Origin: a virus | Lineage: Duplodnaviria > Heunggongvirae > Uroviricota > Caudoviricetes | Reading direction: 5' to 3' (one strand) | Virus record (IMG/VR): IMGVR_UViG_2639763153_000002 | DNA: 64,000 nt | Shown: in pieces, positions 1-64,000 of the stretch | How the letters are laid out: each line of letters opens with the position of its first letter | Numbering within the stretch: position 1 is the stretch's first letter | Notes under the pieces: model-generated | Told to the model about the DNA's origin: nothing | Seen by the model: only the letters and a program-made list of their open reading frames with translations | The model's database searches: none | Program-made: the position numbers and the translations under genes

Positions 1-5
1 ACGCG

Positions 6-551
6 ATGACGTTAAAAAACCCTGTAATGTCCAAACTTTCCGAAAGTATTCGTATTGACATGGCTTCTTGCTTAGCAACTTTTGCATTCAATGATTATGC
101 GCGATCAGCTGCTAGCAAGAGTACGTGCCCACAATGTAATGGGCAGCGAGTCATTCGGGAGGTAAAGGACGTTGTTAAACACCCGGGAGTGAAAGGCATC
201 CCACCTACGATTAAACGTGAAGAGGTTGAATCAACATGCAGTCATTGCGCGGGAAAGGGCTGGATCAGTACAGCGTGCAGGGACTGCCGTGGACGCGGCC
301 TAGTACTCGATAAAAAACGTACTGAGTTGCATAAAGTCCCTGTACAAAAATTATGTGGTCGGTGTAATGGAAAGGGTTACAGACGTTTGCCTACGACACT
401 GGTAAAAGATCGAGTAATACGCCTAGTGCCTAATATGACCAATTATCAGTGGTACAGCGGTTACGCTGAGGTGATCAATATTCTCGTAACAAAATGCTGG
501 CAGGAGGAAACATACGCTGAAATGCAACTGAGAAAAATGACAAAAGAATAG
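6..551 (+). CDS. DnaJ-type zinc-finger protein with four CXXCXGXG motifs. Function unknown (possible phage regulator). May extend 5' beyond window
   Basis: Motifs CPQCNGQR, CSHCAGKG, CRDCRGRG and CGRCNGKG at regular spacing. ATG at 6. Confidence 0.5.
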   Translation: MTLKNPVMSKLSESIRIDMASCLATFAFNDYARSAASKSTCPQCNGQRVIREVKDVVKHPGVKGIPPTIKREEVESTCSHCAGKGWISTACRDCRGRGLVLDKKRTELHKVPVQKLCGRCNGKGYRRLPTTLVKDRVIRLVPNMTNYQWYSGYAEVINILVTKCWQEETYAEMQLRKMTKE

Positions 552-587
552 TTAAAAAGCCACGTAAGTGGCTTTAATCTATCGCTT

Positions 588-938
588 TTATATTGAAATC
601 AATCTTTCGAAAAGAGCCTGCTGTACAGACTGCCTTTGACCAAAAATGGCGTGGGCAGTGATTTCTTCTGACTCTACATCGTAGGAATAAAGGACACGAT
701 AACCATCCTTGGTGATGCATTCACGATAGCGGTCACAGCCTAACTGAAGTAAGTCGGATGAAATCTGACATCCTTCAGGGAAGACATCAACTTTCATTTC
801 AAATGCTTGAATTTGTTTAGAAAGGATATCTTTTGGATTTTCCATTGTGGAGGATAAAAAATCCAAGATGTTACGGGCAGTCATTTTGAAGGTTTCGGTG
901 TAGATAACACCATTTTGTGAAGATTTGCTGTTAGGCAT
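588..938 (-). CDS. Type II toxin, ParE/RelE superfamily
   Basis: About 100-aa core with C-terminal YRVLYSYDVESEEITAHAIFGQRQ typical of the RelE/ParE fold. Sits 24 nt downstream of a Phd/YefM gene. GGGAGGG RBS. Confidence 0.65.
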   Translation of the reverse strand: MPNSKSSQNGVIYTETFKMTARNILDFLSSTMENPKDILSKQIQAFEMKVDVFPEGCQISSDLLQLGCDRYRECITKDGYRVLYSYDVESEEITAHAIFGQRQSVQQALFERLISI

Positions 939-962
939 GTGCCCTCCCAGTTATTGCAAGTA

Positions 963-1190
963 TTATAGACTTGCCATTAACTGGTCACGACTGTACGTGC
1001 GTCCCTCGCTTTTATCTTTTTCAGAGAGAGTTAAAAGTTTTAGTAATGCAATAGCATTATCCCTTTTCGTTCGCTCTTCATAAGATTCTACAACATAAGC
1101 GGGCACACCGTTTTGTGTGACCAGTAATGGCTCTGATAGATCAAGCATCGCGGCATGCTTTTTTAAGTAACTGATAGTTTCGACTTTCAT
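963..1190 (-). CDS. Type II antitoxin, Phd/YefM family
   Basis: 75 aa. N-terminal [11 protein letters not shown]...[16 protein letters not shown] matches the YefM/Phd pattern. Upstream partner of the toxin. Confidence 0.7.
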
Positions 1191-1434
1191 AGTCTTTCCT
1201 CTTATTAACCTTTTATTTAACGAAGTACCTCTTTAGAGAGAGTTGGTATCACTCCGTGTTGACGCAAAGTGGTCAACAAAACATCGGCACTTAAGCCGCT
1301 TTTTTTCACTACATCAAATTGTGACCCCACACCCGCATGGGGGTAACCCGAAGGTTAGTCTTAATTTAGACTTTATTTGGACCTTTGTCAAGCCTTATCA
1401 CTCTTTGATCTTGGTTTCAATAAAAATTTATAAG

Positions 1435-1463
1435 TTGAAGCTTTCAAAATTACAGGGTAGTAT
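1435..1463 (+). promoter_or_regulatory. Sigma70-like promoter TTGAAG-N17-TAGTAT driving a short transcript
   Basis: Near-consensus hexamers with 17-nt spacer. About 55 nt upstream of an intrinsic terminator. Confidence 0.4.
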
Positions 1464-1501
1464 TTCATTAACGATGGGCCTTGTATGTTCACCGTTGATT
1501 A

Positions 1502-1525
1502 ACCCGCCAATGTGCGGGTTTTTTT
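1502..1525 (+). terminator. Rho-independent terminator (CCCGC-loop-GCGGG followed by T7)
   Basis: Perfect 5 to 6 bp GC stem plus U-run, read from sequence. Confidence 0.6.
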
Positions 1526-1960
1526 ATGGGCAGAAGTCAGGTAATTCCGCTTCTTTTTCAATTACTTCTTGCTGGCATTGCTGACCAGAGCTATCTGTGT
1601 GTCACGCCAAATGAAAGGGTAAAAGACATGGTAAATCAGCAAGATATGACAGAAACAGCCAAAGCGGTTTTGAATGCCTTAAGCGACAAGCCTGCAAAGG
1701 ATTGCACAGAATACGCATCTGACGCGCGAACGTTGCCAGTTAATACTGACGCAGCTTGTGATGGCGGGGTTATCTGATTACCAGTTTGGGTGTTACAAGC
1801 GCCTCCAGTAACGGAGGTTTCCTGCTGTGAAAATGGGCGGCTGGTGGGTGTTGTAGCACCCGGCCAGCCATTCGCTCATGTAGAAGGTCACAAGCGAACC
1901 ATGGCCCACTGCTTTAGCGCAAAAGCATAGTGAGCCTACCAGAGTTACGCTTACTGATCT

Positions 1961-3010
1961 ATGAAAAACACTGTAAAAATATCCAGTATTGAGTTAGTGA
2001 ATGCTGACTGCCTGCAATATCTTCCATCGCTACCTGATAACTCTATCGACCTGATCGTTACGGACCCGCCTTACTTTAAGGTAAAACCGAACGGCTGGGA
2101 TAATCAGTGGAAAGGGGACGAGGATTACTTACATTGGCTGGATAGATGTTTGTCCGAGTTCTGGCGGGTATTAAAACCCTCCGGCAGTATGTACTTGTTC
2201 TGCGGGCACCGTTTAGCCTCCGATATTGAAATACTGGTTAGAGAGCGTTTTAACCTGCTCAACCATATCATCTGGGCCAAACCATCAGGCCGCTGGAATG
2301 GATGCAATAAAGAAAGTCTGCGTTCATATTTCCCGGCTACTGAGCGGATCATTTTTGCTGATCATTATCAGGGACCATACAGGCCAAAGGACGATGGATA
2401 CGCCGCGAAATGTAATGAGCTAAAGCAGCATGTCATGACTCCATTAATTTCATATTTCCGTGATGCGAGAGAGTCTCTGGGGGTAACCTCTGCTCAAATT
2501 GCTGCTGCAACGGGAAAGAAAAATATGGTTTCCCACTGGTTTGGTCTTAGCCAGTGGCAGTTGCCGAGCGAATCCGACTATTTGAAGCTCCAGGCATTGT
2601 TCCAGCAAATTGCTGGTGGCAAGCATGCTCGCAATGAGCTGGAGAGGCCTCACCACCAGCTGGTGGCAACATGGCAATCACTTAACGGGAAATACGCAGA
2701 ACTCCAGCAGGAGTATCAGCGTCTACGTAGACCATTCGGCGTTTCTGTCACGGTGCCATATACCGACGTCTGGACCCATAAGCCGGTTCAGTTCTACCCG
2801 GGGAAGCACCCATGTGAAAAGCCCGCCGATATGTTGCAGCAGATCATTACTGCCAGCAGCCGGCCAGGTGATGTGGTGGCGGATTTCTTCTTCGGATCTG
2901 GCTCAACTCTTAAGCAGGCCGCTTTGCTCGGTCGGAATGGTATCGGTGTTGAGCTTGAGAAGGAGCGATTTGATCAGACGGTCATGGAAATGCGTAATTT
3001 GCTGGTTTAG
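1961..3010 (+). CDS. DNA N6-adenine/N4-cytosine methyltransferase (beta-class, DPPY motif)
   Basis: IVTDPPYF catalytic motif IV near N-terminus. FFFGSGST SAM-binding motif I near C-terminus. 349 aa. Confidence 0.85.
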   Translation: MKNTVKISSIELVNADCLQYLPSLPDNSIDLIVTDPPYFKVKPNGWDNQWKGDEDYLHWLDRCLSEFWRVLKPSGSMYLFCGHRLASDIEILVRERFNLLNHIIWAKPSGRWNGCNKESLRSYFPATERIIFADHYQGPYRPKDDGYAAKCNELKQHVMTPLISYFRDARESLGVTSAQIAAATGKKNMVSHWFGLSQWQLPSESDYLKLQALFQQIAGGKHARNELERPHHQLVATWQSLNGKYAELQQEYQRLRRPFGVSVTVPYTDVWTHKPVQFYPGKHPCEKPADMLQQIITASSRPGDVVADFFFGSGSTLKQAALLGRNGIGVELEKERFDQTVMEMRNLLV

Positions 3011-3076
3011 CTCAGCAGGTAGAGCGCCTGCTTTGTAAGCAGGATGTCGGCGGTTCGATTCCGTCAACCAGCACCA
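3001..3076 (+). tRNA. tRNA-Thr (anticodon UGU), non-canonical sequence, probably phage-borne
   Basis: Cloverleaf: acceptor GCTGGTT/AACCAGC, D arm GCTC-AGCAGGTA-GAGC, anticodon stem CCTGC/GCAGG with loop TTTGTAA, T arm GGCGG-TTCGATT-CCGTC, 3' ACCA. Confidence 0.85.
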
Positions 3077-3283
3077 GATAATGGTATAACCTGATGACGG
3101 GTTCATGCCACAACTTATCAGGAGCGTTGCGTCAACAGCGGCAAGACTCAAGCAGGGGATTGTCTTCAGGATGGCCAGCATTACCATCGTTCCCTTACCG
3201 ACTAGTGATGAATTTTTGAAAAAACCTATAATGCTAAAAAAATGATATGCTTCTTGTTCGGCTAGTATCTATAGGGCGAACAT

Positions 3284-4069
3284 ATGTATATATATGAATT
3301 AGTTAAACCTGGTGCCAGCATAAATCATGAAGACCGGGAGGTTGCCTGTAAATTTTACGGGCTTTTAGGGCAGTTAGAATCAGCGTTTTATGATGCAAAT
3401 GTATCGTTAAATTTATTTGAGTTTGAAAGGGATGGACTCGCTAGGCTTAATGAGCATTCTCCCGAACAGTGGGAAAAAGACGCCCAAAAAAGGCGAGAGT
3501 TAACGCAGCAGGTTCGCCAAGAGCTTGGATTGTCAATGTATGAGTTTTCCGATGAATTAGACTTCGAAGTAAATGCTCGGTTAAAAAGAGGAAAATGGCA
3601 ACATGGCGAGTTCCCACAATCCCATCGCCGTAGAATTATTTTTTTGCATGCAAAGTCATTTCTTTATGCTTTGGATACCATCGATAAATTTTTAAAAGTG
3701 ATATCTGATGAATCAGGGGCTCCGCCGGAAATAAAACTGCAACATACTCAGATAGCTACTGATTTTCCATACCTGAGGGGGGTAAGGAATTCAACTCAGC
3801 ATTTAGAGGATAGGGCTCGTGGCCTAGGCGCAGGTAGATCTCCACAACCTTTAAGCTTACAACCAGTGGCTAACGGTTCTATTTTTGCCCCTCAAGGGGC
3901 GTTAATTCTGAGTAATTTAAATGGAACAAAGTTTGGATGCACAATGGCAGATGGTCATTTTGGTGAAGTAGATGTGTCACCGGAGTCGATGGATAAACTT
4001 AAGTCCATAATTCAAAATACGTTTAATGCCTTCGAATGGGATGGACCAAAAGAACATCTTCCGACATAA
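3284..4069 (+). CDS. Hypothetical protein, AT-rich orphan gene with its own TATAAT promoter
   Basis: 261-aa ORF with no recognisable motif. TATAAT at about 3228. Composition visibly AT-richer than flanking sequence. Confidence 0.5.
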   Translation: MYIYELVKPGASINHEDREVACKFYGLLGQLESAFYDANVSLNLFEFERDGLARLNEHSPEQWEKDAQKRRELTQQVRQELGLSMYEFSDELDFEVNARLKRGKWQHGEFPQSHRRRIIFLHAKSFLYALDTIDKFLKVISDESGAPPEIKLQHTQIATDFPYLRGVRNSTQHLEDRARGLGAGRSPQPLSLQPVANGSIFAPQGALILSNLNGTKFGCTMADGHFGEVDVSPESMDKLKSIIQNTFNAFEWDGPKEHLPT

Positions 4070-4227
4070 TTTCGCGTATAGAATTCCCTAGAGGCTATCA
4101 GTATTGGTAGCCTTTTCCATTTTCTCCGCTAGTACCTCGGCCACATTATTTTTAGTCGTGAGTTTTTCTTGCGGCTATTCCCCCCACATCACAAAGCGCC
4201 ATCCGTCATCTTCGGAGGTGAGAAATA

Positions 4228-4362
4228 ATGAAAATGCCCAATAACCCGAGTAACAGGCCTGATCTGCCGTCGCTGCTGCAGAGTTGGTGGTTCGGAGATA
4301 CGCCGTTCGGCGTTGTGCTGCTTTCTGTGTTTAAGGCTGGGAGGCTTAGTAAGCACTGGTAA
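4228..4362 (+). CDS. Unannotated 44-codon ORF with perfect SD (GGAGGTG-N7-ATG). Hydrophobic C-terminal half
   Basis: Translated by hand: MKMPNNPSNRPDLPSLLQSWWFGDTPFGVVLLSVFKAGRLSKHW. Confidence 0.25.
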   Translation: MKMPNNPSNRPDLPSLLQSWWFGDTPFGVVLLSVFKAGRLSKHW

Positions 4363-4376
4363 TTATGTTTCTGTCA

Positions 4377-4440
4377 TTGACGCATCGAATGTTTGGATTA
4401 TAAATTATTATTGTGGTAAATCCCCCCCTATGCGGAGGGG
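4377..4440 (+). promoter_or_regulatory. PR'-like late promoter (TTGACG-N16-TATAAA) plus conserved downstream element ATTGTGGTAAATCCCCCCCTATGCGGAGGGG
   Basis: Near-consensus sigma70 hexamers. The same CCCCCTATGCGGAGGGG hairpin motif recurs in prophage B late region. About 300 nt upstream of the intrinsic terminator, like lambda PR'-6S-tR'. Confidence 0.45.
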
Positions 4441-4684
4441 CGACCAGTCAGTTACAGAAACCTGTAAATGCAGCGCGGGCCATGTCGACTGGGACATGCT
4501 CATCGGGAGGCACCCGGCACCACATTGCCACTAAACATATTAAGATTTATGGCAGGTTTACTTTTGCGGTTGCCCTTCTATGTTTATAGAACGTAACGGC
4601 AAAAGTGAATGCTTCCTGGTAAATCGGTAGCTCGGACTATTAGGAGCGCCTTCGATTCGTTACTACCTAGAATGCCTACTTTCT

Positions 4685-4708
4685 GCCCGCCTTCTGGCGG
4701 GCTTTTTT
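4685..4708 (+). terminator. tR'-like rho-independent terminator (GCCCGCC-ttct-GGCGGGC followed by T6)
   Basis: 7-bp GC stem plus U-run. About 180 nt upstream of the holin. Confidence 0.6.
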
Positions 4709-4884
4709 ACGCCATCAATAAGGCGTTTCAGTAAGCAAAGGAAAACATCGTTTGAAGGCTGTGCTTTGCGTGGCCTTTTCTTTTTTCAGGCCCACGGGAA
4801 TCATCATCGATACGCTTCGTTGTTAAATCCAGCCCGTCGGGCCTAAACCTTTTCAAACACACACAGCACCTCGTTAACCCGGAG

Positions 4885-5214
4885 GTGGAGACTATGAAAA
4901 TGAACAATCAGAACGAGAATATCGTTACCCATTTCTTTGCGTGGTTGGCTGCTGTTGCCTCAATGCTGGGGATCACTACTCAGGACATGGTTTATATCCT
5001 CTTTGGTTTCATCGGCGTGGTGATTTCTCTCGCGTCGTTTGTGTTGGGGAGAATGGATGCGCGGAAAGAGCGAAACGAAGACAGTAAGCGAACGCAGTTG
5101 CTGGCTGATTATCTCCATGGCGTGCAGCAGAAACCAGTTCGTGAGCGCCCATCGTCTGCTGAAGTGATCACAGAATCAATGAACAGGATAAACAACGATG
5201 GCGCAGCTGACTAA
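4885..5214 (+). CDS. Holin (likely ATG start at 4894 after GGAGGTGGAG)
   Basis: Two hydrophobic TM helices followed by a charged C-terminal tail. First gene of the lysis cassette. Listed start is GTG. Confidence 0.7.
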   Translation: METMKMNNQNENIVTHFFAWLAAVASMLGITTQDMVYILFGFIGVVISLASFVLGRMDARKERNEDSKRTQLLADYLHGVQQKPVRERPSSAEVITESMNRINNDGAAD

Positions 5215-5722
5215 AAGAGCCGGTACCACCGGCGCGGTTTGTTCTGTGGCAGCGATTATCGCAATAGTGCTTAATGCCGGTCACGTGCGTACCAACGAGC
5301 GTGGGCTCGATCTGATTGGCAACGCTGAAGGTTGTCGGCGTGATCCCTATGTCTGCCCGGCAGCTGTGCTAACCGATGGCATCGGAAACACACACGGAGT
5401 TAAACCCGGTGTGCGCAAAACTGACAAGCAGATCGCCGCTGACTGGGAAAGAAACATCCTTGAGGCCGAGCGTTGCGTAAATACCTATGGCAATGGCCGA
5501 CGGCTGAGCGACAACACATTTTCAGCGGTAACGTCGATCACCTTTAACGCAGGCTGCGCCAATATGCAGAAATCGACATTGTTTGCGCTACTCGTGAAAG
5601 GTCAGGTTACGCAGGCATGTAACCAGTTCCCTCGCTGGGCGTACGGTGGTGGGAAAGTTATTCCCGGCCTTGTGACTCGTCGCGCAGCAGAGAAACAGCT
5701 CTGCCTGGAAGGTGTGAAATGA
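5198..5722 (+). CDS. Endolysin, T4-type lysozyme (GH24)
   Basis: 174 aa with [27 protein letters not shown] lysozyme core. Start overlaps the holin stop. Confidence 0.85.
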
Positions 5723-6186
5723 GCCGATTAACCGCCATTATCAGCGCTGTTGTGATCTGCCTGATAGTCAGCCTCGGCTGGCTGACCAGTCACTACCACG
5801 ACAACGCCACTGAGTTCAAAAGGCAGCGTGACGAGAAGGTTAAAGCGCTAAACCTTGCGAACGAGACCATCACCGACATGACAACTCGGCAGCGCGATGT
5901 TGCAGCGCTCGATGCCAAATACACGAAGGAATTAGCCGATGCTAAAGCTGAAAATGATGCTCTGCAGCGTAAGCTTGATAATGGTGGTCGGGTGCTCGTC
6001 AAAGGCAAGTGTCCAGTGTCAGCCGCAACCCAAACCCCCGTCGCCGCCAGCATGGGCGATGATGCCACCGTCGAACTCTCTGCAGTTGCTGGACGAAACG
6101 TTCTCGGTATCCGATCCGGAATCCTCAGCGACCAAACAGCCCTGAGGGCGCTGCAGGACTACATCGCCACTCAGTGCCACCGGTAA
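5719..6186 (+). CDS. i-spanin (Rz-like)
   Basis: N-terminal TM helix followed by a coiled-coil-prone periplasmic domain. Overlaps the endolysin stop (ATGA). Confidence 0.7.
5939..6145 (+). CDS. o-spanin (Rz1-like lipoprotein) embedded in the +1 frame of Rz
   Basis: Lipobox MVVGC, proline-rich mature peptide, fully embedded in the Rz gene. Confidence 0.6.
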
Positions 6187-6222
6187 TCTTGTTAAGAAAG
6201 TCTTCTTGGAAGGCTGTAGATC

Positions 6223-6657
6223 TTACTTGCAGCCTTTAAATGCGTCGTACTCTGGCCAGTCTGCGAATCCTATGGGTCTTTTTGCTTCATCTGGATTAAG
6301 TCTTTTTTTCTTAATAAGCAATACGTTAATCTGATTGACGTGTTGAATTAATTCAACTGGACTTCCATCTTCAAGATGACCGATAAACGAGATTAATGAT
6401 GGATTCCAGTAACCTATATCTGTGAAATGGAATTCAATGCTTCTTCCAAAGCTAGCAAGTTGACCTCCAACCTCATGCTCACTATCGAGATCACGATGAA
6501 AGTCGTTTATCCAGCAAATAAGGCGACGGTGAAATTCGTTAGCTAGGTTTTGGTTTTTAGGAACGTCTGGGAAGCGGGGTTTGTTCATATTTTCATAATA
6601 ATTTTGAAGTGTTTCTATAGACGGTATGTTAAATCCAAAAGGTTTATCAGCTGACAT
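6223..6657 (-). CDS. Hypothetical protein (opposite-strand orphan/moron)
   Basis: 144-aa ORF with ATG start. AT-rich. Orientation opposite to the late operon. Confidence 0.5.
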   Translation of the reverse strand: MSADKPFGFNIPSIETLQNYYENMNKPRFPDVPKNQNLANEFHRRLICWINDFHRDLDSEHEVGGQLASFGRSIEFHFTDIGYWNPSLISFIGHLEDGSPVELIQHVNQINVLLIKKKRLNPDEAKRPIGFADWPEYDAFKGCK

Positions 6658-6722
6658 TTTTTGCCCTTATAGGTTGTGTGACACTCACAACAGCTAAAAA
6701 AATAACTGTCGCGAGCGTCTAA

Positions 6723-7235
6723 GTGTTCAACTTAATAATATCTCCCTACCAACGTATTTCAACCAGAGGACGTCATGGTAAAACCAGACTGGGAGGCCAT
6801 CGAGACGGCGTACCGGGCCGGGTGATGTCTCTCCGTGAAATTGCGTCGCAGCACGGCATCAGCGAAGACGCTATCCGTAAGCGCGCTAAGCGTGACGACT
6901 GGTCATGTGACTTGAATACGAAGGTGAAAGTATACGCTGACGATCTGGTACGCAAAGCAGATGTACGCAAACAAGTTCGCAGTGAAGTCACTTTGAACGA
7001 ACGCGTACTGATTGAAGCGACTGCTGAGGTAATCGCCAATGTCCGCATGGAGCATCGTAGTTATATCAAGCGAGCCCGGCAGATAACGAACGCACTGTTT
7101 GATGAGCTTGGTGCTGAGTGCGATGATGCGACAGCGACTCAAGGGCATGAGCGTGGCCACTCCGGGAAGTGGCAAAGCATTACAGGAGCCATGCTGCCGG
7201 GTGGGATCACCGCGCGCTTTTATGAGGTCGCCTGA
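6723..7235 (+). CDS. HTH DNA-binding protein with terminase-small-subunit-like N-terminus. Probable start 6825, preceded by a 16-codon uORF 6775..6825 (possible frameshifted gene)
   Basis: MSLREIASQHGISEDAIRKRAKRDDW HTH-like. uORF MVKPDWEAIETAYRAG has GAGGA RBS and a TGATG overlap. Confidence 0.4.
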   Translation: MFNLIISPYQRISTRGRHGKTRLGGHRDGVPGRVMSLREIASQHGISEDAIRKRAKRDDWSCDLNTKVKVYADDLVRKADVRKQVRSEVTLNERVLIEATAEVIANVRMEHRSYIKRARQITNALFDELGAECDDATATQGHERGHSGKWQSITGAMLPGGITARFYEVA

Positions 7236-7242
7236 TTCTGAT

Positions 7243-7491
7243 TTATCTCTTCTTCATTGTTAGTTCGAACTGGGCTTTGTATGTACTTAGCATGAATTCA
7301 AGACGTTCAGGATCTTTAAATTTTGTAAGCGCGAAGGGTCCGTATCGCTCTTCGCTATTTTCAAAGTCGTAGTAAACCACGAACGGAACGACATTTTTGT
7401 AATCACTCCGGGTTTCATCAACAACACACTTAAAGGGTAAAAAATAAGACTCAGTAATGTCCCTTGCTTCTTCCCAACTTAGTTTTTTCAC
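7243..7491 (-). CDS. Hypothetical protein (GTG start), opposite-strand orphan
   Basis: 82-aa ORF, AT-rich, no motif recognised. Confidence 0.4.
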   Translation of the reverse strand: MKKLSWEEARDITESYFLPFKCVVDETRSDYKNVVPFVVYYDFENSEERYGPFALTKFKDPERLEFMLSTYKAQFELTMKKR

Positions 7492-7583
7492 AGTGCGTTC
7501 CTAGATCGGTAATTTGACATTGTGGATAGATAGCATATCCGAAATGAACATTTCATGTTTCTTTCATCGCACAGAAGTAACAC

Positions 7584-7829
7584 ATGGCAGAAATCACACC
7601 AGCAGAACAGATCCGCCTGAATCTGCTTTCCACCCTGAACTACGACACCGCAGCGGCTGGTAAGGCTATTGAGTTCGTCCAGGATAGCCCGCTCAAATAT
7701 CAGCTTTTCATCCAGCAGTACAGCCGCGTGACAACTGAATCCGAAGTGGTGGCACGGACCATCAAAGCGGTTCAGGAGTCGACCGAAGCGCTGGCGCTGT
7801 TTGATACCGGCGCAGAGCAGGCAAGCTAA
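7584..7829 (+). CDS. Conserved small phage protein (paralogue of 48030..48275 in prophage B)
   Basis: 81 aa. Shares ITPAEQIRL, NYDTAAA and TEALALFDT with the prophage B gene. Same position before HNH-terminase. Confidence 0.55.
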   Translation: MAEITPAEQIRLNLLSTLNYDTAAAGKAIEFVQDSPLKYQLFIQQYSRVTTESEVVARTIKAVQESTEALALFDTGAEQAS

Positions 7830-7884
7830 GGCATTACAGCAGGCACTCGCTGAGCGCCAGTGATAATGCTCAAGGAGCGATTAC

Positions 7885-8226
7885 GTGAACAAAGAGCCCC
7901 GTATCTACGGCAGCAAGTGGGACCGAGAGCGTCTTATCTTCCTACGTGCGCACCCCTTGTGCGTCATATGCCAGGAGCAAGGCAGGGTGACAGCGGCAAC
8001 GGTGGTAGATCACATCATCCCGCACAAACTGAAAGAGGCTCTGCGCTCTGGTGACAGCCAGGCAATCGCGAAGGCGCAAAAGCTTTTCTGGAGCCGGAAG
8101 AACTGGCAAGGGCTGTGTAAGCAGCACCACGACTCAACGAAGCAGCGAATGGAGAAGCGTGGCACCGTGATCGGCTGCGATGAAAACGGGATGCCACTGG
8201 ACCCGGCTTCTCATTGGTTTAAGTGA
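7885..8226 (+). CDS. HNH endonuclease (terminase-associated)
   Basis: C..C...VDHIIPH...N...LC..HH motif. Immediately upstream of terS/terL. Confidence 0.85.
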   Translation: MNKEPRIYGSKWDRERLIFLRAHPLCVICQEQGRVTAATVVDHIIPHKLKEALRSGDSQAIAKAQKLFWSRKNWQGLCKQHHDSTKQRMEKRGTVIGCDENGMPLDPASHWFK

Positions 8227-8408
8227 TAACCATTATCAATACACCTCAAAAGTGATTGTTATTTGAAATCACTAGCATTCAAATGATATCGATTCTCATC
8301 TGAGGGGGAGGGGCGGGTCAAAAGTTCAAAACCTCGAACCCAAATGACCGCCGCCAGTCCTTTTTGTGCACAACCGCGAAATGAAAAGTTTTTTTCCGGG
8401 AGGTTCCG

Positions 8409-8873
8409 ATGGCAGGACGACGCCCGAAACCGACCCACCTCAAAGTGGTTACCGGCAACCCGGGCAAACGAAAACTCAACGATAAAGAACCCACGCCAGC
8501 TAAAGAAATTCCAAGCCCCCCAGCTCATCTTACCGACTGGGGTAAGGTGGCATGGGGTCGGCTGACTGTGCTTCTCGATGGTATGGGTGTTCTCACCGTT
8601 GCAGATACTTTGGCTCTTGAAAGGCTTTGCGATATTTATGCCGATATCCTGCAACTGCGCGACACCATCGCTGTAGAGGGCAGAACTTATACCGTCCAGA
8701 CCGAGGGTGGTTTTCTGATAAAGGCCAACCCGGCAGTTTCAATGTTGGCTGATGCTGACCGTCGTTTTAAAAGTTACCTGGTTGAATTCGGTCTGACACC
8801 AGCGGCAAGGACGAAGGTGAAAGTGAATGGCGAAACCCCCGAAGAAGACACGCTCGACAAGTTCTTCGGTTGA
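8409..8873 (+). CDS. Terminase small subunit (P27 family)
   Basis: About 155 aa. N-terminal MAGRRPKPTHLKVVTGNPGKRK typical of P27-family TerS. Precedes TerL. Confidence 0.8.
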   Translation: MAGRRPKPTHLKVVTGNPGKRKLNDKEPTPAKEIPSPPAHLTDWGKVAWGRLTVLLDGMGVLTVADTLALERLCDIYADILQLRDTIAVEGRTYTVQTEGGFLIKANPAVSMLADADRRFKSYLVEFGLTPAARTKVKVNGETPEEDTLDKFFG

Positions 8874-10563
8874 TCCGGCAACGCAGTATGCAAAGGATGT
8901 AACCTCTGGAAAAGAACTGGCCGGTCCTGACATTCGAAATGCCTGCCAGAGACACCTCAGGGATCTTGAATCTTGCCATGCACGAGGGCTCCATTGGGAT
9001 GTTGAGGCAGCACAGCGCTCCATTGATTATTTTGCGAAAGTCCTCAAGCTTAACGGGGGCGATTTTGAAGGTGCGCCTTTTGTTCTGCTTCCATGGCAGT
9101 GTTTCATCGTCGGTTCGATTTTTGGCTGGAAAAATGCCAGAGGTTTTCGCCGGTTCCGAATGGTTTACGTGGAATCAGGAAAAGGATCTGGCAAATCCCC
9201 CCTTTCTGCCGGGATAGGTCTTTACTGTCTCACTGCAGATAAAGAACCTCGTGCTGAAGTTTATGCTGCTGCAACGAAAAAAGACCAGGCAATGGTCCTC
9301 TTTCGTGATGCGGTGGCGATGGTCGATCAGTCTCCGGCTCTTTCCGCACGCATACAGAAATCTGGCGGCGCCGGAAAAGAGTGGAACCTGGCTTTTCTTC
9401 AGGCTGGTTCATTCTTTCGCCCAATTAGTTCAGATGACGGACAGTCGGGTCCACGACCACATTGCGCTCTTATTGATGAAGTTCACGAGCATAAAAGCAA
9501 TCAGGTTGTTGAAATGATGCGCGCCGGCACTAAAGGTCGCCGGCAGGCACTCATTTTTATGATCACCAACAGTGGACACGATAAAACCAGCGTCTGCTAT
9601 GACTATCACGAATACGGTAGAAAGGTATCTGCTGGTTCGATAGAAGATGATAGTTTTTTCGCCTTTATTTGTTCACTGGATGAAGGTGACGATCCTTTCA
9701 AGGATGAGTCCTGCTGGAAAAAGGCTAACCCCTCGTTGGGTCACACCTTTGAAGAAAGCTATCTTCGTGAGCAGGTGACTCAGGCCCGGGGGATGCCTTC
9801 GAAAGAGAGTATTGTCAGGCGTCTCAACTTCTGTCAGTGGGTTGACGCGGCTAACCCGTGGATGAGCAGTGATGTCTGGATGGGATGTGAGGAAAACTTT
9901 GATCCAGATGAGCTGGAGGGTGAGGAATGCTACGGTGGCCTGGACTTGTCCGGATCCCGTGATTTGACTGCCCTGGCGCTGTTTTTTCCAAAACAACGCA
10001 AGTTGCTGGTGGAGTTCTGGACACCCAAAGATACCTTGCTCGAACGGGCTAAAACGGACCGGGTGCCTTATGACGCCTGGGAGCGCGATGGTCACATCCA
10101 CACTACGCCAGGCAAAGCGGTGAAATACGGCTTTGTTGCCCAGCGTATTGCCGATCTGACGGAGAAGTTCGATATCAAGGCCATCGCCTTCGACCAGTAT
10201 CGCATTAAATATCTTGAGCCGGAGCTTGAGGAAGCATCTGTTTCTGTTCCCTTAATCCCTCATGGGCAAGGGTATTACAAAGCGAAAGATTCCGGGCTGT
10301 GGATGCCTCACTCCATCGAATTGTTTGAAGAGTTGCTTGATGACAGCGTCATTATCATCAGGACGAACCCTTGTCTTCGCTGGAATGCGGCTTCAGCAGT
10401 GACGGAGGCTGATCAGAAAGAAAACCGAATTTTTGCCAAGAAAAAAAGTACCGGGCGTATCGACGGCATTGTAGCGGGCGCTATGGCAATCGGTGCCTCC
10501 GAAGGCTATGAGGATGATTCTGGCGATATCGACGACTTTTTCAGTAATCCCATCATTGTGTGA
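8827..10563 (+). CDS. Terminase large subunit
   Basis: 578 aa. P-loop-like VESGKGSGKS and nuclease acidic motifs. Position before portal. Confidence 0.9.
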   Translation: MAKPPKKTRSTSSSVDPATQYAKDVTSGKELAGPDIRNACQRHLRDLESCHARGLHWDVEAAQRSIDYFAKVLKLNGGDFEGAPFVLLPWQCFIVGSIFGWKNARGFRRFRMVYVESGKGSGKSPLSAGIGLYCLTADKEPRAEVYAAATKKDQAMVLFRDAVAMVDQSPALSARIQKSGGAGKEWNLAFLQAGSFFRPISSDDGQSGPRPHCALIDEVHEHKSNQVVEMMRAGTKGRRQALIFMITNSGHDKTSVCYDYHEYGRKVSAGSIEDDSFFAFICSLDEGDDPFKDESCWKKANPSLGHTFEESYLREQVTQARGMPSKESIVRRLNFCQWVDAANPWMSSDVWMGCEENFDPDELEGEECYGGLDLSGSRDLTALALFFPKQRKLLVEFWTPKDTLLERAKTDRVPYDAWERDGHIHTTPGKAVKYGFVAQRIADLTEKFDIKAIAFDQYRIKYLEPELEEASVSVPLIPHGQGYYKAKDSGLWMPHSIELFEELLDDSVIIIRTNPCLRWNAASAVTEADQKENRIFAKKKSTGRIDGIVAGAMAIGASEGYEDDSGDIDDFFSNPIIV

Positions 10564-10569
10564 GTCACC

Positions 10570-11889
10570 ATGAATAAAGAGAAGAAGTCAGGCCGGATAA
10601 AAAGCGCCGTTCGCCGGTGGCTCGGCGTACCCATCTCCCTTACCGACGGTGAATTCTGGGCTGCTTATGCTGGTGGGCAGTCCGCAGCAGGGAAATCCGT
10701 TACGGTTGATAAAGCCCTGCAGTTATCGGCAGTGTGGTCATGTGTAAGGCTGTTATCCGAAACCATCGCGACGTTGCCTGTTGGTTTTTACGAAAAAACG
10801 GCTGACGGTCGCCAGAATGCAAATGATCACCCGCTTTATGAGCTCCTCCATAATCAACCCAATGCTGATATGACTGCAGTGGAGTTCTGGGAAATGATCA
10901 TGGCCAGCCTGCTTTTGTGGGGGAATGCTTATGCAGAAATCGATCGAACCGGAAAGCGTATTACCTCGCTGGTGCCTCTCAGGCCAGAAAGGATGAAGGT
11001 TGATTTAAGCAAGAGCGGAGATCCAATTTATACCTACCGTGACTGGCCTTCAGGTACATCCCGAAACATTGATGAACGGGACATCATGCACATCCGTGCG
11101 TTCAGCACCAATGGTGTCATGGGCCTGTCGCCTGTCAGTTATGCCCGACAGACACTTGGCCTGGCAATGGCAACAGATGAAGCCAGCGCCAAAGTTTTTA
11201 AAAACGGTATGCGGCCCAGCGGCGTTCTCTCAATGGATCAGATCCTGAAAAAAGAGCAGCGCAATGAAGTACGTGAAAGCATGGTTGAACAATTTTCTGG
11301 ATCCATGAATACCGGGAAAATGATGGTTCTTGAAGCGGGAATGAAGTTTCAGCCTGTTGACCTAAACCCGGAAGACGCCCAGATGCTGCAGTCCAGAGCC
11401 TTCAATATCGAAGAGATTTGTCGGTGGTTCAGAGTATGGCCGGGGTTGATTGGACATACCGCTCAGGGGCAGACGATGTGGGGAAGTGGCGTCGAACAGA
11501 TGCTGATTGGCTTTTTAACGTTTTCACTTCGTCCATGGCTGACCCGTATTGAGCAGGCGATTCGTAAAAGTCTCCTGGCTCCGGGAGAAAGAAATAAGTA
11601 CTTCGCAGAGTTTTCCATCGAAGGTCTCTTACGTGCTGACAGCGCCGCCCGTGCAGCTTTTTACTCAACGATGACCCAGAACGGTCTGATGACCCGCAAT
11701 GAAGCACGGCAAAAAGAAAACCTTCAGCCAAAACCTGGCGCTGACCAACTAACCGTTCAATCCAACCTGCTGCCGATAGATCAGCTTGGCAAGTCCGGCG
11801 ACAGTGAATCAGCCAAAAACGCACTGCGGGAATGGCTTGGCATTAAATCAGAGGAGACGCCGGAATGTACCGGAAAAACGCAGCCATGA
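10570..11889 (+). CDS. Portal protein (HK97 family)
   Basis: 439 aa. Order TerL-portal-protease-MCP. Confidence 0.9.
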   Translation: MNKEKKSGRIKSAVRRWLGVPISLTDGEFWAAYAGGQSAAGKSVTVDKALQLSAVWSCVRLLSETIATLPVGFYEKTADGRQNANDHPLYELLHNQPNADMTAVEFWEMIMASLLLWGNAYAEIDRTGKRITSLVPLRPERMKVDLSKSGDPIYTYRDWPSGTSRNIDERDIMHIRAFSTNGVMGLSPVSYARQTLGLAMATDEASAKVFKNGMRPSGVLSMDQILKKEQRNEVRESMVEQFSGSMNTGKMMVLEAGMKFQPVDLNPEDAQMLQSRAFNIEEICRWFRVWPGLIGHTAQGQTMWGSGVEQMLIGFLTFSLRPWLTRIEQAIRKSLLAPGERNKYFAEFSIEGLLRADSAARAAFYSTMTQNGLMTRNEARQKENLQPKPGADQLTVQSNLLPIDQLGKSGDSESAKNALREWLGIKSEETPECTGKTQP

Positions 11890-12572
11890 AAGTAAAGGCA
11901 TTCGACTTCGATATTAAGGCTGTCAACGATGACGGCCTTTTTTCTGGATACGGTTCTGTCTTCGATGTGGTGGATAGCTACAACGAAGTCGTGGCGCCGG
12001 GCGCATTCCTCGAAAGCATCGAGGAAACGCGGGCTAAGGGGAGGACGTTCCCTGTTCTCTGGCAGCATCGCACCGGTGAACCCATCGGGAACTGGGATAT
12101 CTCAACCCTGAAAGAAGATAAGCATGGGCTTTTTGGTGAAGGCGCTTTGTGGCTGGACGACGCCGCCTACGCCAAAACTGCATGGAGAGGCATGAAAACC
12201 CGTGCCATTACGGGCCTTTCCATTGGCTATTACGTTCGGGAATCGAATTACGATGAGAAAACCCGGATCCGCACATTAACGAAGCTCGACCTGGTTGAAA
12301 TCTCCATCGTTACCGTACCAGCCAACGACGATGCCCGCATCGACGTCATTAAGTCGAAATTGTCACACGGTGATCTTCCTTCCTTACCTGAATTTGAGAA
12401 GTTCCTGCGAGAGGCAGGTTTCTCGAAAAGTCAGTCCGCTGCGGTCGCCTCCCGCGGACTGTCCTATCTGCTTGACCGGAGTGAGTCCGGGGGCGAAGAC
12501 GGCGAAACCAAAGCGGCTATTGCGGCGATGCGCCAGCAACTGAGCCAGTTTTCTCTCCCAAAAATTCTCTAA
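11865..12572 (+). CDS. Prohead protease (HK97 family)
   Basis: 235 aa. Position and size. Overlaps the portal end. Confidence 0.85.
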   Translation: MYRKNAAMKVKAFDFDIKAVNDDGLFSGYGSVFDVVDSYNEVVAPGAFLESIEETRAKGRTFPVLWQHRTGEPIGNWDISTLKEDKHGLFGEGALWLDDAAYAKTAWRGMKTRAITGLSIGYYVRESNYDEKTRIRTLTKLDLVEISIVTVPANDDARIDVIKSKLSHGDLPSLPEFEKFLREAGFSKSQSAAVASRGLSYLLDRSESGGEDGETKAAIAAMRQQLSQFSLPKIL

Positions 12573-12581
12573 GGGATTTAT

Positions 12582-13802
12582 ATGTACCAGAAAAAATCGG
12601 CTGATGATCAGCCACAAAGTATTGGCGAAATCTCTTCTCAGCTCACCATGGTGATTGATCAGGTCAAAAACTTTGGCGAAGACGTGAAGAAAAAAATGGA
12701 GGCAGGAGAAACCGTTTCACTGGAACTGAAACAACGAACGGACGAAAGCCTTAATCAGATGAACGAGCTTAAAGAACGTCTCACTGAGCTGGAGCAAAAA
12801 GGCGCACGCCGCCCGAACGATGCACCTGCACAGCGAAAATCGCTCGGTGAGCTGGTGGTCGAAAGTGAAGAGTTCAAAGGTATGGACAGTTCGGCCCGCA
12901 AGAGCATCCGCGTCAAACTGGAACAGAAAGATATTATGAACGTGCCGGCCACTACGGGCACAGGCGTGAGCCCAACCAACAGCCTGGTGGTCTCCGATCG
13001 TGTTCAGGGCATTATCGCCCCGCCGGAACGTACTCTGACCATCCGTAATCTGCTTATCCCCGGCACTACCGCATCTAACGGTATTGAATTCGTTCAGGAA
13101 ACGGGGTTTACCAATAATGCTGCAGCTGTGGCGGAAGGTGCCCTGAAACCAAAATCTGACATTCGGTTTGATCTGAAAAGTGCGCCGGTTCGTACTATTG
13201 CGCATTACTTTAAAGCGTCCCGTCAGATCCTGGACGATGCGCCCGGTCTGGCCAGCTATATCAATGGCCGCGCTCAGTATGGTCTTCGTTTCAAAGAAGA
13301 ACAGCAACTGCTGAGCGGCGATGGCACCGGTGCGAATATCCTCGGTATTCTGCCGCAGGCAACAGAATTTGCACCAGCCCTAACCCTGTCCAATGCCACG
13401 CCGATCGACCGTCTTCGCCTGGCTGTTCTGCAGGCCGTTCTTGCGGAATATCCGGCGTCTGGTTTTGTCCTGAACCCGATTGACTGGGCAGGCATCGAGC
13501 TGACCAAAGATAACGAAGGTCGCTATATCATCGCGCAGCCGGTTAATGGTGGTGTTCCTCGTATCTGGGGTCTCCCTGTTGTGGAAACACAGGCCATGGC
13601 ACAGAACAACTTCCTGACTGGTGCCTTCAACATGGCTGCGCAAATCTTCGACCGCATGGATATCGAAGTGCTGCTCTCCACTGAGAACGAAGATGACTTT
13701 ATTAAAAACATGGTCACCATTCGTGCGGAAGAGCGTCTGGCGTTAGCGGTTTATCGTCCGGAAGCATTTGTCACCGGAACTGTAACCGCTTCAGGCGGCT
13801 GA
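12582..13802 (+). CDS. Major capsid protein (HK97 fold), N-terminal delta/scaffold domain
   Basis: 406 aa. Coiled-coil N-terminus followed by capsid core. Paralogue at 41930..43093. Confidence 0.9.
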   Translation: MYQKKSADDQPQSIGEISSQLTMVIDQVKNFGEDVKKKMEAGETVSLELKQRTDESLNQMNELKERLTELEQKGARRPNDAPAQRKSLGELVVESEEFKGMDSSARKSIRVKLEQKDIMNVPATTGTGVSPTNSLVVSDRVQGIIAPPERTLTIRNLLIPGTTASNGIEFVQETGFTNNAAAVAEGALKPKSDIRFDLKSAPVRTIAHYFKASRQILDDAPGLASYINGRAQYGLRFKEEQQLLSGDGTGANILGILPQATEFAPALTLSNATPIDRLRLAVLQAVLAEYPASGFVLNPIDWAGIELTKDNEGRYIIAQPVNGGVPRIWGLPVVETQAMAQNNFLTGAFNMAAQIFDRMDIEVLLSTENEDDFIKNMVTIRAEERLALAVYRPEAFVTGTVTASGG

Positions 13803-13844
13803 CAATTCAGGGCCGCTTAGCGGCCCTCTCTTTCTGAGGAGATA

Positions 13845-14102
13845 GTGATGGCCAGAAAAAATGTGGCTGAACCGTCTGTATCCGACGGTATAAATGCTGC
13901 GCCAGAACCCACAGAGTCCGGGACTATTCAGGTTCAGCCTGTCCGGCGTTTTATGGATGGCGACATTTTCAGGACGCCAGCTGATGATCCGTTTCATGTC
14001 TCTCGCTTACGTGCTGCCGAGCTCAAAGGTAACGGTCTGGTGACCATAGTTGGTGAAGTCCCTGATAACAAAATGAACCGCGCCCCCGAAACCAAAGGGT
14101 AA
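13845..14102 (+). CDS. Small hypothetical head-module protein
   Basis: ORF between MCP and connector. Confidence 0.35.
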   Translation: MMARKNVAEPSVSDGINAAPEPTESGTIQVQPVRRFMDGDIFRTPADDPFHVSRLRAAELKGNGLVTIVGEVPDNKMNRAPETKG

Positions 14103-14107
14103 TTGTT

Positions 14108-14440
14108 ATGACGGTAATCAACACTGAAACAGCCATGGAACATCTCAGGCTGGATGATGAAATCGATAAAACGATGGTGGAGGGGTATCTTGCCGCTGCG
14201 GAGGATGCTGCCATGCAGTTTCTCAACCGACGCTTTTTCGCTGACCAGGCTGCTCTGGATAGTGCTGTTGAGAATGAAAGCGCTGGCGATCGTCCTCTTA
14301 TCATCACGCCCTCCATTCAGAGCGCGGTTCTTCTTATCGTGGGCTGGTTGTATGAAAACCGCGGGGATGATCTGAGTCCTGATATTCCAGGACCCGCACG
14401 CTGGTTGCTGAATCCCTGGCGAATTCAAATGGGTGTTTAG
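14108..14440 (+). CDS. Head-tail connector (gp6-like)
   Basis: About 110 aa with LRLDDEIDK...EGYL...AE pattern. Confidence 0.7.
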   Translation: MTVINTETAMEHLRLDDEIDKTMVEGYLAAAEDAAMQFLNRRFFADQAALDSAVENESAGDRPLIITPSIQSAVLLIVGWLYENRGDDLSPDIPGPARWLLNPWRIQMGV

Positions 14441-14448
14441 CCGGAGGG

Positions 14449-14790
14449 ATGATGAAAATTGGACCAATGCGGCATCGGATCACCATCCGTAATTTTATTA
14501 CTACACGAACACCGAGTGGTCAGCCAACAGAAGAGTGGTCTGACGGCGCCACTATCTGGGCAGAGGTTAAGGGAATCAGTGGGCGAGAGAGCCTGACAGC
14601 AGGAGCAGAAAGGGCGGATGCTACCATTCGTGTATGGGTTCGATATCGCAAAGATATTTCGGCATCATCGCGGCTTCTTGTCCTGAATGGCCCCTACAAA
14701 GGAGTGACATTGAATGTCACCGGGCCTCCGGTGCCAGATAGCAAAGGTACCCGGCTGGAAATTCTTTGCAAACAGGGGACCGAAAAATGA
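14449..14790 (+). CDS. Head closure / head-tail adaptor protein
   Basis: About 110 aa. HRITI...WAEVKG..GRE pattern. Confidence 0.7.
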   Translation: MMKIGPMRHRITIRNFITTRTPSGQPTEEWSDGATIWAEVKGISGRESLTAGAERADATIRVWVRYRKDISASSRLLVLNGPYKGVTLNVTGPPVPDSKGTRLEILCKQGTEK

Positions 14791-15236
14791 TTGATGTGAA
14801 TCTGGATTTTTCCGGGCTGCAGGATATTGCCCGCGATCTGCAAACGCTCAGCAAGGCCGAAAATAATAAAGTTCTCCGGGAGTCGACCCGTGCTGGTGCC
14901 GAATTGCTACGCGAGGAGGTTATTGATCGCGCGCCGGAGAAAACCGGAAAACTGAAGAAAAACGTTGTTGTCGTCACCCAGAAAAGCCGCCGTCGTGGTG
15001 AAATCTCATCGGGGGTGCATATTCGTGGCGTTAACCCGCGAACGGGGAACAGCGACAACACCATGAAGGCCAGCAACAAGCGGAATGCGTTTTACTGGCG
15101 CTTTGTGGAGCTGGGGACAGCTACGGCGCCAGCACATCCGTTTGTTCGTCCTGCCTTTGATACCCGCATGGAAGAGGCTGCGCAGGTGGCTATGCAGCGG
15201 ATGAATCAGGCTATTGATGAGGTGCTGGCTAAATGA
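14766..15236 (+). CDS. HK97 gp10-family tail component
   Basis: Paralogue of 40253..40792. FYWRFVELGT motif. Confidence 0.7.
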   Translation: MQTGDRKMIDVNLDFSGLQDIARDLQTLSKAENNKVLRESTRAGAELLREEVIDRAPEKTGKLKKNVVVVTQKSRRRGEISSGVHIRGVNPRTGNSDNTMKASNKRNAFYWRFVELGTATAPAHPFVRPAFDTRMEEAAQVAMQRMNQAIDEVLAK

Positions 15237-15580
15237 CAGAAGATGATCTCTATGACCTGCTGTCGCCGCTGGCAGACGGGCGGGTTTATCCGTATGTGGT
15301 GCCGCTAGGCAGCGACGGACTTCCTGCAGTTTCCACTCCCTATGTCATTTTCTCGATACCGACTGATGTTGCCGGGGATGTTTTCTGCGGACAGGCAGAG
15401 TCGACACTGCGCATTCAGGTTGATGTATGGGCTGAAACGAATGACGAAGCCAGAGCGTTACGCCTGGACGCCCTGGCTCGCCTGCAGGTGCTTTCACCTG
15501 TCGAGGTGACAAAAATTCCTGGCTACGACACGACAACCCATCTTCATCGGGCAACCCTCGAAATAACGGTTATTGCCTGA
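15233..15580 (+). CDS. Tail completion/terminator protein (DUF3168-like)
   Basis: Size and position between gp10-like and the major tail protein. Confidence 0.6.
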   Translation: MTEDDLYDLLSPLADGRVYPYVVPLGSDGLPAVSTPYVIFSIPTDVAGDVFCGQAESTLRIQVDVWAETNDEARALRLDALARLQVLSPVEVTKIPGYDTTTHLHRATLEITVIA

Positions 15581-15624
15581 CAAAAACCAATCCAATCCGA
15601 CCGCCGCTGGCGGTTTTTTCATTT

Positions 15625-16341
15625 ATGGAGGCTGCGATGTCAGCACTATTTGAACGTGCCCAAAAAACGGTAGTAATGATTACCTCTGTGCCGGTCACTG
15701 CGGCAGAGCTGGATACGGCAACCTGGTTAAACCTGAGTTGCACTATCAAACAGGCTAGCTTTAGCGCTGGTCAGAAAAACGATATTGACGTGACAGTGCT
15801 CTGTTCGGATGAAACGGAAAATATCAACGGCCTTCCAGCTCCGTCTGAAATGTCACTTTCCGGTAACTTCTACCGCAACCCGGCGCAGGATGCACTTCGT
15901 GCAGCATACGATAACGACGGGGTTTATGGATTTAAGGTTATTTTCCCGTCTGGTAATGGATTCCTGATGCGCGCTGAGGTACGTCAGCACACCTGGGATT
16001 CTCAAACCAACGGTGTTGTTGCTGCAACGTTCTCGCTGCGTCTGAAAGGCAAACCCTCCAATATTAACGCCCCAGGAGTCCTGTCTTTTGCTACAGACCT
16101 TCCGGCGTCCCAAACGGTCGCGGCAGAAAGCGCCCTGACTATGGGCGTGGTCGTTCAGGGCGGTACGGCACCTTATACCTACGTCTGGAAAAAGGGTTCC
16201 TCGACGGTCAGCGGCCAGACCAGCGCAACGTTTAATAAGGCCAGCGCTGTATCCGGTGATGCCGGGGTTTATTCCTGCGTGGTTACTGATGCCGATGGCA
16301 CTGTGATCACTTCTTCAGATTGCACCGTCACCATCAGTTAA
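15625..16341 (+). CDS. Major tail protein with C-terminal Ig-like domain
   Basis: 238 aa. C-terminal about 90 aa resemble a Big_2/Ig fold (...YTYVWKKGSSTVSGQTSATF...GVYSCVVTDADG...). Confidence 0.75.
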   Translation: MEAAMSALFERAQKTVVMITSVPVTAAELDTATWLNLSCTIKQASFSAGQKNDIDVTVLCSDETENINGLPAPSEMSLSGNFYRNPAQDALRAAYDNDGVYGFKVIFPSGNGFLMRAEVRQHTWDSQTNGVVAATFSLRLKGKPSNINAPGVLSFATDLPASQTVAAESALTMGVVVQGGTAPYTYVWKKGSSTVSGQTSATFNKASAVSGDAGVYSCVVTDADGTVITSSDCTVTIS

Positions 16342-16371
16342 CGGAGCGCCGGGCGACCGGCGATAAACTTA

Positions 16372-16776
16372 ATGTCAAAACCGAGTCTTAAAGCACTGGC
16401 ACTGGCACCAATGGCGGGCTTTCGAAAAAAAGAAGTCTCCGTTCCGGAGTGGGAAAACGCCAAAGTCATTATTCGTGAGCCATCAGCAGAAGCCTGGATT
16501 CGCTGGCAGGGCATTGCCAGCCCGGAACAACCCAAACCACCGGAAGGGCAGGAGCCCCAGGAGGCACCAGAACTGACCCCTTCAGAACGAGCCTTCCGTA
16601 CGATGCGGGCCGACGTCACGCTTTTCATCGATATTTTGCTGGATACCGACCTGCAGCCCGTCTTTACTGTCGATGACACTGAACAGGTTGAAGCGATCTA
16701 TGGCCCTGTGCATTCCCGGCTGTTGAAGCAGGCACTTGATCTCATTCGTGACGCGGATGATGCTAAAGCAAAGTAA
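16372..16776 (+). CDS. Tail assembly chaperone (gpG-like)
   Basis: Position between MTP and TMP. Acidic C-terminus. Confidence 0.65.
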   Translation: MSKPSLKALALAPMAGFRKKEVSVPEWENAKVIIREPSAEAWIRWQGIASPEQPKPPEGQEPQEAPELTPSERAFRTMRADVTLFIDILLDTDLQPVFTVDDTEQVEAIYGPVHSRLLKQALDLIRDADDAKAK

Positions 16777-16778
16777 AA

Positions 16779-17084
16779 ATGCCTGGCATGCAGTTCCTGA
16801 TGGCGCTGGCGCTCCGGATGGGCCGCACGCTGGGCGAACTGCGACAAACCATGACGGTTGGCGAATTCAGAATGTGGGCTGAATACGATCGTATCAGCCC
16901 AATCGGCGATATTCGCGGCGATATTCTCAATGCTCAGCTGGTATCTGCGGTTTACGGAGCCCAGGGCGGTAAAGTCACCATTGAAGAGGCTCAGCTTCAG
17001 TGGGGCACAGAAGAGGATGAGGTAAGCGACAGCGGCGATCCCTTTGCGGGGCTGGAAGCGGCGCTGCTGGCTGCGTCAGCATAG
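16779..17084 (+). CDS. Tail assembly chaperone extension (gpT-like, probable -1 frameshift product of G)
   Basis: ORF in the -1 frame relative to G, immediately following. No canonical slippery heptamer identified. Confidence 0.45.
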   Translation: MPGMQFLMALALRMGRTLGELRQTMTVGEFRMWAEYDRISPIGDIRGDILNAQLVSAVYGAQGGKVTIEEAQLQWGTEEDEVSDSGDPFAGLEAALLAASA

Positions 17085-17156
17085 CCGGTAATAATTCGTG
17101 TGGATGCCACTTATAACAGGTGTTATGTTGTTTTTTTGACACACGGAGTGCTTTAA

Positions 17157-17390
17157 ATGACTACTACTGGCTGGATATTATTATTTGTTTTTGCTCGCCT
17201 TATTGATCTTGTTATCTGGTATTTCCTGAACAGAGGAAGCGTAAGAGCTAATGATCAGATCGCTATGCTTAAAGAAATCTCTGAAAAGCAAAGTGCTCAA
17301 ATTGATCTTCTGATTGCACTTGCTCATAAAAAAGAGGAACCAGAAAAAGATTATCTGGAAGAAGCAAGGAAAAAAGCTGGTTTAATTTAA
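17157..17390 (+). CDS. Small membrane protein (moron) with its own terminator
   Basis: 77 aa. N-terminal TM helix plus charged tail. AT-rich. Followed by an intrinsic terminator. Confidence 0.4.
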   Translation: MTTTGWILLFVFARLIDLVIWYFLNRGSVRANDQIAMLKEISEKQSAQIDLLIALAHKKEEPEKDYLEEARKKAGLI

Positions 17391-17411
17391 TAATATTAAA
17401 ATCATAAAAAT

Positions 17412-17432
17412 CCCCACAATGTGGGGTTTTTT
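17412..17432 (+). terminator. Rho-independent terminator (CCCCAC-aat-GTGGGG followed by T6)
   Basis: Stem-loop plus U-run directly before the TMP RBS. Confidence 0.6.
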
Positions 17433-17449
17433 GTTTCTGAGGAAATGAA

Positions 17450-20400
17450 ATGGCAACCCTGCGTGAACTTATCATTAAAGTTTCTGCTAACTCTCAGTCA
17501 TTCCAGACCGAGATAGCCCGCGCATCACGTATGGGGGCTGATTATTATAAGACAATGCAGAATGGCGGCAGGCAGGCTGCGGCTTCAGTTCGGGAAACTC
17601 GCCGTTCTGTTGCTGAGCTAACTGACCAGATGGAGTCAGCAAAGGCTACCGCACTGGGATTAACCGGGGCATTTGCTGGTGCTTTTGCTACGGGGCATTT
17701 GATATCCCTGGCTGATGAATGGAATTCAGTAAACGCCCGCCTAAAACAGGCATCTCAATCAACTGATGATTTTACCAGCTCTCAAAAACAGCTGATGGAT
17801 ATCAGTCAGAAAACGGGTACATCTTTTTCTGACAACGCTAATTTATTTTCCCGCTCAGCAGCCTCAATGCGGGAATATGGTTACAGCTCCAGCCAGGTGC
17901 TGGATATTACTGAGGCTATTTCTACTGGTTTAAAACTTTCTGGCGCGAATGCTCAGGAGTCCAGTTCGGTCATCACTCAGTTTAGCCAGGCTCTGGCACA
18001 GGGCGTGCTGAGAGGCGAAGAATTCAATGCCGTCAACGAGAGCGGCGACAGGGTTATACGGGCGCTTGCGGCAGGGATGGGGGTTGCGCGTAAAGACCTT
18101 AAATCTATGGCGGATCAGGGGCAGTTAACCATTGATAAAGTAGTTCCGGCCCTCATCAGCCAGCTTGGTAAGCTCCGGAATGAATATGGTGAGTTGCCGC
18201 AGACCGTTTCATCGTCGGCAACAAAAGTTGAAAACGCGTTTATGCAATGGGTCGGTGGAGCTAATGAAGCGAGTGGCGCGACAAATACCCTGACCGGATT
18301 ACTTGATGGCGTAGCCAACAATATTGATCAGGTCGCCACTGCTGCCGGAGCGCTTGTTGCCGTTGGTGCTGCCCGATATTTGGGAAATATGGCTCTTGGT
18401 GCCAGCTCTGCAACGGCTGGGATTATTAACGCCGCAAAAAGTGAAGTAGCTTTAGCTGAAGCCCAGGTCAGAGGGACACAGGTTTCGACAGCTCGTGCGC
18501 GTGCTGCAGTTTATCGTGCCCAGCAGGCACTGGCAGCGGCGCGGGGTACAGACGCGCAGGCCGCCGCAGAAAAACGGCTCTCACTGGCGCAGGAGTTACT
18601 TAACCGTAATATTCAGGCCAGAGTATCCGCTCAGACTGCACTGAACTCGGTTACTGCTGTAGGTTCCCGGCTCATGGGGGGAGCATTAGGCCTCGTTGGC
18701 GGTATTCCTGGGCTAGTTTTGCTTGGTGCCGGCGCCTGGTACACGATGTACCAGAATCAGGAGCAGGCCAGATTATCCGCTCAGGAATATGCAAACACCA
18801 TTGATTCTGTCCGTGAAAAGACAAAATCAATGTCCCTGCCCGAAGTTTCTGATAATGAGACCAAAACCCGTCAGGCGCTGGAGGAGCAAAACCGTCTTGT
18901 TGATGCCCAGGCATCTAAAGTAAAAAGCCTGAAGGAAGAGATTGCTGGCTATCAGTATGTCCTGTCTAACCCCGGCCCGACAACCAGTGGTGGTTTCATG
19001 ATAAACCACCTGACTTCGGTCGAAACGGTCACCCGTGGTCTGGAAGAAGCGACTTCTGCTCTGGCCGTTGAACAGGAGAGGTTAGCTCAGATGCTGGCTA
19101 AGTCTGAGTCGATCCAGTCGGTACTGGAAGGGATAGAGAACAGGCGAATAGCATTAATCCGGCAGCAGGCTGCAGAACAGAATTCAGCATATCAATCGTT
19201 ATTAATGATGAACGGTGAGCATACTGAATTTAACCGTTTGCTGGGTCTCGGAAATAATCTTCTCATGGCCCGACAGGGGCTGGTAAACGCACCAGTACGC
19301 TTACCACAGGTAGACCTGACAACCCAGCAAACGGCTGCACTTGAAAAAAGCCGTCGTGATCTGGCGCTTTCAAAACTCAAAGGTGAGGACAAGGAGCGCG
19401 CACGACTGGGTTATGCTGCGGATGACCTGGGGTTAACTAACGACCCACAGTTTCAGACCGGACGGCAGGAGTTGATTAATAACGGCCTGAATGAATGGAG
19501 AAACAACCAGGAAAATAAACCCAAGCCAAAAGGAAGGCATGGGAAAACCGAGGCGGAGAAAACCGAAGATACCTATACCCGGCTGATTAAACAGCAACGG
19601 GAGCAAATTGCTCTTTCCAGCCAAAACACTGAGCTGGCAAAGATGAAATATCAGGTTACTCAGGGGGAATTATCTTCGCTTGAAAAATCCAAAAAGGAAA
19701 CGTTGCTGCACAATGCGGCGCTTATTGATCAGAAAAATATCGCTGAACAGTTAAAAACATTCCGCGAAGGTCTGGCCGACAGTAATGCTGCCGCCCGGGA
19801 AAGGGGGAATATCGATTTCCTCGGCGCGGGACAGGGGGATAAAGCCCGTGACCGAATGAAGGAAATGGCGGATATTCGCGCTGATTTTCTCAGGCAGCAG
19901 CGTGATTTACAGCGTGATTTCAGTCGTGGGCAGATTTCCGAAGACCTGTATAAAAAGCAAACGGAAGCACTTAAAACAGCGCTTGCCGAACGCCTGGATA
20001 TTCAGGAGGAGTATTACAAAAAAACCGATGAACAGCAGTCAGACTGGCGGGCAGGGATCAGCGATTCCCTGATGAACTATGCCGATCAGGCTTCTGATCT
20101 GAGTTCAATGGCTGCCACTGCAACCAGCGAGATTCTGGATGCCACCACTAACTCTATCTCCAACAACCTGACAAACGTCCTGACGGGCGCCACTTCGTTT
20201 AAAGATGGTATGTCGAATATTTTCTCTTCCCTGGGAGAAACGGTGATTAAGACACTCATCCAGATGGCAACACAGGCGTTGATCACCAAAGCGATTATGG
20301 CTTCATTTGGCGGCGGAGCGGGTGGGTTGTTCGGTAGTCTTTTTGGCGGTGCGGCAAGTAGTGGTACCGCTATTCAAAGCGCGGGAGCTAATTTTTCATT

Positions 20401-20830
20401 CAACGCTCTCGGAGGCGTTTACGATTCTCCGTCACTTTCTGCCTACAGCAATGGTGTTTACAGCACTCCCCAATATTTTGCGTTTGCGAAAGGTGCGGGT
20501 GTATTCGGCGAGGCCGGGCCGGAAGCCATCATGCCGCTTACCCGTGGCGCTGATGGTTCGCTGGGGGTCAAAGCTGTTGGGCGGGAATCGCCGGCGGTAC
20601 AGAACGCTGCGAGGCAGCAGCAGGAAAGACAACTTCTTTCAACTGGTGACATCAACGTCAATTACCACCTCACTGGTAAACCGGATGATGTGATGATGCA
20701 GACATTGAATGCCCACGGCCGCAGCCTGGCTAAACAGATAAAATCTGAACTGACGAGCGACGTAAACAATCCTCAAAATGCATTCGGTAGAGCACTTTAC
20801 TCCAACCTTCAGCCCAAAAAACCACGATAA
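17450..20830 (+). CDS. Tail tape measure protein
   Basis: 1126 aa, Ala/Gly-rich coiled coils. Position after G/T. Confidence 0.9.
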   Translation: MATLRELIIKVSANSQSFQTEIARASRMGADYYKTMQNGGRQAAASVRETRRSVAELTDQMESAKATALGLTGAFAGAFATGHLISLADEWNSVNARLKQASQSTDDFTSSQKQLMDISQKTGTSFSDNANLFSRSAASMREYGYSSSQVLDITEAISTGLKLSGANAQESSSVITQFSQALAQGVLRGEEFNAVNESGDRVIRALAAGMGVARKDLKSMADQGQLTIDKVVPALISQLGKLRNEYGELPQTVSSSATKVENAFMQWVGGANEASGATNTLTGLLDGVANNIDQVATAAGALVAVGAARYLGNMALGASSATAGIINAAKSEVALAEAQVRGTQVSTARARAAVYRAQQALAAARGTDAQAAAEKRLSLAQELLNRNIQARVSAQTALNSVTAVGSRLMGGALGLVGGIPGLVLLGAGAWYTMYQNQEQARLSAQEYANTIDSVREKTKSMSLPEVSDNETKTRQALEEQNRLVDAQASKVKSLKEEIAGYQYVLSNPGPTTSGGFMINHLTSVETVTRGLEEATSALAVEQERLAQMLAKSESIQSVLEGIENRRIALIRQQAAEQNSAYQSLLMMNGEHTEFNRLLGLGNNLLMARQGLVNAPVRLPQVDLTTQQTAALEKSRRDLALSKLKGEDKERARLGYAADDLGLTNDPQFQTGRQELINNGLNEWRNNQENKPKPKGRHGKTEAEKTEDTYTRLIKQQREQIALSSQNTELAKMKYQVTQGELSSLEKSKKETLLHNAALIDQKNIAEQLKTFREGLADSNAAARERGNIDFLGAGQGDKARDRMKEMADIRADFLRQQRDLQRDFSRGQISEDLYKKQTEALKTALAERLDIQEEYYKKTDEQQSDWRAGISDSLMNYADQASDLSSMAATATSEILDATTNSISNNLTNVLTGATSFKDGMSNIFSSLGETVIKTLIQMATQALITKAIMASFGGGAGGLFGSLFGGAASSGTAIQSAGANFSFNALGGVYDSPSLSAYSNGVYSTPQYFAFAKGAGVFGEAGPEAIMPLTRGADGSLGVKAVGRESPAVQNAARQQQERQLLSTGDINVNYHLTGKPDDVMMQTLNAHGRSLAKQIKSELTSDVNNPQNAFGRALYSNLQPKKPR

Positions 20831-20850
20831 CCTGCCCGGAGGGAATATTC

Positions 20851-21303
20851 ATGGCAGATATTTTCTACCCGGACGAATACCTGCCCATGCCGCTGATGGA
20901 CGGGTACGGGTTTAAGCCCATATCACCTTTACTGCGAACGGAGATGACGTCCGGTCGCGCTCAACAACGAAGGCGATATACCTCAACACCCACCCAGGCA
21001 TCGGTTAAATGGATTTTTAAAACTGATGCTCTGGCACAGGTGTTTGAGGCGTTTTTCAGGGATGCGCTTAAAGATGGCCAGTCCTGGTTCTATCTGAAAC
21101 TCCAAACCCCAATAGGGGTAAAGCCCTATAAAGCCAGGTTCGTGGATATTTACGAAGGGCCGACGCTGGTCGCGCCAAAATACTGGCAGTACAGCGCAAC
21201 GCTGGAATTATGGGAGCGCCCGTTACCGCCTTCAGGCTGGGGAAATTACCCGGAATGGCTGGCGGGCCAGTCGTTACTGGATATTGCGCTAAACAGAGAG
21301 TAG
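20851..21303 (+). CDS. Minor tail protein (M-like)
   Basis: Paralogue of 35244..35723. Position after TMP. Confidence 0.7.
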   Translation: MADIFYPDEYLPMPLMDGYGFKPISPLLRTEMTSGRAQQRRRYTSTPTQASVKWIFKTDALAQVFEAFFRDALKDGQSWFYLKLQTPIGVKPYKARFVDIYEGPTLVAPKYWQYSATLELWERPLPPSGWGNYPEWLAGQSLLDIALNRE

Positions 21304-21310
21304 CCGAAGC

Positions 21311-21787
21311 ATGACAATTCTTGAGCGACTATATGCCAGCAGCGGATCGGAGGTTATTCACGATACGCTGCAGATATCAGCAGGCGATGATAACTACTGG
21401 CTAACCAGTGGTTGGGATGACGTTTCAGTGACGCTGGAAAATGGTCAGCCGGTGACGTTTGAGGCCAGCGCGATAGATATCGCCTTACCAGCCAGGAACG
21501 CCGACGGGACACAGGATTTAAAGTTTGCTATCAGCAATATTGACGGACGGGTTTCAGAGGCGATCGATAAAATTCTGGATGAAATGAAATCAGCCACGCT
21601 GACATTCCGGCGGTACATTTCATCCGATCTGTCTGCTCCGGCATCATCACCGTATACGCTCGATATCAAATCCGGCTCCTGGACCCCGACAGCAGTTCAG
21701 GTCACGGCAGGCTATATGAATGTCCTCAAAACAGCCTGGCCCCGTAAACGTTACAACCTCGCCGAGCATCCGGGCTTACGTTACTAA
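21311..21787 (+). CDS. Minor tail protein (L-like)
   Basis: Paralogue of 34775..35257. Confidence 0.7.
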   Translation: MTILERLYASSGSEVIHDTLQISAGDDNYWLTSGWDDVSVTLENGQPVTFEASAIDIALPARNADGTQDLKFAISNIDGRVSEAIDKILDEMKSATLTFRRYISSDLSAPASSPYTLDIKSGSWTPTAVQVTAGYMNVLKTAWPRKRYNLAEHPGLRY

Positions 21788-21799
21788 CCTGAGGCAAAT

Positions 21800-22180
21800 A
21801 TGTTTAATCCTGATAAATACCGTTCAGTCACCTGGCTGAAGGGCGGGCGCGTATTTCCGCAGCTCGACTGCTTCGGCATTGTAAATGAGATACGTCGCGA
21901 CCTTGGGCTACCTGAATGGCCGGATTTTGCAGGTGTGACCAAAGACGGCGGGGGCCTCGACCGGGAAGCGAGAAAGCTGATGCTTTCGCTGAAACGTTGT
22001 GCCCCGTGTGAAGGCGCCGGAGTGGCTTGCTATTCGGGCTCAACGGTTTCCCATGTTGGGATTGTTGTGATGCTCGATAACCAGCTGCAGGTCGCGGAAT
22101 GTAATCCAGGCTCGGGGGTTACGTTTCTGCCTCTGTCGCGATTTATCCGCCGCTTTAACAGCGTGGAGTTCTGGCAATGA
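21800..22180 (+). CDS. Tail assembly protein K-like, NlpC/P60 (C40) peptidase
   Basis: Catalytic Cys/His context (DCFGIV..., ...HVGIV). Paralogue of 34385..34765 at about 85 percent aa identity. Confidence 0.8.
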   Translation: MFNPDKYRSVTWLKGGRVFPQLDCFGIVNEIRRDLGLPEWPDFAGVTKDGGGLDREARKLMLSLKRCAPCEGAGVACYSGSTVSHVGIVVMLDNQLQVAECNPGSGVTFLPLSRFIRRFNSVEFWQ

Positions 22181-25100
22181 CGATAAAGTTTTACCCGTCC
22201 CGGCTACCGGGTGAACCCCTTGAAACGCACGAGCATGGTGTGCTGACGCTGCATGAGTGGATGAGCAGAAATGTCCCGAGCTATTCACAGGATAAAACTC
22301 ATCCTGTCGTGATCGAGCTGAACGGCCAGGCAGTCCCCCCGGCGGAATGGCCGTTATGTTTGTTGCGGCCAGACAGTGACGTGCGGATATATCCCATTCC
22401 TTATGGCACGGGTCTTGAAATTGTCGCGTGGGTTTCGGTGGCCGTATCCATTGCGTCTACGGCCTATGCATTATTCTTTGCCCCAAAACCAGAGCTGGGC
22501 GGTTTTTCATCCAGTAACGCTTCATCGCTGGATCTGAACCCGGCGCGGGCAAACACCGCAAAACTCGGTGATCCCGTTAGGGAGGCTTTTGGGCGAAACC
22601 GGATTTATCCGGATTACCTGGTGCAGCCGGTAACGCGATTCGACCCCGCTGATCCCACCAGAATGACGGTAGAAATGTTTGTCTGCCTTGGATATGGGCG
22701 TTTCTCCTATACCGGTGGAGATTTTCGGGTAGGGGAAACTCCGGCGTTGACCTTAGGCGAGGGCTTTTCATATACCAGCTATGGGCCCGGCGATAATGTG
22801 GCCGGGGATCGTCGCAGTGAGATATGGTTCAACTCAACGGAAGTTGGTGGAACGTCGAGCGGCAGCGGCCTCGATATGGCTCAGACTGCCCCTGAAGCCA
22901 GTGATATCGTTGCTGATGCCATGACCGTCAGCGGTGCCTCTGTCTCGTTTTCTGGCCTCGATGTCGATGATGATAATGATGAAGACGAGGATGAGAACAA
23001 ACTTCCTCCTGGCTGGATCGCCGGTGCAATTGTCACCCTGAAAGCGCCAGTGAATTATCAGGTATCCATCGAGGGCGGTTTTAACGTGCTGACAGGCGAC
23101 GTCGTGTCAGAGATTGCGCCATTCAGCGGAATGCCTGTCACCCTAACGTTTAACGGTACTGACTATGACCTGCAGATCGCCACGTATACCCCTCACCAGG
23201 ACGCCGTTCCGGGAACAGGGGGAGCGACTGCGGTATTACGCGCCAGTGCCTCGCCGTCAACGTATGACTTTACGACAACCAGCCAGACCTTTGCTCTGAC
23301 CTGGCAGGGTATCACCTATACCATATCTTTGGTCGCCAACTACGGCACAATGTCTGGCTTGCTCGCAGCGATTAATGGCGGGTTGAATGGTTCGGGGCTC
23401 ATTGCTCAGGATGATGGCGGCGTGATACGTATCGTCGAGATCTCCAGCCCCTGGCGTGGCGGTTCCATTACGTCATCTTTCCTGCCTGCGTCAGTATTTG
23501 GTGACAGCCCGGTATTTACTGCTGGTGCAGCCTCCAGCGGCGGAAGCCCTGCGGTAACAGCCAGCGTCACGCTGGCATACGATTCTGGCACTGCCTTTTC
23601 CGGATTGCCGGAAGGAACCCAGCGGATTTCCTTGGCGCATCGTGGCAACGAATACCAGATAGCGTCTACTGATGGCCCCTCTGCGACCGTACAGCGTGTG
23701 GTTAACGGTGTCGTTGACAGCACCTGGTCAGGCTTTATGACCCGTACCGTCGTGGATTTTGCCGCGTCTGGTATTAACGATAATGAAACCTGGCTAGGCC
23801 CCTTTCTGGCCTGCCCGCAAAATGAAGTTGTGGACGCCTTCGAGGTCAACTTTGCTTTCCCAAACGGAATTTGTGGGTTCCAGAACAACGGGAATAAGCG
23901 GGTCCGCCATGTCGAGTATGAAATCCAGTATCGCGTTTATGGTTCCGGATCAGGGTGGACGAGTAAGCCAGGGGTTTACGCGCTTAAAAACGTTAATGGC
24001 CTCGGTTTTACAGAGCGTTTTGATCTGTCCTCTCCCGGGCTGGTGGAGGTTAGATGCCGCCGCCGTAACGAGCAGGGGAGCAACAACGCGAGAGACAGCA
24101 TGTTCTGGCAGGCGCTCAGAGGTCGTTTGCTTTCCCGTCCAACCTCCTACGCAGGTATATCAACAATAGGGATCACGGTTGAAACCGGCGGCCAGCTGGC
24201 GGCGCAGTCAGACAAGCGTGTGAGTGTTGTCGCCACGCGAAACTATGATGGCGGTGGTGACAGGACAATCAGCGGTGCGTTCCTGCATCTTGCCCGCAGT
24301 CTGGGATATCGCGACGACCAGATCGACATTGCGGGGCTCAGTACGCTGGAGGCCACCTACTGGACGCCAAGGGGAGAATATTTTGATCACCAGGCAAGCA
24401 GTGACAGCACGTCAGCAAAGGATATTTTCGACAAAATAGCCGAGGCTGGCATGGGGTATTTTCTGCTATCTGACGGGTTGCTTTCTGTCGGGAGAGAGGG
24501 AGTCAAAAGCTGGACAGGGATCATTACACCTCAGGATACCGTCGAGGAAATGCAGACGTCATTCAGGGTCCCGTCGGAGGATGATTTTGATGGCGTGGAT
24601 GTGAAATATATCAACCCTGTGACCTGGGCGGAGGAAACCGTACAGTGCCGGACGCCGGAAAATCCTTTTCCGCGCAAAACGGAGGCATATACCATTGATG
24701 TTGCCATGACTGCAGATCGCGCCTGGCGTATCGGGATGCGTCGGTTAATGAAATATCTCCACCAACGCCGAACGTATACGGCTACGACTTCAATGCTGGG
24801 ATGGTGTCATGACTTCGGTGATCACATCATTTTGTCCGACGACATTTCAACCGGGAAAACCCAAAGTTGCCTGATTGACGCGATGATTTACGACTTCCAG
24901 GAAATTACGCTGCACGTCACGGAGCCACTGGACTGGAGCTACGCGAATCCTCGCTGCTGGATACAGTTTCAGGACGGTCGACCATCATCGCGAATGCTCA
25001 CGCCGCAACGGGTAGATGATTTCACGCTGACGGTGCCGTACAACGACGACCTGCATCCCGGCGACTGGATTATGGACGACCCAGATATTGATCTGCCGAA

Positions 25101-25254
25101 GTTATTGTTCTGCGACAGTGAAAAGGGTGCGCGGCATGGGATAGTCCAGGAGGTTGCTCCATCGGGTGACAGCAACTGCCAGATTACTGCACCTGAATAT
25201 AAAGAAATTTTCTACCAGTACGACGACGCCACATACCCCGGCGACGCCGCGTAA
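22177..25254 (+). CDS. Host specificity/central tail fibre protein J with fused N-terminal I-like domain
   Basis: 1025 aa. N-terminal about 150 aa I-like, then J-like. Acidic D/E stretch. Paralogue at 31320..34388. Confidence 0.9.
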   Translation: MTIKFYPSRLPGEPLETHEHGVLTLHEWMSRNVPSYSQDKTHPVVIELNGQAVPPAEWPLCLLRPDSDVRIYPIPYGTGLEIVAWVSVAVSIASTAYALFFAPKPELGGFSSSNASSLDLNPARANTAKLGDPVREAFGRNRIYPDYLVQPVTRFDPADPTRMTVEMFVCLGYGRFSYTGGDFRVGETPALTLGEGFSYTSYGPGDNVAGDRRSEIWFNSTEVGGTSSGSGLDMAQTAPEASDIVADAMTVSGASVSFSGLDVDDDNDEDEDENKLPPGWIAGAIVTLKAPVNYQVSIEGGFNVLTGDVVSEIAPFSGMPVTLTFNGTDYDLQIATYTPHQDAVPGTGGATAVLRASASPSTYDFTTTSQTFALTWQGITYTISLVANYGTMSGLLAAINGGLNGSGLIAQDDGGVIRIVEISSPWRGGSITSSFLPASVFGDSPVFTAGAASSGGSPAVTASVTLAYDSGTAFSGLPEGTQRISLAHRGNEYQIASTDGPSATVQRVVNGVVDSTWSGFMTRTVVDFAASGINDNETWLGPFLACPQNEVVDAFEVNFAFPNGICGFQNNGNKRVRHVEYEIQYRVYGSGSGWTSKPGVYALKNVNGLGFTERFDLSSPGLVEVRCRRRNEQGSNNARDSMFWQALRGRLLSRPTSYAGISTIGITVETGGQLAAQSDKRVSVVATRNYDGGGDRTISGAFLHLARSLGYRDDQIDIAGLSTLEATYWTPRGEYFDHQASSDSTSAKDIFDKIAEAGMGYFLLSDGLLSVGREGVKSWTGIITPQDTVEEMQTSFRVPSEDDFDGVDVKYINPVTWAEETVQCRTPENPFPRKTEAYTIDVAMTADRAWRIGMRRLMKYLHQRRTYTATTSMLGWCHDFGDHIILSDDISTGKTQSCLIDAMIYDFQEITLHVTEPLDWSYANPRCWIQFQDGRPSSRMLTPQRVDDFTLTVPYNDDLHPGDWIMDDPDIDLPKLLFCDSEKGARHGIVQEVAPSGDSNCQITAPEYKEIFYQYDDATYPGDAA

Positions 25255-25285
25255 TACCCCATAACAACCCCTAATTAACTCTTTT

Positions 25286-25337
25286 CGCTCAAACCCTCGT
25301 TTGGGCGAACGCCTTTTTTGGAGCAAAAAACATGGCC
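25286..25337. repeat. Perfect about 52-bp inverted repeat (left copy), spanning the J-fibre intergenic region and fibre start codon
   Basis: CGCTCAAACCCTCGTTTGGGCGAACGCCTTTTTTGGAGCAAAAAACATGGCC equals the reverse complement of 31239..31290. Confidence 0.8.
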
Positions 25338-26075
25338 CTGACTCCTCCACTCGGCTCGACGACACCAGAGGTCTTGTTACGTAATGCTGGCGATCTTGAT
25401 CGCGCCATGAACAGTGAAGCTGATACATGGCAAAACCGAGGTGGTGATGAGCTCCCCACCATGAAGGGATATCAGAAACAGGTGGATGCCATCACTGATG
25501 ATGTTTTTCAGGCCAGGGATACGGCTGTTGAAGCAGCTGCAACGTTACCCACTAAACAACAGTTCCTTGAGCTACAGGTGGAAGTCGACGGTATCACGGC
25601 CGATCCTGCAAACGCGATTGCAAACATTACCATTCCGGCGAAAGACTTTGACCTTGCTGTAGGGAGTGCCAGTTTTGGCATGATAGCCAGTCGCCTCGCG
25701 GGCTGGCAGTTCACTCATGGGGTAAACGCATCCATCACCAAAATGATAGACCTGCCGTCTCACTGGTCAAAAATGCGTATATCCCTGATCTGGACAAACC
25801 TCGTTGCTAACAACAATTTCAATGTGAGCCTTTCAGGTGAGCGGCATAGCTGGTCTGCCGGTGAGTCTTTCAATCAGGAGCCTGCAGGTTATGCTGCGGT
25901 CGTTCCGGTTAATGGCACACCGTTTATTGCAGTGGAAACACAATTAGCGCTTGATCTCACCGTTGACCCTACACGGCATACTACCCTTCGCATCGGACGA
26001 AATGGCGCGTCTTCCAGTGATACCCTGCCCACTGCCATCGCATTACTCGCCGTCAGACTGACAAAGGTGGCTTAA
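25332..26075 (+). CDS. Tail fibre/spike protein, N-terminal J-docking domain
   Basis: N-terminal M..PPLGST.P.VLL shared with the 908-aa fibre of prophage B. Confidence 0.6.
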   Translation: MALTPPLGSTTPEVLLRNAGDLDRAMNSEADTWQNRGGDELPTMKGYQKQVDAITDDVFQARDTAVEAAATLPTKQQFLELQVEVDGITADPANAIANITIPAKDFDLAVGSASFGMIASRLAGWQFTHGVNASITKMIDLPSHWSKMRISLIWTNLVANNNFNVSLSGERHSWSAGESFNQEPAGYAAVVPVNGTPFIAVETQLALDLTVDPTRHTTLRIGRNGASSSDTLPTAIALLAVRLTKVA

Positions 26076-27311
26076 ATGAGTGTTTACCAGTCATGGCGGA
26101 CGGCCTGGCGAACACCAGGCGTGTTAAGAAATTATCCTCCTAATCCGCTTTATGTGGATACGGTCAGAGGAAAAGCGTCGGGAAAAGGGTCAGTCGATGA
26201 TCCAGTGAACAGCCTCGGTCTGGCGCAGGGGTTATGCCTCGGTCTTTCCGATTATGAAATAAAGATTATTGCCCCGGAAAGTTCTCCACTACGACAGGAG
26301 GTTGTATTTAACACCACCGAGAATGTGACCTTATCCGGCGTTGATGGTGAACCGTGGTACACCTTTGGATCTGAAGAACATACATCCGGGTGGACTCAGA
26401 ACGGTCAGATTTTTCAGAAAACACTGGGGTATACCTCTGTGCTTCAGGTGGTCGTTACATCAATGACGGAGACGGTCGGTGACAGAGATGATTTTCTTTT
26501 TAAACTACTACAAAACACCTCCACGCCGACCACGCCAGCAGCTGGTGAGTATGGATATGCAGGAGGCATTATTTATGTCCGGTTACCGGATGATTCAGAC
26601 CCTGCTCTGCACTCGATTGAAATATCCCGGCGTAATTTTGGGGTAGCGACAACCGGGTTTGGACTCCTTACGGTGAATGACTGTATCGCGCGCTATTGCA
26701 TGATTAATGGCATTTCCTGCGGGTTATCCACGCAACCGGCAGGCACCGGCTTCCTGACCGTCAATGACTCCGTTATTGAGTACTGTGCAAATGCCGGTGT
26801 TGGTGGTACGGGGCGAAATGAGTTGATCATCTGTAATAACGTGCGTGCCTGGCGGATTTCAAATGATGGCTTCGGGCAGCATGCGCCTGTAGGCGGTGCC
26901 GGAAAAATGATCCTGAATGGCTGTAATGGTAGTTATAACGGCGATCAGGCAGGTCAGTCTGCCCAGGGGGCTTCAAACCATGAGTTTACGAAAATGGTAA
27001 TCAACGGAGGGACATTCAATTTTAATGTCTCAGGTGGAATGGTGGCTATTGAAAATGCGCAGTGTGATATTCACGGCGACACAAAATACGGGCCTGTTGT
27101 GATGGACGGGAATATGAGGCTGGGGAATACGGCAGGAACTATCGCCAGCCAGGCTGGATGCGCCTGGCTGAACTATGCCACAGGGATAGTGACGGGAGAT
27201 GTAACCGTTAAAAACGGTCATGGTGTGGGCGTTCGCCGTGGGCCAGATGCCGTTGTGGAAGATATCGCAACGATCCACTCAGTCAACAACGCGCTGCCGG
27301 ATATCCTGTGA
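26076..27311 (+). CDS. Tail spike with right-handed parallel beta-helix (pectate-lyase-like). Candidate polysaccharide depolymerase
   Basis: Repeated GxxxN/NDS-V-I-EYC-type beta-helix rungs. Gly/Asn-rich. Confidence 0.55.
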   Translation: MSVYQSWRTAWRTPGVLRNYPPNPLYVDTVRGKASGKGSVDDPVNSLGLAQGLCLGLSDYEIKIIAPESSPLRQEVVFNTTENVTLSGVDGEPWYTFGSEEHTSGWTQNGQIFQKTLGYTSVLQVVVTSMTETVGDRDDFLFKLLQNTSTPTTPAAGEYGYAGGIIYVRLPDDSDPALHSIEISRRNFGVATTGFGLLTVNDCIARYCMINGISCGLSTQPAGTGFLTVNDSVIEYCANAGVGGTGRNELIICNNVRAWRISNDGFGQHAPVGGAGKMILNGCNGSYNGDQAGQSAQGASNHEFTKMVINGGTFNFNVSGGMVAIENAQCDIHGDTKYGPVVMDGNMRLGNTAGTIASQAGCAWLNYATGIVTGDVTVKNGHGVGVRRGPDAVVEDIATIHSVNNALPDIL

Positions 27312-27318
27312 GGTAAAA

Positions 27319-27537
27319 ATGACAGTATGCAGATTATGTCAGTGTGAGCCAATGGTGATGACAAAGCCGGAAACTGACGGTGCGATCAGTTTCTATGTTT
27401 ATTACGTCGAGTGTTCCGGATGTGGTGTTGGTACTAAACGATTTTCGGAACAATCATTCAATGCAGAAGAGGCGATTCAAAACGCTCAGGCACAGTGGGC
27501 GCTGATGAATGCAGAAAAAGAGGTTGTGAGTAATTAA
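27319..27537 (+). CDS. lar: Lar-family restriction alleviation protein
   Basis: 72 aa. CRLCQC...ECSGCG cysteine pattern and EEAIQNAQAQW C-terminus match Lar-family layout. GAGG RBS. Confidence 0.55.
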   Translation: MTVCRLCQCEPMVMTKPETDGAISFYVYYVECSGCGVGTKRFSEQSFNAEEAIQNAQAQWALMNAEKEVVSN

Positions 27538-27564
27538 AAAAATCCCCCGGAGGCACACCGGGGG
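27535..27564 (-). terminator. Rho-independent terminator for the prophage B late operon (CCCCCGG-7nt-CCGGGGG followed by T7 on - strand)
   Basis: Read from sequence. Marks the A/B junction. Confidence 0.55.
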
Positions 27565-27672
27565 AAAGGTGATAAATGACATTATTGCTGTGTGCGTCTT
27601 TGCGCACGGTGTATCTTCTAAGAAAATTCCTGGTGTTTCCAGATTTTTCTTGCCCGGCTGAGTGCTGCAGGT

Positions 27673-28509
27673 TTAAGGCAGCGCCGATGGGCTGGTAGGT
27701 ATGGTGTCACCTGCGTATTTCCCGCCAGCGTTAAAGTTGGCATTAAACAGCCGCTGCTCTGCTGCCACAATATCAGCCTGTGCCATCCCGGATGCGTCAA
27801 TATCAATCAGGTGCGTCCGGTACATTACAAACGACTTGCAATTATTATTCACCAGCGCGCCGAAACCCGACGCCGCCCCCCACACAGGCATATCCTGATA
27901 ATAAATAGTGTCTGTAAAGTCAGTTCCGTTTTTATCCGATTGCAGGCTGAACTGCGCCGGGCCCGCAGAAACGGCGTTCGGTAAACGGGCTACGATCAGG
28001 CGGTTCGTTGAGGGGGACGTTTGTGACGAAATCAGCACCTCAGTGGTCTGCGTTGCAGGTGTTCCACTGCCAACACGGGTAACTTGATAGTGCATAATGA
28101 GCAGGAATTTATGATCGTGCTGATGTTCGGCCACATACGGCATGATACCCGGGCAGGTAAACCGCCCTCGGTGACCAGATACCTGATTCACCAGTGACAG
28201 AATACCGTGAACCCCTCCTTTTGCCGTCCTTTCAAATTTCGCCTCCGGCGCAGAACCGGTGGTGACCAGCGTGTTATTCCATGCCACCTTCAAATCAGCC
28301 GCGGTTTTCCCTGTCAGTTCTGCGGCCACTTCTGCCGCCAGGTTATCGGTATATACCGTTGTTCCGGTTGCCGAGAAATTGAAAGCGGGGTCTATCATCA
28401 CGGCGTCCAGCAAAAACAACGATCCGGGATTCAGCCCCGGATAGTTGTAGAGGATCGGCAATCTTGAATCCGTGAAATTCGCCCCATAGAGATTAACGAC
28501 CTGTCCCAT
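27673..28509 (-). CDS. Tail fibre-associated protein (distal fibre/receptor-binding partner)
   Basis: 278 aa downstream of the fibre gene. No recognisable motif. Confidence 0.5.
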   Translation of the reverse strand: MGQVVNLYGANFTDSRLPILYNYPGLNPGSLFLLDAVMIDPAFNFSATGTTVYTDNLAAEVAAELTGKTAADLKVAWNNTLVTTGSAPEAKFERTAKGGVHGILSLVNQVSGHRGRFTCPGIMPYVAEHQHDHKFLLIMHYQVTRVGSGTPATQTTEVLISSQTSPSTNRLIVARLPNAVSAGPAQFSLQSDKNGTDFTDTIYYQDMPVWGAASGFGALVNNNCKSFVMYRTHLIDIDASGMAQADIVAAEQRLFNANFNAGGKYAGDTIPTSPSALP

Positions 28510-28517
28510 TCTTCACC

Positions 28518-31244
28518 TCATTTGAAAAAATAATTGTTGTTCAGGATGTCAGCAATACCGTCCCGTGCCGGGATCGGTGTGTATCCTTCGCCCAGGTCAA
28601 AACCCGCACCGCCAAACGCCAGCGCCTGGCCTCCGGCCTGGCTGAGATGGGTGATATCGATGGCAATTTCTGACCAGGAGCCGTTGTTATTCACGATGAC
28701 ATTTCCCACCGTACCGGCTGCAATCCGCAGATAGTAATCAGCATGTGAGCCACCGGAAGGCGTCCCGGCGTTACTCCAGGTTCCCTGGTAGGTCAGCATG
28801 TTGGTTGTGAGTCCTGAGGGCATCAGCGCGCTGGCAAAAAATGACCACGGCAGCACGCCATATTTCGCGGCAACCTGTTTTTCAGTCATACCAGGGAAAG
28901 TCGGGTCTATGGCATCCGTCGCCGCAGACAACATGATCTCGTACACTACGGCGTGTTGTTCGGGGAACATTCGGCGATACCACTCCGTGAGCTCATAGAG
29001 CGGGCCGGTTCTGGCAAACTGATTTTCATGCTGCGTATAAACCATCCGCACGCCGTTCCATGTCGCCTGACGTTGCCCCATCACAGTAAGGAACAGCACG
29101 CGAATGAACATCGCCCAGGCCAGCTTATGCAGCTTTATGGACGCCTCACGTACCTGGGCGGCCCCCAGATCTGTCGTCGGCTGGTTGTTCTGCCCATGCC
29201 ATGCGCCTATTACCTGCCCAGCCCAGCGATCACCCCAGGATAAAGCCTCTTGCTGGAGCATTCCCACCACTTGATCTGACGTGGAACCGCCATATGAGCG
29301 GACCTCTCCAATACGGCCAGTCGCCGCGATAATCGTTGTGCCAGAGGAACCACTGCCAAACATCGAGTCGCCGATCAGCAGCAGCTTCTGGCAGATCCCC
29401 TGACGCATAGCGTTAGCAACCTGTGCTTTCATCCGCACTGCAACCGACGTCGCCGCTTTATCCGCACGCCTGAACTCCCATTCATCCGCGTTCGCAGCAC
29501 ATCGAAGGCTGATACTCTGCCCGGCAGCAACCGTTGAAACTGGTTCTCCGGCGATCTTTACCCAGTTAACACCATCAAAGATGGCGTAATCGCCAGCCAC
29601 ATACGTTTCCCCGCCAGCGCTCCCGCCAGCTGATGCCTGGTAGAGGACATTCGGACGGTTTGAGCCAGGAAGCCCTGAAGCCGGGGAAAACTCCCCCCCA
29701 TACAGCAGGAGATCACTGGTGGAGTTCAGGACGGCAAATTGTGGCTGCAGAAATCCGCCGCCTGCAGTTTGTAAGGTCAGGAATAACAGCGCGTCACCAG
29801 GAGAGAGCGTCATTCCAGCAAATGTCCCGGCCGAGGTGACCAGATACCAGGTATCGTTCTTTCGCGCTGCTCCAGAGCCAGGTGAGCGCTGAATACTCCA
29901 GCTGGTGCCGTCATAGACCAGCAGATCGCCAAGATAGACGTTCTGCCCGTTCCAGTTTCCCGGCGCAGTTTCCGAAACGCTGGAGTTGGTGTTATATGCC
30001 TCGTAGCTGTAATAGTCGCCAGCTGAAAACGAGCCGGAGGGTGTTGATATCGTCGGGCTGGTCAGTCGTCCCCTGCGGGTGATGGAGGCAACTGAACCGG
30101 GATTAAAAGGAACACCCTGCGCCTTACCGGCAACTTTGAGGCCGAACGACCGCCGATATTCCAGCGCCGTGCCGGTGGTATTCACACCGTACAATGCCCG
30201 GCAGATATGGGATGACAAAGGAACCCATCCCGATCCGTCTTTGTCGTTGGTGCGGGCTGTAAGTTCTGCAATTCGTGATCGTATTGCATCCGGATAAACG
30301 CTCACGACGTCCTGAGCTACCGGCATCAGCGACCCTCGTAATGAATCGGTGAGGTTGTCGGCTGTGATGACGTTTTTACCAATCGCCAGCAGCGGAATCT
30401 CTACCTGGCCCGTAACGGTAACCCGCATCGCACAGCGCCGGGTAACGGGATCAACCCAGGCCATGACATAGCCACTATCCGGAGTCAGGTAAACAGGGAC
30501 AAGCCCCTGCAGATTTGGTGACAGCATCTCCGGTTCAATGGCACCGTCTGCGATTTTCAGCAGCGGAATATCAACCTCACCACTCACCGAAACCCGCAAC
30601 GCCATGCGGCGGGTAACAGGATCTATCCAGGCCATAATGTATCCGGTGGACGGATCAAGGGTCATGGGAATTAACCGTTGAATTTCCTCCTGCAACGCCG
30701 GGCGTTCAATCGACCCGTTCTGGTACTGCAGCAGGGGAATTTCAACCTGGCCGGTAACGGTTACGAGGATGCAGGAACGCTTCGACTCCGGATCGCGAAA
30801 CGCCAGTACATAACCGGTTTCCGGGTTCATGACTTCAGGGATCAGGCCAGACGATTTCAGGCTGTTGATAACATTATCGGTATAGCCCTTTGCCGCCATC
30901 TGTTTGCCGGTGGTCGTGAGTACACCACTGATATTTTTATACTCATCAGCCAGAACGTCACTGAGCGGGCTCAGTACATAAATCACTGCACCATCAGGAA
31001 TGTTTGCGATATCCGCCTGGGCTTTCGACAGGTCTGTATATTGTTTTCCCAGAGGGATCAGGTTTTCCCGCGTATTTTCTACGATTGCCGCGAATGTCTG
31101 CAGCATCAGGCGCCAGGAGTCCAGCGGTTGCCCGGCACGGTCGTTAACCGTACCGGCCGGACCGTTAACGAGTTCGTCCAGGCGAGTGGCGTTATCGAGC
31201 AGCACCGCGGGCGAAGTGCTCCCAAGAGGCGGATCAAAGGCCAT
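28518..31244 (-). CDS. Tail fibre protein: J-docking N-terminus, 3 tandem about 42-aa repeats, C-terminal SGNH/GDSL-type hydrolase domain
   Basis: Repeats GY[VI][LM]A[FW].DP..[KR]R...[LR]V.V.G.V[ED]IPLL. LLLIGDSMFGSGSSG resembles GDSL block I. Confidence 0.75.
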   Translation of the reverse strand: MAFDPPLGSTSPAVLLDNATRLDELVNGPAGTVNDRAGQPLDSWRLMLQTFAAIVENTRENLIPLGKQYTDLSKAQADIANIPDGAVIYVLSPLSDVLADEYKNISGVLTTTGKQMAAKGYTDNVINSLKSSGLIPEVMNPETGYVLAFRDPESKRSCILVTVTGQVEIPLLQYQNGSIERPALQEEIQRLIPMTLDPSTGYIMAWIDPVTRRMALRVSVSGEVDIPLLKIADGAIEPEMLSPNLQGLVPVYLTPDSGYVMAWVDPVTRRCAMRVTVTGQVEIPLLAIGKNVITADNLTDSLRGSLMPVAQDVVSVYPDAIRSRIAELTARTNDKDGSGWVPLSSHICRALYGVNTTGTALEYRRSFGLKVAGKAQGVPFNPGSVASITRRGRLTSPTISTPSGSFSAGDYYSYEAYNTNSSVSETAPGNWNGQNVYLGDLLVYDGTSWSIQRSPGSGAARKNDTWYLVTSAGTFAGMTLSPGDALLFLTLQTAGGGFLQPQFAVLNSTSDLLLYGGEFSPASGLPGSNRPNVLYQASAGGSAGGETYVAGDYAIFDGVNWVKIAGEPVSTVAAGQSISLRCAANADEWEFRRADKAATSVAVRMKAQVANAMRQGICQKLLLIGDSMFGSGSSGTTIIAATGRIGEVRSYGGSTSDQVVGMLQQEALSWGDRWAGQVIGAWHGQNNQPTTDLGAAQVREASIKLHKLAWAMFIRVLFLTVMGQRQATWNGVRMVYTQHENQFARTGPLYELTEWYRRMFPEQHAVVYEIMLSAATDAIDPTFPGMTEKQVAAKYGVLPWSFFASALMPSGLTTNMLTYQGTWSNAGTPSGGSHADYYLRIAAGTVGNVIVNNNGSWSEIAIDITHLSQAGGQALAFGGAGFDLGEGYTPIPARDGIADILNNNYFFK
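30440..30830. repeat. Three tandem about 126-bp coding repeats inside the fibre gene
   Basis: Three similar DNA units (gcagcggaat... ...gtaacggt/gaaac...) seen by eye, matching the protein repeats. Confidence 0.65.
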
Positions 31245-31290
31245 GTTTTTTGCTCCAAAAAAGGCGTTCGCCCAAACGAGGGTTTGAGCG
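31239..31290. repeat. Perfect about 52-bp inverted repeat (right copy)
   Basis: Reverse complement of 25286..25337. Confidence 0.8.
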
Positions 31291-31319
31291 AAAGAAAAGT
31301 TGAAAGGGATTTTTTGGTA

Positions 31320-34300
31320 TTAAGCAGCGTCGCCAGGGTATGTGGCGTCGTCGTACTGGTAGAACGATTCCAGGTATTCTTTAGCGGTGACCTGGCAGGT
31401 TCCGTCTGATTGCGGGGCGATCTCCTCTACAATGGCGTCGTAGACGTGGCGCGTTGAGCCGCAGAACACCAGGCGGATCGGCTCGATGGTTGCCGACGAC
31501 AGGTCAACCTTCATCGGGTCATCAAACTCGCTCAGGTGCGGGACTGACAGCTGAAAATCACCCACCCTGCTCGCCACCATCAGCCCGGATGCAGAGCCAT
31601 CCTGATAACGAATCAGCGCGCGGGGATTTTCGAAAGACCAGTCCAGCGGCTCCGTGACGGTGAACGTTGTCACGCCACCAGCCGTTGTCATCGCCTCCAC
31701 CAGACAGGAAATCGTGTTGTTACCCGGAATATCATCCGTGAGCACAATGCGATCGCCCGTGTTGTAGCACAGCGCGTCCAGCTCGGTAGTGGTCTGGAAC
31801 GTCACCCGCTGCTGCAGGTATTTCATCAGGCGACGCATGCCGATCTGGTAGGCGTGATCCTGATTCAGTACCCCATCGAGTTTGTAATTCTCGATTTTCA
31901 CTGGCGTGGGATTGTCCGGCGTCCGGCATTTAACGGTCTCCTCCGCCCAGGTAGTCCCGTTGATGTATGTCACGTCGACGCCATCAAAATCATCGTCGGA
32001 CGGTACGGTAAATCCGCTCTGCAGCTCCTCCACCATCTCATGCGGAGTGATCACGCCAGTCCAGGGCTTAATCCCCTCACGGTTGACCGTCGCCAGGCCA
32101 TCACTCAGCAGAAAACGTGACTTCCCGGCATTGGCTATCTTCTGCAGCATTTCCAGCGCTGAGATACTGTCGCCGGTAGCAAAGTCGAAATTTTCGCCCC
32201 GTGGCGTCCAGTACGCGGATTCCAGCGCAGTGATGGTGTCGACGTCCATCTCCAGCCCCAGCGAGTTTCCGACATGCATCAGAGCCCCCGAGATAGTTCT
32301 GGCCGTTCCGGTTTCATAGGCGCGGGTGGCCACAACGTTTACGCGGCGGTCCGACTGCGCCGCCAGCTTCCCGCCCGTCTCGACGGTCACCGCCATCAGC
32401 GACACGCCGGGATAGGATGAAGGTCGTGTCAGCAGACGCCCGCGCAGTGCCTGCCAGTACATCGAATCCCTGGCGTTGTTTGAGCCCTGCTCATTGCGCC
32501 GGCGACAGCGAACCTCTACCAGCCCTGGTGAGCTGAGGGTGATCCGCTCAGTGAATCCCAGCCCGTTGACGTTTTTAAGCGCATACTCTCCCTGGTGACT
32601 CACCCACCCCGAACCGGAACCGTAGACGCGATACTGAATCTCCCACTCAACGTGGCGGATCCGTTTTTTGCCCTTGCTGTCAAAGCCACAGATGCCGTTC
32701 GGGAAGGAGAAATTCACCTCGAACATATCGACGGTCTCATTTTCAGGGCAAACCAGGAACGGCCCCAGCCAGCTCAGCGTGTCGTTAAGACCAGTGGCCT
32801 CATAGTCGATCATCGTCCGGGCGGTGAATCCCGGCCATGACTCATCAACGGCACCATTAACCAGGCGCGCCACCGTCGCCGTCGTGCCGTCAGCTGACAC
32901 AATCCGGTACTCATTCCCGCGGTGAGCAAGTGAAAGCCGTTGCACCCCCTCCGGCATCCCGGAGAATGCGGTGCCCGTGGCAGAGTTATAGGCGAGTGTC
33001 ACATTCGCCGTTACCGCCGGGCTGCCGCCGGTTGATGCCGTGCCGGAGGTGTAAACCGGGGCATCACCGAAAACAGCTGCAGGCAGCGAAGAGGACGTGA
33101 TCGCCCCACCCGCGAACGGACTGGCCGACTCGGTTATCAGTACGGTGCCGCCGTTGTCCTGCGCAACCAGGCCGGAGCCGGTGAGTCCCTCGGTGATGGC
33201 CGCCAGCACTCCCGACATCGAGACGTAGTTAGCCACCAGCGACACCGGGTAGGTAACCCCCTGCCAGGTGATCGTGAACGTGCTGGAGCTGGTCGAAAAA
33301 TCGTAGGTGGTCGGGGCCGCACTGGCCTGGACTTTTGCCGCACTCCCCCCGGTGCCGGGCACTGCAGCCTGACCGGGGGTATATGACGCGATAAACAGAT
33401 CGTAATCGACAGAGTTAAACCCCAGCGTCACCGGCATACCTACTACCGGCGCGATCTCCGTCAGCAGCGGGCTTGCGATAACGCTGTATCCGGCCGCCGT
33501 GGTGATCTGGTAGTTCGCCGGGGCTTTAAGTTCGACCACGGCGCCAGCGACCCAGCTGGGCGGCAGTGCGTTATCGTTCTCGTCATTATCGTCATCATCA
33601 TCCGTATCCAGCCCCGTAAACGTCACGCTCGATCCGGAGACGGTCATGCTGTCTGCGATAATGTCGTCTGCGTCCGGCGACGTCTGGGCCATATCCAGCC
33701 CGGTGCCGGATGACGTCCCGCCAACTTCGGTGGAGTTGACCCAGTTTTCGCTGCGCTCATCACCGGAAACGTCCGCGCCTGGCGGGTAATGGGTGCTGCT
33801 GAATCCCGGTAGCGTTGAAGCTGGCGTACTGCCAACCCTGATATCGCCATTGGTATAAATCAGATCACCGACACCGAGACACAGCAGCATCTGGACGCGC
33901 ATTTTCGTAGGATCGGCGGCATCAAACCGGGTAACCGGCTGCACCACATAATCAGGGTAGATACGCACCCGGCCAAAAACCTCACGAATGGCATCACCGA
34001 GTTTTGCGGTATTCGCCTTTGCCGGGTTCAGGTCGAGACTCCGCCCTGTAGATGAGGTATAGCCTCCCGTATCGATGTTGCTCATCATAAACAGCGAATA
34101 GGCTGCAGCGGCAACGGAGATACCGACGCCGATCCACGCGATTGTGGCTGCCTCCAGCCCGAAGGGAACCGGATAAAGCCTGACATCACTATCAGGGCGA
34201 ATCACACACTTAGCCCACTCGCCTGGCGGAATTAACAGCCCCTCAACCTCAACGGTCAGCGGTGGGACATCCCGATCCTCGTAGCCTTCAACATTTGCCA

Positions 34301-34388
34301 CCAGCCAGCTGCGAATACTGGTTACACCATGCTCATGCGTTTCGAGTGGTTCACCGGGAAGCCGGGACGGGTAAAAACGAATGGTCAT
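31320..34388 (-). CDS. Host specificity protein J with fused I-like N-terminus (prophage B)
   Basis: 1022 aa. Long identical stretches with 22177..25254 (e.g. GLVEVRCRRRNEQGSNNARDSM). Identical C-terminus FYQYDDATYPGDAA. Confidence 0.9.
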   Translation of the reverse strand: MTIRFYPSRLPGEPLETHEHGVTSIRSWLVANVEGYEDRDVPPLTVEVEGLLIPPGEWAKCVIRPDSDVRLYPVPFGLEAATIAWIGVGISVAAAAYSLFMMSNIDTGGYTSSTGRSLDLNPAKANTAKLGDAIREVFGRVRIYPDYVVQPVTRFDAADPTKMRVQMLLCLGVGDLIYTNGDIRVGSTPASTLPGFSSTHYPPGADVSGDERSENWVNSTEVGGTSSGTGLDMAQTSPDADDIIADSMTVSGSSVTFTGLDTDDDDDNDENDNALPPSWVAGAVVELKAPANYQITTAAGYSVIASPLLTEIAPVVGMPVTLGFNSVDYDLFIASYTPGQAAVPGTGGSAAKVQASAAPTTYDFSTSSSTFTITWQGVTYPVSLVANYVSMSGVLAAITEGLTGSGLVAQDNGGTVLITESASPFAGGAITSSSLPAAVFGDAPVYTSGTASTGGSPAVTANVTLAYNSATGTAFSGMPEGVQRLSLAHRGNEYRIVSADGTTATVARLVNGAVDESWPGFTARTMIDYEATGLNDTLSWLGPFLVCPENETVDMFEVNFSFPNGICGFDSKGKKRIRHVEWEIQYRVYGSGSGWVSHQGEYALKNVNGLGFTERITLSSPGLVEVRCRRRNEQGSNNARDSMYWQALRGRLLTRPSSYPGVSLMAVTVETGGKLAAQSDRRVNVVATRAYETGTARTISGALMHVGNSLGLEMDVDTITALESAYWTPRGENFDFATGDSISALEMLQKIANAGKSRFLLSDGLATVNREGIKPWTGVITPHEMVEELQSGFTVPSDDDFDGVDVTYINGTTWAEETVKCRTPDNPTPVKIENYKLDGVLNQDHAYQIGMRRLMKYLQQRVTFQTTTELDALCYNTGDRIVLTDDIPGNNTISCLVEAMTTAGGVTTFTVTEPLDWSFENPRALIRYQDGSASGLMVASRVGDFQLSVPHLSEFDDPMKVDLSSATIEPIRLVFCGSTRHVYDAIVEEIAPQSDGTCQVTAKEYLESFYQYDDATYPGDAA

Positions 34389-34765
34389 TGCCAGAACTCC
34401 ACTTTGACAAATCGCCGCTTAAACCGCGGCAACGGCAGAAAGGTGACGTTCGTTCCCGGATTGCATTCCGCCACATGCAGCAGACCATCGATACTGACCA
34501 CGATCCCTACGTGGGTGACAGTCGACCCGGAATAACAGGCCACCCCGGCCCCTTCGCAGGGTTCGCAGCGCTCAAGGGTAAGCATCATCCTGCGCGCTTC
34601 CCGGTCGAGGCCGCCGTCGTCTTTGGTGACCCCTGCAAAATCGGGCCAGACGGGTAAATTCAGGTCGCGGCGTATCTCGTTCACAATGCCGAAACAGTCA
34701 AGTTGCGGGTATACGCGCCCGCCCTTCAGCCAGGTGACTGAACGGTATTTATCAGGGTTAAACAT
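34385..34765 (-). CDS. Tail assembly protein K-like C40 peptidase
   Basis: Paralogue of 21800..22180. Confidence 0.8.
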   Translation of the reverse strand: MFNPDKYRSVTWLKGGRVYPQLDCFGIVNEIRRDLNLPVWPDFAGVTKDDGGLDREARRMMLTLERCEPCEGAGVACYSGSTVTHVGIVVSIDGLLHVAECNPGTNVTFLPLPRFKRRFVKVEFWQ

Positions 34766-34774
34766 TGGGATTCC

Positions 34775-35257
34775 TTAGCTGATATAACGCAGTCCGGGGA
34801 ATACAGGGAGCGTGTAGCGGTATCGCGGCCAGGCGGTATCGAGGATATTCATGTAGCCCGCAGTGATCTGCACCTCTGTCGCCGTCCAGGAGCCCGACTT
34901 GATTTTCAGCGTATACGGCACTTCCGCAGGGGCCGCTAAATCCGTGGAGATATAACGCCGGTACGTCAGAAATGCAGACAGACGGTTAGCCAGCGCATTG
35001 CGGATCGCCGTGGACACAACACCATCGATATTGCACAAGGCAAATTTGAGGTCCTGCGTGCCGTCCGCATTGCGCGCCGGCAGCGCAATGTCTATCGAAC
35101 AGGCGGTAAACGTTACGGTATCGCCGTTCTCCGTCGTTGCCGTGATGCTCTCGTAACCCTGGCACAGATAATGGACGTCAGAACCAATGGTGATCTGCAG
35201 CGTTTCAATGATCACCTCCGGGCCGCTGCTGGCGTAGAGGCGTTTAATCTGCGTCAT
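34775..35257 (-). CDS. Minor tail protein (L-like)
   Basis: Paralogue of 21311..21787. Confidence 0.7.
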   Translation of the reverse strand: MTQIKRLYASSGPEVIIETLQITIGSDVHYLCQGYESITATTENGDTVTFTACSIDIALPARNADGTQDLKFALCNIDGVVSTAIRNALANRLSAFLTYRRYISTDLAAPAEVPYTLKIKSGSWTATEVQITAGYMNILDTAWPRYRYTLPVFPGLRYIS

Positions 35258-35723
35258 GCTTCGGCCACTCCTTATTCAGGGCGATATCAAGCAACGAACT
35301 TCCGACTATCCATTCCGGGTAATGCCCCCATCCAGACGGTGGCAATGGGCGCTCCCAGAGTTCTACTGGCGCGGTATATCTCCAGTAAAATCCGCCTTCT
35401 GGAGTGGGACCTTTATAAATATCCGTGAAACGACACACGTAATTTTTCAGCCCTACAGGCGTTAATAACGGTATGTTGAACCACGCCGCCCCATCTGATA
35501 ACTCATCCCGAAACCACGCCTCAAAAGCCTGCGCCTGGGCGTCAGAAAAAATCCAGGCCAGATCTGTTTGGGTTGGTGTCGAGGTGTAGGCACGCCGCTG
35601 TCGTGCCCGGCCAGTTACCATCTGAGTCCGTTTCAGAGGAGATACAGGAGTTAAACCAAAACTCTCTTTAAGCGGTCCAGGCAGGTAAGCGGAGGGGTAA
35701 TAAAGCGTTGTGGTGATAGCCAT
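35244..35723 (-). CDS. Minor tail protein (M-like)
   Basis: Paralogue of 20851..21303. Confidence 0.7.
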   Translation of the reverse strand: MAITTTLYYPSAYLPGPLKESFGLTPVSPLKRTQMVTGRARQRRAYTSTPTQTDLAWIFSDAQAQAFEAWFRDELSDGAAWFNIPLLTPVGLKNYVCRFTDIYKGPTPEGGFYWRYTAPVELWERPLPPSGWGHYPEWIVGSSLLDIALNKEWPKHDAD

Positions 35724-38176
35724 TAGCTAATTTTCCTCCCCGAGGTAGTTTTCCCCATCAAGGCCTTATGCAAATCACCCTGACCGCTTGCGACTGAATT
35801 AACCGCCTTCCGGTATCCCCTTTCTGCCCCCTCATCTGCAGCTTTACGGACCAGCGCCAAAGTTGCATCGGAAGGGTTACCATTGATGGGGATATTGATT
35901 GTGGGCGAATAAAGCGCGCCGCCGCCTGTGGACTGGTTTGCTACTCGATCCAGAGTGGCATCCAGTTTGGCGCTGGTTTTAGCAGTCGTAACGCGCTCAC
36001 CTTTCTGCAGGAGCCAGGTTCCAGTTTCGGGCACAGAGTCGATACCGTCGTGAGCCTGGCCATGAAGCGCCGATCCGATAGCAGTCATGAACACGCCAGC
36101 AGCAGCTGCCGCAGCGATTGCTTGTGCAGGTGCAACAGCAGGACCAACATAAGGAACCCCTATCCATTGGGTGAAAGCATTCAATGCAGCCATGGCGACT
36201 TGCGCTGCTGCATATTGCAATAGCGCAGTTCCTACAGATTGAATAAACGTTGCTGCAAAATCCTGGGCATTTAATTTACCTGTTTCGGCCCATTGAACGA
36301 TCATATCGGTCATGCTGCTAAATGTTTGCGCACCAACCTGTTGCATGGTGGAATACAAATCCATTGCAGCAGTTGCTTGTTCAGCAAACCCAGATATAAA
36401 CCCAGCGTTATAATCACCACGCATCTCATCCTGCTGCTTATAGTAATCCTTCTGAATTTCAAGCCTTTGATTTAGAGCATCCTGCAAAGCTGATGTTTCA
36501 GAATCATACAAACTCTTGGTTATATCACCAGATTGATATTGCTTTAATAAATCCTCTTTTTGTGATTCAAAGTCTAACTGAATGCTATTTAACTCTTGCG
36601 CCCTGCCTCTTTCTCTTGAGGCTGAATAACGACCAACAAACTCACTTCCATGCCCCTGTCTAATTAACTTATTTTGGCGTTCAAGATTAGATGCAAATTC
36701 AGCTAACTTTGCATTTTCTTTATTTATCCGAAGCTCTTCTTTTTTGGAATCGAGAACTTTCGCTGCATCTCTCAATTGCTCTTTTTGTGCTTCTGTTAAT
36801 TTTTTAAGATTCCCACTGGAAATATCGAAGTTTATCTTTTCAAGCTCGGTAACTTCGGCTGTTTTTTTACCAGTCGTTTCAATTAGGGCAGCTTGCTTTT
36901 GTAAGTCAAGCAGTCTATTTTTGAAAGCATTGTCAGAAGGATTGCTTTTTGGTTTTGTATTTGGCTGATTCTGGTTAGACTCCCCTTTGCCCAACGAAAA
37001 ATCATTATCTTTAGAAGTCTCAATTCCAAGATCCGAAAGTAGAGAGGTGAGCCCTTTCGCTCCTCTATCTACCTGTTCCGGAGTCATGCTTGACTTTATC
37101 GCGCGAAGAAATTGAAGACGTTTAGTTAAAAATTCTAATTCGTCTTTTTGTTCCTTACTTTGATTCCCTCGTTTGTTAAGGAATTCAATGCGCTGTGCAA
37201 TATCACTTTCATCAGCAGCGTTATAATTACCAGATACAGCACCGATACGAGAGCGGGTATAAGTTGCAATAGCCCCCAGGCCACCAGCAATACGCCCCAC
37301 AACCCCGGCAAGGCTTATGGCTTCACCAACCAGGTCTGATAGCCCCTGAAGAACAGCAGGATCGGTGAAGACGTCACGAATGTCATCAAGCCCATCCTGC
37401 AATGGTGTAAGGTCAACCTTAGCCAGCCCTGAAGCAATTTCCATTTTAAGACCGCGGGCGCTAGTCTCTATATCCTGAAAGAACTGATTAACCTTAACAA
37501 GGTTATCAATATCTTCTTGCGGTGGTGCGACACCAAAATCTTTTGATAGCTGGATAAACTGTTTCAGCTTCTCGTTGTTGTTGTCGAACAACGGCAGCAT
37601 TTTTGACAGGTCATTACCCAGGCTTTCGAGAATATTTGTTTTCCCGGCCTGAGTGGGGATTTTCTGTAATGCTTCACTGATTGCCATCAGCTGCTTGTCT
37701 GGGGATTGCTGAGCCAGCTTCTGAGCTGAAAGCCCCAAAGTATCCAGCGCCTGAGCTGCCTCACCTGATTTATTCAGGACCGCATCACCGACCTTATCAT
37801 TAATGTCTTTGAAAATATCGGCTATGTTGTCACCGGTTAAACCGGCTTGTTCAGCAGCGTATTGCCAGGATAACAAATCCTGGGTGGACATTTTAAGAGA
37901 TTTTGCCCAGCGATCAGCTTCTGTAACCTGCTGTGCAGTATTTTTAACTATGGCTAACCCAGCAGCACCAATGCCAACAGCTGCTGTAGCCGCCGCAGCA
38001 CCCACAGCAATGATTGAAGAACTAACCTCTTTAGCATCCTTTTTTACTTGGTCACGCCACTTTTGAGAAGATCTTTCGGCTTTGTCCATACCCTGAACAA
38101 ATCCACCCACTTTTGCGATCAGGTCGATTGTTAACGTACCAAGGGACTTGCCAGCCATTGAATTTTCTCCAGGCAA
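35723..38176 (-). CDS. Tail tape measure protein (listed start is TTG; likely ATG at 38158 with GGAG RBS)
   Basis: About 811 to 817 aa, coiled-coil rich. Position. Confidence 0.9.
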   Translation of the reverse strand: MPGENSMAGKSLGTLTIDLIAKVGGFVQGMDKAERSSQKWRDQVKKDAKEVSSSIIAVGAAAATAAVGIGAAGLAIVKNTAQQVTEADRWAKSLKMSTQDLLSWQYAAEQAGLTGDNIADIFKDINDKVGDAVLNKSGEAAQALDTLGLSAQKLAQQSPDKQLMAISEALQKIPTQAGKTNILESLGNDLSKMLPLFDNNNEKLKQFIQLSKDFGVAPPQEDIDNLVKVNQFFQDIETSARGLKMEIASGLAKVDLTPLQDGLDDIRDVFTDPAVLQGLSDLVGEAISLAGVVGRIAGGLGAIATYTRSRIGAVSGNYNAADESDIAQRIEFLNKRGNQSKEQKDELEFLTKRLQFLRAIKSSMTPEQVDRGAKGLTSLLSDLGIETSKDNDFSLGKGESNQNQPNTKPKSNPSDNAFKNRLLDLQKQAALIETTGKKTAEVTELEKINFDISSGNLKKLTEAQKEQLRDAAKVLDSKKEELRINKENAKLAEFASNLERQNKLIRQGHGSEFVGRYSASRERGRAQELNSIQLDFESQKEDLLKQYQSGDITKSLYDSETSALQDALNQRLEIQKDYYKQQDEMRGDYNAGFISGFAEQATAAMDLYSTMQQVGAQTFSSMTDMIVQWAETGKLNAQDFAATFIQSVGTALLQYAAAQVAMAALNAFTQWIGVPYVGPAVAPAQAIAAAAAAGVFMTAIGSALHGQAHDGIDSVPETGTWLLQKGERVTTAKTSAKLDATLDRVANQSTGGGALYSPTINIPINGNPSDATLALVRKAADEGAERGYRKAVNSVASGQGDLHKALMGKTTSGRKIS

Positions 38177-38199
38177 TAAAAAACCCCGCAGGAGCGAGG
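38177..38199 (-). terminator. Intrinsic terminator-like hairpin plus U-run between lipoprotein moron and TMP
   Basis: Imperfect GC stem followed by TTTTTT on - strand. Confidence 0.45.
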
Positions 38200-38221
38200 T
38201 TTATTTTATGATTTAGCTAAT

Positions 38222-38659
38222 TTAACTTTTACCGCACCCACCGATTTGGAAGGATGCAGTATAGTCAGTGGCGCTATTTTGATTAACAAGATACAGATAA
38301 GACTTATTACCAACATAACCGCCATAACTGTTTTTAGCGTTAAGAGTAAAAGGAACTAACCATCCGTAATAAGTTGTAAACCCTGATTTGCACCAGCCTT
38401 TGAAAGGTTCATTGAAATCATATCGTGCAGAATAAGGGTCCTTAAGGCGCGCCGACATACTATTTTTAATTATTTCCTGATAATTATCAGGTAACTTCCC
38501 ATAATCGGCGCGGCTTAGCTCCGCCTTATCTGGCGCACTAACGCAGCCACCTAAAAGCATTACAGTAAAAACAACAGCTGCTTTCTTTATCATAATCCCC
38601 TCGGTATCAATATAATCATCCCAGAGAGAATATAACCAAATAAATGATATCAATGCCAA
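38222..38659 (-). CDS. Lipoprotein moron (likely start at MIKKAAVVF, about 38593)
   Basis: Signal peptide plus lipobox LLGGC. AT-rich. Inserted between tail chaperones and TMP. Confidence 0.5.
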   Translation of the reverse strand: MALISFIWLYSLWDDYIDTEGIMIKKAAVVFTVMLLGGCVSAPDKAELSRADYGKLPDNYQEIIKNSMSARLKDPYSARYDFNEPFKGWCKSGFTTYYGWLVPFTLNAKNSYGGYVGNKSYLYLVNQNSATDYTASFQIGGCGKS

Positions 38660-38916
38660 CTTTTCATAGCTTCTTCCAGAGATAATGGCGCTTCGTTGAT
38701 GTGCGGTGCAAAGTCACTTACCTTGAACGGCGGCGTGTTTTTTGCCTTATTGATGTTAGCCAGGACAGAAGCCACCAGCGAAGCCCCCCACTCAGTACGC
38801 ATCATGATATTGAGCGGTCCGTACTTCTCACGGTACTTGAGCCAAACCAGAAATTCCCTGCGACTCATCCGCTCCTGAGCCACTGCGATGGTGCGGCCGC
38901 CGATGCCGTTCATCAC
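38650..38916 (-). CDS. Tail assembly chaperone T-like extension (frameshift partner of 38946..39299)
   Basis: Position and frame relation. Confidence 0.4.
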   Translation of the reverse strand: MMNGIGGRTIAVAQERMSRREFLVWLKYREKYGPLNIMMRTEWGASLVASVLANINKAKNTPPFKVSDFAPHINEAPLSLEEAMKSWH

Positions 38917-38945
38917 CAGTTCGCACCAGAATTCATCCTCGCCGG

Positions 38946-39299
38946 TTAGCTCGTAGTCTTTCCCAGTTCGTTTACATCATGAATTGCAGCCAGGAGGGCC
39001 ATAACAATCGGACCGTCCAGCGCCCCACGATCTGGGGTAGCAGTCCCAAGAATGTCAGCCGCGGTAAACACTGGGGCGCCGTGCTGATCGCAAATATGCG
39101 CCGCAATGCGCTCAGCAATCGGGTCCGATTTCCCGTTATACGCCAGCAGTTCAGCTTTAGTGGTGTGGTAGCCCATCGGGCGCACATAGACGGTTGCGAT
39201 ATGCTCTTTCCCGTCACGGCCTTTCCACTTAATTTCTTTTTCCACGGGACGCCCGGTAAAGGCACCGGTTTCTTTTAACGTATCGAGAGTAAGTTGCAT
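38946..39299 (-). CDS. Tail assembly chaperone (gpG-like)
   Basis: 117 aa between MTP and TMP. Confidence 0.65.
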   Translation of the reverse strand: MQLTLDTLKETGAFTGRPVEKEIKWKGRDGKEHIATVYVRPMGYHTTKAELLAYNGKSDPIAERIAAHICDQHGAPVFTAADILGTATPDRGALDGPIVMALLAAIHDVNELGKTTS

Positions 39300-39342
39300 T
39301 TCAGCTCCTGAACAGAAAAGCCCGGATAACCGGGCATATTAA

Positions 39343-39864
39343 TTACGCTGCGGACTTAGGCACCCATACGGAAGAGCCAGACCGCTGGATCGTGGCGGAG
39401 GTCGTCACAACAGCGTTACCCTGAAAATCAAACGGGAAGTCAGAAACGTAACCCTGGAAAATGAACCAGGTGCGATCCGATGGCAGCACCAGGCCATCAA
39501 CAGCATCCTCAGCGCCAGGAGCGGCGGCTGTCGGGACACTGGTTCCATCTGACCAGCCAACCGCAAAAGTTAACGGCGTCTGGTCATTCGCTTCAGCGAG
39601 GCCATGCAACATAATGTGGCTGGCGTTCGTCGGATCAGCGTTAAGCCCGACGGTTGCGGCCGCAGGCGTTTTAAGCCCCTTTTTGTAGGTTCTGGAATCC
39701 CGCTCACTCAGACAGGTATCTTCAATCTGATCGGCAGGGTTCCCGCCGGGGTTGAAACTGGTGATGCATTCAACCTCGCTGACCACGCCAGACTTGAGCA
39801 CAAAAAACTGCGTGCCTTGCGTTAATACAGACATGTTTTGTCTCCATAAAAGAAAAACCCGCAC
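39343..39864 (-). CDS. Major tail protein (likely start MSVLTQ at 39834)
   Basis: About 163 aa. Position after tail terminator. Confidence 0.75.
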
Positions 39865-39890
39865 AAGGCGGGTCAGTTTGGGGTTGTTGG

Positions 39891-40256
39891 TTATCTGGTC
39901 GTTATCCAGTCAACATCGAAGGAATAGCGGTATCGCATTGTTTCAGGATCGCGGCTTTGTTCACCCCATCGGGTGATATAGGCCTTGCCCTCAATTGCGT
40001 CACGCAAAGCGCGGGCAACGGCGATCACATCGGTGTCAGTATCACCATAGACATCAACCTGCAGAGAATAGTGATCTGCATCTGGCCGCTGGTTTAGATA
40101 ATTTTCAGGGAAGCCACCTACGTTTTGCCAGACTGCGTAGGGATAAACGATATTGTCGTCCTGCATACCGAACGGATAAAGCCGCACGGGAGTAGAACCT
40201 AACAAATCCCTGACTGCCTGGCTGGCTGCGCAAACTGCAAATATTGGAGCAATCAT
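39891..40256 (-). CDS. Tail completion/terminator protein (DUF3168-like)
   Basis: Paralogous position to 15233..15580. Confidence 0.6.
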
Positions 40257-40792
40257 ACCGGAGTTCCTTTTTTAGCCGCCCGTCGTACAGCGCGATCGAT
40301 GGACTTTTCCAGCTCCAAAGCAAAAACGTTAATCACATCGGCATCGACCCCATTCAGTGCAGGCCTAATTATTGGCCTCGCTGCAGCATGTTCTGTGCCG
40401 AACTCCAGGAATCGCCAGTACCAGGTATCCCCGCCGGGATTACCTTTATCTCCGGCAGTGTTAAAACTTTTACCCGCCCTGCCTTTTCGGACGTTGGCCT
40501 TTGTATTGGCGTATTGCCTGGCGCCGCCCATCACCCCGACACGAAACGTTGGATCGCCGGTTCTGCGAAATGCCTTGCTGCTGAAACTGACCACAATGTT
40601 TTTGTAGATAGCCTCTTTGGTGAGAGGATCATCAACCCGCGCGGCATTATTGCGCGCTCTGTCCCTGATGACGTTTGCCGCTTTACGCAGCGCTGCACGA
40701 CCGGATTTATCGCGAGTGACCTGTGAGACGGCATCCAGTTTCCCCAGGACGGAATCGAGGCCGGTCAGGTTTACTTCCACGCCATCAGCCAT
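40253..40792 (-). CDS. HK97 gp10-family protein
   Basis: YWRFLEFGT motif, as in 14766..15236. Confidence 0.7.
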   Translation of the reverse strand: MADGVEVNLTGLDSVLGKLDAVSQVTRDKSGRAALRKAANVIRDRARNNAARVDDPLTKEAIYKNIVVSFSSKAFRRTGDPTFRVGVMGGARQYANTKANVRKGRAGKSFNTAGDKGNPGGDTWYWRFLEFGTEHAAARPIIRPALNGVDADVINVFALELEKSIDRAVRRAAKKGTPV

Positions 40793-41117
40793 CGTTAGCC
40801 CCCTCTGAACAAGGCAGTGTCAGGTATTCCCTGCCGCTCCGGGGGTCAGGTAAAACGCCCTCAATGTTGTAGATGCGGCCACGAAACAGGATCCGATGTT
40901 TGCGGGTGACGCCCTTACGGTAACGAATCGTTATCCGTGTGGTAACTTCGCCCTGAGAGGCCTGGGCGGCGATAAACTCACGTGCGGATAAAGGAGCGAC
41001 TTCGGCCCAAAGGGTTGCGACATCGCGCCAGGTATTAATCACGGCTCCCGTTGTCGGGTTCTGTTCTTTTACCGGCTCCTGCAGGGTGATCCTGTGACGC
41101 AATTTTCCGGCCTGCAT
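40785..41117 (-). CDS. Head closure / head-tail adaptor
   Basis: HRITLQ...WAEV...SARE pattern, as in 14449..14790. Confidence 0.7.
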   Translation of the reverse strand: MQAGKLRHRITLQEPVKEQNPTTGAVINTWRDVATLWAEVAPLSAREFIAAQASQGEVTTRITIRYRKGVTRKHRILFRGRIYNIEGVLPDPRSGREYLTLPCSEGANDG

Positions 41118-41118
41118 A

Positions 41119-41316
41119 TCACCCCCTGGGTTTCCCGCTCAGATAGGTTTGCTGCTCTGGCGCCTCATCGAGATCGCCGGCAAGCGACTGGATAATTACA
41201 TCGGACAGGGCGACGTTAGACTCAGCCAGGCGGTTTATCGCTTCCGTCTGCTCTCGCTGTGCTGTTGTTTGTTCTCTCAGCGCTGCTATCAGCGCGTTTA
41301 CCAGTTGCTCGTTCAT
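41119..41316 (-). CDS. Small hypothetical head-module protein
   Basis: 65-aa ORF. Confidence 0.35.
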   Translation of the reverse strand: MNEQLVNALIAALREQTTAQREQTEAINRLAESNVALSDVIIQSLAGDLDEAPEQQTYLSGKPRG

Positions 41317-41376
41317 AGGCTATTTTCGTCCACTTTTTTAACCACTCACGCCGTTTAGCACATCCTGAGCAGCCCA

Positions 41377-41769
41377 TTAGTTCCACCTCCGGTGCCGAAT
41401 CAGCAGCGCCTCAACGCCCAGCGGAACTTCCGATAGGTTCTGCGCTGCCGCTTCGCGGTTCGCATACCAGTGTCCAATCAGCAAAAGCATTGCCGCCCAG
41501 ATGCCGGAAGTAAAAATAACCTCACGGGGCTGAGTTTCCCCTTCCACTGGCGGCGTTAATGTTTCGACCAGCGCACCGTCGCAGAACCGCTCAACATAAT
41601 CGACGGAGGCCGAAGCATAGGCAGCAATAAGCGTATCTTCGTCGTCACCATCAACCTTCAGATGCGCCTTTATCTGCGCCAGCTGTTCCTCGCTTATTTC
41701 CACCTTTACCCCCTGGTTTGGCTTTAGCAGGCTCCGCAGAACCAGAGTCTGTTGCCTTTTCCGGCTCAA
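41377..41769 (-). CDS. Head-tail connector (gp6-like). True start probably internal (about 41703)
   Basis: EEQLAQIKAHLKVDGDDEDTLI pattern. Confidence 0.65.
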   Translation of the reverse strand: MSRKRQQTLVLRSLLKPNQGVKVEISEEQLAQIKAHLKVDGDDEDTLIAAYASASVDYVERFCDGALVETLTPPVEGETQPREVIFTSGIWAAMLLLIGHWYANREAAAQNLSEVPLGVEALLIRHRRWN

Positions 41770-41893
41770 CCGCCTCGGCCAGATGCAGTTTCACCAGTAC
41801 TTCGCCGATTTCTTTATGCACCTCGCGGATTTCCCCCTGAGATACCGTACCCAGGTGATAATGCGAGAACATACGGAGAGCTTTAATTTTCAT
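41651..41893 (-). CDS. Small hypothetical protein between MCP and connector (overlaps connector ORF N-terminus)
   Basis: ORF only. Lys/Gly/Ala-rich tail. Confidence 0.3.
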   Translation of the reverse strand: MKIKALRMFSHYHLGTVSQGEIREVHKEIGEVLVKLHLAEAVEPEKATDSGSAEPAKAKPGGKGGNKRGTAGADKGASEG

Positions 41894-41929
41894 CTCATTT
41901 ACGCGGCCATTGCTGGCCGCGCCCTTTTG

Positions 41930-43093
41930 TTATGCACCAGTGCTGACAGCAATATCACCCGTCACAATCGCTGCCGGGCGATAGTGGGCCAGCGCCAGGC
42001 GCTCTTCGCAAAGGATGGTCAGCATGTTTTTAACGAAGTTATCGCGGTCCTGGTTGCTGATCTCGATGGTGGCATCCATGCGATCCCAAACCTGCGACGC
42101 CAGGCCAAACGCGCCAACGGTGAATTTGCCTGCCGTCTGCGCCGTGGTCGACACCACCGGAAGCCCCCAAAGCACTTTCGAGGCAAACGCCTGCGGGCCA
42201 CCGAGGATGTAATTGCCGTTAGCGTCCTTCAGCAGAGCAATACGGTGCCAGTCCGCCGGGTTCAGAATGATGCCGTCGGCTTCGAACTCACTCAGCGATA
42301 CCTGATAGATGGCGTGTGCCAGAACATCAGCGCCAGTATCTCCGGTTGCGTTGAGTGTGGTTTCGTAGTCGTTCGCTACTACGTTGAGCCCCTGCAGGTT
42401 ATCGCCGGTACCGTCCCCGTTCAGCATCTGGTTCTCTTCCACCAGCGCCAGTCCGTACATCATGCGGGAATTGATGTAAGACTCGAGCGCCGGGGCATCA
42501 TCCATGATCTGGCGCGATGCCTGGATCCAGTGGGCGATAGTTTTCACGTTCGCCGTTTCTTTGGTGAAGGTAATATTACTTTCCGGCTTGAGGGTACCTT
42601 CTGCCACTGGTGCTGCAGCGTTGGTAAACACGTTTTCGCGCACGTATTCCAGCGCGTTACTGGTGATACGCCCCTGTGCCAGCAAGTCACGCACGGTCAG
42701 ACGGCGAAGACCCGGCATAAGAATACCCGGCAGCTGCTGCGGCTGGACCAGGGCGCCTGCCGACGCTGCGCCCGAACCAATCGCTTTATCAAAACTGGTA
42801 ACTTTCGCTTTGGTTCGCGAGCCGTCCCAGCCCTTCATCAGGTCTTCAGATACGCGCTGAGCAAATGACTTCTGCGCAGTCTGATCAGGAGAGTTTCCGG
42901 CCAGTTTCTGCTCAAGATCGAACAGGCGGGTGCCGGTGGCTTTCAGTTCTTCCTGTGCTTTCGTCAGATCGATCTGCAGCTGCTTGTTGATTTCACCGGT
43001 CTGGTTGATGGATTTACGCTGTTCTTCGATAAGCTCCTTTACTTCTTTTTGGGAGTTTTCGATAGCTTTTTCCAGTACAGATAATTCAGACAT
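41930..43093 (-). CDS. Major capsid protein (HK97 fold)
   Basis: 387 aa. Homologous to 12582..13802. Confidence 0.9.
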   Translation of the reverse strand: MSELSVLEKAIENSQKEVKELIEEQRKSINQTGEINKQLQIDLTKAQEELKATGTRLFDLEQKLAGNSPDQTAQKSFAQRVSEDLMKGWDGSRTKAKVTSFDKAIGSGAASAGALVQPQQLPGILMPGLRRLTVRDLLAQGRITSNALEYVRENVFTNAAAPVAEGTLKPESNITFTKETANVKTIAHWIQASRQIMDDAPALESYINSRMMYGLALVEENQMLNGDGTGDNLQGLNVVANDYETTLNATGDTGADVLAHAIYQVSLSEFEADGIILNPADWHRIALLKDANGNYILGGPQAFASKVLWGLPVVSTTAQTAGKFTVGAFGLASQVWDRMDATIEISNQDRDNFVKNMLTILCEERLALAHYRPAAIVTGDIAVSTGA

Positions 43094-43104
43094 GTGTCAC
43101 TCCG

Positions 43105-43785
43105 TTAAGGTGTCCGCAGGTTAGCGGCAAATGAGTTAATGCGCTGTGCCAGCGCGTCAATGTCGTCGCTACCGAACTCGCTTCGGCCTGCAGACTTAAC
43201 ACGGGCGATAAATGCCTGTGCTTCTGAACGCGAAAGCCCGACTGAATCCCTCAGCCAGGCCTCCGCATCGCGAATAGATTTGATGCTGTCGATGCTCTTC
43301 ATGGCCGTTACGCCAGCGAGCTCGTTGGCCGGGAAAGTACAGACGCTAATTTCCCGCAGGTAAGAGATGTTTTTGAAGATGAGCCCTGACGTGCCAACGG
43401 TGTAATCATCAGGCCCAACGGAAAACCCCACTGACATCCCTTCAACCGTGCCATGCTGCATGGCAGCTTTCAGGTCTTCGGCCAGGCTAAGCCCTGGAGT
43501 AAGTTGACCACGGACAAATAGCCCCTTGTCATCTTCATGCATGGCATCCCATTTACCGACCGGGATAGCGCGTGTCTGGTGGTTAAAGAACATGGCCACC
43601 TTGCGGCTCTGGTTAGCAATCACACCAGCGAACGCACCAGGCAAAATAATGTCGCCATCGGCGTCGGTGTTATTAAAAACCGAGGCATACCCTTCAAATG
43701 TTCCCTTACTGCCGTCGCCGATGAACTTGATTTCTGTCTGGTCGAAAGCCAGCGTCTTCTGAATGTCAGGCATCATAGCCCCCAT
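43105..43785 (-). CDS. Prohead protease (HK97 family)
   Basis: Homologous to 11865..12572 (FKGYASVFN...D / FSGYGSVFD...D). Confidence 0.85.
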   Translation of the reverse strand: MGAMMPDIQKTLAFDQTEIKFIGDGSKGTFEGYASVFNNTDADGDIILPGAFAGVIANQSRKVAMFFNHQTRAIPVGKWDAMHEDDKGLFVRGQLTPGLSLAEDLKAAMQHGTVEGMSVGFSVGPDDYTVGTSGLIFKNISYLREISVCTFPANELAGVTAMKSIDSIKSIRDAEAWLRDSVGLSRSEAQAFIARVKSAGRSEFGSDDIDALAQRINSFAANLRTP

Positions 43786-43811
43786 AAAAATTAAGCCCCG
43801 GCATTGCGGGG

Positions 43812-45068
43812 CTATTTGTTTGTTCCGAGATCGGTAATGGGCACGTTCTGCGACTGCCGTGTCGCCACATCACCTCCGGGCAGCGGCGGCAGGTTATCGA
43901 GCCTTCGAACCTCGTTAACGGTCCGAATCCCGGTATTGACCATGATTTGCATAAATGATGCCCGGCTTGTTGAATCACCGCGCAACAGCCCGTCGAGGTT
44001 ATGCTCGGCGTGAATGATGCCCTGTTCTGACTCTTTGACCAGCCAGCGCTCAATGCTGTACTCCCACCGATCAAGGTAGGGTTTGAGGGTATACTGGAGA
44101 AAGCCCAGGTTTTGCTGTTCAATCCCCGATCCCCAGGAGGTGGTTTTGTCCACGTCGCCGACCAGATGTGGAGGCACGCCGTAAAATCGCGCCAGTTCGG
44201 CGACCTGAAATTTACGTGCAGCCAGAATTTCTGAATCCTGAGGCGAAACGCCGATAGGTTGCGTGGTGAAGCCGCTCTCAAGGATCCAAAGCCGCTTTTT
44301 GACCGGACCACCAGCAATCTCCTTAAAGTTTTCCTCCAGCTGCCCGCGCTGCTCTTTCGTCAGCACCTTGCCGTCAGTCATCAGTATCTGCGGAGACTTC
44401 GCACCGTTGGCGAAAAACTCACGCTGGTTATCTTCCATCGCTATGGCCACACCAGCAGACTTCGCACTGAACGCCAGCGGCGAAAGACCAGTCAGACCAT
44501 TGAAGCCAAATCCTTTGAGATGAAAAATTTCTTTCTGTGAAAAGTCAGCGTATTCAGTGTCCCGTCGGTAGCGGTAGATAATATTTTTACCATTATCGCT
44601 GAGCCGAACTTCCATATTGGCGCTCATCAGTGGAACCATGCTAATCACGTCACCAACACCGTTTCGCTCAACATGTGCATAGGCGTTGCCGTAGGCACAT
44701 AGCTGCATAGTCATTGCTTCGCGAAACTCAAGAGCAGTCATGAAGTTGTTGGGACGGAATCTCAGCAGTTTCGCAAGGGGGTGACTGTTGTCCACTTTCG
44801 TGCGCTGATCATTTTTGGTCTGATAAACATCGAGTGGTAAAGATGCTGTTACGGTGGAGATTAACCTGATGCAGGCCCATACCGTACTGATTTGCATATT
44901 ACGCTCATCAGTCACAACAGAATCACCAACCACACCGTGCGCTGACGTACCCGCCATTTGCGAGCCCTTATCGGGTGTCACCAGGCGGCCGCCGGTCAGG
45001 ATAGAGGCCATGCGCGCCCAGAATGGCGATCGCGTCCGCAGGTCAATGCTGTAATCGGTATCTGCCAT
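43812..45068 (-). CDS. Portal protein
   Basis: 418 aa. Homologous to 10570..11889. Confidence 0.9.
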   Translation of the reverse strand: MADTDYSIDLRTRSPFWARMASILTGGRLVTPDKGSQMAGTSAHGVVGDSVVTDERNMQISTVWACIRLISTVTASLPLDVYQTKNDQRTKVDNSHPLAKLLRFRPNNFMTALEFREAMTMQLCAYGNAYAHVERNGVGDVISMVPLMSANMEVRLSDNGKNIIYRYRRDTEYADFSQKEIFHLKGFGFNGLTGLSPLAFSAKSAGVAIAMEDNQREFFANGAKSPQILMTDGKVLTKEQRGQLEENFKEIAGGPVKKRLWILESGFTTQPIGVSPQDSEILAARKFQVAELARFYGVPPHLVGDVDKTTSWGSGIEQQNLGFLQYTLKPYLDRWEYSIERWLVKESEQGIIHAEHNLDGLLRGDSTSRASFMQIMVNTGIRTVNEVRRLDNLPPLPGGDVATRQSQNVPITDLGTNK

Positions 45069-45070
45069 TT

Positions 45071-46603
45071 TTACACGCTCAAAAAGTTGTAAATGAAATC
45101 ATTAACGTCACCCTGCTCCTCTACCTCGTCACTGGTCTGCGCGCCAATAGACATCGCCAGCGCTACCATGCCGTCGATACGTCCGCTCGACTTACCTTTC
45201 ACAAACTTGCGGTTACCGGCAGGGTCAGTGATTACCGTGGCGTTTTTGGCGCACATTTCGAGGATCGGATGATTGCCGTGCTTCAGCTGCGCACCGAGCA
45301 GTTTGGCTTCCAGCTCCCTGAGAGCAGGCGACATGGAAACAAACCCCTGACCGAACTCTACGAATCGTTCGAGCTCCACATCGGTGAAACCAGCATCGAT
45401 GAGATGCGGGCGAAGGAAGCGCATGTTATAGCGGTCAAACGCCAGCGCCCTGACGTTACAGAGATCAAAAACGCGCCGCAGCTCCCTCGCGATAAATCCA
45501 TACTCGATAGCCTTACCAGGTGTCGTGTTTAGCCAGCCCTGCTTCGCCCATATGTCATAAGGCACACGATCGTTACGCGCCTTATCTGCCAGCCCTTCCT
45601 CCGGTAGCCAGAATTTACAGTGCACATCGCCCTGCGTGGTGTTCAGCACCAGTGCGGTCAGGTCTGACACGCTGGAAAGATCGAGCCCGCCCCATACGGT
45701 AGCCCCCACAAGTTCGCCGGGTTCCTCCTTGTTCATATGCCAGACACTCTGGCTAACGAAGGGGCTTTTCGCTTCAACCCTGCGGTTTAACACAAGGTTC
45801 TCAAACTCTGCCTGGCGAGACGGCAGGCGTTTCGCACTGGCGGCCATATCCAGCACTTCTTTCTGGTTCATGAACACATCGAAGGCCGGGTTTGCCAGCC
45901 TGATGGCCTCAACAGAGAAAGGATCGATATCTTCCGGCGCGGTCTGAAGCCGGACCACCGTCCGGGGATCGGCTCCGGTCAGTCCATCATCAATCAGCAG
46001 GCTAAGCAGGTCGCTCGCATCGGGCGCCTGGGTGCTGATGATTATCGAAATAGGGTTATCCTGTGCAGCGGTGGCGGTTTCCAGCGCTTCATAAAGCGGG
46101 TCTCGTGGCCCACGAACCTGGCCCAGTTCGTCGTGTGCGACAAATCGCGGCGAGAAACCGTAGGCCGTGGTAGCTTCGGCACTCAGTGCGCGGTAATAAG
46201 AACCCAGCTCAGGACAGTGGATTTCTTTTGCTGAATCCTTGATCGCAACGTACTGCATTAGTACCGGGTTCATCCGGCACATCTTCGAGGCCAGGTTAAA
46301 CAGAATGGCCGCCTGGTCGCGTGAGCGTGCCGCAGAATACAGCTGCGAGTTCGGTGCAGCCTCGGGCCCTACCAGGTAGAGCAGCATCAGCATGGCGGTT
46401 TCCACCGTTTTGGCGTTTTTTCGCCCGCGACTGATGATCGCGCGACGTGTACCATGCTTGTTGTCGAAAATGGCTCTGAAGTCATCCTTCATGAACTCAG
46501 CCATTTTCAGCGGCTGGCCGACAAACTTACCTTCGGGAATATAAATATTTCTTTCGCACCAGAGGATATTCCTCTCGGCTCTTGTCAGAGTTTTTTTAGC
46601 CAT
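45071..46603 (-). CDS. Terminase large subunit
   Basis: 510 aa. Position. Confidence 0.9.
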   Translation of the reverse strand: MAKKTLTRAERNILWCERNIYIPEGKFVGQPLKMAEFMKDDFRAIFDNKHGTRRAIISRGRKNAKTVETAMLMLLYLVGPEAAPNSQLYSAARSRDQAAILFNLASKMCRMNPVLMQYVAIKDSAKEIHCPELGSYYRALSAEATTAYGFSPRFVAHDELGQVRGPRDPLYEALETATAAQDNPISIIISTQAPDASDLLSLLIDDGLTGADPRTVVRLQTAPEDIDPFSVEAIRLANPAFDVFMNQKEVLDMAASAKRLPSRQAEFENLVLNRRVEAKSPFVSQSVWHMNKEEPGELVGATVWGGLDLSSVSDLTALVLNTTQGDVHCKFWLPEEGLADKARNDRVPYDIWAKQGWLNTTPGKAIEYGFIARELRRVFDLCNVRALAFDRYNMRFLRPHLIDAGFTDVELERFVEFGQGFVSMSPALRELEAKLLGAQLKHGNHPILEMCAKNATVITDPAGNRKFVKGKSSGRIDGMVALAMSIGAQTSDEVEEQGDVNDFIYNFLSV

Positions 46604-46612
46604 CGAAGAGCC

Positions 46613-47047
46613 TTATTCAATTTCCCAGGGTTTTTTCTCCCGCGGCAGATTTTTGTTGGCGCGTCCTACTGTTTTAGGATCAGCAGTCGCCTGCCGGGTG
46701 ATACGCAGTCGCGTTGCCAGTGAAGACGCAGAACGCACTTCACGCTCGCGCATCGTGAGCAATTTATCGTAGCGCTTCAGCCCATCATCCCGAGCCAGCC
46801 ACTCCAGCTCAAACTCCTCGATCTGAGTGGTTAACAGTCTCGCCTGCACTACATGCCGACAGTACATTTCCATCATGTCGCGATGTGTTTCAGTAAATGA
46901 GCTGGCCGGGTTATCGTTAACCAGTCTGATCCAGACGTTTATCTCTGGATCGCTAAGGTGTAACGAGGGCTGCAGCCTGCTTTCAGCCAGAGCCGGAAGC
47001 GACACAGCCGTCGTCGCGGCAAGAGATTTTCTGCCTCGCTGTGCCAT
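46613..47047 (-). CDS. Terminase small subunit (P27 family)
   Basis: MAQRGRKSLAAT... N-terminus. Size 144 aa. Confidence 0.75.
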   Translation of the reverse strand: MAQRGRKSLAATTAVSLPALAESRLQPSLHLSDPEINVWIRLVNDNPASSFTETHRDMMEMYCRHVVQARLLTTQIEEFELEWLARDDGLKRYDKLLTMREREVRSASSLATRLRITRQATADPKTVGRANKNLPREKKPWEIE

Positions 47048-47167
47048 CGCTTTTTCCTTTTTTTCTGGACGTTTTTGAAAAGAAAACTGGGGGCGCGGTC
47101 TTTTTACGATTGCCGCCAGAGTTTTACCCCTTCCCCCACCCTGTCGGGCTGATAATGAGAAAAGCTA

Positions 47168-47377
47168 TCATTTCTCGATGATCCGCAGGTTTTCACGGGG
47201 AGGGCTGGGGGGCTCCAGTCGCTCACCGACACCGACAGACATTGTCAGGATGATCGTTGGTAGCGTCTCGTTTGCTGTATGACTGAAGGAGATGGCGGAT
47301 GCAGAAAGAAAGCTCACACCATCAATGCTCAGTTCCACCAGCTTGCCATCCCGGTATTCAATCTTCAGGTCTTGCAT
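47168..47377 (-). CDS. Small hypothetical protein
   Basis: 69-aa ORF. Confidence 0.35.
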   Translation of the reverse strand: MQDLKIEYRDGKLVELSIDGVSFLSASAISFSHTANETLPTIILTMSVGVGERLEPPSPPRENLRIIEK

Positions 47378-47389
47378 TGCGCGCTCCTG

Positions 47390-47686
47390 TTACCAGATTA
47401 CCCTGCCTTCATTGTCGAACTCGGTAACCGTTCCGCCCTTCTCCATGCGTTGCTTAACCGAGTCGTGGCAGCGCTTGCATAGCGACTGAAGATTGTCCGG
47501 GTTGTGGAAAAGGGTTTCATCGCCCTTGTGAGGTTTGATGTGATCAACAACGGTTGCGGATATCACCTGATTTCGCCTGAGGTGAAACTCGCAGAGTGGC
47601 TGTTTCTGAAGCTGGTGATAACGCAACCGGTACCACCTTTTAGTGTTATAGAGATGATGCCAGGGTGAATTAGTTGCCATATTCAC
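47390..47686 (-). CDS. HNH endonuclease (terminase-associated)
   Basis: CEFHLRRNQVISATVVDHIKPH...LCKRCH motif. Confidence 0.8.
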   Translation of the reverse strand: MNMATNSPWHHLYNTKRWYRLRYHQLQKQPLCEFHLRRNQVISATVVDHIKPHKGDETLFHNPDNLQSLCKRCHDSVKQRMEKGGTVTEFDNEGRVIW

Positions 47687-47751
47687 TCCAATAAAAAAGC
47701 CACCAGCGAAAGCTAGTGGCTCAGTAATGACTCGGTAGAAAGCAAGGTATT

Positions 47752-47958
47752 TTAATTGCTTGACGGTGGCGGAGGTAAAGGCATCCAGTGAGTTATTTCA
47801 AGATTAAAATACTGGCTGTTATCAATAATCACGATATTGCCAAATCCGGTAAGGGGATTGAATTCCGCAAAGCCAACACCTTTATCCGTATTTACGATAT
47901 ACCAAGAAACCTGTTTGGTTGGCTGTGGTAATTTAAATTTTACTGATGTCCATTGCAT
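47752..47958 (-). CDS. DUF551-like small phage protein
   Basis: 68 aa with W..LP...H-W-PLP pattern. Confidence 0.45.
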   Translation of the reverse strand: MQWTSVKFKLPQPTKQVSWYIVNTDKGVGFAEFNPLTGFGNIVIIDNSQYFNLEITHWMPLPPPPSSN

Positions 47959-48029
47959 TTACTTGCCCTCTCGATTAAGTAACGCATCGACATTATCACA
48001 GGCACTCAGTGAATGCCTGCTGTAATGCC

Positions 48030-48275
48030 TTAGCTGACCTTCTCAGCGGCAGTATCAAACAGCGCCAGCGCTTCGGTCGCTTCCTGGATTGCCTTACGGG
48101 TCTTCGAGACAATCTCACTTTCCGTGAAAACACGATCGAAAGAGTCAGCGAATAGCTCAGACTTCAGATAGCTGTCGCCTACCCAGTCAATGGCCAGCTT
48201 GGCCGCTGCGGTGTCATAATTAACTTTCTTGATTATATCCAGGCGGATTTGCTCGGATGCAGTGATCTCTGACAT
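48030..48275 (-). CDS. Conserved small phage protein (paralogue of 7584..7829)
   Basis: Shared motifs and position. Confidence 0.55.
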   Translation of the reverse strand: MSEITASEQIRLDIIKKVNYDTAAAKLAIDWVGDSYLKSELFADSFDRVFTESEIVSKTRKAIQEATEALALFDTAAEKVS

Positions 48276-48403
48276 GTCTTACCTCTGTGCGATGTGGGGA
48301 GTATTAGCGAAGCCATTCGACAAAATAGCCTCTGTGATGCTTTTGCATTTATCTTTGCCGTGTGTACAAGCTGAACGGTTTCCTTACGTATGCCTGTTAC
48401 GCA

Positions 48404-48437
48404 CAATAAAAAAGGTCGCATAAAAAATGCGACCTTT
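48404..48437 (-). terminator. Strong rho-independent terminator (11-bp perfect stem AAAGGTCGCAT/ATGCGACCTTT plus T-rich tail on - strand)
   Basis: Read from sequence. Confidence 0.6.
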
Positions 48438-48709
48438 GGTTGGTACCAGTTAGAAAACTAAAATCTCTCAGGAGCCACCCGGGAGAGGCTTTTCTGCTTT
48501 TTAACTGACCACTGCCGTTTTGGTGTTGGCTGGCAGTGATCACGTGATGATAGCTTCATTTAAGTTATCGAAAGCATTTAAATATCGAAAGAGCTCATTG
48601 AACCAATCATTTTCAACTTGCCGGAACATTCAACCAGAGCACCAGGCATCTCTGCTGGTCTTTTGATGGCAATTCTCAGCTCTCCCGAACGAGGCCGGTA
48701 ACTAACAAT

Positions 48710-48958
48710 TTATTCGACAGTTCCTTCGGCATTAACCCAAAGATCTAGATGCTTGATGTAGCGTTGGATGGGCACATAAATAACCACCCCATCTACAAGG
48801 TTAACGGACTTGATAACAAATCCCTGCGGAGCTAAATAATCCCCATCACAATGAGGGTGAATAGAGTGCTCGTCACCGTATCGATAACCATGCGGAAGTT
48901 GAGGGAGTGAATTTCTTGTCATGGGCAGCTTCTTAGATAGAAGGAATTGAAAATCCAT
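48710..48958 (-). CDS. Hypothetical moron protein with its own terminator
   Basis: 82-aa ORF followed by the terminator above. Confidence 0.35.
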   Translation of the reverse strand: MDFQFLLSKKLPMTRNSLPQLPHGYRYGDEHSIHPHCDGDYLAPQGFVIKSVNLVDGVVIYVPIQRYIKHLDLWVNAEGTVE

Positions 48959-49088
48959 AGTGCCTTAATGCACCTGACTTAGATACCAACTTTTCATTTT
49001 TCAGCGCTCTGTTGTCTCGTATTCTGATTTTTTGTTCATGTGGCCATGTAAATTTCAATACCTAAAGTGTTCTGCGTTTGTAGCTGAA

Positions 49089-49319
49089 TTACCTGGAACC
49101 CTTCTCTGTGAGCTGCGAGCAATTGGCCTGCACTGCTTTGTTGTGCGCCAGGATGTCACGCTTGGTCTGCTTATCCAACACATCGATATCGTGGTCAGTC
49201 AGGTAGATGATCCGCACCCAGCTGCAGGCCGTGTCAACGACTACCGGGGCGGGTAAACTTTTCGCGCAACTCCCGATCAACATCGTCATCGCCCATACGC
49301 TTAACGTCTTCCTGTACAT
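49089..49319 (-). CDS. o-spanin lipoprotein (LysC-like), overlapping i-spanin in another frame
   Basis: MYRKTLSVWAMTMLIGSC lipobox. Listed ORF extends upstream in-frame. Confidence 0.5.
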   Translation of the reverse strand: MYRKTLSVWAMTMLIGSCAKSLPAPVVVDTACSWVRIIYLTDHDIDVLDKQTKRDILAHNKAVQANCSQLTEKGSR

Positions 49320-49509
49320 CGCTGGCCCCTTTCGTGACTTCAGCACGGCGTTCTGCCGCGGCGACAGTAGCAGCGGCGTTCTCTTCGGTACGTTGCTGAT
49401 CAGCTTTGGCTTTCGCCTTACTGGCCCCGCGAGCATGGCCAATGCCGAACGCGCCAGCAATAGCACCCAGGATGACGACCACCAGTCCCGCGATAATTTC
49501 AAAGCTCAT
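49234..49509 (-). CDS. i-spanin (LysB-like): N-terminal TM plus charged helical periplasmic domain
   Basis: IIAGLVVVILGAIAGAF TM, then KAKAKADQQRTEE... Confidence 0.5.
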   Translation of the reverse strand: MSFEIIAGLVVVILGAIAGAFGIGHARGASKAKAKADQQRTEENAAATVAAAERRAEVTKGASDVQEDVKRMGDDDVDRELREKFTRPGSR

Positions 49510-49850
49510 TGCTGCTCCTTCAGTTCGTCGGCCTTTTCTTTCAATGCTGGCTGGCGTACGTACTGCGATAGTACGGCCAGCACCACCAGCGCAGGGCTAA
49601 TCAACGCAACGATGTTTGGCGGCAGGATGTTTTTGATATCCGGCGGCAGCACCGCCCAGGCGTGCAGCGCAGCATCCGGGAACGACTGCGCCCATACACC
49701 AACCAGCGCGCCGATAGCTCCCAGCTTTACAGACCACGTTTTCAGCAGCAAGCTGGCATGCCCTACGAACTCCAGCCGGGTATATTTGCGCAGAAGTAAC
49801 AGAACGAGCACAGCCACCAGCACAAGCAAAGCGAAAATGATCATCTTCAC
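49506..49850 (-). CDS. LysA-like multi-TM lysis-associated membrane protein (holin/antiholin-like)
   Basis: Three hydrophobic segments. Between endolysin and spanins, as in P2. Confidence 0.45.
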   Translation of the reverse strand: MKMIIFALLVLVAVLVLLLLRKYTRLEFVGHASLLLKTWSVKLGAIGALVGVWAQSFPDAALHAWAVLPPDIKNILPPNIVALISPALVVLAVLSQYVRQPALKEKADELKEQQ

Positions 49851-50386
49851 AGGACACGCTCCTTAACCCAGCCGTAGAGAAAATCCTCGTTGGCTTCGCG
49901 GCCCTCCGCCAGTTCGAGGTATCTGGCACCCTGGCTGCAGTTCAGCGCACGCAACAGAACCTGTTCACCCTCTTTCCCGCGGGCGGAAAGGTATCCCTTA
50001 AGCGCGGTGATGGTTCGGGGACCAATGGCGCCATCCGGAATCAGATCGGGATACAGCTTTCCGCGCATATTCATTGCGGTCAGCCAGCGCTGGAAAAACT
50101 TACTGGCTACAGATGGCCCCATGTTCACGCCAGTGTCGCAAAGCTCATCTGCCAGTAACGTAGATAGAGCTGCCACCTGGTCAAACCGGGGGCCGGTCCA
50201 GTAATCGCTCAGCAGGATTTGCTTTGCTGTTTCCCTGGGCAGGTTCCGCATATCACCGGTGTAGCCATGTGCACGGGCGGTGGTCTGCGTGATGCCCCAG
50301 CGGGTCGGCCCGCCTTTATCCGACGGATGATCGACATAACCACCCTCCTTGCCGAGGATCCCCTCGATAATCTGATCTGCTGTCAT
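49847..50386 (-). CDS. Endolysin, GH108 N-terminal domain with peptidoglycan-binding C-terminus
   Basis: EGGYVDHPSDKGGPTRWGIT motif. Confidence 0.85.
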   Translation of the reverse strand: MTADQIIEGILGKEGGYVDHPSDKGGPTRWGITQTTARAHGYTGDMRNLPRETAKQILLSDYWTGPRFDQVAALSTLLADELCDTGVNMGPSVASKFFQRWLTAMNMRGKLYPDLIPDGAIGPRTITALKGYLSARGKEGEQVLLRALNCSQGARYLELAEGREANEDFLYGWVKERVL

Positions 50387-50694
50387 GGCGCCTTAACTCC
50401 GGTAATGCGTTCCCAGAAATAGGTCAAAGCAACAGAACCCATTGCCCCGCTAATTCCGGAAGTGGCCAGTATCATGTAAATGCTCAGTCCGCTTTCAATG
50501 CTCACCAGGCCAGCAATAACGCCGGTAAACCCTGAAACCACCATTTGGGCAAGAGCATTGATCAAGCTCCATGTTGCCTTGCTCTGCTTCACATCTATCA
50601 GGTAGCGGACAAGTCCACCCCAGCAAGCAATGATCAGCAGAACCAGCCAGGACATCCCGGCAATGCTCTCTTTGTCTTGCATACGTTTAGCCAT
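50383..50694 (-). CDS. Holin (3-TM class)
   Basis: 103 aa, three hydrophobic helices. First gene of the lysis operon. Confidence 0.75.
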   Translation of the reverse strand: MAKRMQDKESIAGMSWLVLLIIACWGGLVRYLIDVKQSKATWSLINALAQMVVSGFTGVIAGLVSIESGLSIYMILATSGISGAMGSVALTYFWERITGVKAP

Positions 50695-50970
50695 AGTTAC
50701 CGCCTCCGATGGAAGATCGGGAAGCTGTGTGTTTGAAAAGGGTCAGGCCCGTCAGGCTGGATTTAACAACGAAGCGTGTCGATGATGATTCCTGCGGGAC
50801 CTGATAATAAAAAAGCCATGCAAATGCATGGCCTTGTGATTTGAATCCGTTATTTACAAAATGTATTCGAGACAGTATCTTTCGACTTCCGGACAAAAAA
50901 ACATATACCGGGACAAAATCTAAATGTAACTGCCTTGCCTGCATGAAACCATGCGGGCTTTTTTTTGCCC

Positions 50971-50995
50971 AAAGAAAAAGCCCACCGAAGTGGGC
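50971..50995 (-). terminator. tR'-like rho-independent terminator on - strand (GCCCAC-cgaa-GTGGGC plus U-run)
   Basis: Read from sequence. Downstream of the PR'-like element and upstream of the holin. Confidence 0.6.
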
Positions 50996-51104
50996 CTTAC
51001 AACTATCATCATTTTTTATTAGGTGTGGTGCCGGGTGCCTCCCGGTAAGTCGCCGCCAGTCCACAGACGACTCGCAATGCGCAAAAAAACATATCAGACT
51101 GGCA

Positions 51105-51170
51105 ATGCCCCTCCGCATAGGGGGATTCACCACGCCAAAAATTTAACACCACAATAACATCACTTCAATA
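51105..51170 (-). promoter_or_regulatory. PR'-like late promoter region of prophage B with conserved GTGGTGAATCCCCCTATGCGGAGGGG element
   Basis: The motif is shared with 4405..4440. Candidate -35 TTGAAG and -10 TAAATT on - strand. Confidence 0.4.
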
Positions 51171-51309
51171 CTTTACGACGACGTGACAGGGGTGCATCTC
51201 GCGAATACCCCTGTCATATCGCCGAAAAGCAAAAACCCCGCCAGTCGACAGGGTTTCGATGATTAGGCTGTATGTCGAAGTGACCACTCCTAACAGATTA
51301 CGATAGTTT

Positions 51310-51338
51310 TTGCGTACGCGTTAGAGATTTCGTATGCT
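51310..51338 (+). promoter_or_regulatory. Sigma70-like promoter TTGCGT-N17-TATGCT for the moron operon
   Basis: Hexamers and spacing read from sequence. Implies start codon at 51375 rather than 51342. Confidence 0.45.
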
Positions 51339-51341
51339 GCA

Positions 51342-52460
51342 ATGAATAACATGCTAACAAGCAAGGATAAGGCGATGGCGAGTGTAGACTTTAGCTTTGA
51401 GGGGCTTCTTATAGAGAGAATTATCGCACACAGGGTTTTTCCTAAAAGTGCTGATAAATCATTAACTCCCCCAAAAACCAGCAAGTCTTTAATGGCATTC
51501 AAACAAGATGCATTAGATGCTTTTCAGGTGAGGATTACTGAAGCTTTGGCAAGTAAATCTCATGGAATTGAAATGTCTATTGGTGGTGTTGGTGATGATT
51601 GTTTTTTAAATTTGTCGGCTTCAACGTTTTCTAATGATACAGATCATTTCATCAAGGTTACCGAACGGCTTGCAAGTAAACTTAGCGAGGCACAATACAA
51701 TAGTTCGGCTCCTGGTGGGATATTAGCTGTATTGTCGGGCCGTGTTGGAAATGATTCACTTCCATTCCTTGCGGTAATAAAAGCTGAAACTCAGAATGGT
51801 TTTAGAACTGTGGAAAATGATGATCAGGTGACAATGGAGTTTATTGCAGAACTTCTTTTAACGCCTGCGCAACGTTTTTATAAGATTGGCTTTATAGTTC
51901 AAACTATTGCTTTACCTCCTGATAACTATGGTAATTATAACAGCTCATCTTATCGTGCTTTTTTGTTCGACCATTTAATGACATCGACTGAAACAAAAAA
52001 CGCCGCTGGGTATTTTTACTCCCGATTCTTGGATATGGATATAAGCAAGTCATCAAAAAAACTTACTCAGGATTTTTTTGAGAGTACCAGGGACTTCATC
52101 AATACTGCACAAATAGAGGAAAGCAGTAAGCTTGCGCTACATGAGGCTTTAAGAAGCGAAATGCGCTCTAGAAAGACCACATTAAGTACTGCGGATTTCG
52201 CTGAAACAAATCTCCCTGAAGAAATGCAGAGTGAGTATTTGGAATTTATGAAGAACAAAAGCTTCCCTGCAGCGGCAGTGACTAAAGACAACGGCTATAT
52301 TGAATCCAAGTTAAAAATAAGAAGCAAGCTCGTATTCTCTAATGATGTATGGGTTTCCGTGCCACCAGATCAATTAAAAAATCTTGTAGAAATTATCCCA
52401 TCGGATGATAATGAATCAACGATTTTGAAAATAAAAGGGCGGCTTAAAAGTCAACAATAA
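51342..52460 (+). CDS. NA37/YejK(NdpA)-like nucleoid-associated-protein-family protein (probable start 51375 with AAGGA RBS)
   Basis: IIAHRV near N-terminus. GGILAVLSG...LPFLAVIKAE resembles the GGF[VL]...LAV block of YejK. AT-rich. Confidence 0.55.
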   Translation: MNNMLTSKDKAMASVDFSFEGLLIERIIAHRVFPKSADKSLTPPKTSKSLMAFKQDALDAFQVRITEALASKSHGIEMSIGGVGDDCFLNLSASTFSNDTDHFIKVTERLASKLSEAQYNSSAPGGILAVLSGRVGNDSLPFLAVIKAETQNGFRTVENDDQVTMEFIAELLLTPAQRFYKIGFIVQTIALPPDNYGNYNSSSYRAFLFDHLMTSTETKNAAGYFYSRFLDMDISKSSKKLTQDFFESTRDFINTAQIEESSKLALHEALRSEMRSRKTTLSTADFAETNLPEEMQSEYLEFMKNKSFPAAAVTKDNGYIESKLKIRSKLVFSNDVWVSVPPDQLKNLVEIIPSDDNESTILKIKGRLKSQQ

Positions 52461-53452
52461 TGGATATCAATGAGTTCCGCGAGTTTTTACAGGCACACCA
52501 GGATGCTTACGCAGCTTGGGGGCAGTTTGTGTCTGAAGAAATTTGCAACGCACTTCGCAACTCCTTAGGGGATGACAAGGCCAAACTCTTTCTAAAGATC
52601 CGCTCAGAACCAAGGCTAAAAACTATCGCCTCAGCATTAGGAAAGGTCAGCCGAAAAGGCTATGATAATCCAATGGTGCAAATGACTGATTTGATTGGTG
52701 TGCGTTTTGTAGTCTTGCTCTCTGTTGAAATCAGAACTATCAGTGACATAATCGAGAACTGCGATAAATGGCATGCGACTGTTTCTAAAGACTATTTATC
52801 AGAAATTGATGTTAACCCCAAAATTTTTGACTATCAATCTCGGCATTACGAAGTAAGACCGATAACTCAATTCGACTACCGTGGTGAGAGTATAACGCCG
52901 GAAATGTGTTGTGAGGTTCAAGTTAGAACCTTGCTTCAACACGCCTATGCTGAATTAGTTCATGACAGCATCTACAAACCTTCTGGTGATGTACCTAAAT
53001 CGGCTGAAAGACAGATAGCTCGTAGCATGGCCTTAATGGAGACAACAGATGATCTTTTTTGCAAAACAATGGAAATTTTGGCCGATAATAGCAAGGAAAG
53101 AAACAAGCTTTTAGAATTCCTTTCAGGTTATTACTCAGAAAAAATTGGCAAGCAATACATTGATGAAGATTTACATGTTAACTTCTCCGTCATTGATACC
53201 TTTAAAGAGCACATTGACGACAATCTGCCAAATAAAATCCACGTGCTACTCAGTGAGAAAAAATACATTCCGATACGGATAATAAATAGAGTTGAGTACA
53301 ATCCTCTATTCACTCAACCATGCATACTGTTTGTATACTGGCTAGCAAGCCAGTTAGACTCTGGTGAATTGCTTTCACACTGGCCCTTGCCGGGCAATAT
53401 TAGTGGGCTGGAGTTAGTATTAAGCGACCTAGGAAAAAGCATTTCTCGTTAG
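52460..53452 (+). CDS. RelA/SpoT-domain nucleotidyltransferase (small alarmone synthetase/toxSAS-like) with about 150-aa C-terminal extension
   Basis: RLKTIASALGKVSRK, TDLIGVRFVV, DY, and EVQVRTLLQHAYAELVHDSIYK synthetase motifs. TAATG coupling to the upstream gene. Confidence 0.8.
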   Translation: MDINEFREFLQAHQDAYAAWGQFVSEEICNALRNSLGDDKAKLFLKIRSEPRLKTIASALGKVSRKGYDNPMVQMTDLIGVRFVVLLSVEIRTISDIIENCDKWHATVSKDYLSEIDVNPKIFDYQSRHYEVRPITQFDYRGESITPEMCCEVQVRTLLQHAYAELVHDSIYKPSGDVPKSAERQIARSMALMETTDDLFCKTMEILADNSKERNKLLEFLSGYYSEKIGKQYIDEDLHVNFSVIDTFKEHIDDNLPNKIHVLLSEKKYIPIRIINRVEYNPLFTQPCILFVYWLASQLDSGELLSHWPLPGNISGLELVLSDLGKSISR

Positions 53453-53491
53453 AAAGCCAATCTTTCAACTGGCTTTCATGGAGTTTAGTAT

Positions 53492-53839
53492 TTAAAAATC
53501 TAACATCGAAATGCAACCATCTACAAACCCCATCGCAGTCTGCAATTCCTTCCTGATGGTCCCATCAGAACACTTCCGTTTCTTCGCGATGCTTCTTAAT
53601 GAGATACCAATAACAAAATGAGCAATAATTAACTCATACTCCTCCGGTTTATACTTCCGTAATCGCGCCACACACCCGTCAATGATGATACCTTCATCAT
53701 CATTGCACTGAAGCCGTGACTTCTTGCCGTGTGGGAGCAGTCCTTTAAACCCAGCAGCGATTGGTTGCCAGTCAACACCGTTACCGTCAGCAGCGGCCCA
53801 TGCGCCCCAGCGGTCTAATACTTCGTACATATCACGCAT
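53492..53839 (-). CDS. Q: Late-gene antiterminator Q (phage 82 type)
   Basis: MRDMYEVLDRWGAWAA...AAGFKGL...C.DDE...GC.ARL closely follows the Q82 pattern. Confidence 0.8.
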   Translation of the reverse strand: MRDMYEVLDRWGAWAAADGNGVDWQPIAAGFKGLLPHGKKSRLQCNDDEGIIIDGCVARLRKYKPEEYELIIAHFVIGISLRSIAKKRKCSDGTIRKELQTAMGFVDGCISMLDF

Positions 53840-54350
53840 TGTTGTTATCTCCCGCGCTGTCGTTATCAGAAATTAAAATTTGTCCGGATTCACCCCAGAG
53901 CTTTGTTACCCGCAAATCCCAGATATGTGCATCTTCGGCATACAGGGCATCCATCAGCGCTTTAATCATGTTGTCGACGTCCGGCTTTTGTTGGTGGGCC
54001 TGACCGTTCATTACTGCGCGTTTCTTCTGGCTCCAACTCGCCGGCATCGGCAGGATGAAGGTGATGTGACTTCCCGCCTCCGGCATGGTGACCTTCTTAA
54101 GGCGGACCTCATCGCAGAATGCCCGGTAGCGCATAACCACTTCTCGCTGCTTCCATTTGTCCGCCCGCGTCATCCTCGGCTTGCCCATTGGTGTAATGTT
54201 AAAAATCTTCATGGCCAGCCCGGCTCCCTTTCGTGTAACGGCGTTGATTTGCCTTTGGTTGCGGCGTCGAGCGCTGGCGAGCCTCATCCTGATCAATTGG
54301 CAGGAAATGACCGTTGTAGAACCGACGGTAGATAGTCCCCAGTTCCCCAT
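53832..54350 (-). CDS. rusA: RusA-like Holliday junction resolvase (probable start MKIFNITP, about 54212)
   Basis: KPDVDNMIKALMDAL equals the RusA D-x-D-N motif. Confidence 0.7.
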   Translation of the reverse strand: MGNWGLSTVGSTTVISCQLIRMRLASARRRNQRQINAVTRKGAGLAMKIFNITPMGKPRMTRADKWKQREVVMRYRAFCDEVRLKKVTMPEAGSHITFILPMPASWSQKKRAVMNGQAHQQKPDVDNMIKALMDALYAEDAHIWDLRVTKLWGESGQILISDNDSAGDNNNA

Positions 54351-55578
54351 TCCGCTGTTTTGTCACGTTAATTTCGGCAATTCCCTTTGCTGGCGATTCA
54401 GGGTTATAAACCTCGTCGCGGTACAACATCAGGATCAAGTCAGCATCAGCCTCAATTTCTCCCGAGTTTTTCATATCGGAGTTCATTGGCCGCTTATTGG
54501 GTCTGGATTCGACACCGCGCGACAGCTGGCTCAGCGCAAGGACGGGGGTTTTATTGGATTTAGCCAGGTTTTTAAGCCCCTTGGATACTTCGCCAACGGC
54601 CAGGTCGTAACGCGCAGCGCTCTGAATTTTGATAAGCGCCAGATAGTCGATGACCACCAGCGCGATTTCAGGATGCGCTATCTGGTAGCGCGTGGCGGTT
54701 TGCTGTATCTGGTCGATGGTCAGTCCCGTGGCGTCGGTGATCCAGATATTGCGGGTGGCCATACGTTCCATGCCGTTAAAGAACCGCGCCCAGTCCTCAT
54801 CCTCGAATTTATCCACGGCTTTCAGGCGGGACATCGACATGCCGCCAGCGGCGGATACCATGCGTTTGGCGATCTGGATATCGGACATCTCCATGCTGAA
54901 AAACAGCACGCCATGCCCCTGAGCGGATACTTTGTCGATAATGTCCAAGGCCAGCTCGGTTTTTCCCATCGATGGACGAGCGGCGATAAACACCAGATCC
55001 GTAGGTTCAATACCGCCCGTCTTCGCATCAAGTTCCTCAATGCCGGTGAGCAGGCTTCGGGTCTCTTCTTTCCCCTGGCTACGGGATTCCGCTTCATCGG
55101 CCACCGCTGTGAGCAGTTCTGAGATGTGAACAGGCTGGACGGTATCAGCAGAAATATCGATGGCCGATACAGCCAGTTTTGCGGCTTCAAGAGCGGCCAG
55201 AGCAGCATCGCCGTTGCTGGCGCTCCTGATTTGTTCCAGTGCTTTTTCCAGTGCGGATTCAGCATCACGCACGCCGGCATTGCGACGCAGAACGTCAACA
55301 TAAGAGACCAGAGCCGATTTCGCCCAGCTGACGCGGGTGGCTTCCAGAATCGTGGTCTGAAGCGCCGGCAGCGACTCGCAAAGCAGTAGCGGGTCAATCA
55401 CACCACCGCCGCGGGCCTGTCGGCAGATGCCAGTGTAAATTTCCCGATACTGACGAACAGAGAAAGTGCTTGCAGGCAGCCGGGAAAGAACATCCAGTAC
55501 CTCAGGGTCGGCACCACGCAGGAACAATGCGCCGATAACTGCCTCTTCCAAATCCTCATTTTTCCACACGGGTGTCAT
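54199..55578 (-). CDS. Replicative DNA helicase DnaB-like
   Basis: 459 aa. Walker A GKTELALD. DnaB N-terminal domain. Confidence 0.9.
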   Translation of the reverse strand: MTPVWKNEDLEEAVIGALFLRGADPEVLDVLSRLPASTFSVRQYREIYTGICRQARGGGVIDPLLLCESLPALQTTILEATRVSWAKSALVSYVDVLRRNAGVRDAESALEKALEQIRSASNGDAALAALEAAKLAVSAIDISADTVQPVHISELLTAVADEAESRSQGKEETRSLLTGIEELDAKTGGIEPTDLVFIAARPSMGKTELALDIIDKVSAQGHGVLFFSMEMSDIQIAKRMVSAAGGMSMSRLKAVDKFEDEDWARFFNGMERMATRNIWITDATGLTIDQIQQTATRYQIAHPEIALVVIDYLALIKIQSAARYDLAVGEVSKGLKNLAKSNKTPVLALSQLSRGVESRPNKRPMNSDMKNSGEIEADADLILMLYRDEVYNPESPAKGIAEINVTKQRNGELGTIYRRFYNGHFLPIDQDEARQRSTPQPKANQRRYTKGSRAGHEDF

Positions 55579-56468
55579 GCAATCACCCCGTTATTGCCGC
55601 GAAAACTTGCCCAGTTGAATACCAGGTAGTTGCGCCCCCCGTCGGTCACACGGTCAAAAATACGGTCGCTGATAAACTCTTTCAGCTGCTCAGGTGGCAG
55701 GTTGCTGATCAGGATGGTTGGCAGAACGCTTTCGTAACGGGCGTTAATCACCTCATGCAGGATGGTCATCTCTGCAGGGCTTCCGAACTGCACGCCCACT
55801 TCATCGATAACCAGCAGATCCAGCGAAGCGTAGTGATCCAGTACGCTTTCTTCGGTTATGTCGGCATTGTGGCGCCAGGTGCTTTTCACGGCGCGGGTCA
55901 GACGCATAACGTCAGTCAGTTCCACACTGGCGAGATGGTTGCGGATGATGTTTTTCGCCAGAGAGACCGCCAGATGATTTTTTCCCGTGCCGCAGCTGCC
56001 TGTCAGCACCAGACTTTTCCCGGCCTCCAGAACAGCCGGCCAGTTGTCGGCGTAGCGCCTGCAGGCTGCGAGGTTGCGGGAGGCTTCAGGGTTGAGTTCC
56101 AGATAATTTTCAAACTCACAGTCACCAAAGCGGCGAGTAATGCCCGCGTCGTTCAGCAGGCTGGTTACGTGAAGTTTGCGCAGGCTGGATTTGACACTGG
56201 TCTGCTCCGCCCGGATGCAGGACGGACAGCGGGAGTGCTTGAAAGTCTCTGCGCCGCGAAAATCTTTGCCCACCAGCGTGAACTGTTCGTAGTCTCCATG
56301 CTCCGGGCAGGATAGCGTGCTGGTGTGATTGGAACTCCAGCCCTCAAATCCCCAGGGGAGTTTGTGCTCTTCAGCGAAAGCCAGTTCATCGCCGAGTTTT
56401 GCCTGTTGTGCTCTCAGGCCTTCACGCTCTTTGAGCTGATTCAAATTCAACATACCCACCTCACTCAA
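55575..56468 (-). CDS. DnaC-like helicase loader (AAA+)
   Basis: LTGSCGTGKNHLA Walker A, DLLVIDEVG Walker B. Cys-rich N-terminus. Confidence 0.8.
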   Translation of the reverse strand: MSEVGMLNLNQLKEREGLRAQQAKLGDELAFAEEHKLPWGFEGWSSNHTSTLSCPEHGDYEQFTLVGKDFRGAETFKHSRCPSCIRAEQTSVKSSLRKLHVTSLLNDAGITRRFGDCEFENYLELNPEASRNLAACRRYADNWPAVLEAGKSLVLTGSCGTGKNHLAVSLAKNIIRNHLASVELTDVMRLTRAVKSTWRHNADITEESVLDHYASLDLLVIDEVGVQFGSPAEMTILHEVINARYESVLPTILISNLPPEQLKEFISDRIFDRVTDGGRNYLVFNWASFRGNNGVIA

Positions 56469-57346
56469 AAATTCAGGTTTTCACCGGATTCACCAAAATC
56501 ATCGGACATGCGCCCCAGACCGGACAGGCGGGCAATGGTGCTGTTATGCCCACCTCCGGGAGCGGATGGCGCCTGCCAGGATTCTTCGAAGTGGCGATCG
56601 GGTCCAAAGAACGAGGCGGCCTGCTTGACGTACTGGGTGCCGACGCTGCCTGTTGCGCGGGCGTAGGCTGCATAGCGCTTAACGCCCGCCAGCATGTCTT
56701 CAGGTTTAACCCCGTCTTTCAGGCGAGCTTTCCAGGCCTTGAAAGCCCCGGACTTGGAATTGCCTCCAGCGCGTTTTGGGTATGCCTGCCAGGCTGTCTC
56801 AAACTCAGGGGAATAATCCTGTTTTGCAGAACGAACCGGTGCAGAGGCGATAGCCGAAGCGCCAGTATTTTTTATAGGTTCATCGACTGGTTCATTGACT
56901 GGTTCAAAAGAGTGACTGATTCTGGGTGCAGCTCCTGCACTACCCCCTGGTGAATCTCCTGCACCAGGTAGTGAATCTGTTGCTCCAGGTAGTGAACGAT
57001 TTGCACTACCCCCTGGTGAATATCCTGCACTACGTAAATTGAGCTGATAAACGTTGCTGGAATTCCCCTTTGGTCCTGTCCGAAGCTCTTTTTTGATCAG
57101 GCCACATTCACAAAGCGCTTGGATGTGATTCATCACCGAACGCTTGCTAATTTCACACTGGTCAGCGATGTGCTGGTAACTAGGCCAGCACTCCCCGAGA
57201 TCACTGGCGTTATCCGCCAGCTTAAGAAGAACCAATTTGCGCAAAGGGTTTCCGACCTTAATTTTCATAGCCCGAACCATCAGATCCATGCTCATACCAA
57301 AACCCTCGTGAAGTACTGTTGAAACTTCCAGACTGGCTGCATACAT
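56465..57346 (-). CDS. Replication initiator (lambda O-like, winged-HTH N-terminus) containing iterons
   Basis: HTH YQHIADQCEISKRSVMNHIQ. SPGGSA-repeat linker. Position cro-O-DnaC-DnaB. Confidence 0.7.
   Translation of the reverse strand: MYAASLEVSTVLHEGFGMSMDLMVRAMKIKVGNPLRKLVLLKLADNASDLGECWPSYQHIADQCEISKRSVMNHIQALCECGLIKKELRTGPKGNSSNVYQLNLRSAGYSPGGSANRSLPGATDSLPGAGDSPGGSAGAAPRISHSFEPVNEPVDEPIKNTGASAIASAPVRSAKQDYSPEFETAWQAYPKRAGGNSKSGAFKAWKARLKDGVKPEDMLAGVKRYAAYARATGSVGTQYVKQAASFFGPDRHFEESWQAPSAPGGGHNSTIARLSGLGRMSDDFGESGENLNF
56880..57040. repeat. Iteron-like direct repeats inside the O-like gene (putative ori)
   Basis: TACCCCCTGGTGAAT(C/A)TCCTGCAC twice, 66 bp apart. CAGGTAGTGAA twice. 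GACTGGTTCA twice. Confidence 0.55.
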
Positions 57347-57480
57347 TCATGCGGATAACCCGGTCTGGTGAAATAAACCTGCTGCTTTTCGCGATCCCAC
57401 CCAGTGACGTGCACGACAATACCCCGAGGATCGTGATACAGCCTGTCCAGCGCCTTAATACCGCCCGTTTCTGGAAACAT
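57292..57480 (-). CDS. Small hypothetical protein between cro and O (cII position)
   Basis: ORF only. Confidence 0.25.
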   Translation of the reverse strand: MFPETGGIKALDRLYHDPRGIVVHVTGWDREKQQVYFTRPGYPHECMQPVWKFQQYFTRVLV

Positions 57481-57555
57481 TCAGCTCACCAGCGCTTGAT
57501 TTGTAATCGGATTATCTGGTGTCACTTCATGCCTCGCCTGCATTGTCGAGCCATG

Positions 57556-57783
57556 TCACTCCCCTTGCGTTGGGTGCGGGAATAGCTCGGGCAGGTCAGG
57601 TCTGATTTCATATGCCGCTACTTGGCCATTAGCAGCAGCCACAATTTTCAATACATGCTCTGCCTTAACTCTTTTCCCGTGGCGCCATTTCCATACCGTT
57701 GCTTGGGACACACCACATTGTTTTGCAAGCGCATCCTGGCTTCCTGTACATCTGATTGCTTTATCAATAGGCTCAGAAATCAT
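57556..57783 (-). CDS. cro: Cro-like HTH regulator
   Basis: 75 aa. HTH GSQDALAKQCGVSQATVWKW. Divergent from repressor. Confidence 0.65.
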   Translation of the reverse strand: MISEPIDKAIRCTGSQDALAKQCGVSQATVWKWRHGKRVKAEHVLKIVAAANGQVAAYEIRPDLPELFPHPTQGE

Positions 57784-57907
57784 AAAACCCCCTTAGTAAT
57801 TGATTATTACTTTAGCGATTGAATGAGTAAACCACAAGGCTAATAATTACTTTTTGACTTATCGCGTTCAGTGAGTTAAGTTTTTAACAACTTTTGGAGT
57901 AGCCAAC
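57784..57907. promoter_or_regulatory. Immunity-region operator/promoter (OR-like) with AGTAAT-N5-ATTACT palindrome and TAATAATTACT half-site repeats
   Basis: Palindromes read from sequence between divergent cro and cI. Confidence 0.5.
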
Positions 57908-58615
57908 ATGTCGAAAACAACGTTTGCTGAAAGATTGGTTGAATCAATGAAGGCAGCAGGCTTTACCCAAGCTTCCCTTGCTGCCGCTGTAGGAATGTCG
58001 CAATCCAGTATCTGGAAACTAACTTCTGGCGCGGCCTCAGGCTCACGGAAAACTGTAGAATTAGCTAAAGCACTACATGTCAGGCCTGAATGGCTCGCCT
58101 CAGGTGAGCTGCCCGTGAATGATAATGAATCCAATGATCTCCCAACCGTCTACAGGCAACAAAGACCTGTTGTTCCTGGGATTTACAGAGTCGATTTGCT
58201 TGATGTTCAAGTGAGTGCTGGTCCCGGAGTATACCTATCTTCTGAGTTCATCGAGACAGTGCAAGCAATTGAATTCACAGAAGAATATGCAAGAAGCATG
58301 TTTGGAAGTCGTCCAGCATCATCTATCAAGGTTATCACCGTGCGTGGTGATAGCATGGAAGGTACGATTGATCCAGGTGATTACATCTTCGTGGATACAT
58401 CAGTAAATCACTTTGAAGGTGATGGTATTTATGTTTTCGTGTTTGGCAAAACGATTCATATCAAACGCCTGCAAATGCAGAAGAATAGCCTTGTCGTTCT
58501 ATCAGATAACAAGCTCTACAGCCCTTGGGAAATAGACGCATGTGATGAAGATCAGTTTCACGTTTTAGCTAAAGTGCTGGTCAAACAGTCGGCAGCCTTT
58601 AAACGATTCGCATAA
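57908..58615 (+). CDS. cI: CI-type repressor (HTH plus S24 LexA-like peptidase)
   Basis: N-terminal HTH. C-terminal VRGDSMEGTIDPGDYIFVD ... KRL (Ser/Lys dyad context). Confidence 0.85.
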   Translation: MSKTTFAERLVESMKAAGFTQASLAAAVGMSQSSIWKLTSGAASGSRKTVELAKALHVRPEWLASGELPVNDNESNDLPTVYRQQRPVVPGIYRVDLLDVQVSAGPGVYLSSEFIETVQAIEFTEEYARSMFGSRPASSIKVITVRGDSMEGTIDPGDYIFVDTSVNHFEGDGIYVFVFGKTIHIKRLQMQKNSLVVLSDNKLYSPWEIDACDEDQFHVLAKVLVKQSAAFKRFA

Positions 58616-58633
58616 CTCTCAACATAGAAGAAC

Positions 58634-58657
58634 GACCGCTTAGGCGGTCTTTTTTTT
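58634..58657 (+). terminator. Rho-independent terminator after cI (GACCGC-ttag-GCGGTC followed by T8)
   Basis: Read from sequence. Confidence 0.6.
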
Positions 58658-58773
58658 GCTTACTAAACAATAAAATACCTAAGAGATAAAAAAATAAATT
58701 ACTTTAGTCATTGACTATCGCAAAGATCCGATCCATCCTAATTACAACTTAAGTAATTCGACGGGCGATTATC

Positions 58774-59082
58774 ATGACAACTAAAAACTTCATTCAATTA
58801 GTAGATATTCCAGACTACCGTTTTGATAAGCGTGCGACTGATATCGATTATGATGGTATCGCGGTCGACTGCGACTCTAAAACAATTTCAATATTAAGTG
58901 CAATAAATCATATCAGCCTTAATGTTTTCTCTCTTATGGAAGAGAGCCAGGTTGATAAAGAAAAAATAACTAACCTTTCCTGTATTATTGCTGACCTAGC
59001 AGAACTGGCAATTGCCACAAATAAAATCGCTCAATCTGCATCATACCTTTCCGGTTTAAAAGGTGGCAATGATGGCGCATGA
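58774..59082 (+). CDS. Hypothetical early protein
   Basis: 102-aa ORF, AT-rich. Confidence 0.4.
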   Translation: MTTKNFIQLVDIPDYRFDKRATDIDYDGIAVDCDSKTISILSAINHISLNVFSLMEESQVDKEKITNLSCIIADLAELAIATNKIAQSASYLSGLKGGNDGA

Positions 59083-59266
59083 AATTTCATTAGAGCAGGC
59101 GGCAGAGAAAGCTCATCAGGCGGAGATAATTTGCCGCATGATGGAGGTATACCCTAATAAAATGGATTGTACCGAAATTGAGGCATTATCTTCGCTGCTC
59201 AGAACTCTTACTGGTGATGTATGTGCATGGCTTATCGAAGAGCAGGCAATAAAAAATAATAAGTAA
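59063..59266 (+). CDS. Hypothetical early protein
   Basis: 67-aa ORF overlapping the previous stop. Confidence 0.35.
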   Translation: MAMMAHEISLEQAAEKAHQAEIICRMMEVYPNKMDCTEIEALSSLLRTLTGDVCAWLIEEQAIKNNK

Positions 59267-59437
59267 AACAACACTTAACTATTTAATTCCAGATTAATTT
59301 CTGCGGGAATTCACATTCATTATTCAGGAGAACACTGTGAAAAATAATTATGCCTTTAAGACAGCAAAAATGATGTGTAGTGCAGGCTACTGGGATATCG
59401 CAATTTTATTTTTAAAAAGAGCGTATGGGAGATAACC

Positions 59438-59662
59438 ATGGGTATGCAGCGCCGCCAAGATATTCAGTGCGTCACCATTAAGGCTGAGCAACTTAACTTC
59501 CTTATGCAGACAATTTTCACACATCACAAGGACTTTGACTGCCATCAACTTGATGGGGTTTTAGGTCTTGCATATGACCTTGCTGGCGAGGTCTATTCAT
59601 GGATGGAAAAAGAGGAAAAGATTGTACAGAAAAATGAAGAACACAAAAGAAGGGGTAATTAG
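59438..59662 (+). CDS. Hypothetical early protein
   Basis: 74-aa ORF. Confidence 0.35.
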   Translation: MGMQRRQDIQCVTIKAEQLNFLMQTIFTHHKDFDCHQLDGVLGLAYDLAGEVYSWMEKEEKIVQKNEEHKRRGN

Positions 59663-60028
59663 ATGATTAACTTAATTACTACCTATCGCCGCCGAATTTT
59701 AAAAGCAGCCTTGTTACGCCACCAGCGAAAGACTGGGAGTAGCTTACTTGTCATTAAGCTTAACAAGGGTGGGATTAGTACTATCGAATTAACTGAGATT
59801 CTTCTTGATGGATTGTTGCGGAAATTCGAGCGACTGGCCCTCGGTGAATACGGAAATGTGGAAGGCGTGAAAGCTCTTAAGGGAATCTACAGCAACTCTG
59901 TTGATGTTAATGGCAGCGGCGAATTCCTCACAGAAAGCGGGAAAGAGTTAATCGACGAGCTTATTTCTGAACTGGTGGAGTTCGTCAAAAAGCAGAAACC
60001 AGTTACTGCGGAGTCCGGCAATGAATAA
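59663..60028 (+). CDS. Hypothetical early protein
   Basis: 121-aa ORF, ATGA-coupled. Confidence 0.4.
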   Translation: MINLITTYRRRILKAALLRHQRKTGSSLLVIKLNKGGISTIELTEILLDGLLRKFERLALGEYGNVEGVKALKGIYSNSVDVNGSGEFLTESGKELIDELISELVEFVKKQKPVTAESGNE

Positions 60029-60275
60029 CCAGCAAACAATGCTCTATCAGGGTGTGCTGATCCTCCGCCCCGTGTTGAACGTGGATCTGCATGTCCTCCC
60101 TGATTTTACCGGCCGGGTAGTCGTGCACATCGAGAACGGGAGGGTGACATGCGACCGCCAACTGTTCGACGACGAGCACATTTGCTCACTGGCCACGTTT
60201 ATCGAAATGGCGCGCGAAATGGAGCTGAGATTTAAGGAGGTAGCTGGTGGCACTGACAGCGATACGAATTCCTGA
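60021..60275 (+). CDS. Hypothetical early protein
   Basis: 84-aa ORF. Confidence 0.35.
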   Translation: MNNQQTMLYQGVLILRPVLNVDLHVLPDFTGRVVVHIENGRVTCDRQLFDDEHICSLATFIEMAREMELRFKEVAGGTDSDTNS

Positions 60276-60465
60276 GCGGGTTCACCTGCAGGCGCTGCAG
60301 GTCCTGCTGCGGTATCGGCGGCGGCGGATATTCCCGCGGCGAATACGCCGCACCGGCTACCTCAGCCTGAAGGTTAACCCACGCTGGCGGCTGTTATCGA
60401 AAGACGATGGCCGGAACTGGGAAGTTATGAGTCATGAAACCTATAACCGGGAGAAAGACAAATGA
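60247..60465 (+). CDS. Hypothetical Arg-rich small protein (GTG start)
   Basis: Fills an otherwise non-coding gap. Ends at the next ATG. Confidence 0.25.
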   Translation: MALTAIRIPERVHLQALQVLLRYRRRRIFPRRIRRTGYLSLKVNPRWRLLSKDDGRNWEVMSHETYNREKDK

Positions 60466-60887
60466 TTGACAACAGAACTGTCAGCGCTATTGACCTGGCG
60501 TTGCAAAAGCACCCAACGCCAGTTGGTGATCTGTTCGCCGCGATCCGCCACGGACGCATGAAGCGGTGCTTCAGCCGGGATACCGCAATTCGTTACCTGG
60601 CGTTCTTCATGACCTCCCGAGCTTTTGGGCGTTCTGGTTTCAAGCAGCGTTATCCGGACGTGCAGGTAATTCATCCACTGAATCCAGAACTGAGTAGCTG
60701 GCAACGTGGCGCCGTGACCACTGAGTATTTTAACGCCCACCAGCGCACCGTTCGCCGGCTGCGTCGCATCCTCGCCCGCAAAAGAGAAATGCAAAACTGG
60801 TGCAAAAAGTGGGATGCCATGCACGACCGCTACGTGAAAGAGCGCGAAGAACTACAGGCCTGTAAGCCTGGAGGGCTGAGTCGATGA
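60462..60887 (+). CDS. Hypothetical early protein
   Basis: 141-aa ORF. Confidence 0.4.
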   Translation: MIDNRTVSAIDLALQKHPTPVGDLFAAIRHGRMKRCFSRDTAIRYLAFFMTSRAFGRSGFKQRYPDVQVIHPLNPELSSWQRGAVTTEYFNAHQRTVRRLRRILARKREMQNWCKKWDAMHDRYVKEREELQACKPGGLSR

Positions 60888-61078
60888 TTGCTTACTTACG
60901 CGTTGTTCTATCGGTGGTGATTGTCGCCAGCGTTTATGGGCTGTTCGTTCCGATCCTCATTTCGATGAAGGACACGACAGCAGTTATATCCGGTTTTGCC
61001 CTGGCGATTCTGACCCCGCCGTGCATCTACGCCATTTGTAAGGGTCTTGTGCTTACCGTAACGAAGGAAAAGAAATGA
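60884..61078 (+). CDS. Small membrane protein
   Basis: 64 aa, two hydrophobic helices. ATGA coupling on both sides. Confidence 0.35.
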   Translation: MIAYLRVVLSVVIVASVYGLFVPILISMKDTTAVISGFALAILTPPCIYAICKGLVLTVTKEKK

Positions 61079-61902
61079 AAAAAGCAATTATGGCTTCAAT
61101 TATCGCACTCTCTGCCATCGGCCTTGTTGGTTGCGATCGAGTTGAGCCCGGCAACGTGGGTATCAAGGTGAATAAGTTGGGCGACGATAAAGGCGTTGGT
61201 GAAGTCGTCGGAGTCGGCCGCTACTGGACCGGCTGGAATACAGAGGTTTATATCTTTCCGACCTTCAAGCAGATGAAAACGTATGATGACGCTTTCAACT
61301 TCCAGATGAGCGATGGCACTACCATCGGCTACCACATCGGGGTCGCGTACAAGGTTGATCCGACCAAAGTTACAACCGTTTTCCAGACCTACCGTAAAGG
61401 CGTGGACGACATCACCGACACCGACCTGCGGCAGAAAATTGCTGACGCCCTTAATCGTCTCGCAAGTCGGATGAGCACCGATAAATTCATTGACGGCGGG
61501 AAAGCTGAGCTGCTTGAAAACGCACTGAAAGAGATCCAGTCCGATATGGGGCCGGTTGGTATCCAGGTGATCAGCCTTTCTTACGTTGGCCGTCCGGAAT
61601 ACCCGCCGACAGTGATCGAAAGCATCAACGCCAAAGTTACGGCCAACCAGAAGACGCTGCAGCGCGAGCAGGAAGTTAAACAACGTGAAGCTGAAGCCAA
61701 CATGTTGCGAGCCGAAGCCGATGGCCAGGCGGATGCAAAGCTGAAATTGGCTGAAGCAGAAGCAAAGTCTATCCAGATCCGTGGGCAGGCCATGCGTGAG
61801 AACCCTGAGGTACTGCAACTGGAGGCCATCAACAAATGGAATGGCACCCTGCCCCAGTACATGACCAGCGGAACAAACACCCCGTTTATCCAGGTTAAAT
61901 GA
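61075..61902 (+). CDS. SPFH/Band-7 (prohibitin-like) lipoprotein
   Basis: Signal plus lipobox LVGC. SPFH core. C-terminal coiled coil EQEVKQREAEANMLRAEAD. Confidence 0.75.
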   Translation: MKKAIMASIIALSAIGLVGCDRVEPGNVGIKVNKLGDDKGVGEVVGVGRYWTGWNTEVYIFPTFKQMKTYDDAFNFQMSDGTTIGYHIGVAYKVDPTKVTTVFQTYRKGVDDITDTDLRQKIADALNRLASRMSTDKFIDGGKAELLENALKEIQSDMGPVGIQVISLSYVGRPEYPPTVIESINAKVTANQKTLQREQEVKQREAEANMLRAEADGQADAKLKLAEAEAKSIQIRGQAMRENPEVLQLEAINKWNGTLPQYMTSGTNTPFIQVK

Positions 61903-62525
61903 TCCACCAGCCCGGCGACAAGCCGGGCACATATGAGAGGTTCGCAATGCTTCAGAACATGCTTAACCCGGAACCAACCTCAACAGGGATCCGGTCTGGA
62001 AACCGGGTGATTGGCTACTCCGCTGCTATTCGCCTGCTGGATAACGGTCGCTATGACAAACACCTTGCCGATGGAATGGAAATTCTGGCCTGCATCATGG
62101 AAGCGGTAGAAAGCAACTGGATCACGCTCAATATCGAAAAAGAGTTGATCCTCTGGCGCTGGTTACTGGCTGCCGTGTTCATCACTGAGGAGCTGGAGAA
62201 AAACGGAACTGTCGACGTTCCGAATGATACTGGCGGTGTTGATACTGCTGTTATCTATTCCAGCAAGCATGGCGCCATTAGCGTCTATCCGGGACCTGAA
62301 CGCTTTGCACTCGCCAACCATATTGAGCTGGGGGCAATCGAGAAATATGGGCCAGAGGTTGGCCAGCAGCTGGCGCTGCGGATGTATCAGGACATGGTTA
62401 TTGCTGACGAAGAATTTGGGTTCAGGTTATCAGCACTTGGCCGGGAGGGGTTTAACCTCCTCCACGACAGCTTTATCGAACACATCCAGATCGAAGGTGT
62501 GCCAGAAGCGCCGATTATGCATTGA
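61899..62525 (+). CDS. Hypothetical protein
   Basis: 208-aa ORF. Confidence 0.45.
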   Translation: MIHQPGDKPGTYERFAMLQNMLNPEPTSTGIRSGNRVIGYSAAIRLLDNGRYDKHLADGMEILACIMEAVESNWITLNIEKELILWRWLLAAVFITEELEKNGTVDVPNDTGGVDTAVIYSSKHGAISVYPGPERFALANHIELGAIEKYGPEVGQQLALRMYQDMVIADEEFGFRLSALGREGFNLLHDSFIEHIQIEGVPEAPIMH

Positions 62526-62637
62526 AGGGAATGATTGATGACAGCAAACGATGAGCAACGGGTACGGCTGGAACTGAAACTGCCGGTAATTAATTATGAA
62601 GTCTGGTGCCACTGTCGTGGCCTGAAAGTGGTATGAG

Positions 62638-62838
62638 GTGGGTTATATGGTAGACATTGAAATGATTGACGAGGAAGAGGCAATGCGGATGATCCGAGTA
62701 TCTTCACGCGTGACCATCCGCAAATACACCGAGCGCTATAATTTCCCCAAACCGGTCCGGACCTATCCTAAGCAATATCTGCGCTCTGCTATTGTGGAGT
62801 GGATCTTAAACGGGGGAATCAACCAGAAATCCTCCTGA
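62638..62838 (+). CDS. xis: Excisionase/AlpA-family HTH protein
   Basis: ...MIRVSSRVTIRKYTERYNFPKP...EWI pattern of AlpA/Xis. Overlaps the int 3' end. Confidence 0.6.
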   Translation: MGYMVDIEMIDEEEAMRMIRVSSRVTIRKYTERYNFPKPVRTYPKQYLRSAIVEWILNGGINQKSS

Positions 62839-64000
62839 TATGCCAGAATATCTTTTCAGCATACAGATCATAGGCGTCTTTCTGTTCGGCAATCCAGTCA
62901 TGCTTGTTATAGACAGAAAGCACGCCGCCAAGTTCATGCCCCAGCATCTTTTCGATGACGTGCGGAGCAACACCCTCTTCGGATAGCCGGGTTGCCAATG
63001 TGCGCCGAAAATCATGTGAAGTAAACTCACCAAACCCCAACGAGTCCTTGATTCTTCTGAGAAATTTATTTGCACCAGAAATAGTAATGGGGCTTTTCAG
63101 ATCCTCGCCAGGGAAAAGTATATCCCCATACGTCATTTCAGCTTTTTTCAGCAAATCATCTGCGGCGGAGAAAATGGGGCGCCTGATAATTTTGTTGGTT
63201 TTACTTTTCTCTGCCGGCACAACCCATAACCCCTCCTCTCGGTCAAACTCCCCCCTTATAGCCAGCCGAAGTTCGCTATTCCTGGCGCCGTACAGCATTA
63301 GCAGTTGATGAAGCAATCGGTTAGAAGTTGACCCACGACTTCTTTCTATAGCCATCCAGATTTTGGCAAGCTGGTTATAGCTGAGCGTGGTCTCCCCAAT
63401 CACCGGTTTAACACCGATATCTTTCGGCTGCAAAAGCATGAGTTCGGTTGTGCTAATGAATTGTCGGCGCGTACACCAACCAATGGCAGACCTGAGCTGT
63501 ATCAATAAATGCCGGGCTCGGCGAGGGTTGATTTTCTCCTCTTCGGTAAACCTCTCTACCCACAAGCGGACAGGGATATCCTCAACCGGAATGCCGGGAA
63601 AAGCGTCGCGCATATGCTTTATAACCGTTGATTTATAAAGCGCTATCGTCTTAGCTCTTAGCGTTACGTCCACGTAATTTTCTTTCCAGTAATCCAGGCA
63701 ATCCTTTACCGTTGGCTTACTCTTGGATTTGTTGCCACCAGCCAGCGTTCGGGGGTCAATGCCTTTGTCTGCCGACTCCCTCAGGTCTGCAACGATATTG
63801 CGGGCATCGCGCAGGGTCAGCGCTGGGTAACGCCCGAGCCCCATTCGGTTCTGCTTCCCTTCCCATCGGAACCTAAACTGAAAGCTGATCACGCCTTTGG
63901 GGGTTATGCGAATTCCAAGCCCGTCTGAATCCGTAATTTCAGCAGGCCCGGAATATGGTTTACCATAGATAGAGCGGAGCTTTGTGTCACTGATTGCCAT
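62819..64000 (-). CDS. int: Tyrosine integrase, P4-like (DUF4102 arm-binding N-terminus). Start codon exactly at window end
   Basis: 393 aa. N-terminal LRSIYGKPYSG...GLGIRITPKG. C-terminal catalytic R...HxxR...Y context (HDFRRT..., LGH). Confidence 0.9.
   Translation of the reverse strand: MAISDTKLRSIYGKPYSGPAEITDSDGLGIRITPKGVISFQFRFRWEGKQNRMGLGRYPALTLRDARNIVADLRESADKGIDPRTLAGGNKSKSKPTVKDCLDYWKENYVDVTLRAKTIALYKSTVIKHMRDAFPGIPVEDIPVRLWVERFTEEEKINPRRARHLLIQLRSAIGWCTRRQFISTTELMLLQPKDIGVKPVIGETTLSYNQLAKIWMAIERSRGSTSNRLLHQLLMLYGARNSELRLAIRGEFDREEGLWVVPAEKSKTNKIIRRPIFSAADDLLKKAEMTYGDILFPGEDLKSPITISGANKFLRRIKDSLGFGEFTSHDFRRTLATRLSEEGVAPHVIEKMLGHELGGVLSVYNKHDWIAEQKDAYDLYAEKIFWHIRRISG

Follow-up and report, generated by a model that had tools for sequence, protein, structure and literature searches.

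A predicted Gin-type receptor-binding switch of a lambdoid Klebsiella prophage and its candidate chimeric junction with a second prophage

Two tail modules and the fibre sets between them

The window, by which we mean the whole 64-kb stretch of DNA analysed here (64,000 nucleotides), is 100% identical to LBID01000005.1 and contains parts of two prophages, named phage R (the right-hand one) and phage L (the other). Their tail modules are read from opposite strands and consist of the following open reading frames.

20851-21303, plus strand: phage L M-like minor tail protein, 150 aa, with the same gene in natural phage L loci L030 and L032
21311-21787, plus strand: phage L L-like minor tail protein (DUF1833), 158 aa; PF08875 is found on the identical gene in L005 and L030
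21800-22180, plus strand: phage L K-like tail assembly protein, 126 aa
22177-25254, plus strand: phage L tip attachment/host specificity protein J (J_L), 1025 aa, with PF24801 (FNIII-A_GpJ) and PF13550
31320-34388, minus strand: phage R J protein (J_R), 1022 aa, from the reading frame and a domain search
34385-34765, minus strand: phage R K-like tail gene, 126 aa
34775-35257, minus strand: phage R L-like tail gene, 160 aa
35244-35723, minus strand: phage R M-like tail gene, 159 aa

Both prophages possess a lambda-like tail tip module, in which a tape-measure protein is followed by K/M-like and DUF1833 (L-like) genes and then by J/TipJ with FNIII-A_GpJ and Phage-tail_3 domains; besides these domains, profile and PDB searches with J_L and J_R returned no Pfam or PDB match. 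A preliminary description of this DNA regarded the plus-strand genes at 20851-25254 and the minus-strand genes at 31320-35723 as paralogous, and this is borne out by amino acid identities between phage L and phage R of 58% for the M-like, 65% for the L-like (DUF1833), 83.3% for the K-like (about 85% had been given) and 62% for the J proteins. The tape-measure proteins of the two phages share only 18%. The inverted K-J homology reported earlier is present, at a nucleotide level of only 65-71% (21205-22241 against 34324-35363 and 22528-24767 against 31807-34037). J_L and J_R indeed finish with the same 14 residues, FYQYDDATYPGDAA, but the last 28 bp of their genes are not identical as had been stated: the identity extends over 29 bp, located 16-44 nt ahead of the stop codons, while 3 of the final 16 nt differ.

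Between the J genes lies a cassette with the following features.

25283-25337: left arm of a perfect 55-bp inverted repeat, running from the 26-bp crossover site through a T-run and the Shine-Dalgarno sequence GGAG to ATGGCC of the first fibre gene
25284-25309, plus strand: ix-left, a 26-bp Gin/Hin-type crossover site, TTCGCTCAAACC-CT-CGTTTGGGCGAA, with 12-bp half-sites in dyad and a 2-bp core
25332-26075, plus strand: set A gene 1, 247 aa, with a conserved N-terminal anchor region and a unique remainder
26076-27311, plus strand: set A gene 2, 411 aa, with no family or PDB match
27319-27537, plus strand: set A gene 3, 72 aa, a Zn-ribbon protein with a weak Lar_restr_allev match (E 0.0054, below the Pfam cut-off)
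27543-27611: cassette centre, with convergent terminator-like hairpins between the fibre sets
27673-28509, minus strand: set B gene 2, 278 aa, with a weak 'minor tail protein' match (phrog_18370)
28518-31244, minus strand: set B gene 1, 908 aa, with an N-terminal anchor as in set A gene 1 and a unique remainder
31239-31293: right arm of the 55-bp inverted repeat, carrying the Shine-Dalgarno sequence GGAG and ATGGCC of the first set B gene
31267-31292, minus strand: ix-right, the same 26-bp crossover site, inverted

The natural invertible cassette of phage R corresponds to 25284-31292 (6,009 bp). As the preliminary description recognised, it holds two different fibre sets, and set A (247+411+72 aa) is unrelated to set B (908+278 aa) except for the N-terminus of the first gene; the gap between them, given there as about 130 bp with a terminator, measures 135 bp and includes the convergent hairpins. 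The 247-, 411-, 278- and 908-aa fibre proteins had no match in Pfam or PDB. At the cassette centre the stretch 27537-27651 is similar in Proteus and Klebsiella phages; a role for it as a functional element, for instance an enhancer, is unsupported, as EC31 has only 57 bp there and the stretch resembles terminators. The half-cassettes also reassort, set A being combined either with set B or a 614/251-aa set and set B either with set A or a BNR set, and the receptor-binding sets of other cassettes include SGNH-hydrolase, glycosidase and BNR-type proteins.

Crossover sites, invertase and inversion between isolates

Self-comparison of the window gives a perfect inverted repeat of 55 bp (25283-25337 against 31239-31293), so that the earlier description was right about its perfection and about its inclusion of the fibre ATG, and slightly short in its length of 52 bp; the repeat holds the Shine-Dalgarno GGAG and ATGGCC of both first fibre genes. 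The 26-mer inside it has dyad symmetry, with half-sites TTCGCTCAAACC / TTCGCCCAAACG, and the pattern TTN5AAACSNNSGTTTN5AA is matched twice in the 64 kb, at ix-left and ix-right, where 0.07 matches are expected. When the 26-mer was scored along Mu 30.5-36.7 kb, the best two matches coincided exactly with both gix sites, and a MAFFT alignment set the 26-bp site on gixR, the spacing to the downstream invertase GTG being equal. In all complete cassette loci fetched the site occurs exactly twice, in inverted orientation, and all four sites of the natural phage L and phage R cassettes are identical 26-mers inside 54-bp repeats. A shufflon with extra crossover sites was rejected, the window having two sites only at <=1 mismatch. 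The site is intergenic, with 22 nt between its end and the ATG that follows (25309 against 25332). Among the species-representative genomes scanned for it, those of K. spallanzanii, Raoultella lignicola and an uncultured Klebsiella carried it, the rest being chance actinobacterial palindromes.

An invertase is missing from the window: tblastn of the EC31 invertase against the 64 kb at E<=10 gave zero matches, and the J_L tail side sits where the invertase stands in natural cassettes. In other fetched Klebsiella assemblies with the same J or fibre proteins, the natural phage R cassette lies between J_R and a Gin homologue. This homologue of 182-192 aa, with PF00239 and PF02796, adjoins the cassette in loci L001-L008, L010-L011, L020-L027, L029-L030, L036-L037 and L051; its 182-aa form matches PDB 4m6f/3uj3 'DNA-invertase' over the full length (E 5e-71), and in every natural copy examined the homologue is found about 45 bp beyond the distal site. 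Gin-family homologues are abundant in Klebsiella (3,894 at E<=1e-60 among 8,000 candidates scored), and the exact, 100%-identical invertase was not found among the cluster representatives in the same search. In Hin, Gin and Cin systems the 5' portion of the invertase gene contains a recombinational enhancer bound by Fis. The 5' coding region of the Klebsiella invertase aligns with gin; if the enhancer is located there, it is missing from the window as well. A loose scan for a Fis enhancer gave no convincing conserved motif pair, Fis sites being too degenerate for sequence calls.

Both orientations of the cassette were seen on comparison between isolates, not inside one culture. Flanks of L020 and L023 are 99.97% and 99.4% identical after reverse complementing, and the inner 6,009 bp are 100% identical without it; L004 and L003 repeat this pattern over 5,101 bp, and such clean inversions terminate in the 26-bp sites. 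Among the contigs with exact J_R that were read, set B stands beside J in 7 and set A in 9. Judged by its sequence and by these comparisons, 25284-31292 is a Gin/Hin/Pin-family serine-invertase switch of receptor-binding proteins, belonging to the lambdoid Klebsiella prophage R, and it is a switch of a known kind.

We propose that a promoterless fibre operon follows each crossover site on its inner side, with first the T-run and then the Shine-Dalgarno sequence and the ATG. As these elements stand at each end of the cassette, inversion would swap which set follows J, placing either the 908+278-aa set B or the 247+411+72-aa set A downstream of J in the late operon, from which read-through may express it. 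Complete genes would be exchanged, each with its own conserved N-terminal anchor, and the fibre proteins are probably anchored to the tail tip. It would be logical to suggest that a Klebsiella lysogen can release particles with either receptor-binding set, which matters for predicting the capsule and O-antigen host range, for typing prophages and for designing phage therapy.

The junction of phage L and phage R

We found the twin layout solely in GCA_000982205.1, a draft assembly; the exact J_L protein is present in 16 contigs, and in 1 of these 16 with the twin layout. The two full prophages that had been described as abutting therefore lack independent confirmation and are no general arrangement. 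Collinearity with natural phage L (L010, set A beside J) extends over 20001-27453 of the window, and with natural phage R (L020, set B beside J) from 25284 to beyond 37000. The following segment belongs to both natural cassettes, that of phage L being (set A / 614-aa SGNH protein + 251 aa) with its own invertase.

25284-27374, plus strand: segment common to the natural L and R cassettes at about 99.5% (ix and set A, about 2.1 kb), somewhere inside which the two backbones are joined

Along set A the diagnostic SNP alleles read, in order, L,L,L,L,L,R,R,L,R,L,R, which makes five switches between L-type and R-type; the diagnostic positions include 25427, 25553, 25562, 25697, 26018, 26336, 26789, 26951, 27035 and 27262. 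The phage L allele is present at all five sites from 25427 to 26018, and again at 26951 and 27262. Given these phage L alleles in the 5' 700 bp of set A past the repeat, and the collinearity with L up to 27453 and with R from 25284, we place the join within set A and not in the 55-bp repeat; a breakpoint at the repeat is rejected by the SNP mapping. Nor do the prophages abut at att sites: the junction lies inside the fibre cassette, and the window includes no natural downstream end of L (invertase, 205 aa, NUDIX, umuDC) or of R (invertase, 140 aa, 93 aa, DinI, then host T6SS genes). The integrase end of phage R is still beside its usual host flank (DJ-1/PfpI, HD, SDR, LysR).

Relatives with a 100% identical phage L tail show J_L-(614,251/411,247)-invertase in 4 complete contigs, and 9 more break inside set A. 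The contigs of these nine relatives break at 26790, beside the diagnostic SNP 26789; this is at most a hint of a second set-A allele in those nine genomes, as we did not succeed in fitting it to a simple assembler model. Across assemblies the cassette is mostly found on contigs of 2-10 kb, so that the region appears difficult to assemble. The recombinant haplotype 26951A/27035T was not found in IMG/VR or JGI metagenomes. Natural set-A alleles in IMG/VR have mixed haplotypes at several diagnostic sites, and mosaicism of set A is thus biologically possible.

We lean towards the view that the twin junction is an assembly chimera, formed by collapsing or mis-phasing two set-A copies. The five-switch patchwork and the restriction of the layout to one draft assembly make an artefact its most likely origin, and assembly error, named in the preliminary description as the alternative to its own reading, is now a serious candidate. 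The contig, on the other side, passes through the two ix repeats and through set A with neither Ns nor ambiguity codes; this counts against a chimera and agrees with long-range information or with a set A present in single copy. A real junction, which we consider possible and clearly less probable, would come from RecA-dependent recombination between the nearly identical set-A copies of co-resident prophages. Their 2.1 kb of near-identity would be ample for homologous recombination, and inversions caused by recombination between prophages are well established in enterobacteria; the gap-free contig and the integrase end of phage R at its usual flank agree with such an event. If the copies were inverted, a chromosomal inversion with the reciprocal product invertase_R-(A/614,251)-invertase_L would result, and if direct, a deletion. 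Each fibre set would then stand behind a J gene and late operon, with two intact sites usable by an invertase encoded elsewhere, for which the plentiful Gin-family invertases of Klebsiella might serve. However, a single crossover predicts one allele switch where five are seen, window flanks of L and R that are 100% identical to relatives carrying pure alleles leave little time for repeated gene conversion, a single assembly has the layout, and an enhancer in the invertase gene, as in Hin and Gin, would be moved away, which would impair flipping here. It is still more doubtful that the junction is real and that one Gin-type cassette, common to two co-resident prophages, is inverted in trans by an invertase encoded elsewhere. 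Were this true, one inversion would swap the receptor-binding sets of two phages simultaneously, neither set would ever be silent, each being expressed by one of the phages, and the phages would be coupled via one phase-variable host-range module.

The invertase itself might have made the twin junction, by crossing the J_L-proximal ix of one prophage with the invertase_R-proximal ix of the other. The four identical 26-mers in the 54-bp repeats would allow this, and the breakpoint seemingly falls in the repeat, where the L005 match stops at 25337 and the L020 match begins at 25284; these apparent ix breakpoints follow from the cassette orientation in the genomes compared. Such an event predicts a pure R-type set A, which the phage L alleles contradict, and we consider it very improbable. 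We give as little credit to the earlier proposal that recombination at the 55-bp repeats, here taken as RecA recombination, flips the cassette and exchanges fibres between the two phages with no invertase, or to a reading of the repeat as no more than a conserved J-fibre junction or terminator. Perfect identity over 55 bp does exceed the minimal RecA substrate, the site with its T-run forms a hairpin that resembles a terminator (-19.8 kcal/mol, z -3.3), and the matches between the 3' end of J and Klebsiella phages break off exactly at 25337. Yet in natural loci the repeat also stands beside the invertase, on a side that lacks a J gene, the half-sites fit the gix architecture, and natural copies always have an adjacent Gin homologue; near-equal orientations (7 against 9) accord better with an enzyme that flips the cassette often than with rare recombination over 55 bp. 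Thus the earlier idea of a G-segment-like host-range switch stands, its invertase-free part gives way to gix-like sites with a Gin homologue beside every natural copy examined, and RecA acting at the repeat is unneeded for inversions that end cleanly in such sites. Taken as a whole, the locus is best explained, with a probability of roughly 0.55, as a Gin-type cassette of phage R with a chimeric junction to phage L. Invertible cassettes of co-resident prophages that have half of their content in common are a trap for assemblers, and spurious 'twin prophage' architectures may result.

Comparison with known systems

A close parallel to the cassette in organisation is the G segment of Mu with Gin. 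In the natural Klebsiella cassettes too a small serine invertase, a full-length Gin homologue, stands just outside the invertible segment, one of the inverted 26-bp dyad crossover sites precedes the invertase start by about 45-55 bp, and two convergent alternative tail-fibre sets meet at a terminator region in the middle. Unlike Mu, where according to its annotation the crossover lies inside gene S and a constant N-terminal part is joined to variable C-termini, and unlike the Mu G/P1 C type in general, the Klebsiella site is upstream of the Shine-Dalgarno sequence and ATG, and complete genes including anchor domains are swapped. Moreover, the Klebsiella phage has a J tip protein and is a lambda-like siphovirus, whereas Mu is a myovirus, and its segment has 5-7 kb against 3 kb in Mu.

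Chromosomal rearrangement by recombination between co-resident prophages is known, for example, from E. coli O157 and Streptococcus pyogenes. The twin junction, if real, would resemble these cases as recombination between homologous segments of two prophages; it differs from them in that the homologous segment is inside an invertible cassette and the candidate product is one cassette with two tail modules.

Among lambdoid E. coli prophages, the e14 P segment with PinE, and PinQ/PinR of the cryptic Qin and Rac, are tail-fibre switches of the Pin family (PMC4272514, PMC12529663). Like e14, phage L appears to reside at icd; in L005 its end is followed by a fragment of icd. The e14 switch joins stfE with alternative C-terminal ORFs (PMC4272514), while the Klebsiella cassettes exchange complete multi-gene sets, and the natural Klebsiella elements look like intact, inducible phages, for instance KPP5665-2.

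A case from the same genus is prophage #4 of K. pneumoniae ST14, with an inversion of about 5 kb and five ORFs beside a DNA invertase (bioRxiv 10.64898/2025.12.17.694638). That paper mentions the inversion in passing and defines no sites or mechanism. Likened by description, the two agree in genus, size, five ORFs with fibre genes and adjacency to an invertase, and the ST14 inversion is very likely the same kind of cassette.

Fibre cassette and crossover sites

The repeats and the cassette flagged in the window are a genuine tail-fibre switch of the Gin/Hin/Pin type, and what makes them look unusual, the tail-to-tail fusion of two prophages with neither an invertase nor host DNA between them, is limited to one draft assembly. 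In the window two lambda-like siphovirus prophages face one another, phage L on the left and phage R on the right, around two convergent fibre sets.

Gene order of the two prophages and of the cassette between them
6-551 through 25254, + strand: phage L, Q antiterminator (6-551), then methylase, lysis genes, terminase, portal, capsid, 1126-aa tape measure, M/L/K-like genes and J (22177-25254)
25283-25337 and 31239-31293: perfect 55-bp inverted repeat flanking the fibre sets
Between the repeats, + strand: set A, fibre genes of 247, 411 and 72 aa
Between the repeats, - strand: set B, fibre genes of 908 and 278 aa
31320-34388 through 64000, - strand: phage R, J (31320-34388), then 817-aa tape measure, head genes, Q, DnaB, cI-like repressor and P4-type integrase (62819-64000)

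The tail-tip proteins of the two phages are paralogous (identity 58% for M, 65% for L, 83.3% for K and 62% for J), the final 14 residues of the J proteins, J_L and J_R, are identical, and the DNA of this region is only 65-71% identical; further short homologies join 4755-4863 to 50726-50835 (86%) and 7565-7868 to 47991-48294 (69%). The preliminary description of the tail modules, repeats and fibre sets was correct but for one slip: the J genes do not end in 28 identical bp, the identical run being of 29 bp and stopping 16 nt short of the stop codons.

Some accessory genes of the prophages may be mentioned here. Adjoining the phage L Q gene, at 588-1190 on the - strand, a 75-aa Phd/YefM-like antitoxin (just under the Pfam cut-off) is followed by a 116-aa ORF, likely a type II toxin-antitoxin pair, and a tRNA-Thr(TGT) gene (3001-3076) begins within the N6/N4 DNA methylase gene (1961-3010). 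In phage R, an insert of two genes on the + strand, opposite to the phage genes (51342-53452, between the lysis region and Q), codes for an NA37-family protein (nucleoid-associated, 372 aa) and a 330-aa protein with a RelA_SpoT domain; it is a candidate small-alarmone-synthetase toxin or anti-phage defence module. Beside the integrase, at 61075-62525, lie a 275-aa SPFH/Band_7 protein and a 208-aa protein without known function, a pair kept in several prophages at the DJ-1/PfpI site.

Sets A and B stand 135 bp apart, with terminator-like hairpins in the gap, and the 908-aa gene carries a 78-bp direct repeat (30387-30464 and 30558-30635, 78% identity). Set A ends in a 72-aa Zn-ribbon protein (27319-27537) that matches the restriction-alleviation protein Lar weakly and below threshold; as its gene sits within the invertible segment, it would be expressed in one cassette orientation only. 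Phages that are not otherwise related (Proteus phage Mydo, Klebsiella phages Kpn_R1 and Kp4856-1, E. coli phage vB_EcoS-733R5) have short sequences 77-89% identical to the cassette centre, the terminator region at 27537-27651, which may be a boundary for half-cassette exchange. Half-cassettes do reassort: the partner of set A is either set B or a set of 614-aa SGNH and 251-aa genes, that of set B either set A or a BNR set, and the 3' part of the 72-aa gene (from 27375) tells the B/A cassettes from the A/614,251 ones.

In its outer 26 bp each repeat has the sequence TTCGCTCAAACC-CT-CGTTTGGGCGAA, an imperfect dyad of two 12-bp half-sites with a 2-bp core between them. Across the 64 kb, the generic pattern of invertase sites (TTN5AAACSNNSGTTTN5AA) is matched here and nowhere else, two hits against an expectation of 0.07, and a scan of the Mu G-segment region with the 26-mer gave its two highest scores exactly at the gix sites (16/26 and 15/26). 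Each complete cassette locus that was fetched has the exact 26-mer twice, in inverted orientation, and no third copy. The site lies 29 nt past the J stop codon and 22 nt ahead of the fibre ATG, and the repeat runs on from it through a T-run, GGAG and ATGGCC. Together with CGCCTTTTTT, the site scores as an intrinsic-terminator-like hairpin (25284-25319 and 31257-31292; 11 pairs, T-run; -19.8 kcal/mol, z -3.3) directly upstream of each fibre operon, which might attenuate read-through into the cassette unless the RNA polymerase is Q-modified. Phage records matching the junction number 36, all but two from Klebsiella (34/36), and nearly all match at two places.

Invertase and inversion in natural copies

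The decisive lead to the crossover-site reading is E. coli EC31 (NZ_CP060987, near yfdC), where J with the 908 and 278 set, at 97.6% identity, is followed by a convergent second set, the same 26-mer inverted and a 187-aa serine recombinase. This Klebsiella-type prophage in an E. coli chromosome, which has an invertase and in which the partner of set B is a BNR-repeat set, is evidence for spread of such cassettes across genera; part of the 24800-31800 region, mainly the J 3' end, is matched in 42 of 5,426 complete E. coli genomes.

Look-ups of the window proteins showed that in Klebsiella a cassette as a rule has an adjoining invertase. There the cassette exactly as in the window, 908 and 278 facing 72, 411 and 247, is flanked by J_R and by a Resolvase+HTH_7 protein of 182 aa, after which natural phage R continues with 140-aa and 93-aa genes, DinI and host T6SS genes. 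Phage L of other strains has 247, 411 and 71 facing 251 and 614-SGNH, its own 182-aa invertase, and then a 205-aa gene, NUDIX and umuDC. The 182-aa invertase can be matched from end to end with the solved structures of Gin (E 5e-71); when the DNA upstream of it is aligned with that of gin, the site falls on gixR, ~45 bp ahead of the GTG start. The isolated phage KPP5665-2 has the same layout, including a gene annotated as 'DNA invertase', and 3,894 of 8,000 candidates scored were invertase homologues at E<=1e-60. Judged by sequence, such switches are widespread in Klebsiella.

The cassette really flips. Two loci of natural phage R (L020 and L023), one and the same prophage beside a common T6SS flank, have flanks of 99.97% and 99.4% identity only when one locus is reverse-complemented, and the 6,009 bp between the outer site ends are 100% identical without it. 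Two loci at the suf site (L004 and L003) show the same pattern with a 5,101-bp cassette, and contigs read with exact J_R had set B beside J in seven cases and set A in nine. A K. pneumoniae ST14 evolution study mentions in passing a ~5-kb, five-ORF prophage inversion beside a DNA invertase (bioRxiv 10.64898/2025.12.17.694638), and Pin-type switches are established in lambdoid E. coli prophages (PMC4272514, PMC12529663).

Origin of the twin junction

Contig LBID01000005.1 (GCA_000982205.1) matches the window at 100% identity, and among the assemblies examined no other has J_L in the invertase position. Window 20001-27453 is collinear with natural phage L having set A beside J (L010), and 25284 to beyond 37000 with natural phage R having set B beside J (L020, L022, L027, L029); the backbones therefore appear formally joined through a ~2.1-kb segment, the 26-bp site and set A, common to both cassettes at ~99.5% identity. 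A breakpoint in the 55-bp repeat itself (the match to L005, an A/614,251 cassette, ends at 25337 and that to L020 starts at 25284) was rejected, as it reflects only the cassette orientation in those genomes. At diagnostic sites in set A all 9 natural R cassettes have one allele set; natural A/614,251 cassettes have the other allele at 9/10 sites, and at 26951 only in L005 and L010.

Alleles of the window at the diagnostic sites
25427, 25553, 25562, 25697, 26018: L-type
26336, 26789: R-type
26951: L-type
27035: R-type
27262: L-type
from 27375: R-type

Set A of the window is thus a mosaic of five allele switches, and a recent one, since the flanks on either side are 100% identical to relatives with pure alleles; its recombinant haplotype 26951A/27035T turned up nowhere else in IMG/VR and the JGI metagenomes.

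The mosaic points to mis-assembly, because a collapsed or mis-phased consensus of two copies would give exactly such a patchwork, and we hold it slightly better than an even bet (probability about 0.55) that the twin junction is an assembly chimera. The cassette region is hard to assemble: most assemblies have it on separate 2-10-kb contigs, Logan contigs end within the repeat, one Broad scaffold has a gap there, and set A is broken in the contigs of nine relatives. A real rearrangement by homologous recombination, for which 2.1 kb of near-identity is an excellent substrate, is possible and clearly the weaker candidate; the contig is free of Ns and ambiguity codes, the phage R integrase end adjoins its usual host flank and set-A alleles in IMG/VR show that mixed haplotypes occur naturally, but one crossover predicts one allele switch, against five here. 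Invertase-mediated recombination site by site between the two prophages predicts zero switches and is very improbable. We give as little credence to the model of the preliminary description, an invertase-free RecA switch or else a plain conserved junction, and would be equally surprised by an origin outside these four readings.

The nine relatives with broken set A are GCA_053966725.1 (L032) and eight similar contigs, 100% identical in the phage L tail; all end at window-equivalent 26790, in the 411-aa gene and one base from the diagnostic SNP at 26789, a hint of a second set-A allele or of an insertion at that place.

Probable working of the switch and relation to known systems

Since each fibre operon lies entirely within the invertible segment with its own ribosome-binding site, and a search of these operons revealed no convincing promoter, we infer that the set beside J would be read from the late operon and the set facing the invertase would be silent. 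All first fibre genes encode a conserved N-terminal region, with 23 invariant positions in the first 92 residues of four proteins that differ otherwise, and with common PHROG N-terminal matches; this region probably attaches the fibre to the tail tip.

If the twin junction were real, each fibre set would stand behind a J gene, and the cassette would keep two intact sites with no invertase in cis. In Hin, Gin and Cin systems the cis enhancer sits within the invertase gene, and by analogy the twin cassette would also be devoid of it. Flipping would depend on an invertase acting in trans, probably with low efficiency; were it to occur, both phages would swap their receptor-binding sets in one step. 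In Mu and P1 the crossover falls within the fibre gene, whereas here the site is intergenic and whole genes are swapped, which is a modest architectural twist.

Follow-up and report, generated by a model that had tools for sequence, protein, structure and literature searches.

The closest described relatives of the locus analysed here are the PANGU defence systems, whose mechanism is documented in one preprint of April 2026 that has not been peer reviewed (bioRxiv 10.64898/2026.04.06.716658). Type I PANGU consists of Pag1A, a nucleoid-associated sensor, and Pag1B, a GRel toxSAS effector, a name (gRel) that also appears in Atkinson 2011. The preprint delimits the systems by two features: an NA37 domain (HMM E <1e-10) in a nucleoid-associated protein (NAP) at least 300 aa long, and a neighbouring gene at a distance below 40 bp. 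In Pag1B an alpha-helical linker joins the N-terminal synthetase domain to a partner-binding C-terminal domain, and the G-loop tyrosine Y129 is essential. Systems from F. futtsuensis, P. aeruginosa and E. coli have been characterised, the structure of the Pag1A-Pag1B complex is PDB 9UFP and functional residues have been published for Pag1B (R258/R306/H314) and Pag1A (K200/R203/K204) (bioRxiv 10.64898/2026.04.06.716658).

In the members tested, neither gene alone nor the pair was toxic. Deletion of the NAP abolished defence without killing the cells, the enzyme depended on the NAP for its activity in vitro and the pair became toxic when the NAP was mutated so that it could no longer bind DNA. 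The complex produces pppGpp after degradation of host DNA by phage nucleases. The Pag1B enzymes that were assayed accepted only ATP plus GTP, GDP or GMP as substrates and left tRNA unlabelled, and PANGU pairs lowered the plaquing of T4 or Bas34 by 3-4 logs. The Pag1 complex is a 2:1 NAP-effector heterotrimer, the inactive effector is a tetramer and the C-terminal surface is acidic and mimics DNA (all from bioRxiv 10.64898/2026.04.06.716658).

Two other systems, Type II PANGU (Pag2A with the transmembrane Pag2B) and DS-1, a YejK-domain defence system validated by the DefensePredictor work, resemble the present locus in being two-gene operons that pair a YejK-like NAP with a defence effector. 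Their effector is a membrane or uncharacterised protein whereas here it is a RelA/SpoT enzyme, and the DS-1 NAP carries an additional N-terminal zinc ribbon.

The insert and its exchangeable slot

The window is the whole stretch of 64,000 nucleotides that was analysed. The features at and around the insert are collected in Table 1. An earlier note on this DNA had described an AT-rich, opposite-strand insert between the Q antiterminator gene and the lysis genes, and this description holds: both reading frames lie on the plus strand, the flanking genes all lie on the minus strand and the GC fraction across 51300-53400 is 0.36-0.43 as against 0.50-0.59 in the flanks. The left border was placed where the alignment to prophages with different cargo stops, at 51323, and the right border where the alignment picks up again, at about 53490, the stop codon of Q. 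The toxSAS gene and Q are tail-to-tail with a gap of 39 bp.

Table 1. Features of the insert and its neighbours (positions in the window)
Feature	Coordinates	Strand	Basis
GH108 endolysin gene	49847-50386	-	domain search
Holin, first lysis gene	50383-50694	-	Pfam Phage_holin_3_3 E=5.7e-21
STnc100-family prophage sRNA	50967..51162	-	Rfam RF02076, 100.1 bits vs gathering score 47, E=1.6e-22
Phage-backbone element at the edge of the slot; includes a T-tract and the terminator-like hairpin 51257-51232	51221..51323	-	87-97% identity
Candidate hybrid promoter, spacer 17 nt	51310..51338	+	-35 TTGCGT 51310-15; -10 TATGCT 51333-38
Cargo segment, about 2.17 kb, two-gene module as sole content	51324..53490	+	AT-rich; borders from alignments
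Shine-Dalgarno AAGGA, 7 nt 5' of ATG 51375	51363..51367	+	sequence
pag1A-like gene, 361-aa NA37/YejK-like nucleoid-associated protein	51375..52460	+	Pfam NA37, fold match
TAATG stop/start overlap, 1 nt (translational coupling)	52458..52462	+	sequence
pag1B-like gene, 330-aa toxSAS	52460..53452	+	Pfam RelA_SpoT, AF2 model
Q antiterminator gene	53492-53839	-	Pfam PF06530 Phage_antitermQ E=1.3e-47
RusA gene	53832-54350	-	domain search

The backbone element to the left of the cargo, whose hairpin has 11 pairs, retains its identity in E. coli and Klebsiella prophages with different cargo. Scanning its minus strand for a sigma-70 late promoter gave no convincing candidate. The sRNA further downstream matches all of model positions 1-206 of 206 and is probably a late-leader RNA that ends at a terminator-like hairpin, 50998-50977.

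What occupies the slot varies. In the same Q-proximal position, sibling prophages have Kiwa or an MBL-fold cassette of three genes, the Kiwa example being Klebsiella phage ST846-OXA48phi9.1 (KwaA 1.6e-82, KwaB 5e-144), and the suggestion that the insert is cargo in an exchangeable site is supported. An identical module is found in the same slot of mosaic prophages that differ in their lysis and head genes, and a pair with 59% and 54% identity is cargo of a P2-like E. coli prophage. The exact toxSAS occurs on 537 contigs and the exact NAP on 707, all generically annotated; the module is common in Klebsiella as prophage cargo. At the DNA level, searching complete E. coli genomes and phages with the module gave matches to the short backbone element only. 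A tblastn search of 50,697 phage genomes returned no phage with both genes and a search of BFVD returned matches to the synthetase core only.

The promoter that the earlier note assigned to the insert would be a hybrid, its -35 hexamer lying within the phage backbone and its -10 hexamer within the cargo. The sequence TTGCGT-N17-TATGCT is present but agrees with the consensus at 7 of 12 positions, and falls below the threshold of the promoter scan; promoter-like sites are no commoner in this region (7 found) than expected from shuffles (7.2). Self-promotion is thus plausible rather than proven. Two different cargos have a TAnnnT hexamer (TATAGT, TAGATT) 17-18 nt past the conserved TTGCGT. It is conceivable, though rather doubtful, that the slot is wired in this manner, the backbone giving the -35 TTGCGT and each cargo (PANGU, Kiwa or the MBL-fold three-gene set) its own -10, and with the tail-to-tail arrangement with Q letting early-operon transcription, at induction, run antisense over the cassette and turn the abortive system off during lytic growth of the prophage.

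The proposed ribosome binding site exists, although the position given for it, 51375, is that of the ATG. This ATG is the start of the first gene, because homologues are 357-366 aa long and a 99%-identical NCBI Klebsiella protein has 361 aa. The longer reading frame (51342..52460, 372 aa) is not upheld as the gene, its ATG at 51342 being ruled out by the homologue lengths and by N-terminal alignment. The candidate promoter would predict a transcription start at about 51345, so that ATG 51342 would be left out of the transcript.

The two proteins and their pairing

The first protein was correctly recognised as NA37/YejK-like. It matches Pfam NA37 with E=5.4e-13 (49.4 bits against a cut-off of 24.6, from a run on the 372-aa reading that contains the 361-aa protein), so that both its domain score and its length lie within the limits used for the PANGU NAP. 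When its AF2 model (pLDDT 80) was compared with the PDB using Foldseek, the sole significant match was E. coli YejK/NdpA (9BE2, E=8e-8), aligned over the full length. The two share overall fold and Pfam family, but their identity is only 15%, YejK is missed by the sequence profile of the NAP family and the NAP here is on mobile cargo, always together with a toxSAS. The protein has a mass of 40.3 kDa, belongs to phrog_1974 (E=7e-92) and has conserved basic positions at R53, K136, R167, K170, K229, K252, R264, K304, R316 and K318. Its presumed role, by analogy with Pag1A, is that of sensor and activator.

The second protein (38.0 kDa) matches Pfam RelA_SpoT with E=1.3e-16 (61.3 bits against a cut-off of 27) and belongs to phrog_32462 (E=3e-199). 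The synthetase motif set reported earlier is complete: R52-x-K54-xxx-S58-xxx-K62, TDLIGVRFV (76-84) and EVQVRTLLQHAYAELVHDSIYK (152-173) are intact, and R52, K54, S58, K62, D77, Y125, S127, H129, E152, Q154, R156, H161, E165, H168, Y172 and K173 are each at least 95% conserved in 74 homologues. Y125, the presumed counterpart of the essential Y129 of Pag1B, lies within the G-loop motif FDYQSxH, and it is accompanied by D77 and E152-x-Q-x-R156 as a PANGU effector should be. The AF2 model (pLDDT 86.9) has an alpha/beta synthetase domain (1-170). The C-terminal extension of about 150 aa that had been noted is real and is predicted to be folded, as a helix spanning 180-228 followed by a bundle of helices at 238-323 with pLDDT 93-97, and the modelled layout is that of Pag1B.

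The best PDB matches to the model were SAS1/RelQ (5DED) and RelP (6EX0), with E ~1e-8 and TM 0.70-0.77 on the target, and CapRel (7ZTB) ranked 27th. As modelled, the synthetase domain is thus nearer to the (p)ppGpp-making SAS1/RelQ and RelP than to CapRel, which modifies tRNA. The housekeeping enzymes RelQ/SAS1 and RelP/SAS2 match best over residues 1-200; they are single-domain (p)ppGpp synthetases of about 200-230 aa without a NAP partner, whereas the protein here has two domains and a NAP. Published RelQ/SAS1 and RelP/SAS2 structures are tetramers. A housekeeping identity (RelQ/RelP/YjbM) was rejected on account of the extra 150-aa C-terminal region and because the score against NCBIfam GTPPhKinYjbM is 35.5 bits where equivalog level requires 320. 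The PADLOC 2023 profiles gave a partial match to the candidate PDC-S33 (E=7e-13), limited to the synthetase core (profile positions 46-177 of 349); as this is not a full-length match, membership was likewise rejected. CapRel, for example that of Salmonella phage SJ46, shares the synthetase fold, is likewise encoded by a prophage and combines a toxSAS with a regulatory C-terminal domain for abortive infection. It is, however, one polypeptide with C-terminal auto-inhibition, a capsid-protein trigger and tRNA pyrophosphorylation, in contrast to the separate obligatory NAP partner here, and full-length superposition of the two is poor (TM ~0.41, rmsd 14-17 A).

The C-terminal domain gave no match when searched by sequence against the PDB. 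Searched alone against 1.84 billion representatives, in a single-sequence search of limited sensitivity, it gave 42 matches, each to a fragment or to a toxSAS protein of 320-335 aa that ends in this domain; there is thus no evidence of its reuse on different effectors. Its net charge is -4 (family median -3, range -9 to +3) and its only conserved acidic positions are D246 and D323, so that it is just mildly acidic compared with Type I PANGU and the net-charge analysis gives no support for an acidic DNA-mimic character. With a domain this weakly charged and variable it is conceivable, though again rather doubtful, that the NAP is recognised without DNA mimicry in this clade.

The TAATG junction described earlier was confirmed, the NAP gene lying upstream with an overlap of 1 nt. 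The co-occurrence of the two families, which the earlier note had proposed to search for, was examined by a genome scan in which an alignment-based query recovered homologous loci where a single-protein query had recovered none. Of 80 loci located via the toxSAS alone, 78 have a NAP homologue immediately upstream in the same orientation, and 69 of the 78 have stop/start overlaps of 4, 1 or 8 nt. The paired loci span Proteobacteria, Verrucomicrobiota, Planctomycetota, Bacillota, Actinomycetota and Nitrospinota. Pairwise divergence of the NAP is correlated with that of the toxSAS (r=0.93). The pairing is near-obligate and the partners co-diverge. Members from P. aeruginosa were sought among the cluster names and none was found, the names being Stutzerimonas, P. 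lurida and Neisseria.

The earlier note considered that the pairing matched no described system, and stated that a match of the pair to an already named system would refute its proposal. The pair has the architecture of Type I PANGU, a YejK-like NAP (Pag1A) with a GRel toxSAS (Pag1B) (bioRxiv 10.64898/2026.04.06.716658), and the claim is not supported. Gene order, gene overlap, the ~40-kDa YejK-like NA37 protein and the ~38-kDa toxSAS are all alike, the P. aeruginosa pair being of 40.6 and 37.5 kDa, and both have a wide, patchy spread across phyla. The label GRel is applied here on architecture and partner, following the description in the preprint rather than a subfamily model or aligned characterised sequences. 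This copy differs in its place, between Q and the late leader of a lambdoid prophage (prophages go unmentioned in the preprint), and in having no SLATT gene.

Readings of the function

The insert is most likely an abortive-infection module of the Type I PANGU class, which a lambdoid Klebsiella-type prophage carries as cargo in a slot for defence genes. If it works like its characterised homologues, the YejK-like protein would be a dimeric, sequence-nonspecific DNA clamp on the nucleoid of the healthy lysogen and the toxSAS would be an inactive oligomer in the cytoplasm. Degradation of the host chromosome by a superinfecting lytic phage would set the NAP free to bind the helical C-terminal domain of the toxSAS, and the active complex would move pyrophosphate from ATP onto GTP, GDP or GMP. 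ATP and GTP would be drained and (p)ppGpp would accumulate, so that transcription and translation would halt and the infection would be aborted, protecting the sister lysogens and with them the prophage. The activator role, product, trigger and stoichiometry are those that we infer from the preprint.

The earlier note left the choice between a toxin-antitoxin and an abortive-infection module, of which abortive infection is the best reading. A type II toxin-antitoxin system, in which a constitutive toxSAS toxin is curbed by a NAP-like antitoxin and freed when phage shuts off host expression, would also suit the tight translational coupling and the co-divergence, and all toxSAS studied earlier were toxins of such systems (background in bioRxiv 10.64898/2026.04.06.716658). 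It is nevertheless very improbable given that homologous Type I PANGU pairs are non-toxic, that the NAP there acts as an activator, its loss ending defence and its presence being needed for activity in vitro, and that it is the DNA-binding-deficient NAP that renders the pair toxic (bioRxiv 10.64898/2026.04.06.716658). The partner here is moreover a 361-aa YejK-fold protein with no match to known antitoxin families in Pfam, NCBIfam or PADLOC. A classical toxSAS system of the FaRel, PhRel or CapRel type was rejected, with no small or fused antitoxin of a known family found and the CapRel superposition being poor.

A NAP-activated toxSAS defence could also work by different chemistry, making (pp)pApp or pyrophosphorylating tRNA 3' ends rather than making (p)ppGpp. 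Such activities are known for further toxSAS subfamilies (bioRxiv 10.64898/2026.04.06.716658) and the product, whether pppGpp, pppApp or modified tRNA, cannot be read from the sequence or the conserved motifs, but the substrate range of the assayed Pag1B enzymes, which have the same architecture, and the modelled fold, nearer to SAS1/RelP than to CapRel, both make this very improbable. The module adjoins the regulatory gene Q, and alarmones influence the lysis-lysogeny decisions of lambdoid phages. These points would fit a unit with no defence role, one of lysogenic conversion or phage regulation that tunes the stringent response or the nucleoid, for instance for induction or host fitness. Against this, the pair also occurs in non-lambdoid contexts in many phyla, a sibling phage has a bona fide defence system, Kiwa, in the same slot and homologous pairs lower plaquing by T4 or Bas34 (bioRxiv 10.64898/2026.04.06.716658), and a regulatory unit is the least probable of these readings.

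With abortive infection by a PANGU-class pair as the preferred reading, the module adds to a known system and does not open a new category. It would allow two PHROG families without an assigned function, phrog_1974 and phrog_32462, and proteins labelled 'GTP pyrophosphokinase' or 'nucleoid-associated protein', to be re-annotated. Klebsiella becomes a natural host of clinical relevance for testing the genome-integrity-sensing model, and NAP-sensor defence of the PANGU kind travels as prophage cargo, in a Q-proximal slot that also takes Kiwa.

The insert between Q and the lysis genes

The locus is a lambdoid prophage in which an opposite-strand insert separates Q from the lysis genes. The two genes of the insert, ORF A for the NA37/YejK-like nucleoid-associated protein (NAP) and ORF B for the RelA/SpoT-like synthetase (toxSAS), lie on the + strand and all of the neighbouring genes on the - strand, with a GC content of 0.36-0.43 across the two-gene stretch versus 0.50-0.59 in the flanks. 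This agrees with the AT-rich, two-gene insert of the earlier note, whose TAATG stop/start overlap and synthetase motifs, every one of them in ORF B, were also found. On the left, the backbone common to prophages with other cargo stops at 51323, directly after TTGCGTACGCGTTA (alignment A3), and on the right similarity to other prophages picks up again at the Q stop codon. Given these two edges, the cargo consists of two genes only.

Features of the insert and its surroundings
Feature	Position	Strand	Remarks
DUF7940, DUF2560, HNH, TerL	beyond endolysin	-	
GH108 endolysin	49847-50386	-	
Holin	50383-50694	-	
STnc100 (RF02076)	50967-51162	-	100 bits, E=1.6e-22
Terminator-like hairpin of STnc100	50998-50977		
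Backbone element	51221-51323		~100 bp
Terminator-like hairpin of backbone element	51257-51232	-	
Cargo	~51324-53490		
ORF A as first read	51342..52460	+	Pfam NA37 E=5.4e-13, above curated cut-off
AAGGA	51363-67		
NAP start (ATG)	51375	+	361 aa
TAATG overlap	52458-52462		joins ORF A to ORF B
ORF B	52460..53452	+	Pfam RelA_SpoT E=1.3e-16, above curated cut-off
Q antiterminator	53492-53839	-	PF06530
RusA	53832-54350	-	
DnaB-type helicase	54199-55578	-	

The NAP gene starts at the ATG preceded by AAGGA. Its homologues are 357-366 aa long, their N-termini line up with this Met, and a Klebsiella michiganensis protein 99% identical to the NAP is annotated as 361 aa. The ATG at 51342 was ruled out on these counts, and a transcription start near 51345, a putative one, would exclude it too. 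Thus the shorter of the two lengths previously given, 361 and 372 aa, is retained.

The promoter proposed for the insert, TTGCGT-N17-TATGCT, matches only 7/12 consensus positions and so goes unreported by the promoter scanner, and promoter-like sites in the region showed no excess over shuffled sequence in the scan. As the shared backbone reaches 51323, the -35 TTGCGT belongs to the phage and not to the cargo. Each of three cargos in alignment A3 supplies a TAnnnT hexamer 17-18 nt downstream of TTGCGT, namely TATGCT in the window, TATAGT in Klebsiella phage ST846-OXA48phi9.1 and TAGATT in E. coli F5. This recurrence hints at a candidate shared promoter but falls short of proof.

The backbone element hardly varies between E. 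coli and Klebsiella prophages whose cargo differs. It bears the TTGCGT hexamer on its + strand as well as the - strand hairpin, and it may be the end of the early operon, a recombination anchor or a shared -35. The full-length match to the prophage sRNA STnc100, closed by a hairpin of its own, is probably a late-leader RNA between the slot and the holin.

Conservation and predicted structures of the pair

Across genomes the NAP and toxSAS form a near-obligate module whose two proteins diverge in step. A genome scan with a toxSAS alignment as its sole query gave 80 loci in Proteobacteria, Verrucomicrobiota, Planctomycetota, Bacillota, Actinomycetota and Nitrospinota. A NAP homologue was directly upstream on the same strand in 78 of these, the other two loci being degraded or cut by a contig end, and stop/start overlaps of 4, 1 or 8 nt were present in 69/78 pairs. 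The pairwise divergences of the two proteins correlated with r=0.93 (74 pairs), a figure to which shared ancestry adds. The catalytic residues R52, K54, S58, K62, D77, Y125, S127, H129, E152, Q154, R156, H161, E165, H168, Y172 and K173 of toxSAS are at least 95% conserved. A single-sequence search with the C-terminal domain alone found it on toxSAS of the same kind and on no other kind of protein.

Some loci depart from this arrangement. In Neisseria gonorrhoeae DSM 9188 (L069, with the P0086 cluster) the NAP is intact and toxSAS is cut to a 212-aa C-terminal fragment; with >1000 contigs of gonococci showing this, the module has decayed and become fixed in that state in the species. In a Thermodesulfobacteriota locus (L034, 5242-8001) the NAP gene is interrupted by a reverse-strand ORF of 443 aa, which may be an insertion element, beside an intact toxSAS. 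The 90%-identity cluster containing the window toxSAS also includes NAP proteins, probably a clustering artefact, e.g. fused read-through ORFs.

In the toxSAS model, which is confident (pLDDT 86.9), residues 1-170 make up an alpha/beta synthetase domain, 180-228 a single long helix and 238-323 a compact bundle of helices. Among solved structures it comes closest to the (p)ppGpp synthetases SAS1/RelQ and RelP (E ~1e-8, TM 0.70-0.77 on target); CapRel ranked 27 with a poor full-length superposition. The NAP model (pLDDT 80) had one significant PDB match, E. coli YejK 9BE2 (E=8e-8, full-length alignment, 15% identity).

Likeness to Type I PANGU and the role of the NAP

The earlier note held that this pairing matches no described architecture. 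It does match one, Type I PANGU, defined in an April 2026 preprint (bioRxiv 10.64898/2026.04.06.716658), in which Pag1A is a YejK-like nucleoid-associated protein and Pag1B a GRel toxSAS made up of N-terminal synthetase domain, helical linker and Pag1A-binding C-terminal domain. PANGU pairs were delimited there by an NA37 HMM <1e-10, a length >=300 aa and a neighbouring gene <40 bp away, and the window pair lies within all three limits. The sizes are also alike, 40.3 + 38.0 kDa as against 40.6 + 37.5 kDa in P. aeruginosa. The 'acidic DNA-mimic' C-terminal domain of PANGU has no evident signature in the composition of the window toxSAS, where the net charge of this domain is -4 (family -9 to +3) and acidic residues are conserved at few positions. 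The E. coli system DS-1, independently validated by DefensePredictor, shares the YejK domain but has a different partner. By its architecture and the published description of characterised members, the window pair is most probably a Type I PANGU module.

The antitoxin role suggested for the NAP has to be set against the behaviour of the tested systems (bioRxiv 10.64898/2026.04.06.716658). Defence required both genes, and neither gene nor the pair was toxic. On its own Pag1B is tetrameric and inactive, and a Pag1A dimer on its C-terminal domain gives an active 2:1 complex converting ATP and GTP, GDP or GMP to AMP and (pp)pGpp, with no labelling of tRNA. T4 escapes through denA (endonuclease II) mutations, host chromosome degradation takes Pag1A off the nucleoid, and a DNA-binding-deficient Pag1A mutant makes the pair toxic. 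A toxin-antitoxin reading is therefore not upheld, the tested systems being non-toxic and their Pag1A activating the enzyme. What stands is defence or abortive-infection cargo with a toxSAS predicted to be active, the NAP most likely being an activating sensor; the mechanism in the window would follow from architectural homology and one preprint that is not peer reviewed.

Carriage in prophages

The short backbone element beside the slot is also present in Klebsiella phage ST846-OXA48phi9.1 and the E. coli F5 prophage. The former (MK416021; L081 3198-4590; QBP07766/QBP07765) holds a complete Kiwa there (KwaA E=1.6e-82, KwaB E=5e-144), its two genes annotated 'hypothetical protein'. The latter (NZ_CP195955; L082 3215-5608) holds three + strand genes of 237, 189 and 363 aa, the last encoding an MBL-fold protein with weak LmuA/RTasMBL-like PADLOC matches (~1e-12), and this cassette is an unassigned candidate defence system. 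Several mosaic prophages that differ in their lysis and head modules carry the identical PANGU-like module in this slot. It is possible, though we consider it unlikely, that the slot works as an exchangeable defence cassette with a shared promoter, silenced by the prophage through antisense read-through on induction. A sibling prophage with the identical module (L083, 5414-5707) encodes, downstream of its lysis genes, an Acb2/Tad1-hairpin protein, a family of anti-CBASS/anti-Thoeris sponges; the window has no gene of this family.

The PANGU-like pair itself is common in Klebsiella, with 'MULTISPECIES … [Klebsiella]' entries identical to the window proteins (toxSAS in 537 contigs, NAP in 707). 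A homologous NAP + toxSAS pair (59% and 54% identical) occurs in only 2/5,426 complete E. coli genomes, as P2-like prophage cargo between late control gene D and ogr (L089 8520-10973, L725, NZ_CP036202; also CEC15), preceded by a small HTH gene with no counterpart in the window. No pair was found by tblastn in 50,697 deposited phage genomes, and both proteins are already filed in PHROGs, as families with no assigned function. The architecture of the pair is now described, and the window copy adds another member. Since prophages are nowhere mentioned in the PANGU preprint (bioRxiv 10.64898/2026.04.06.716658), carriage of a PANGU-like pair by prophages is a small addition to the published work.
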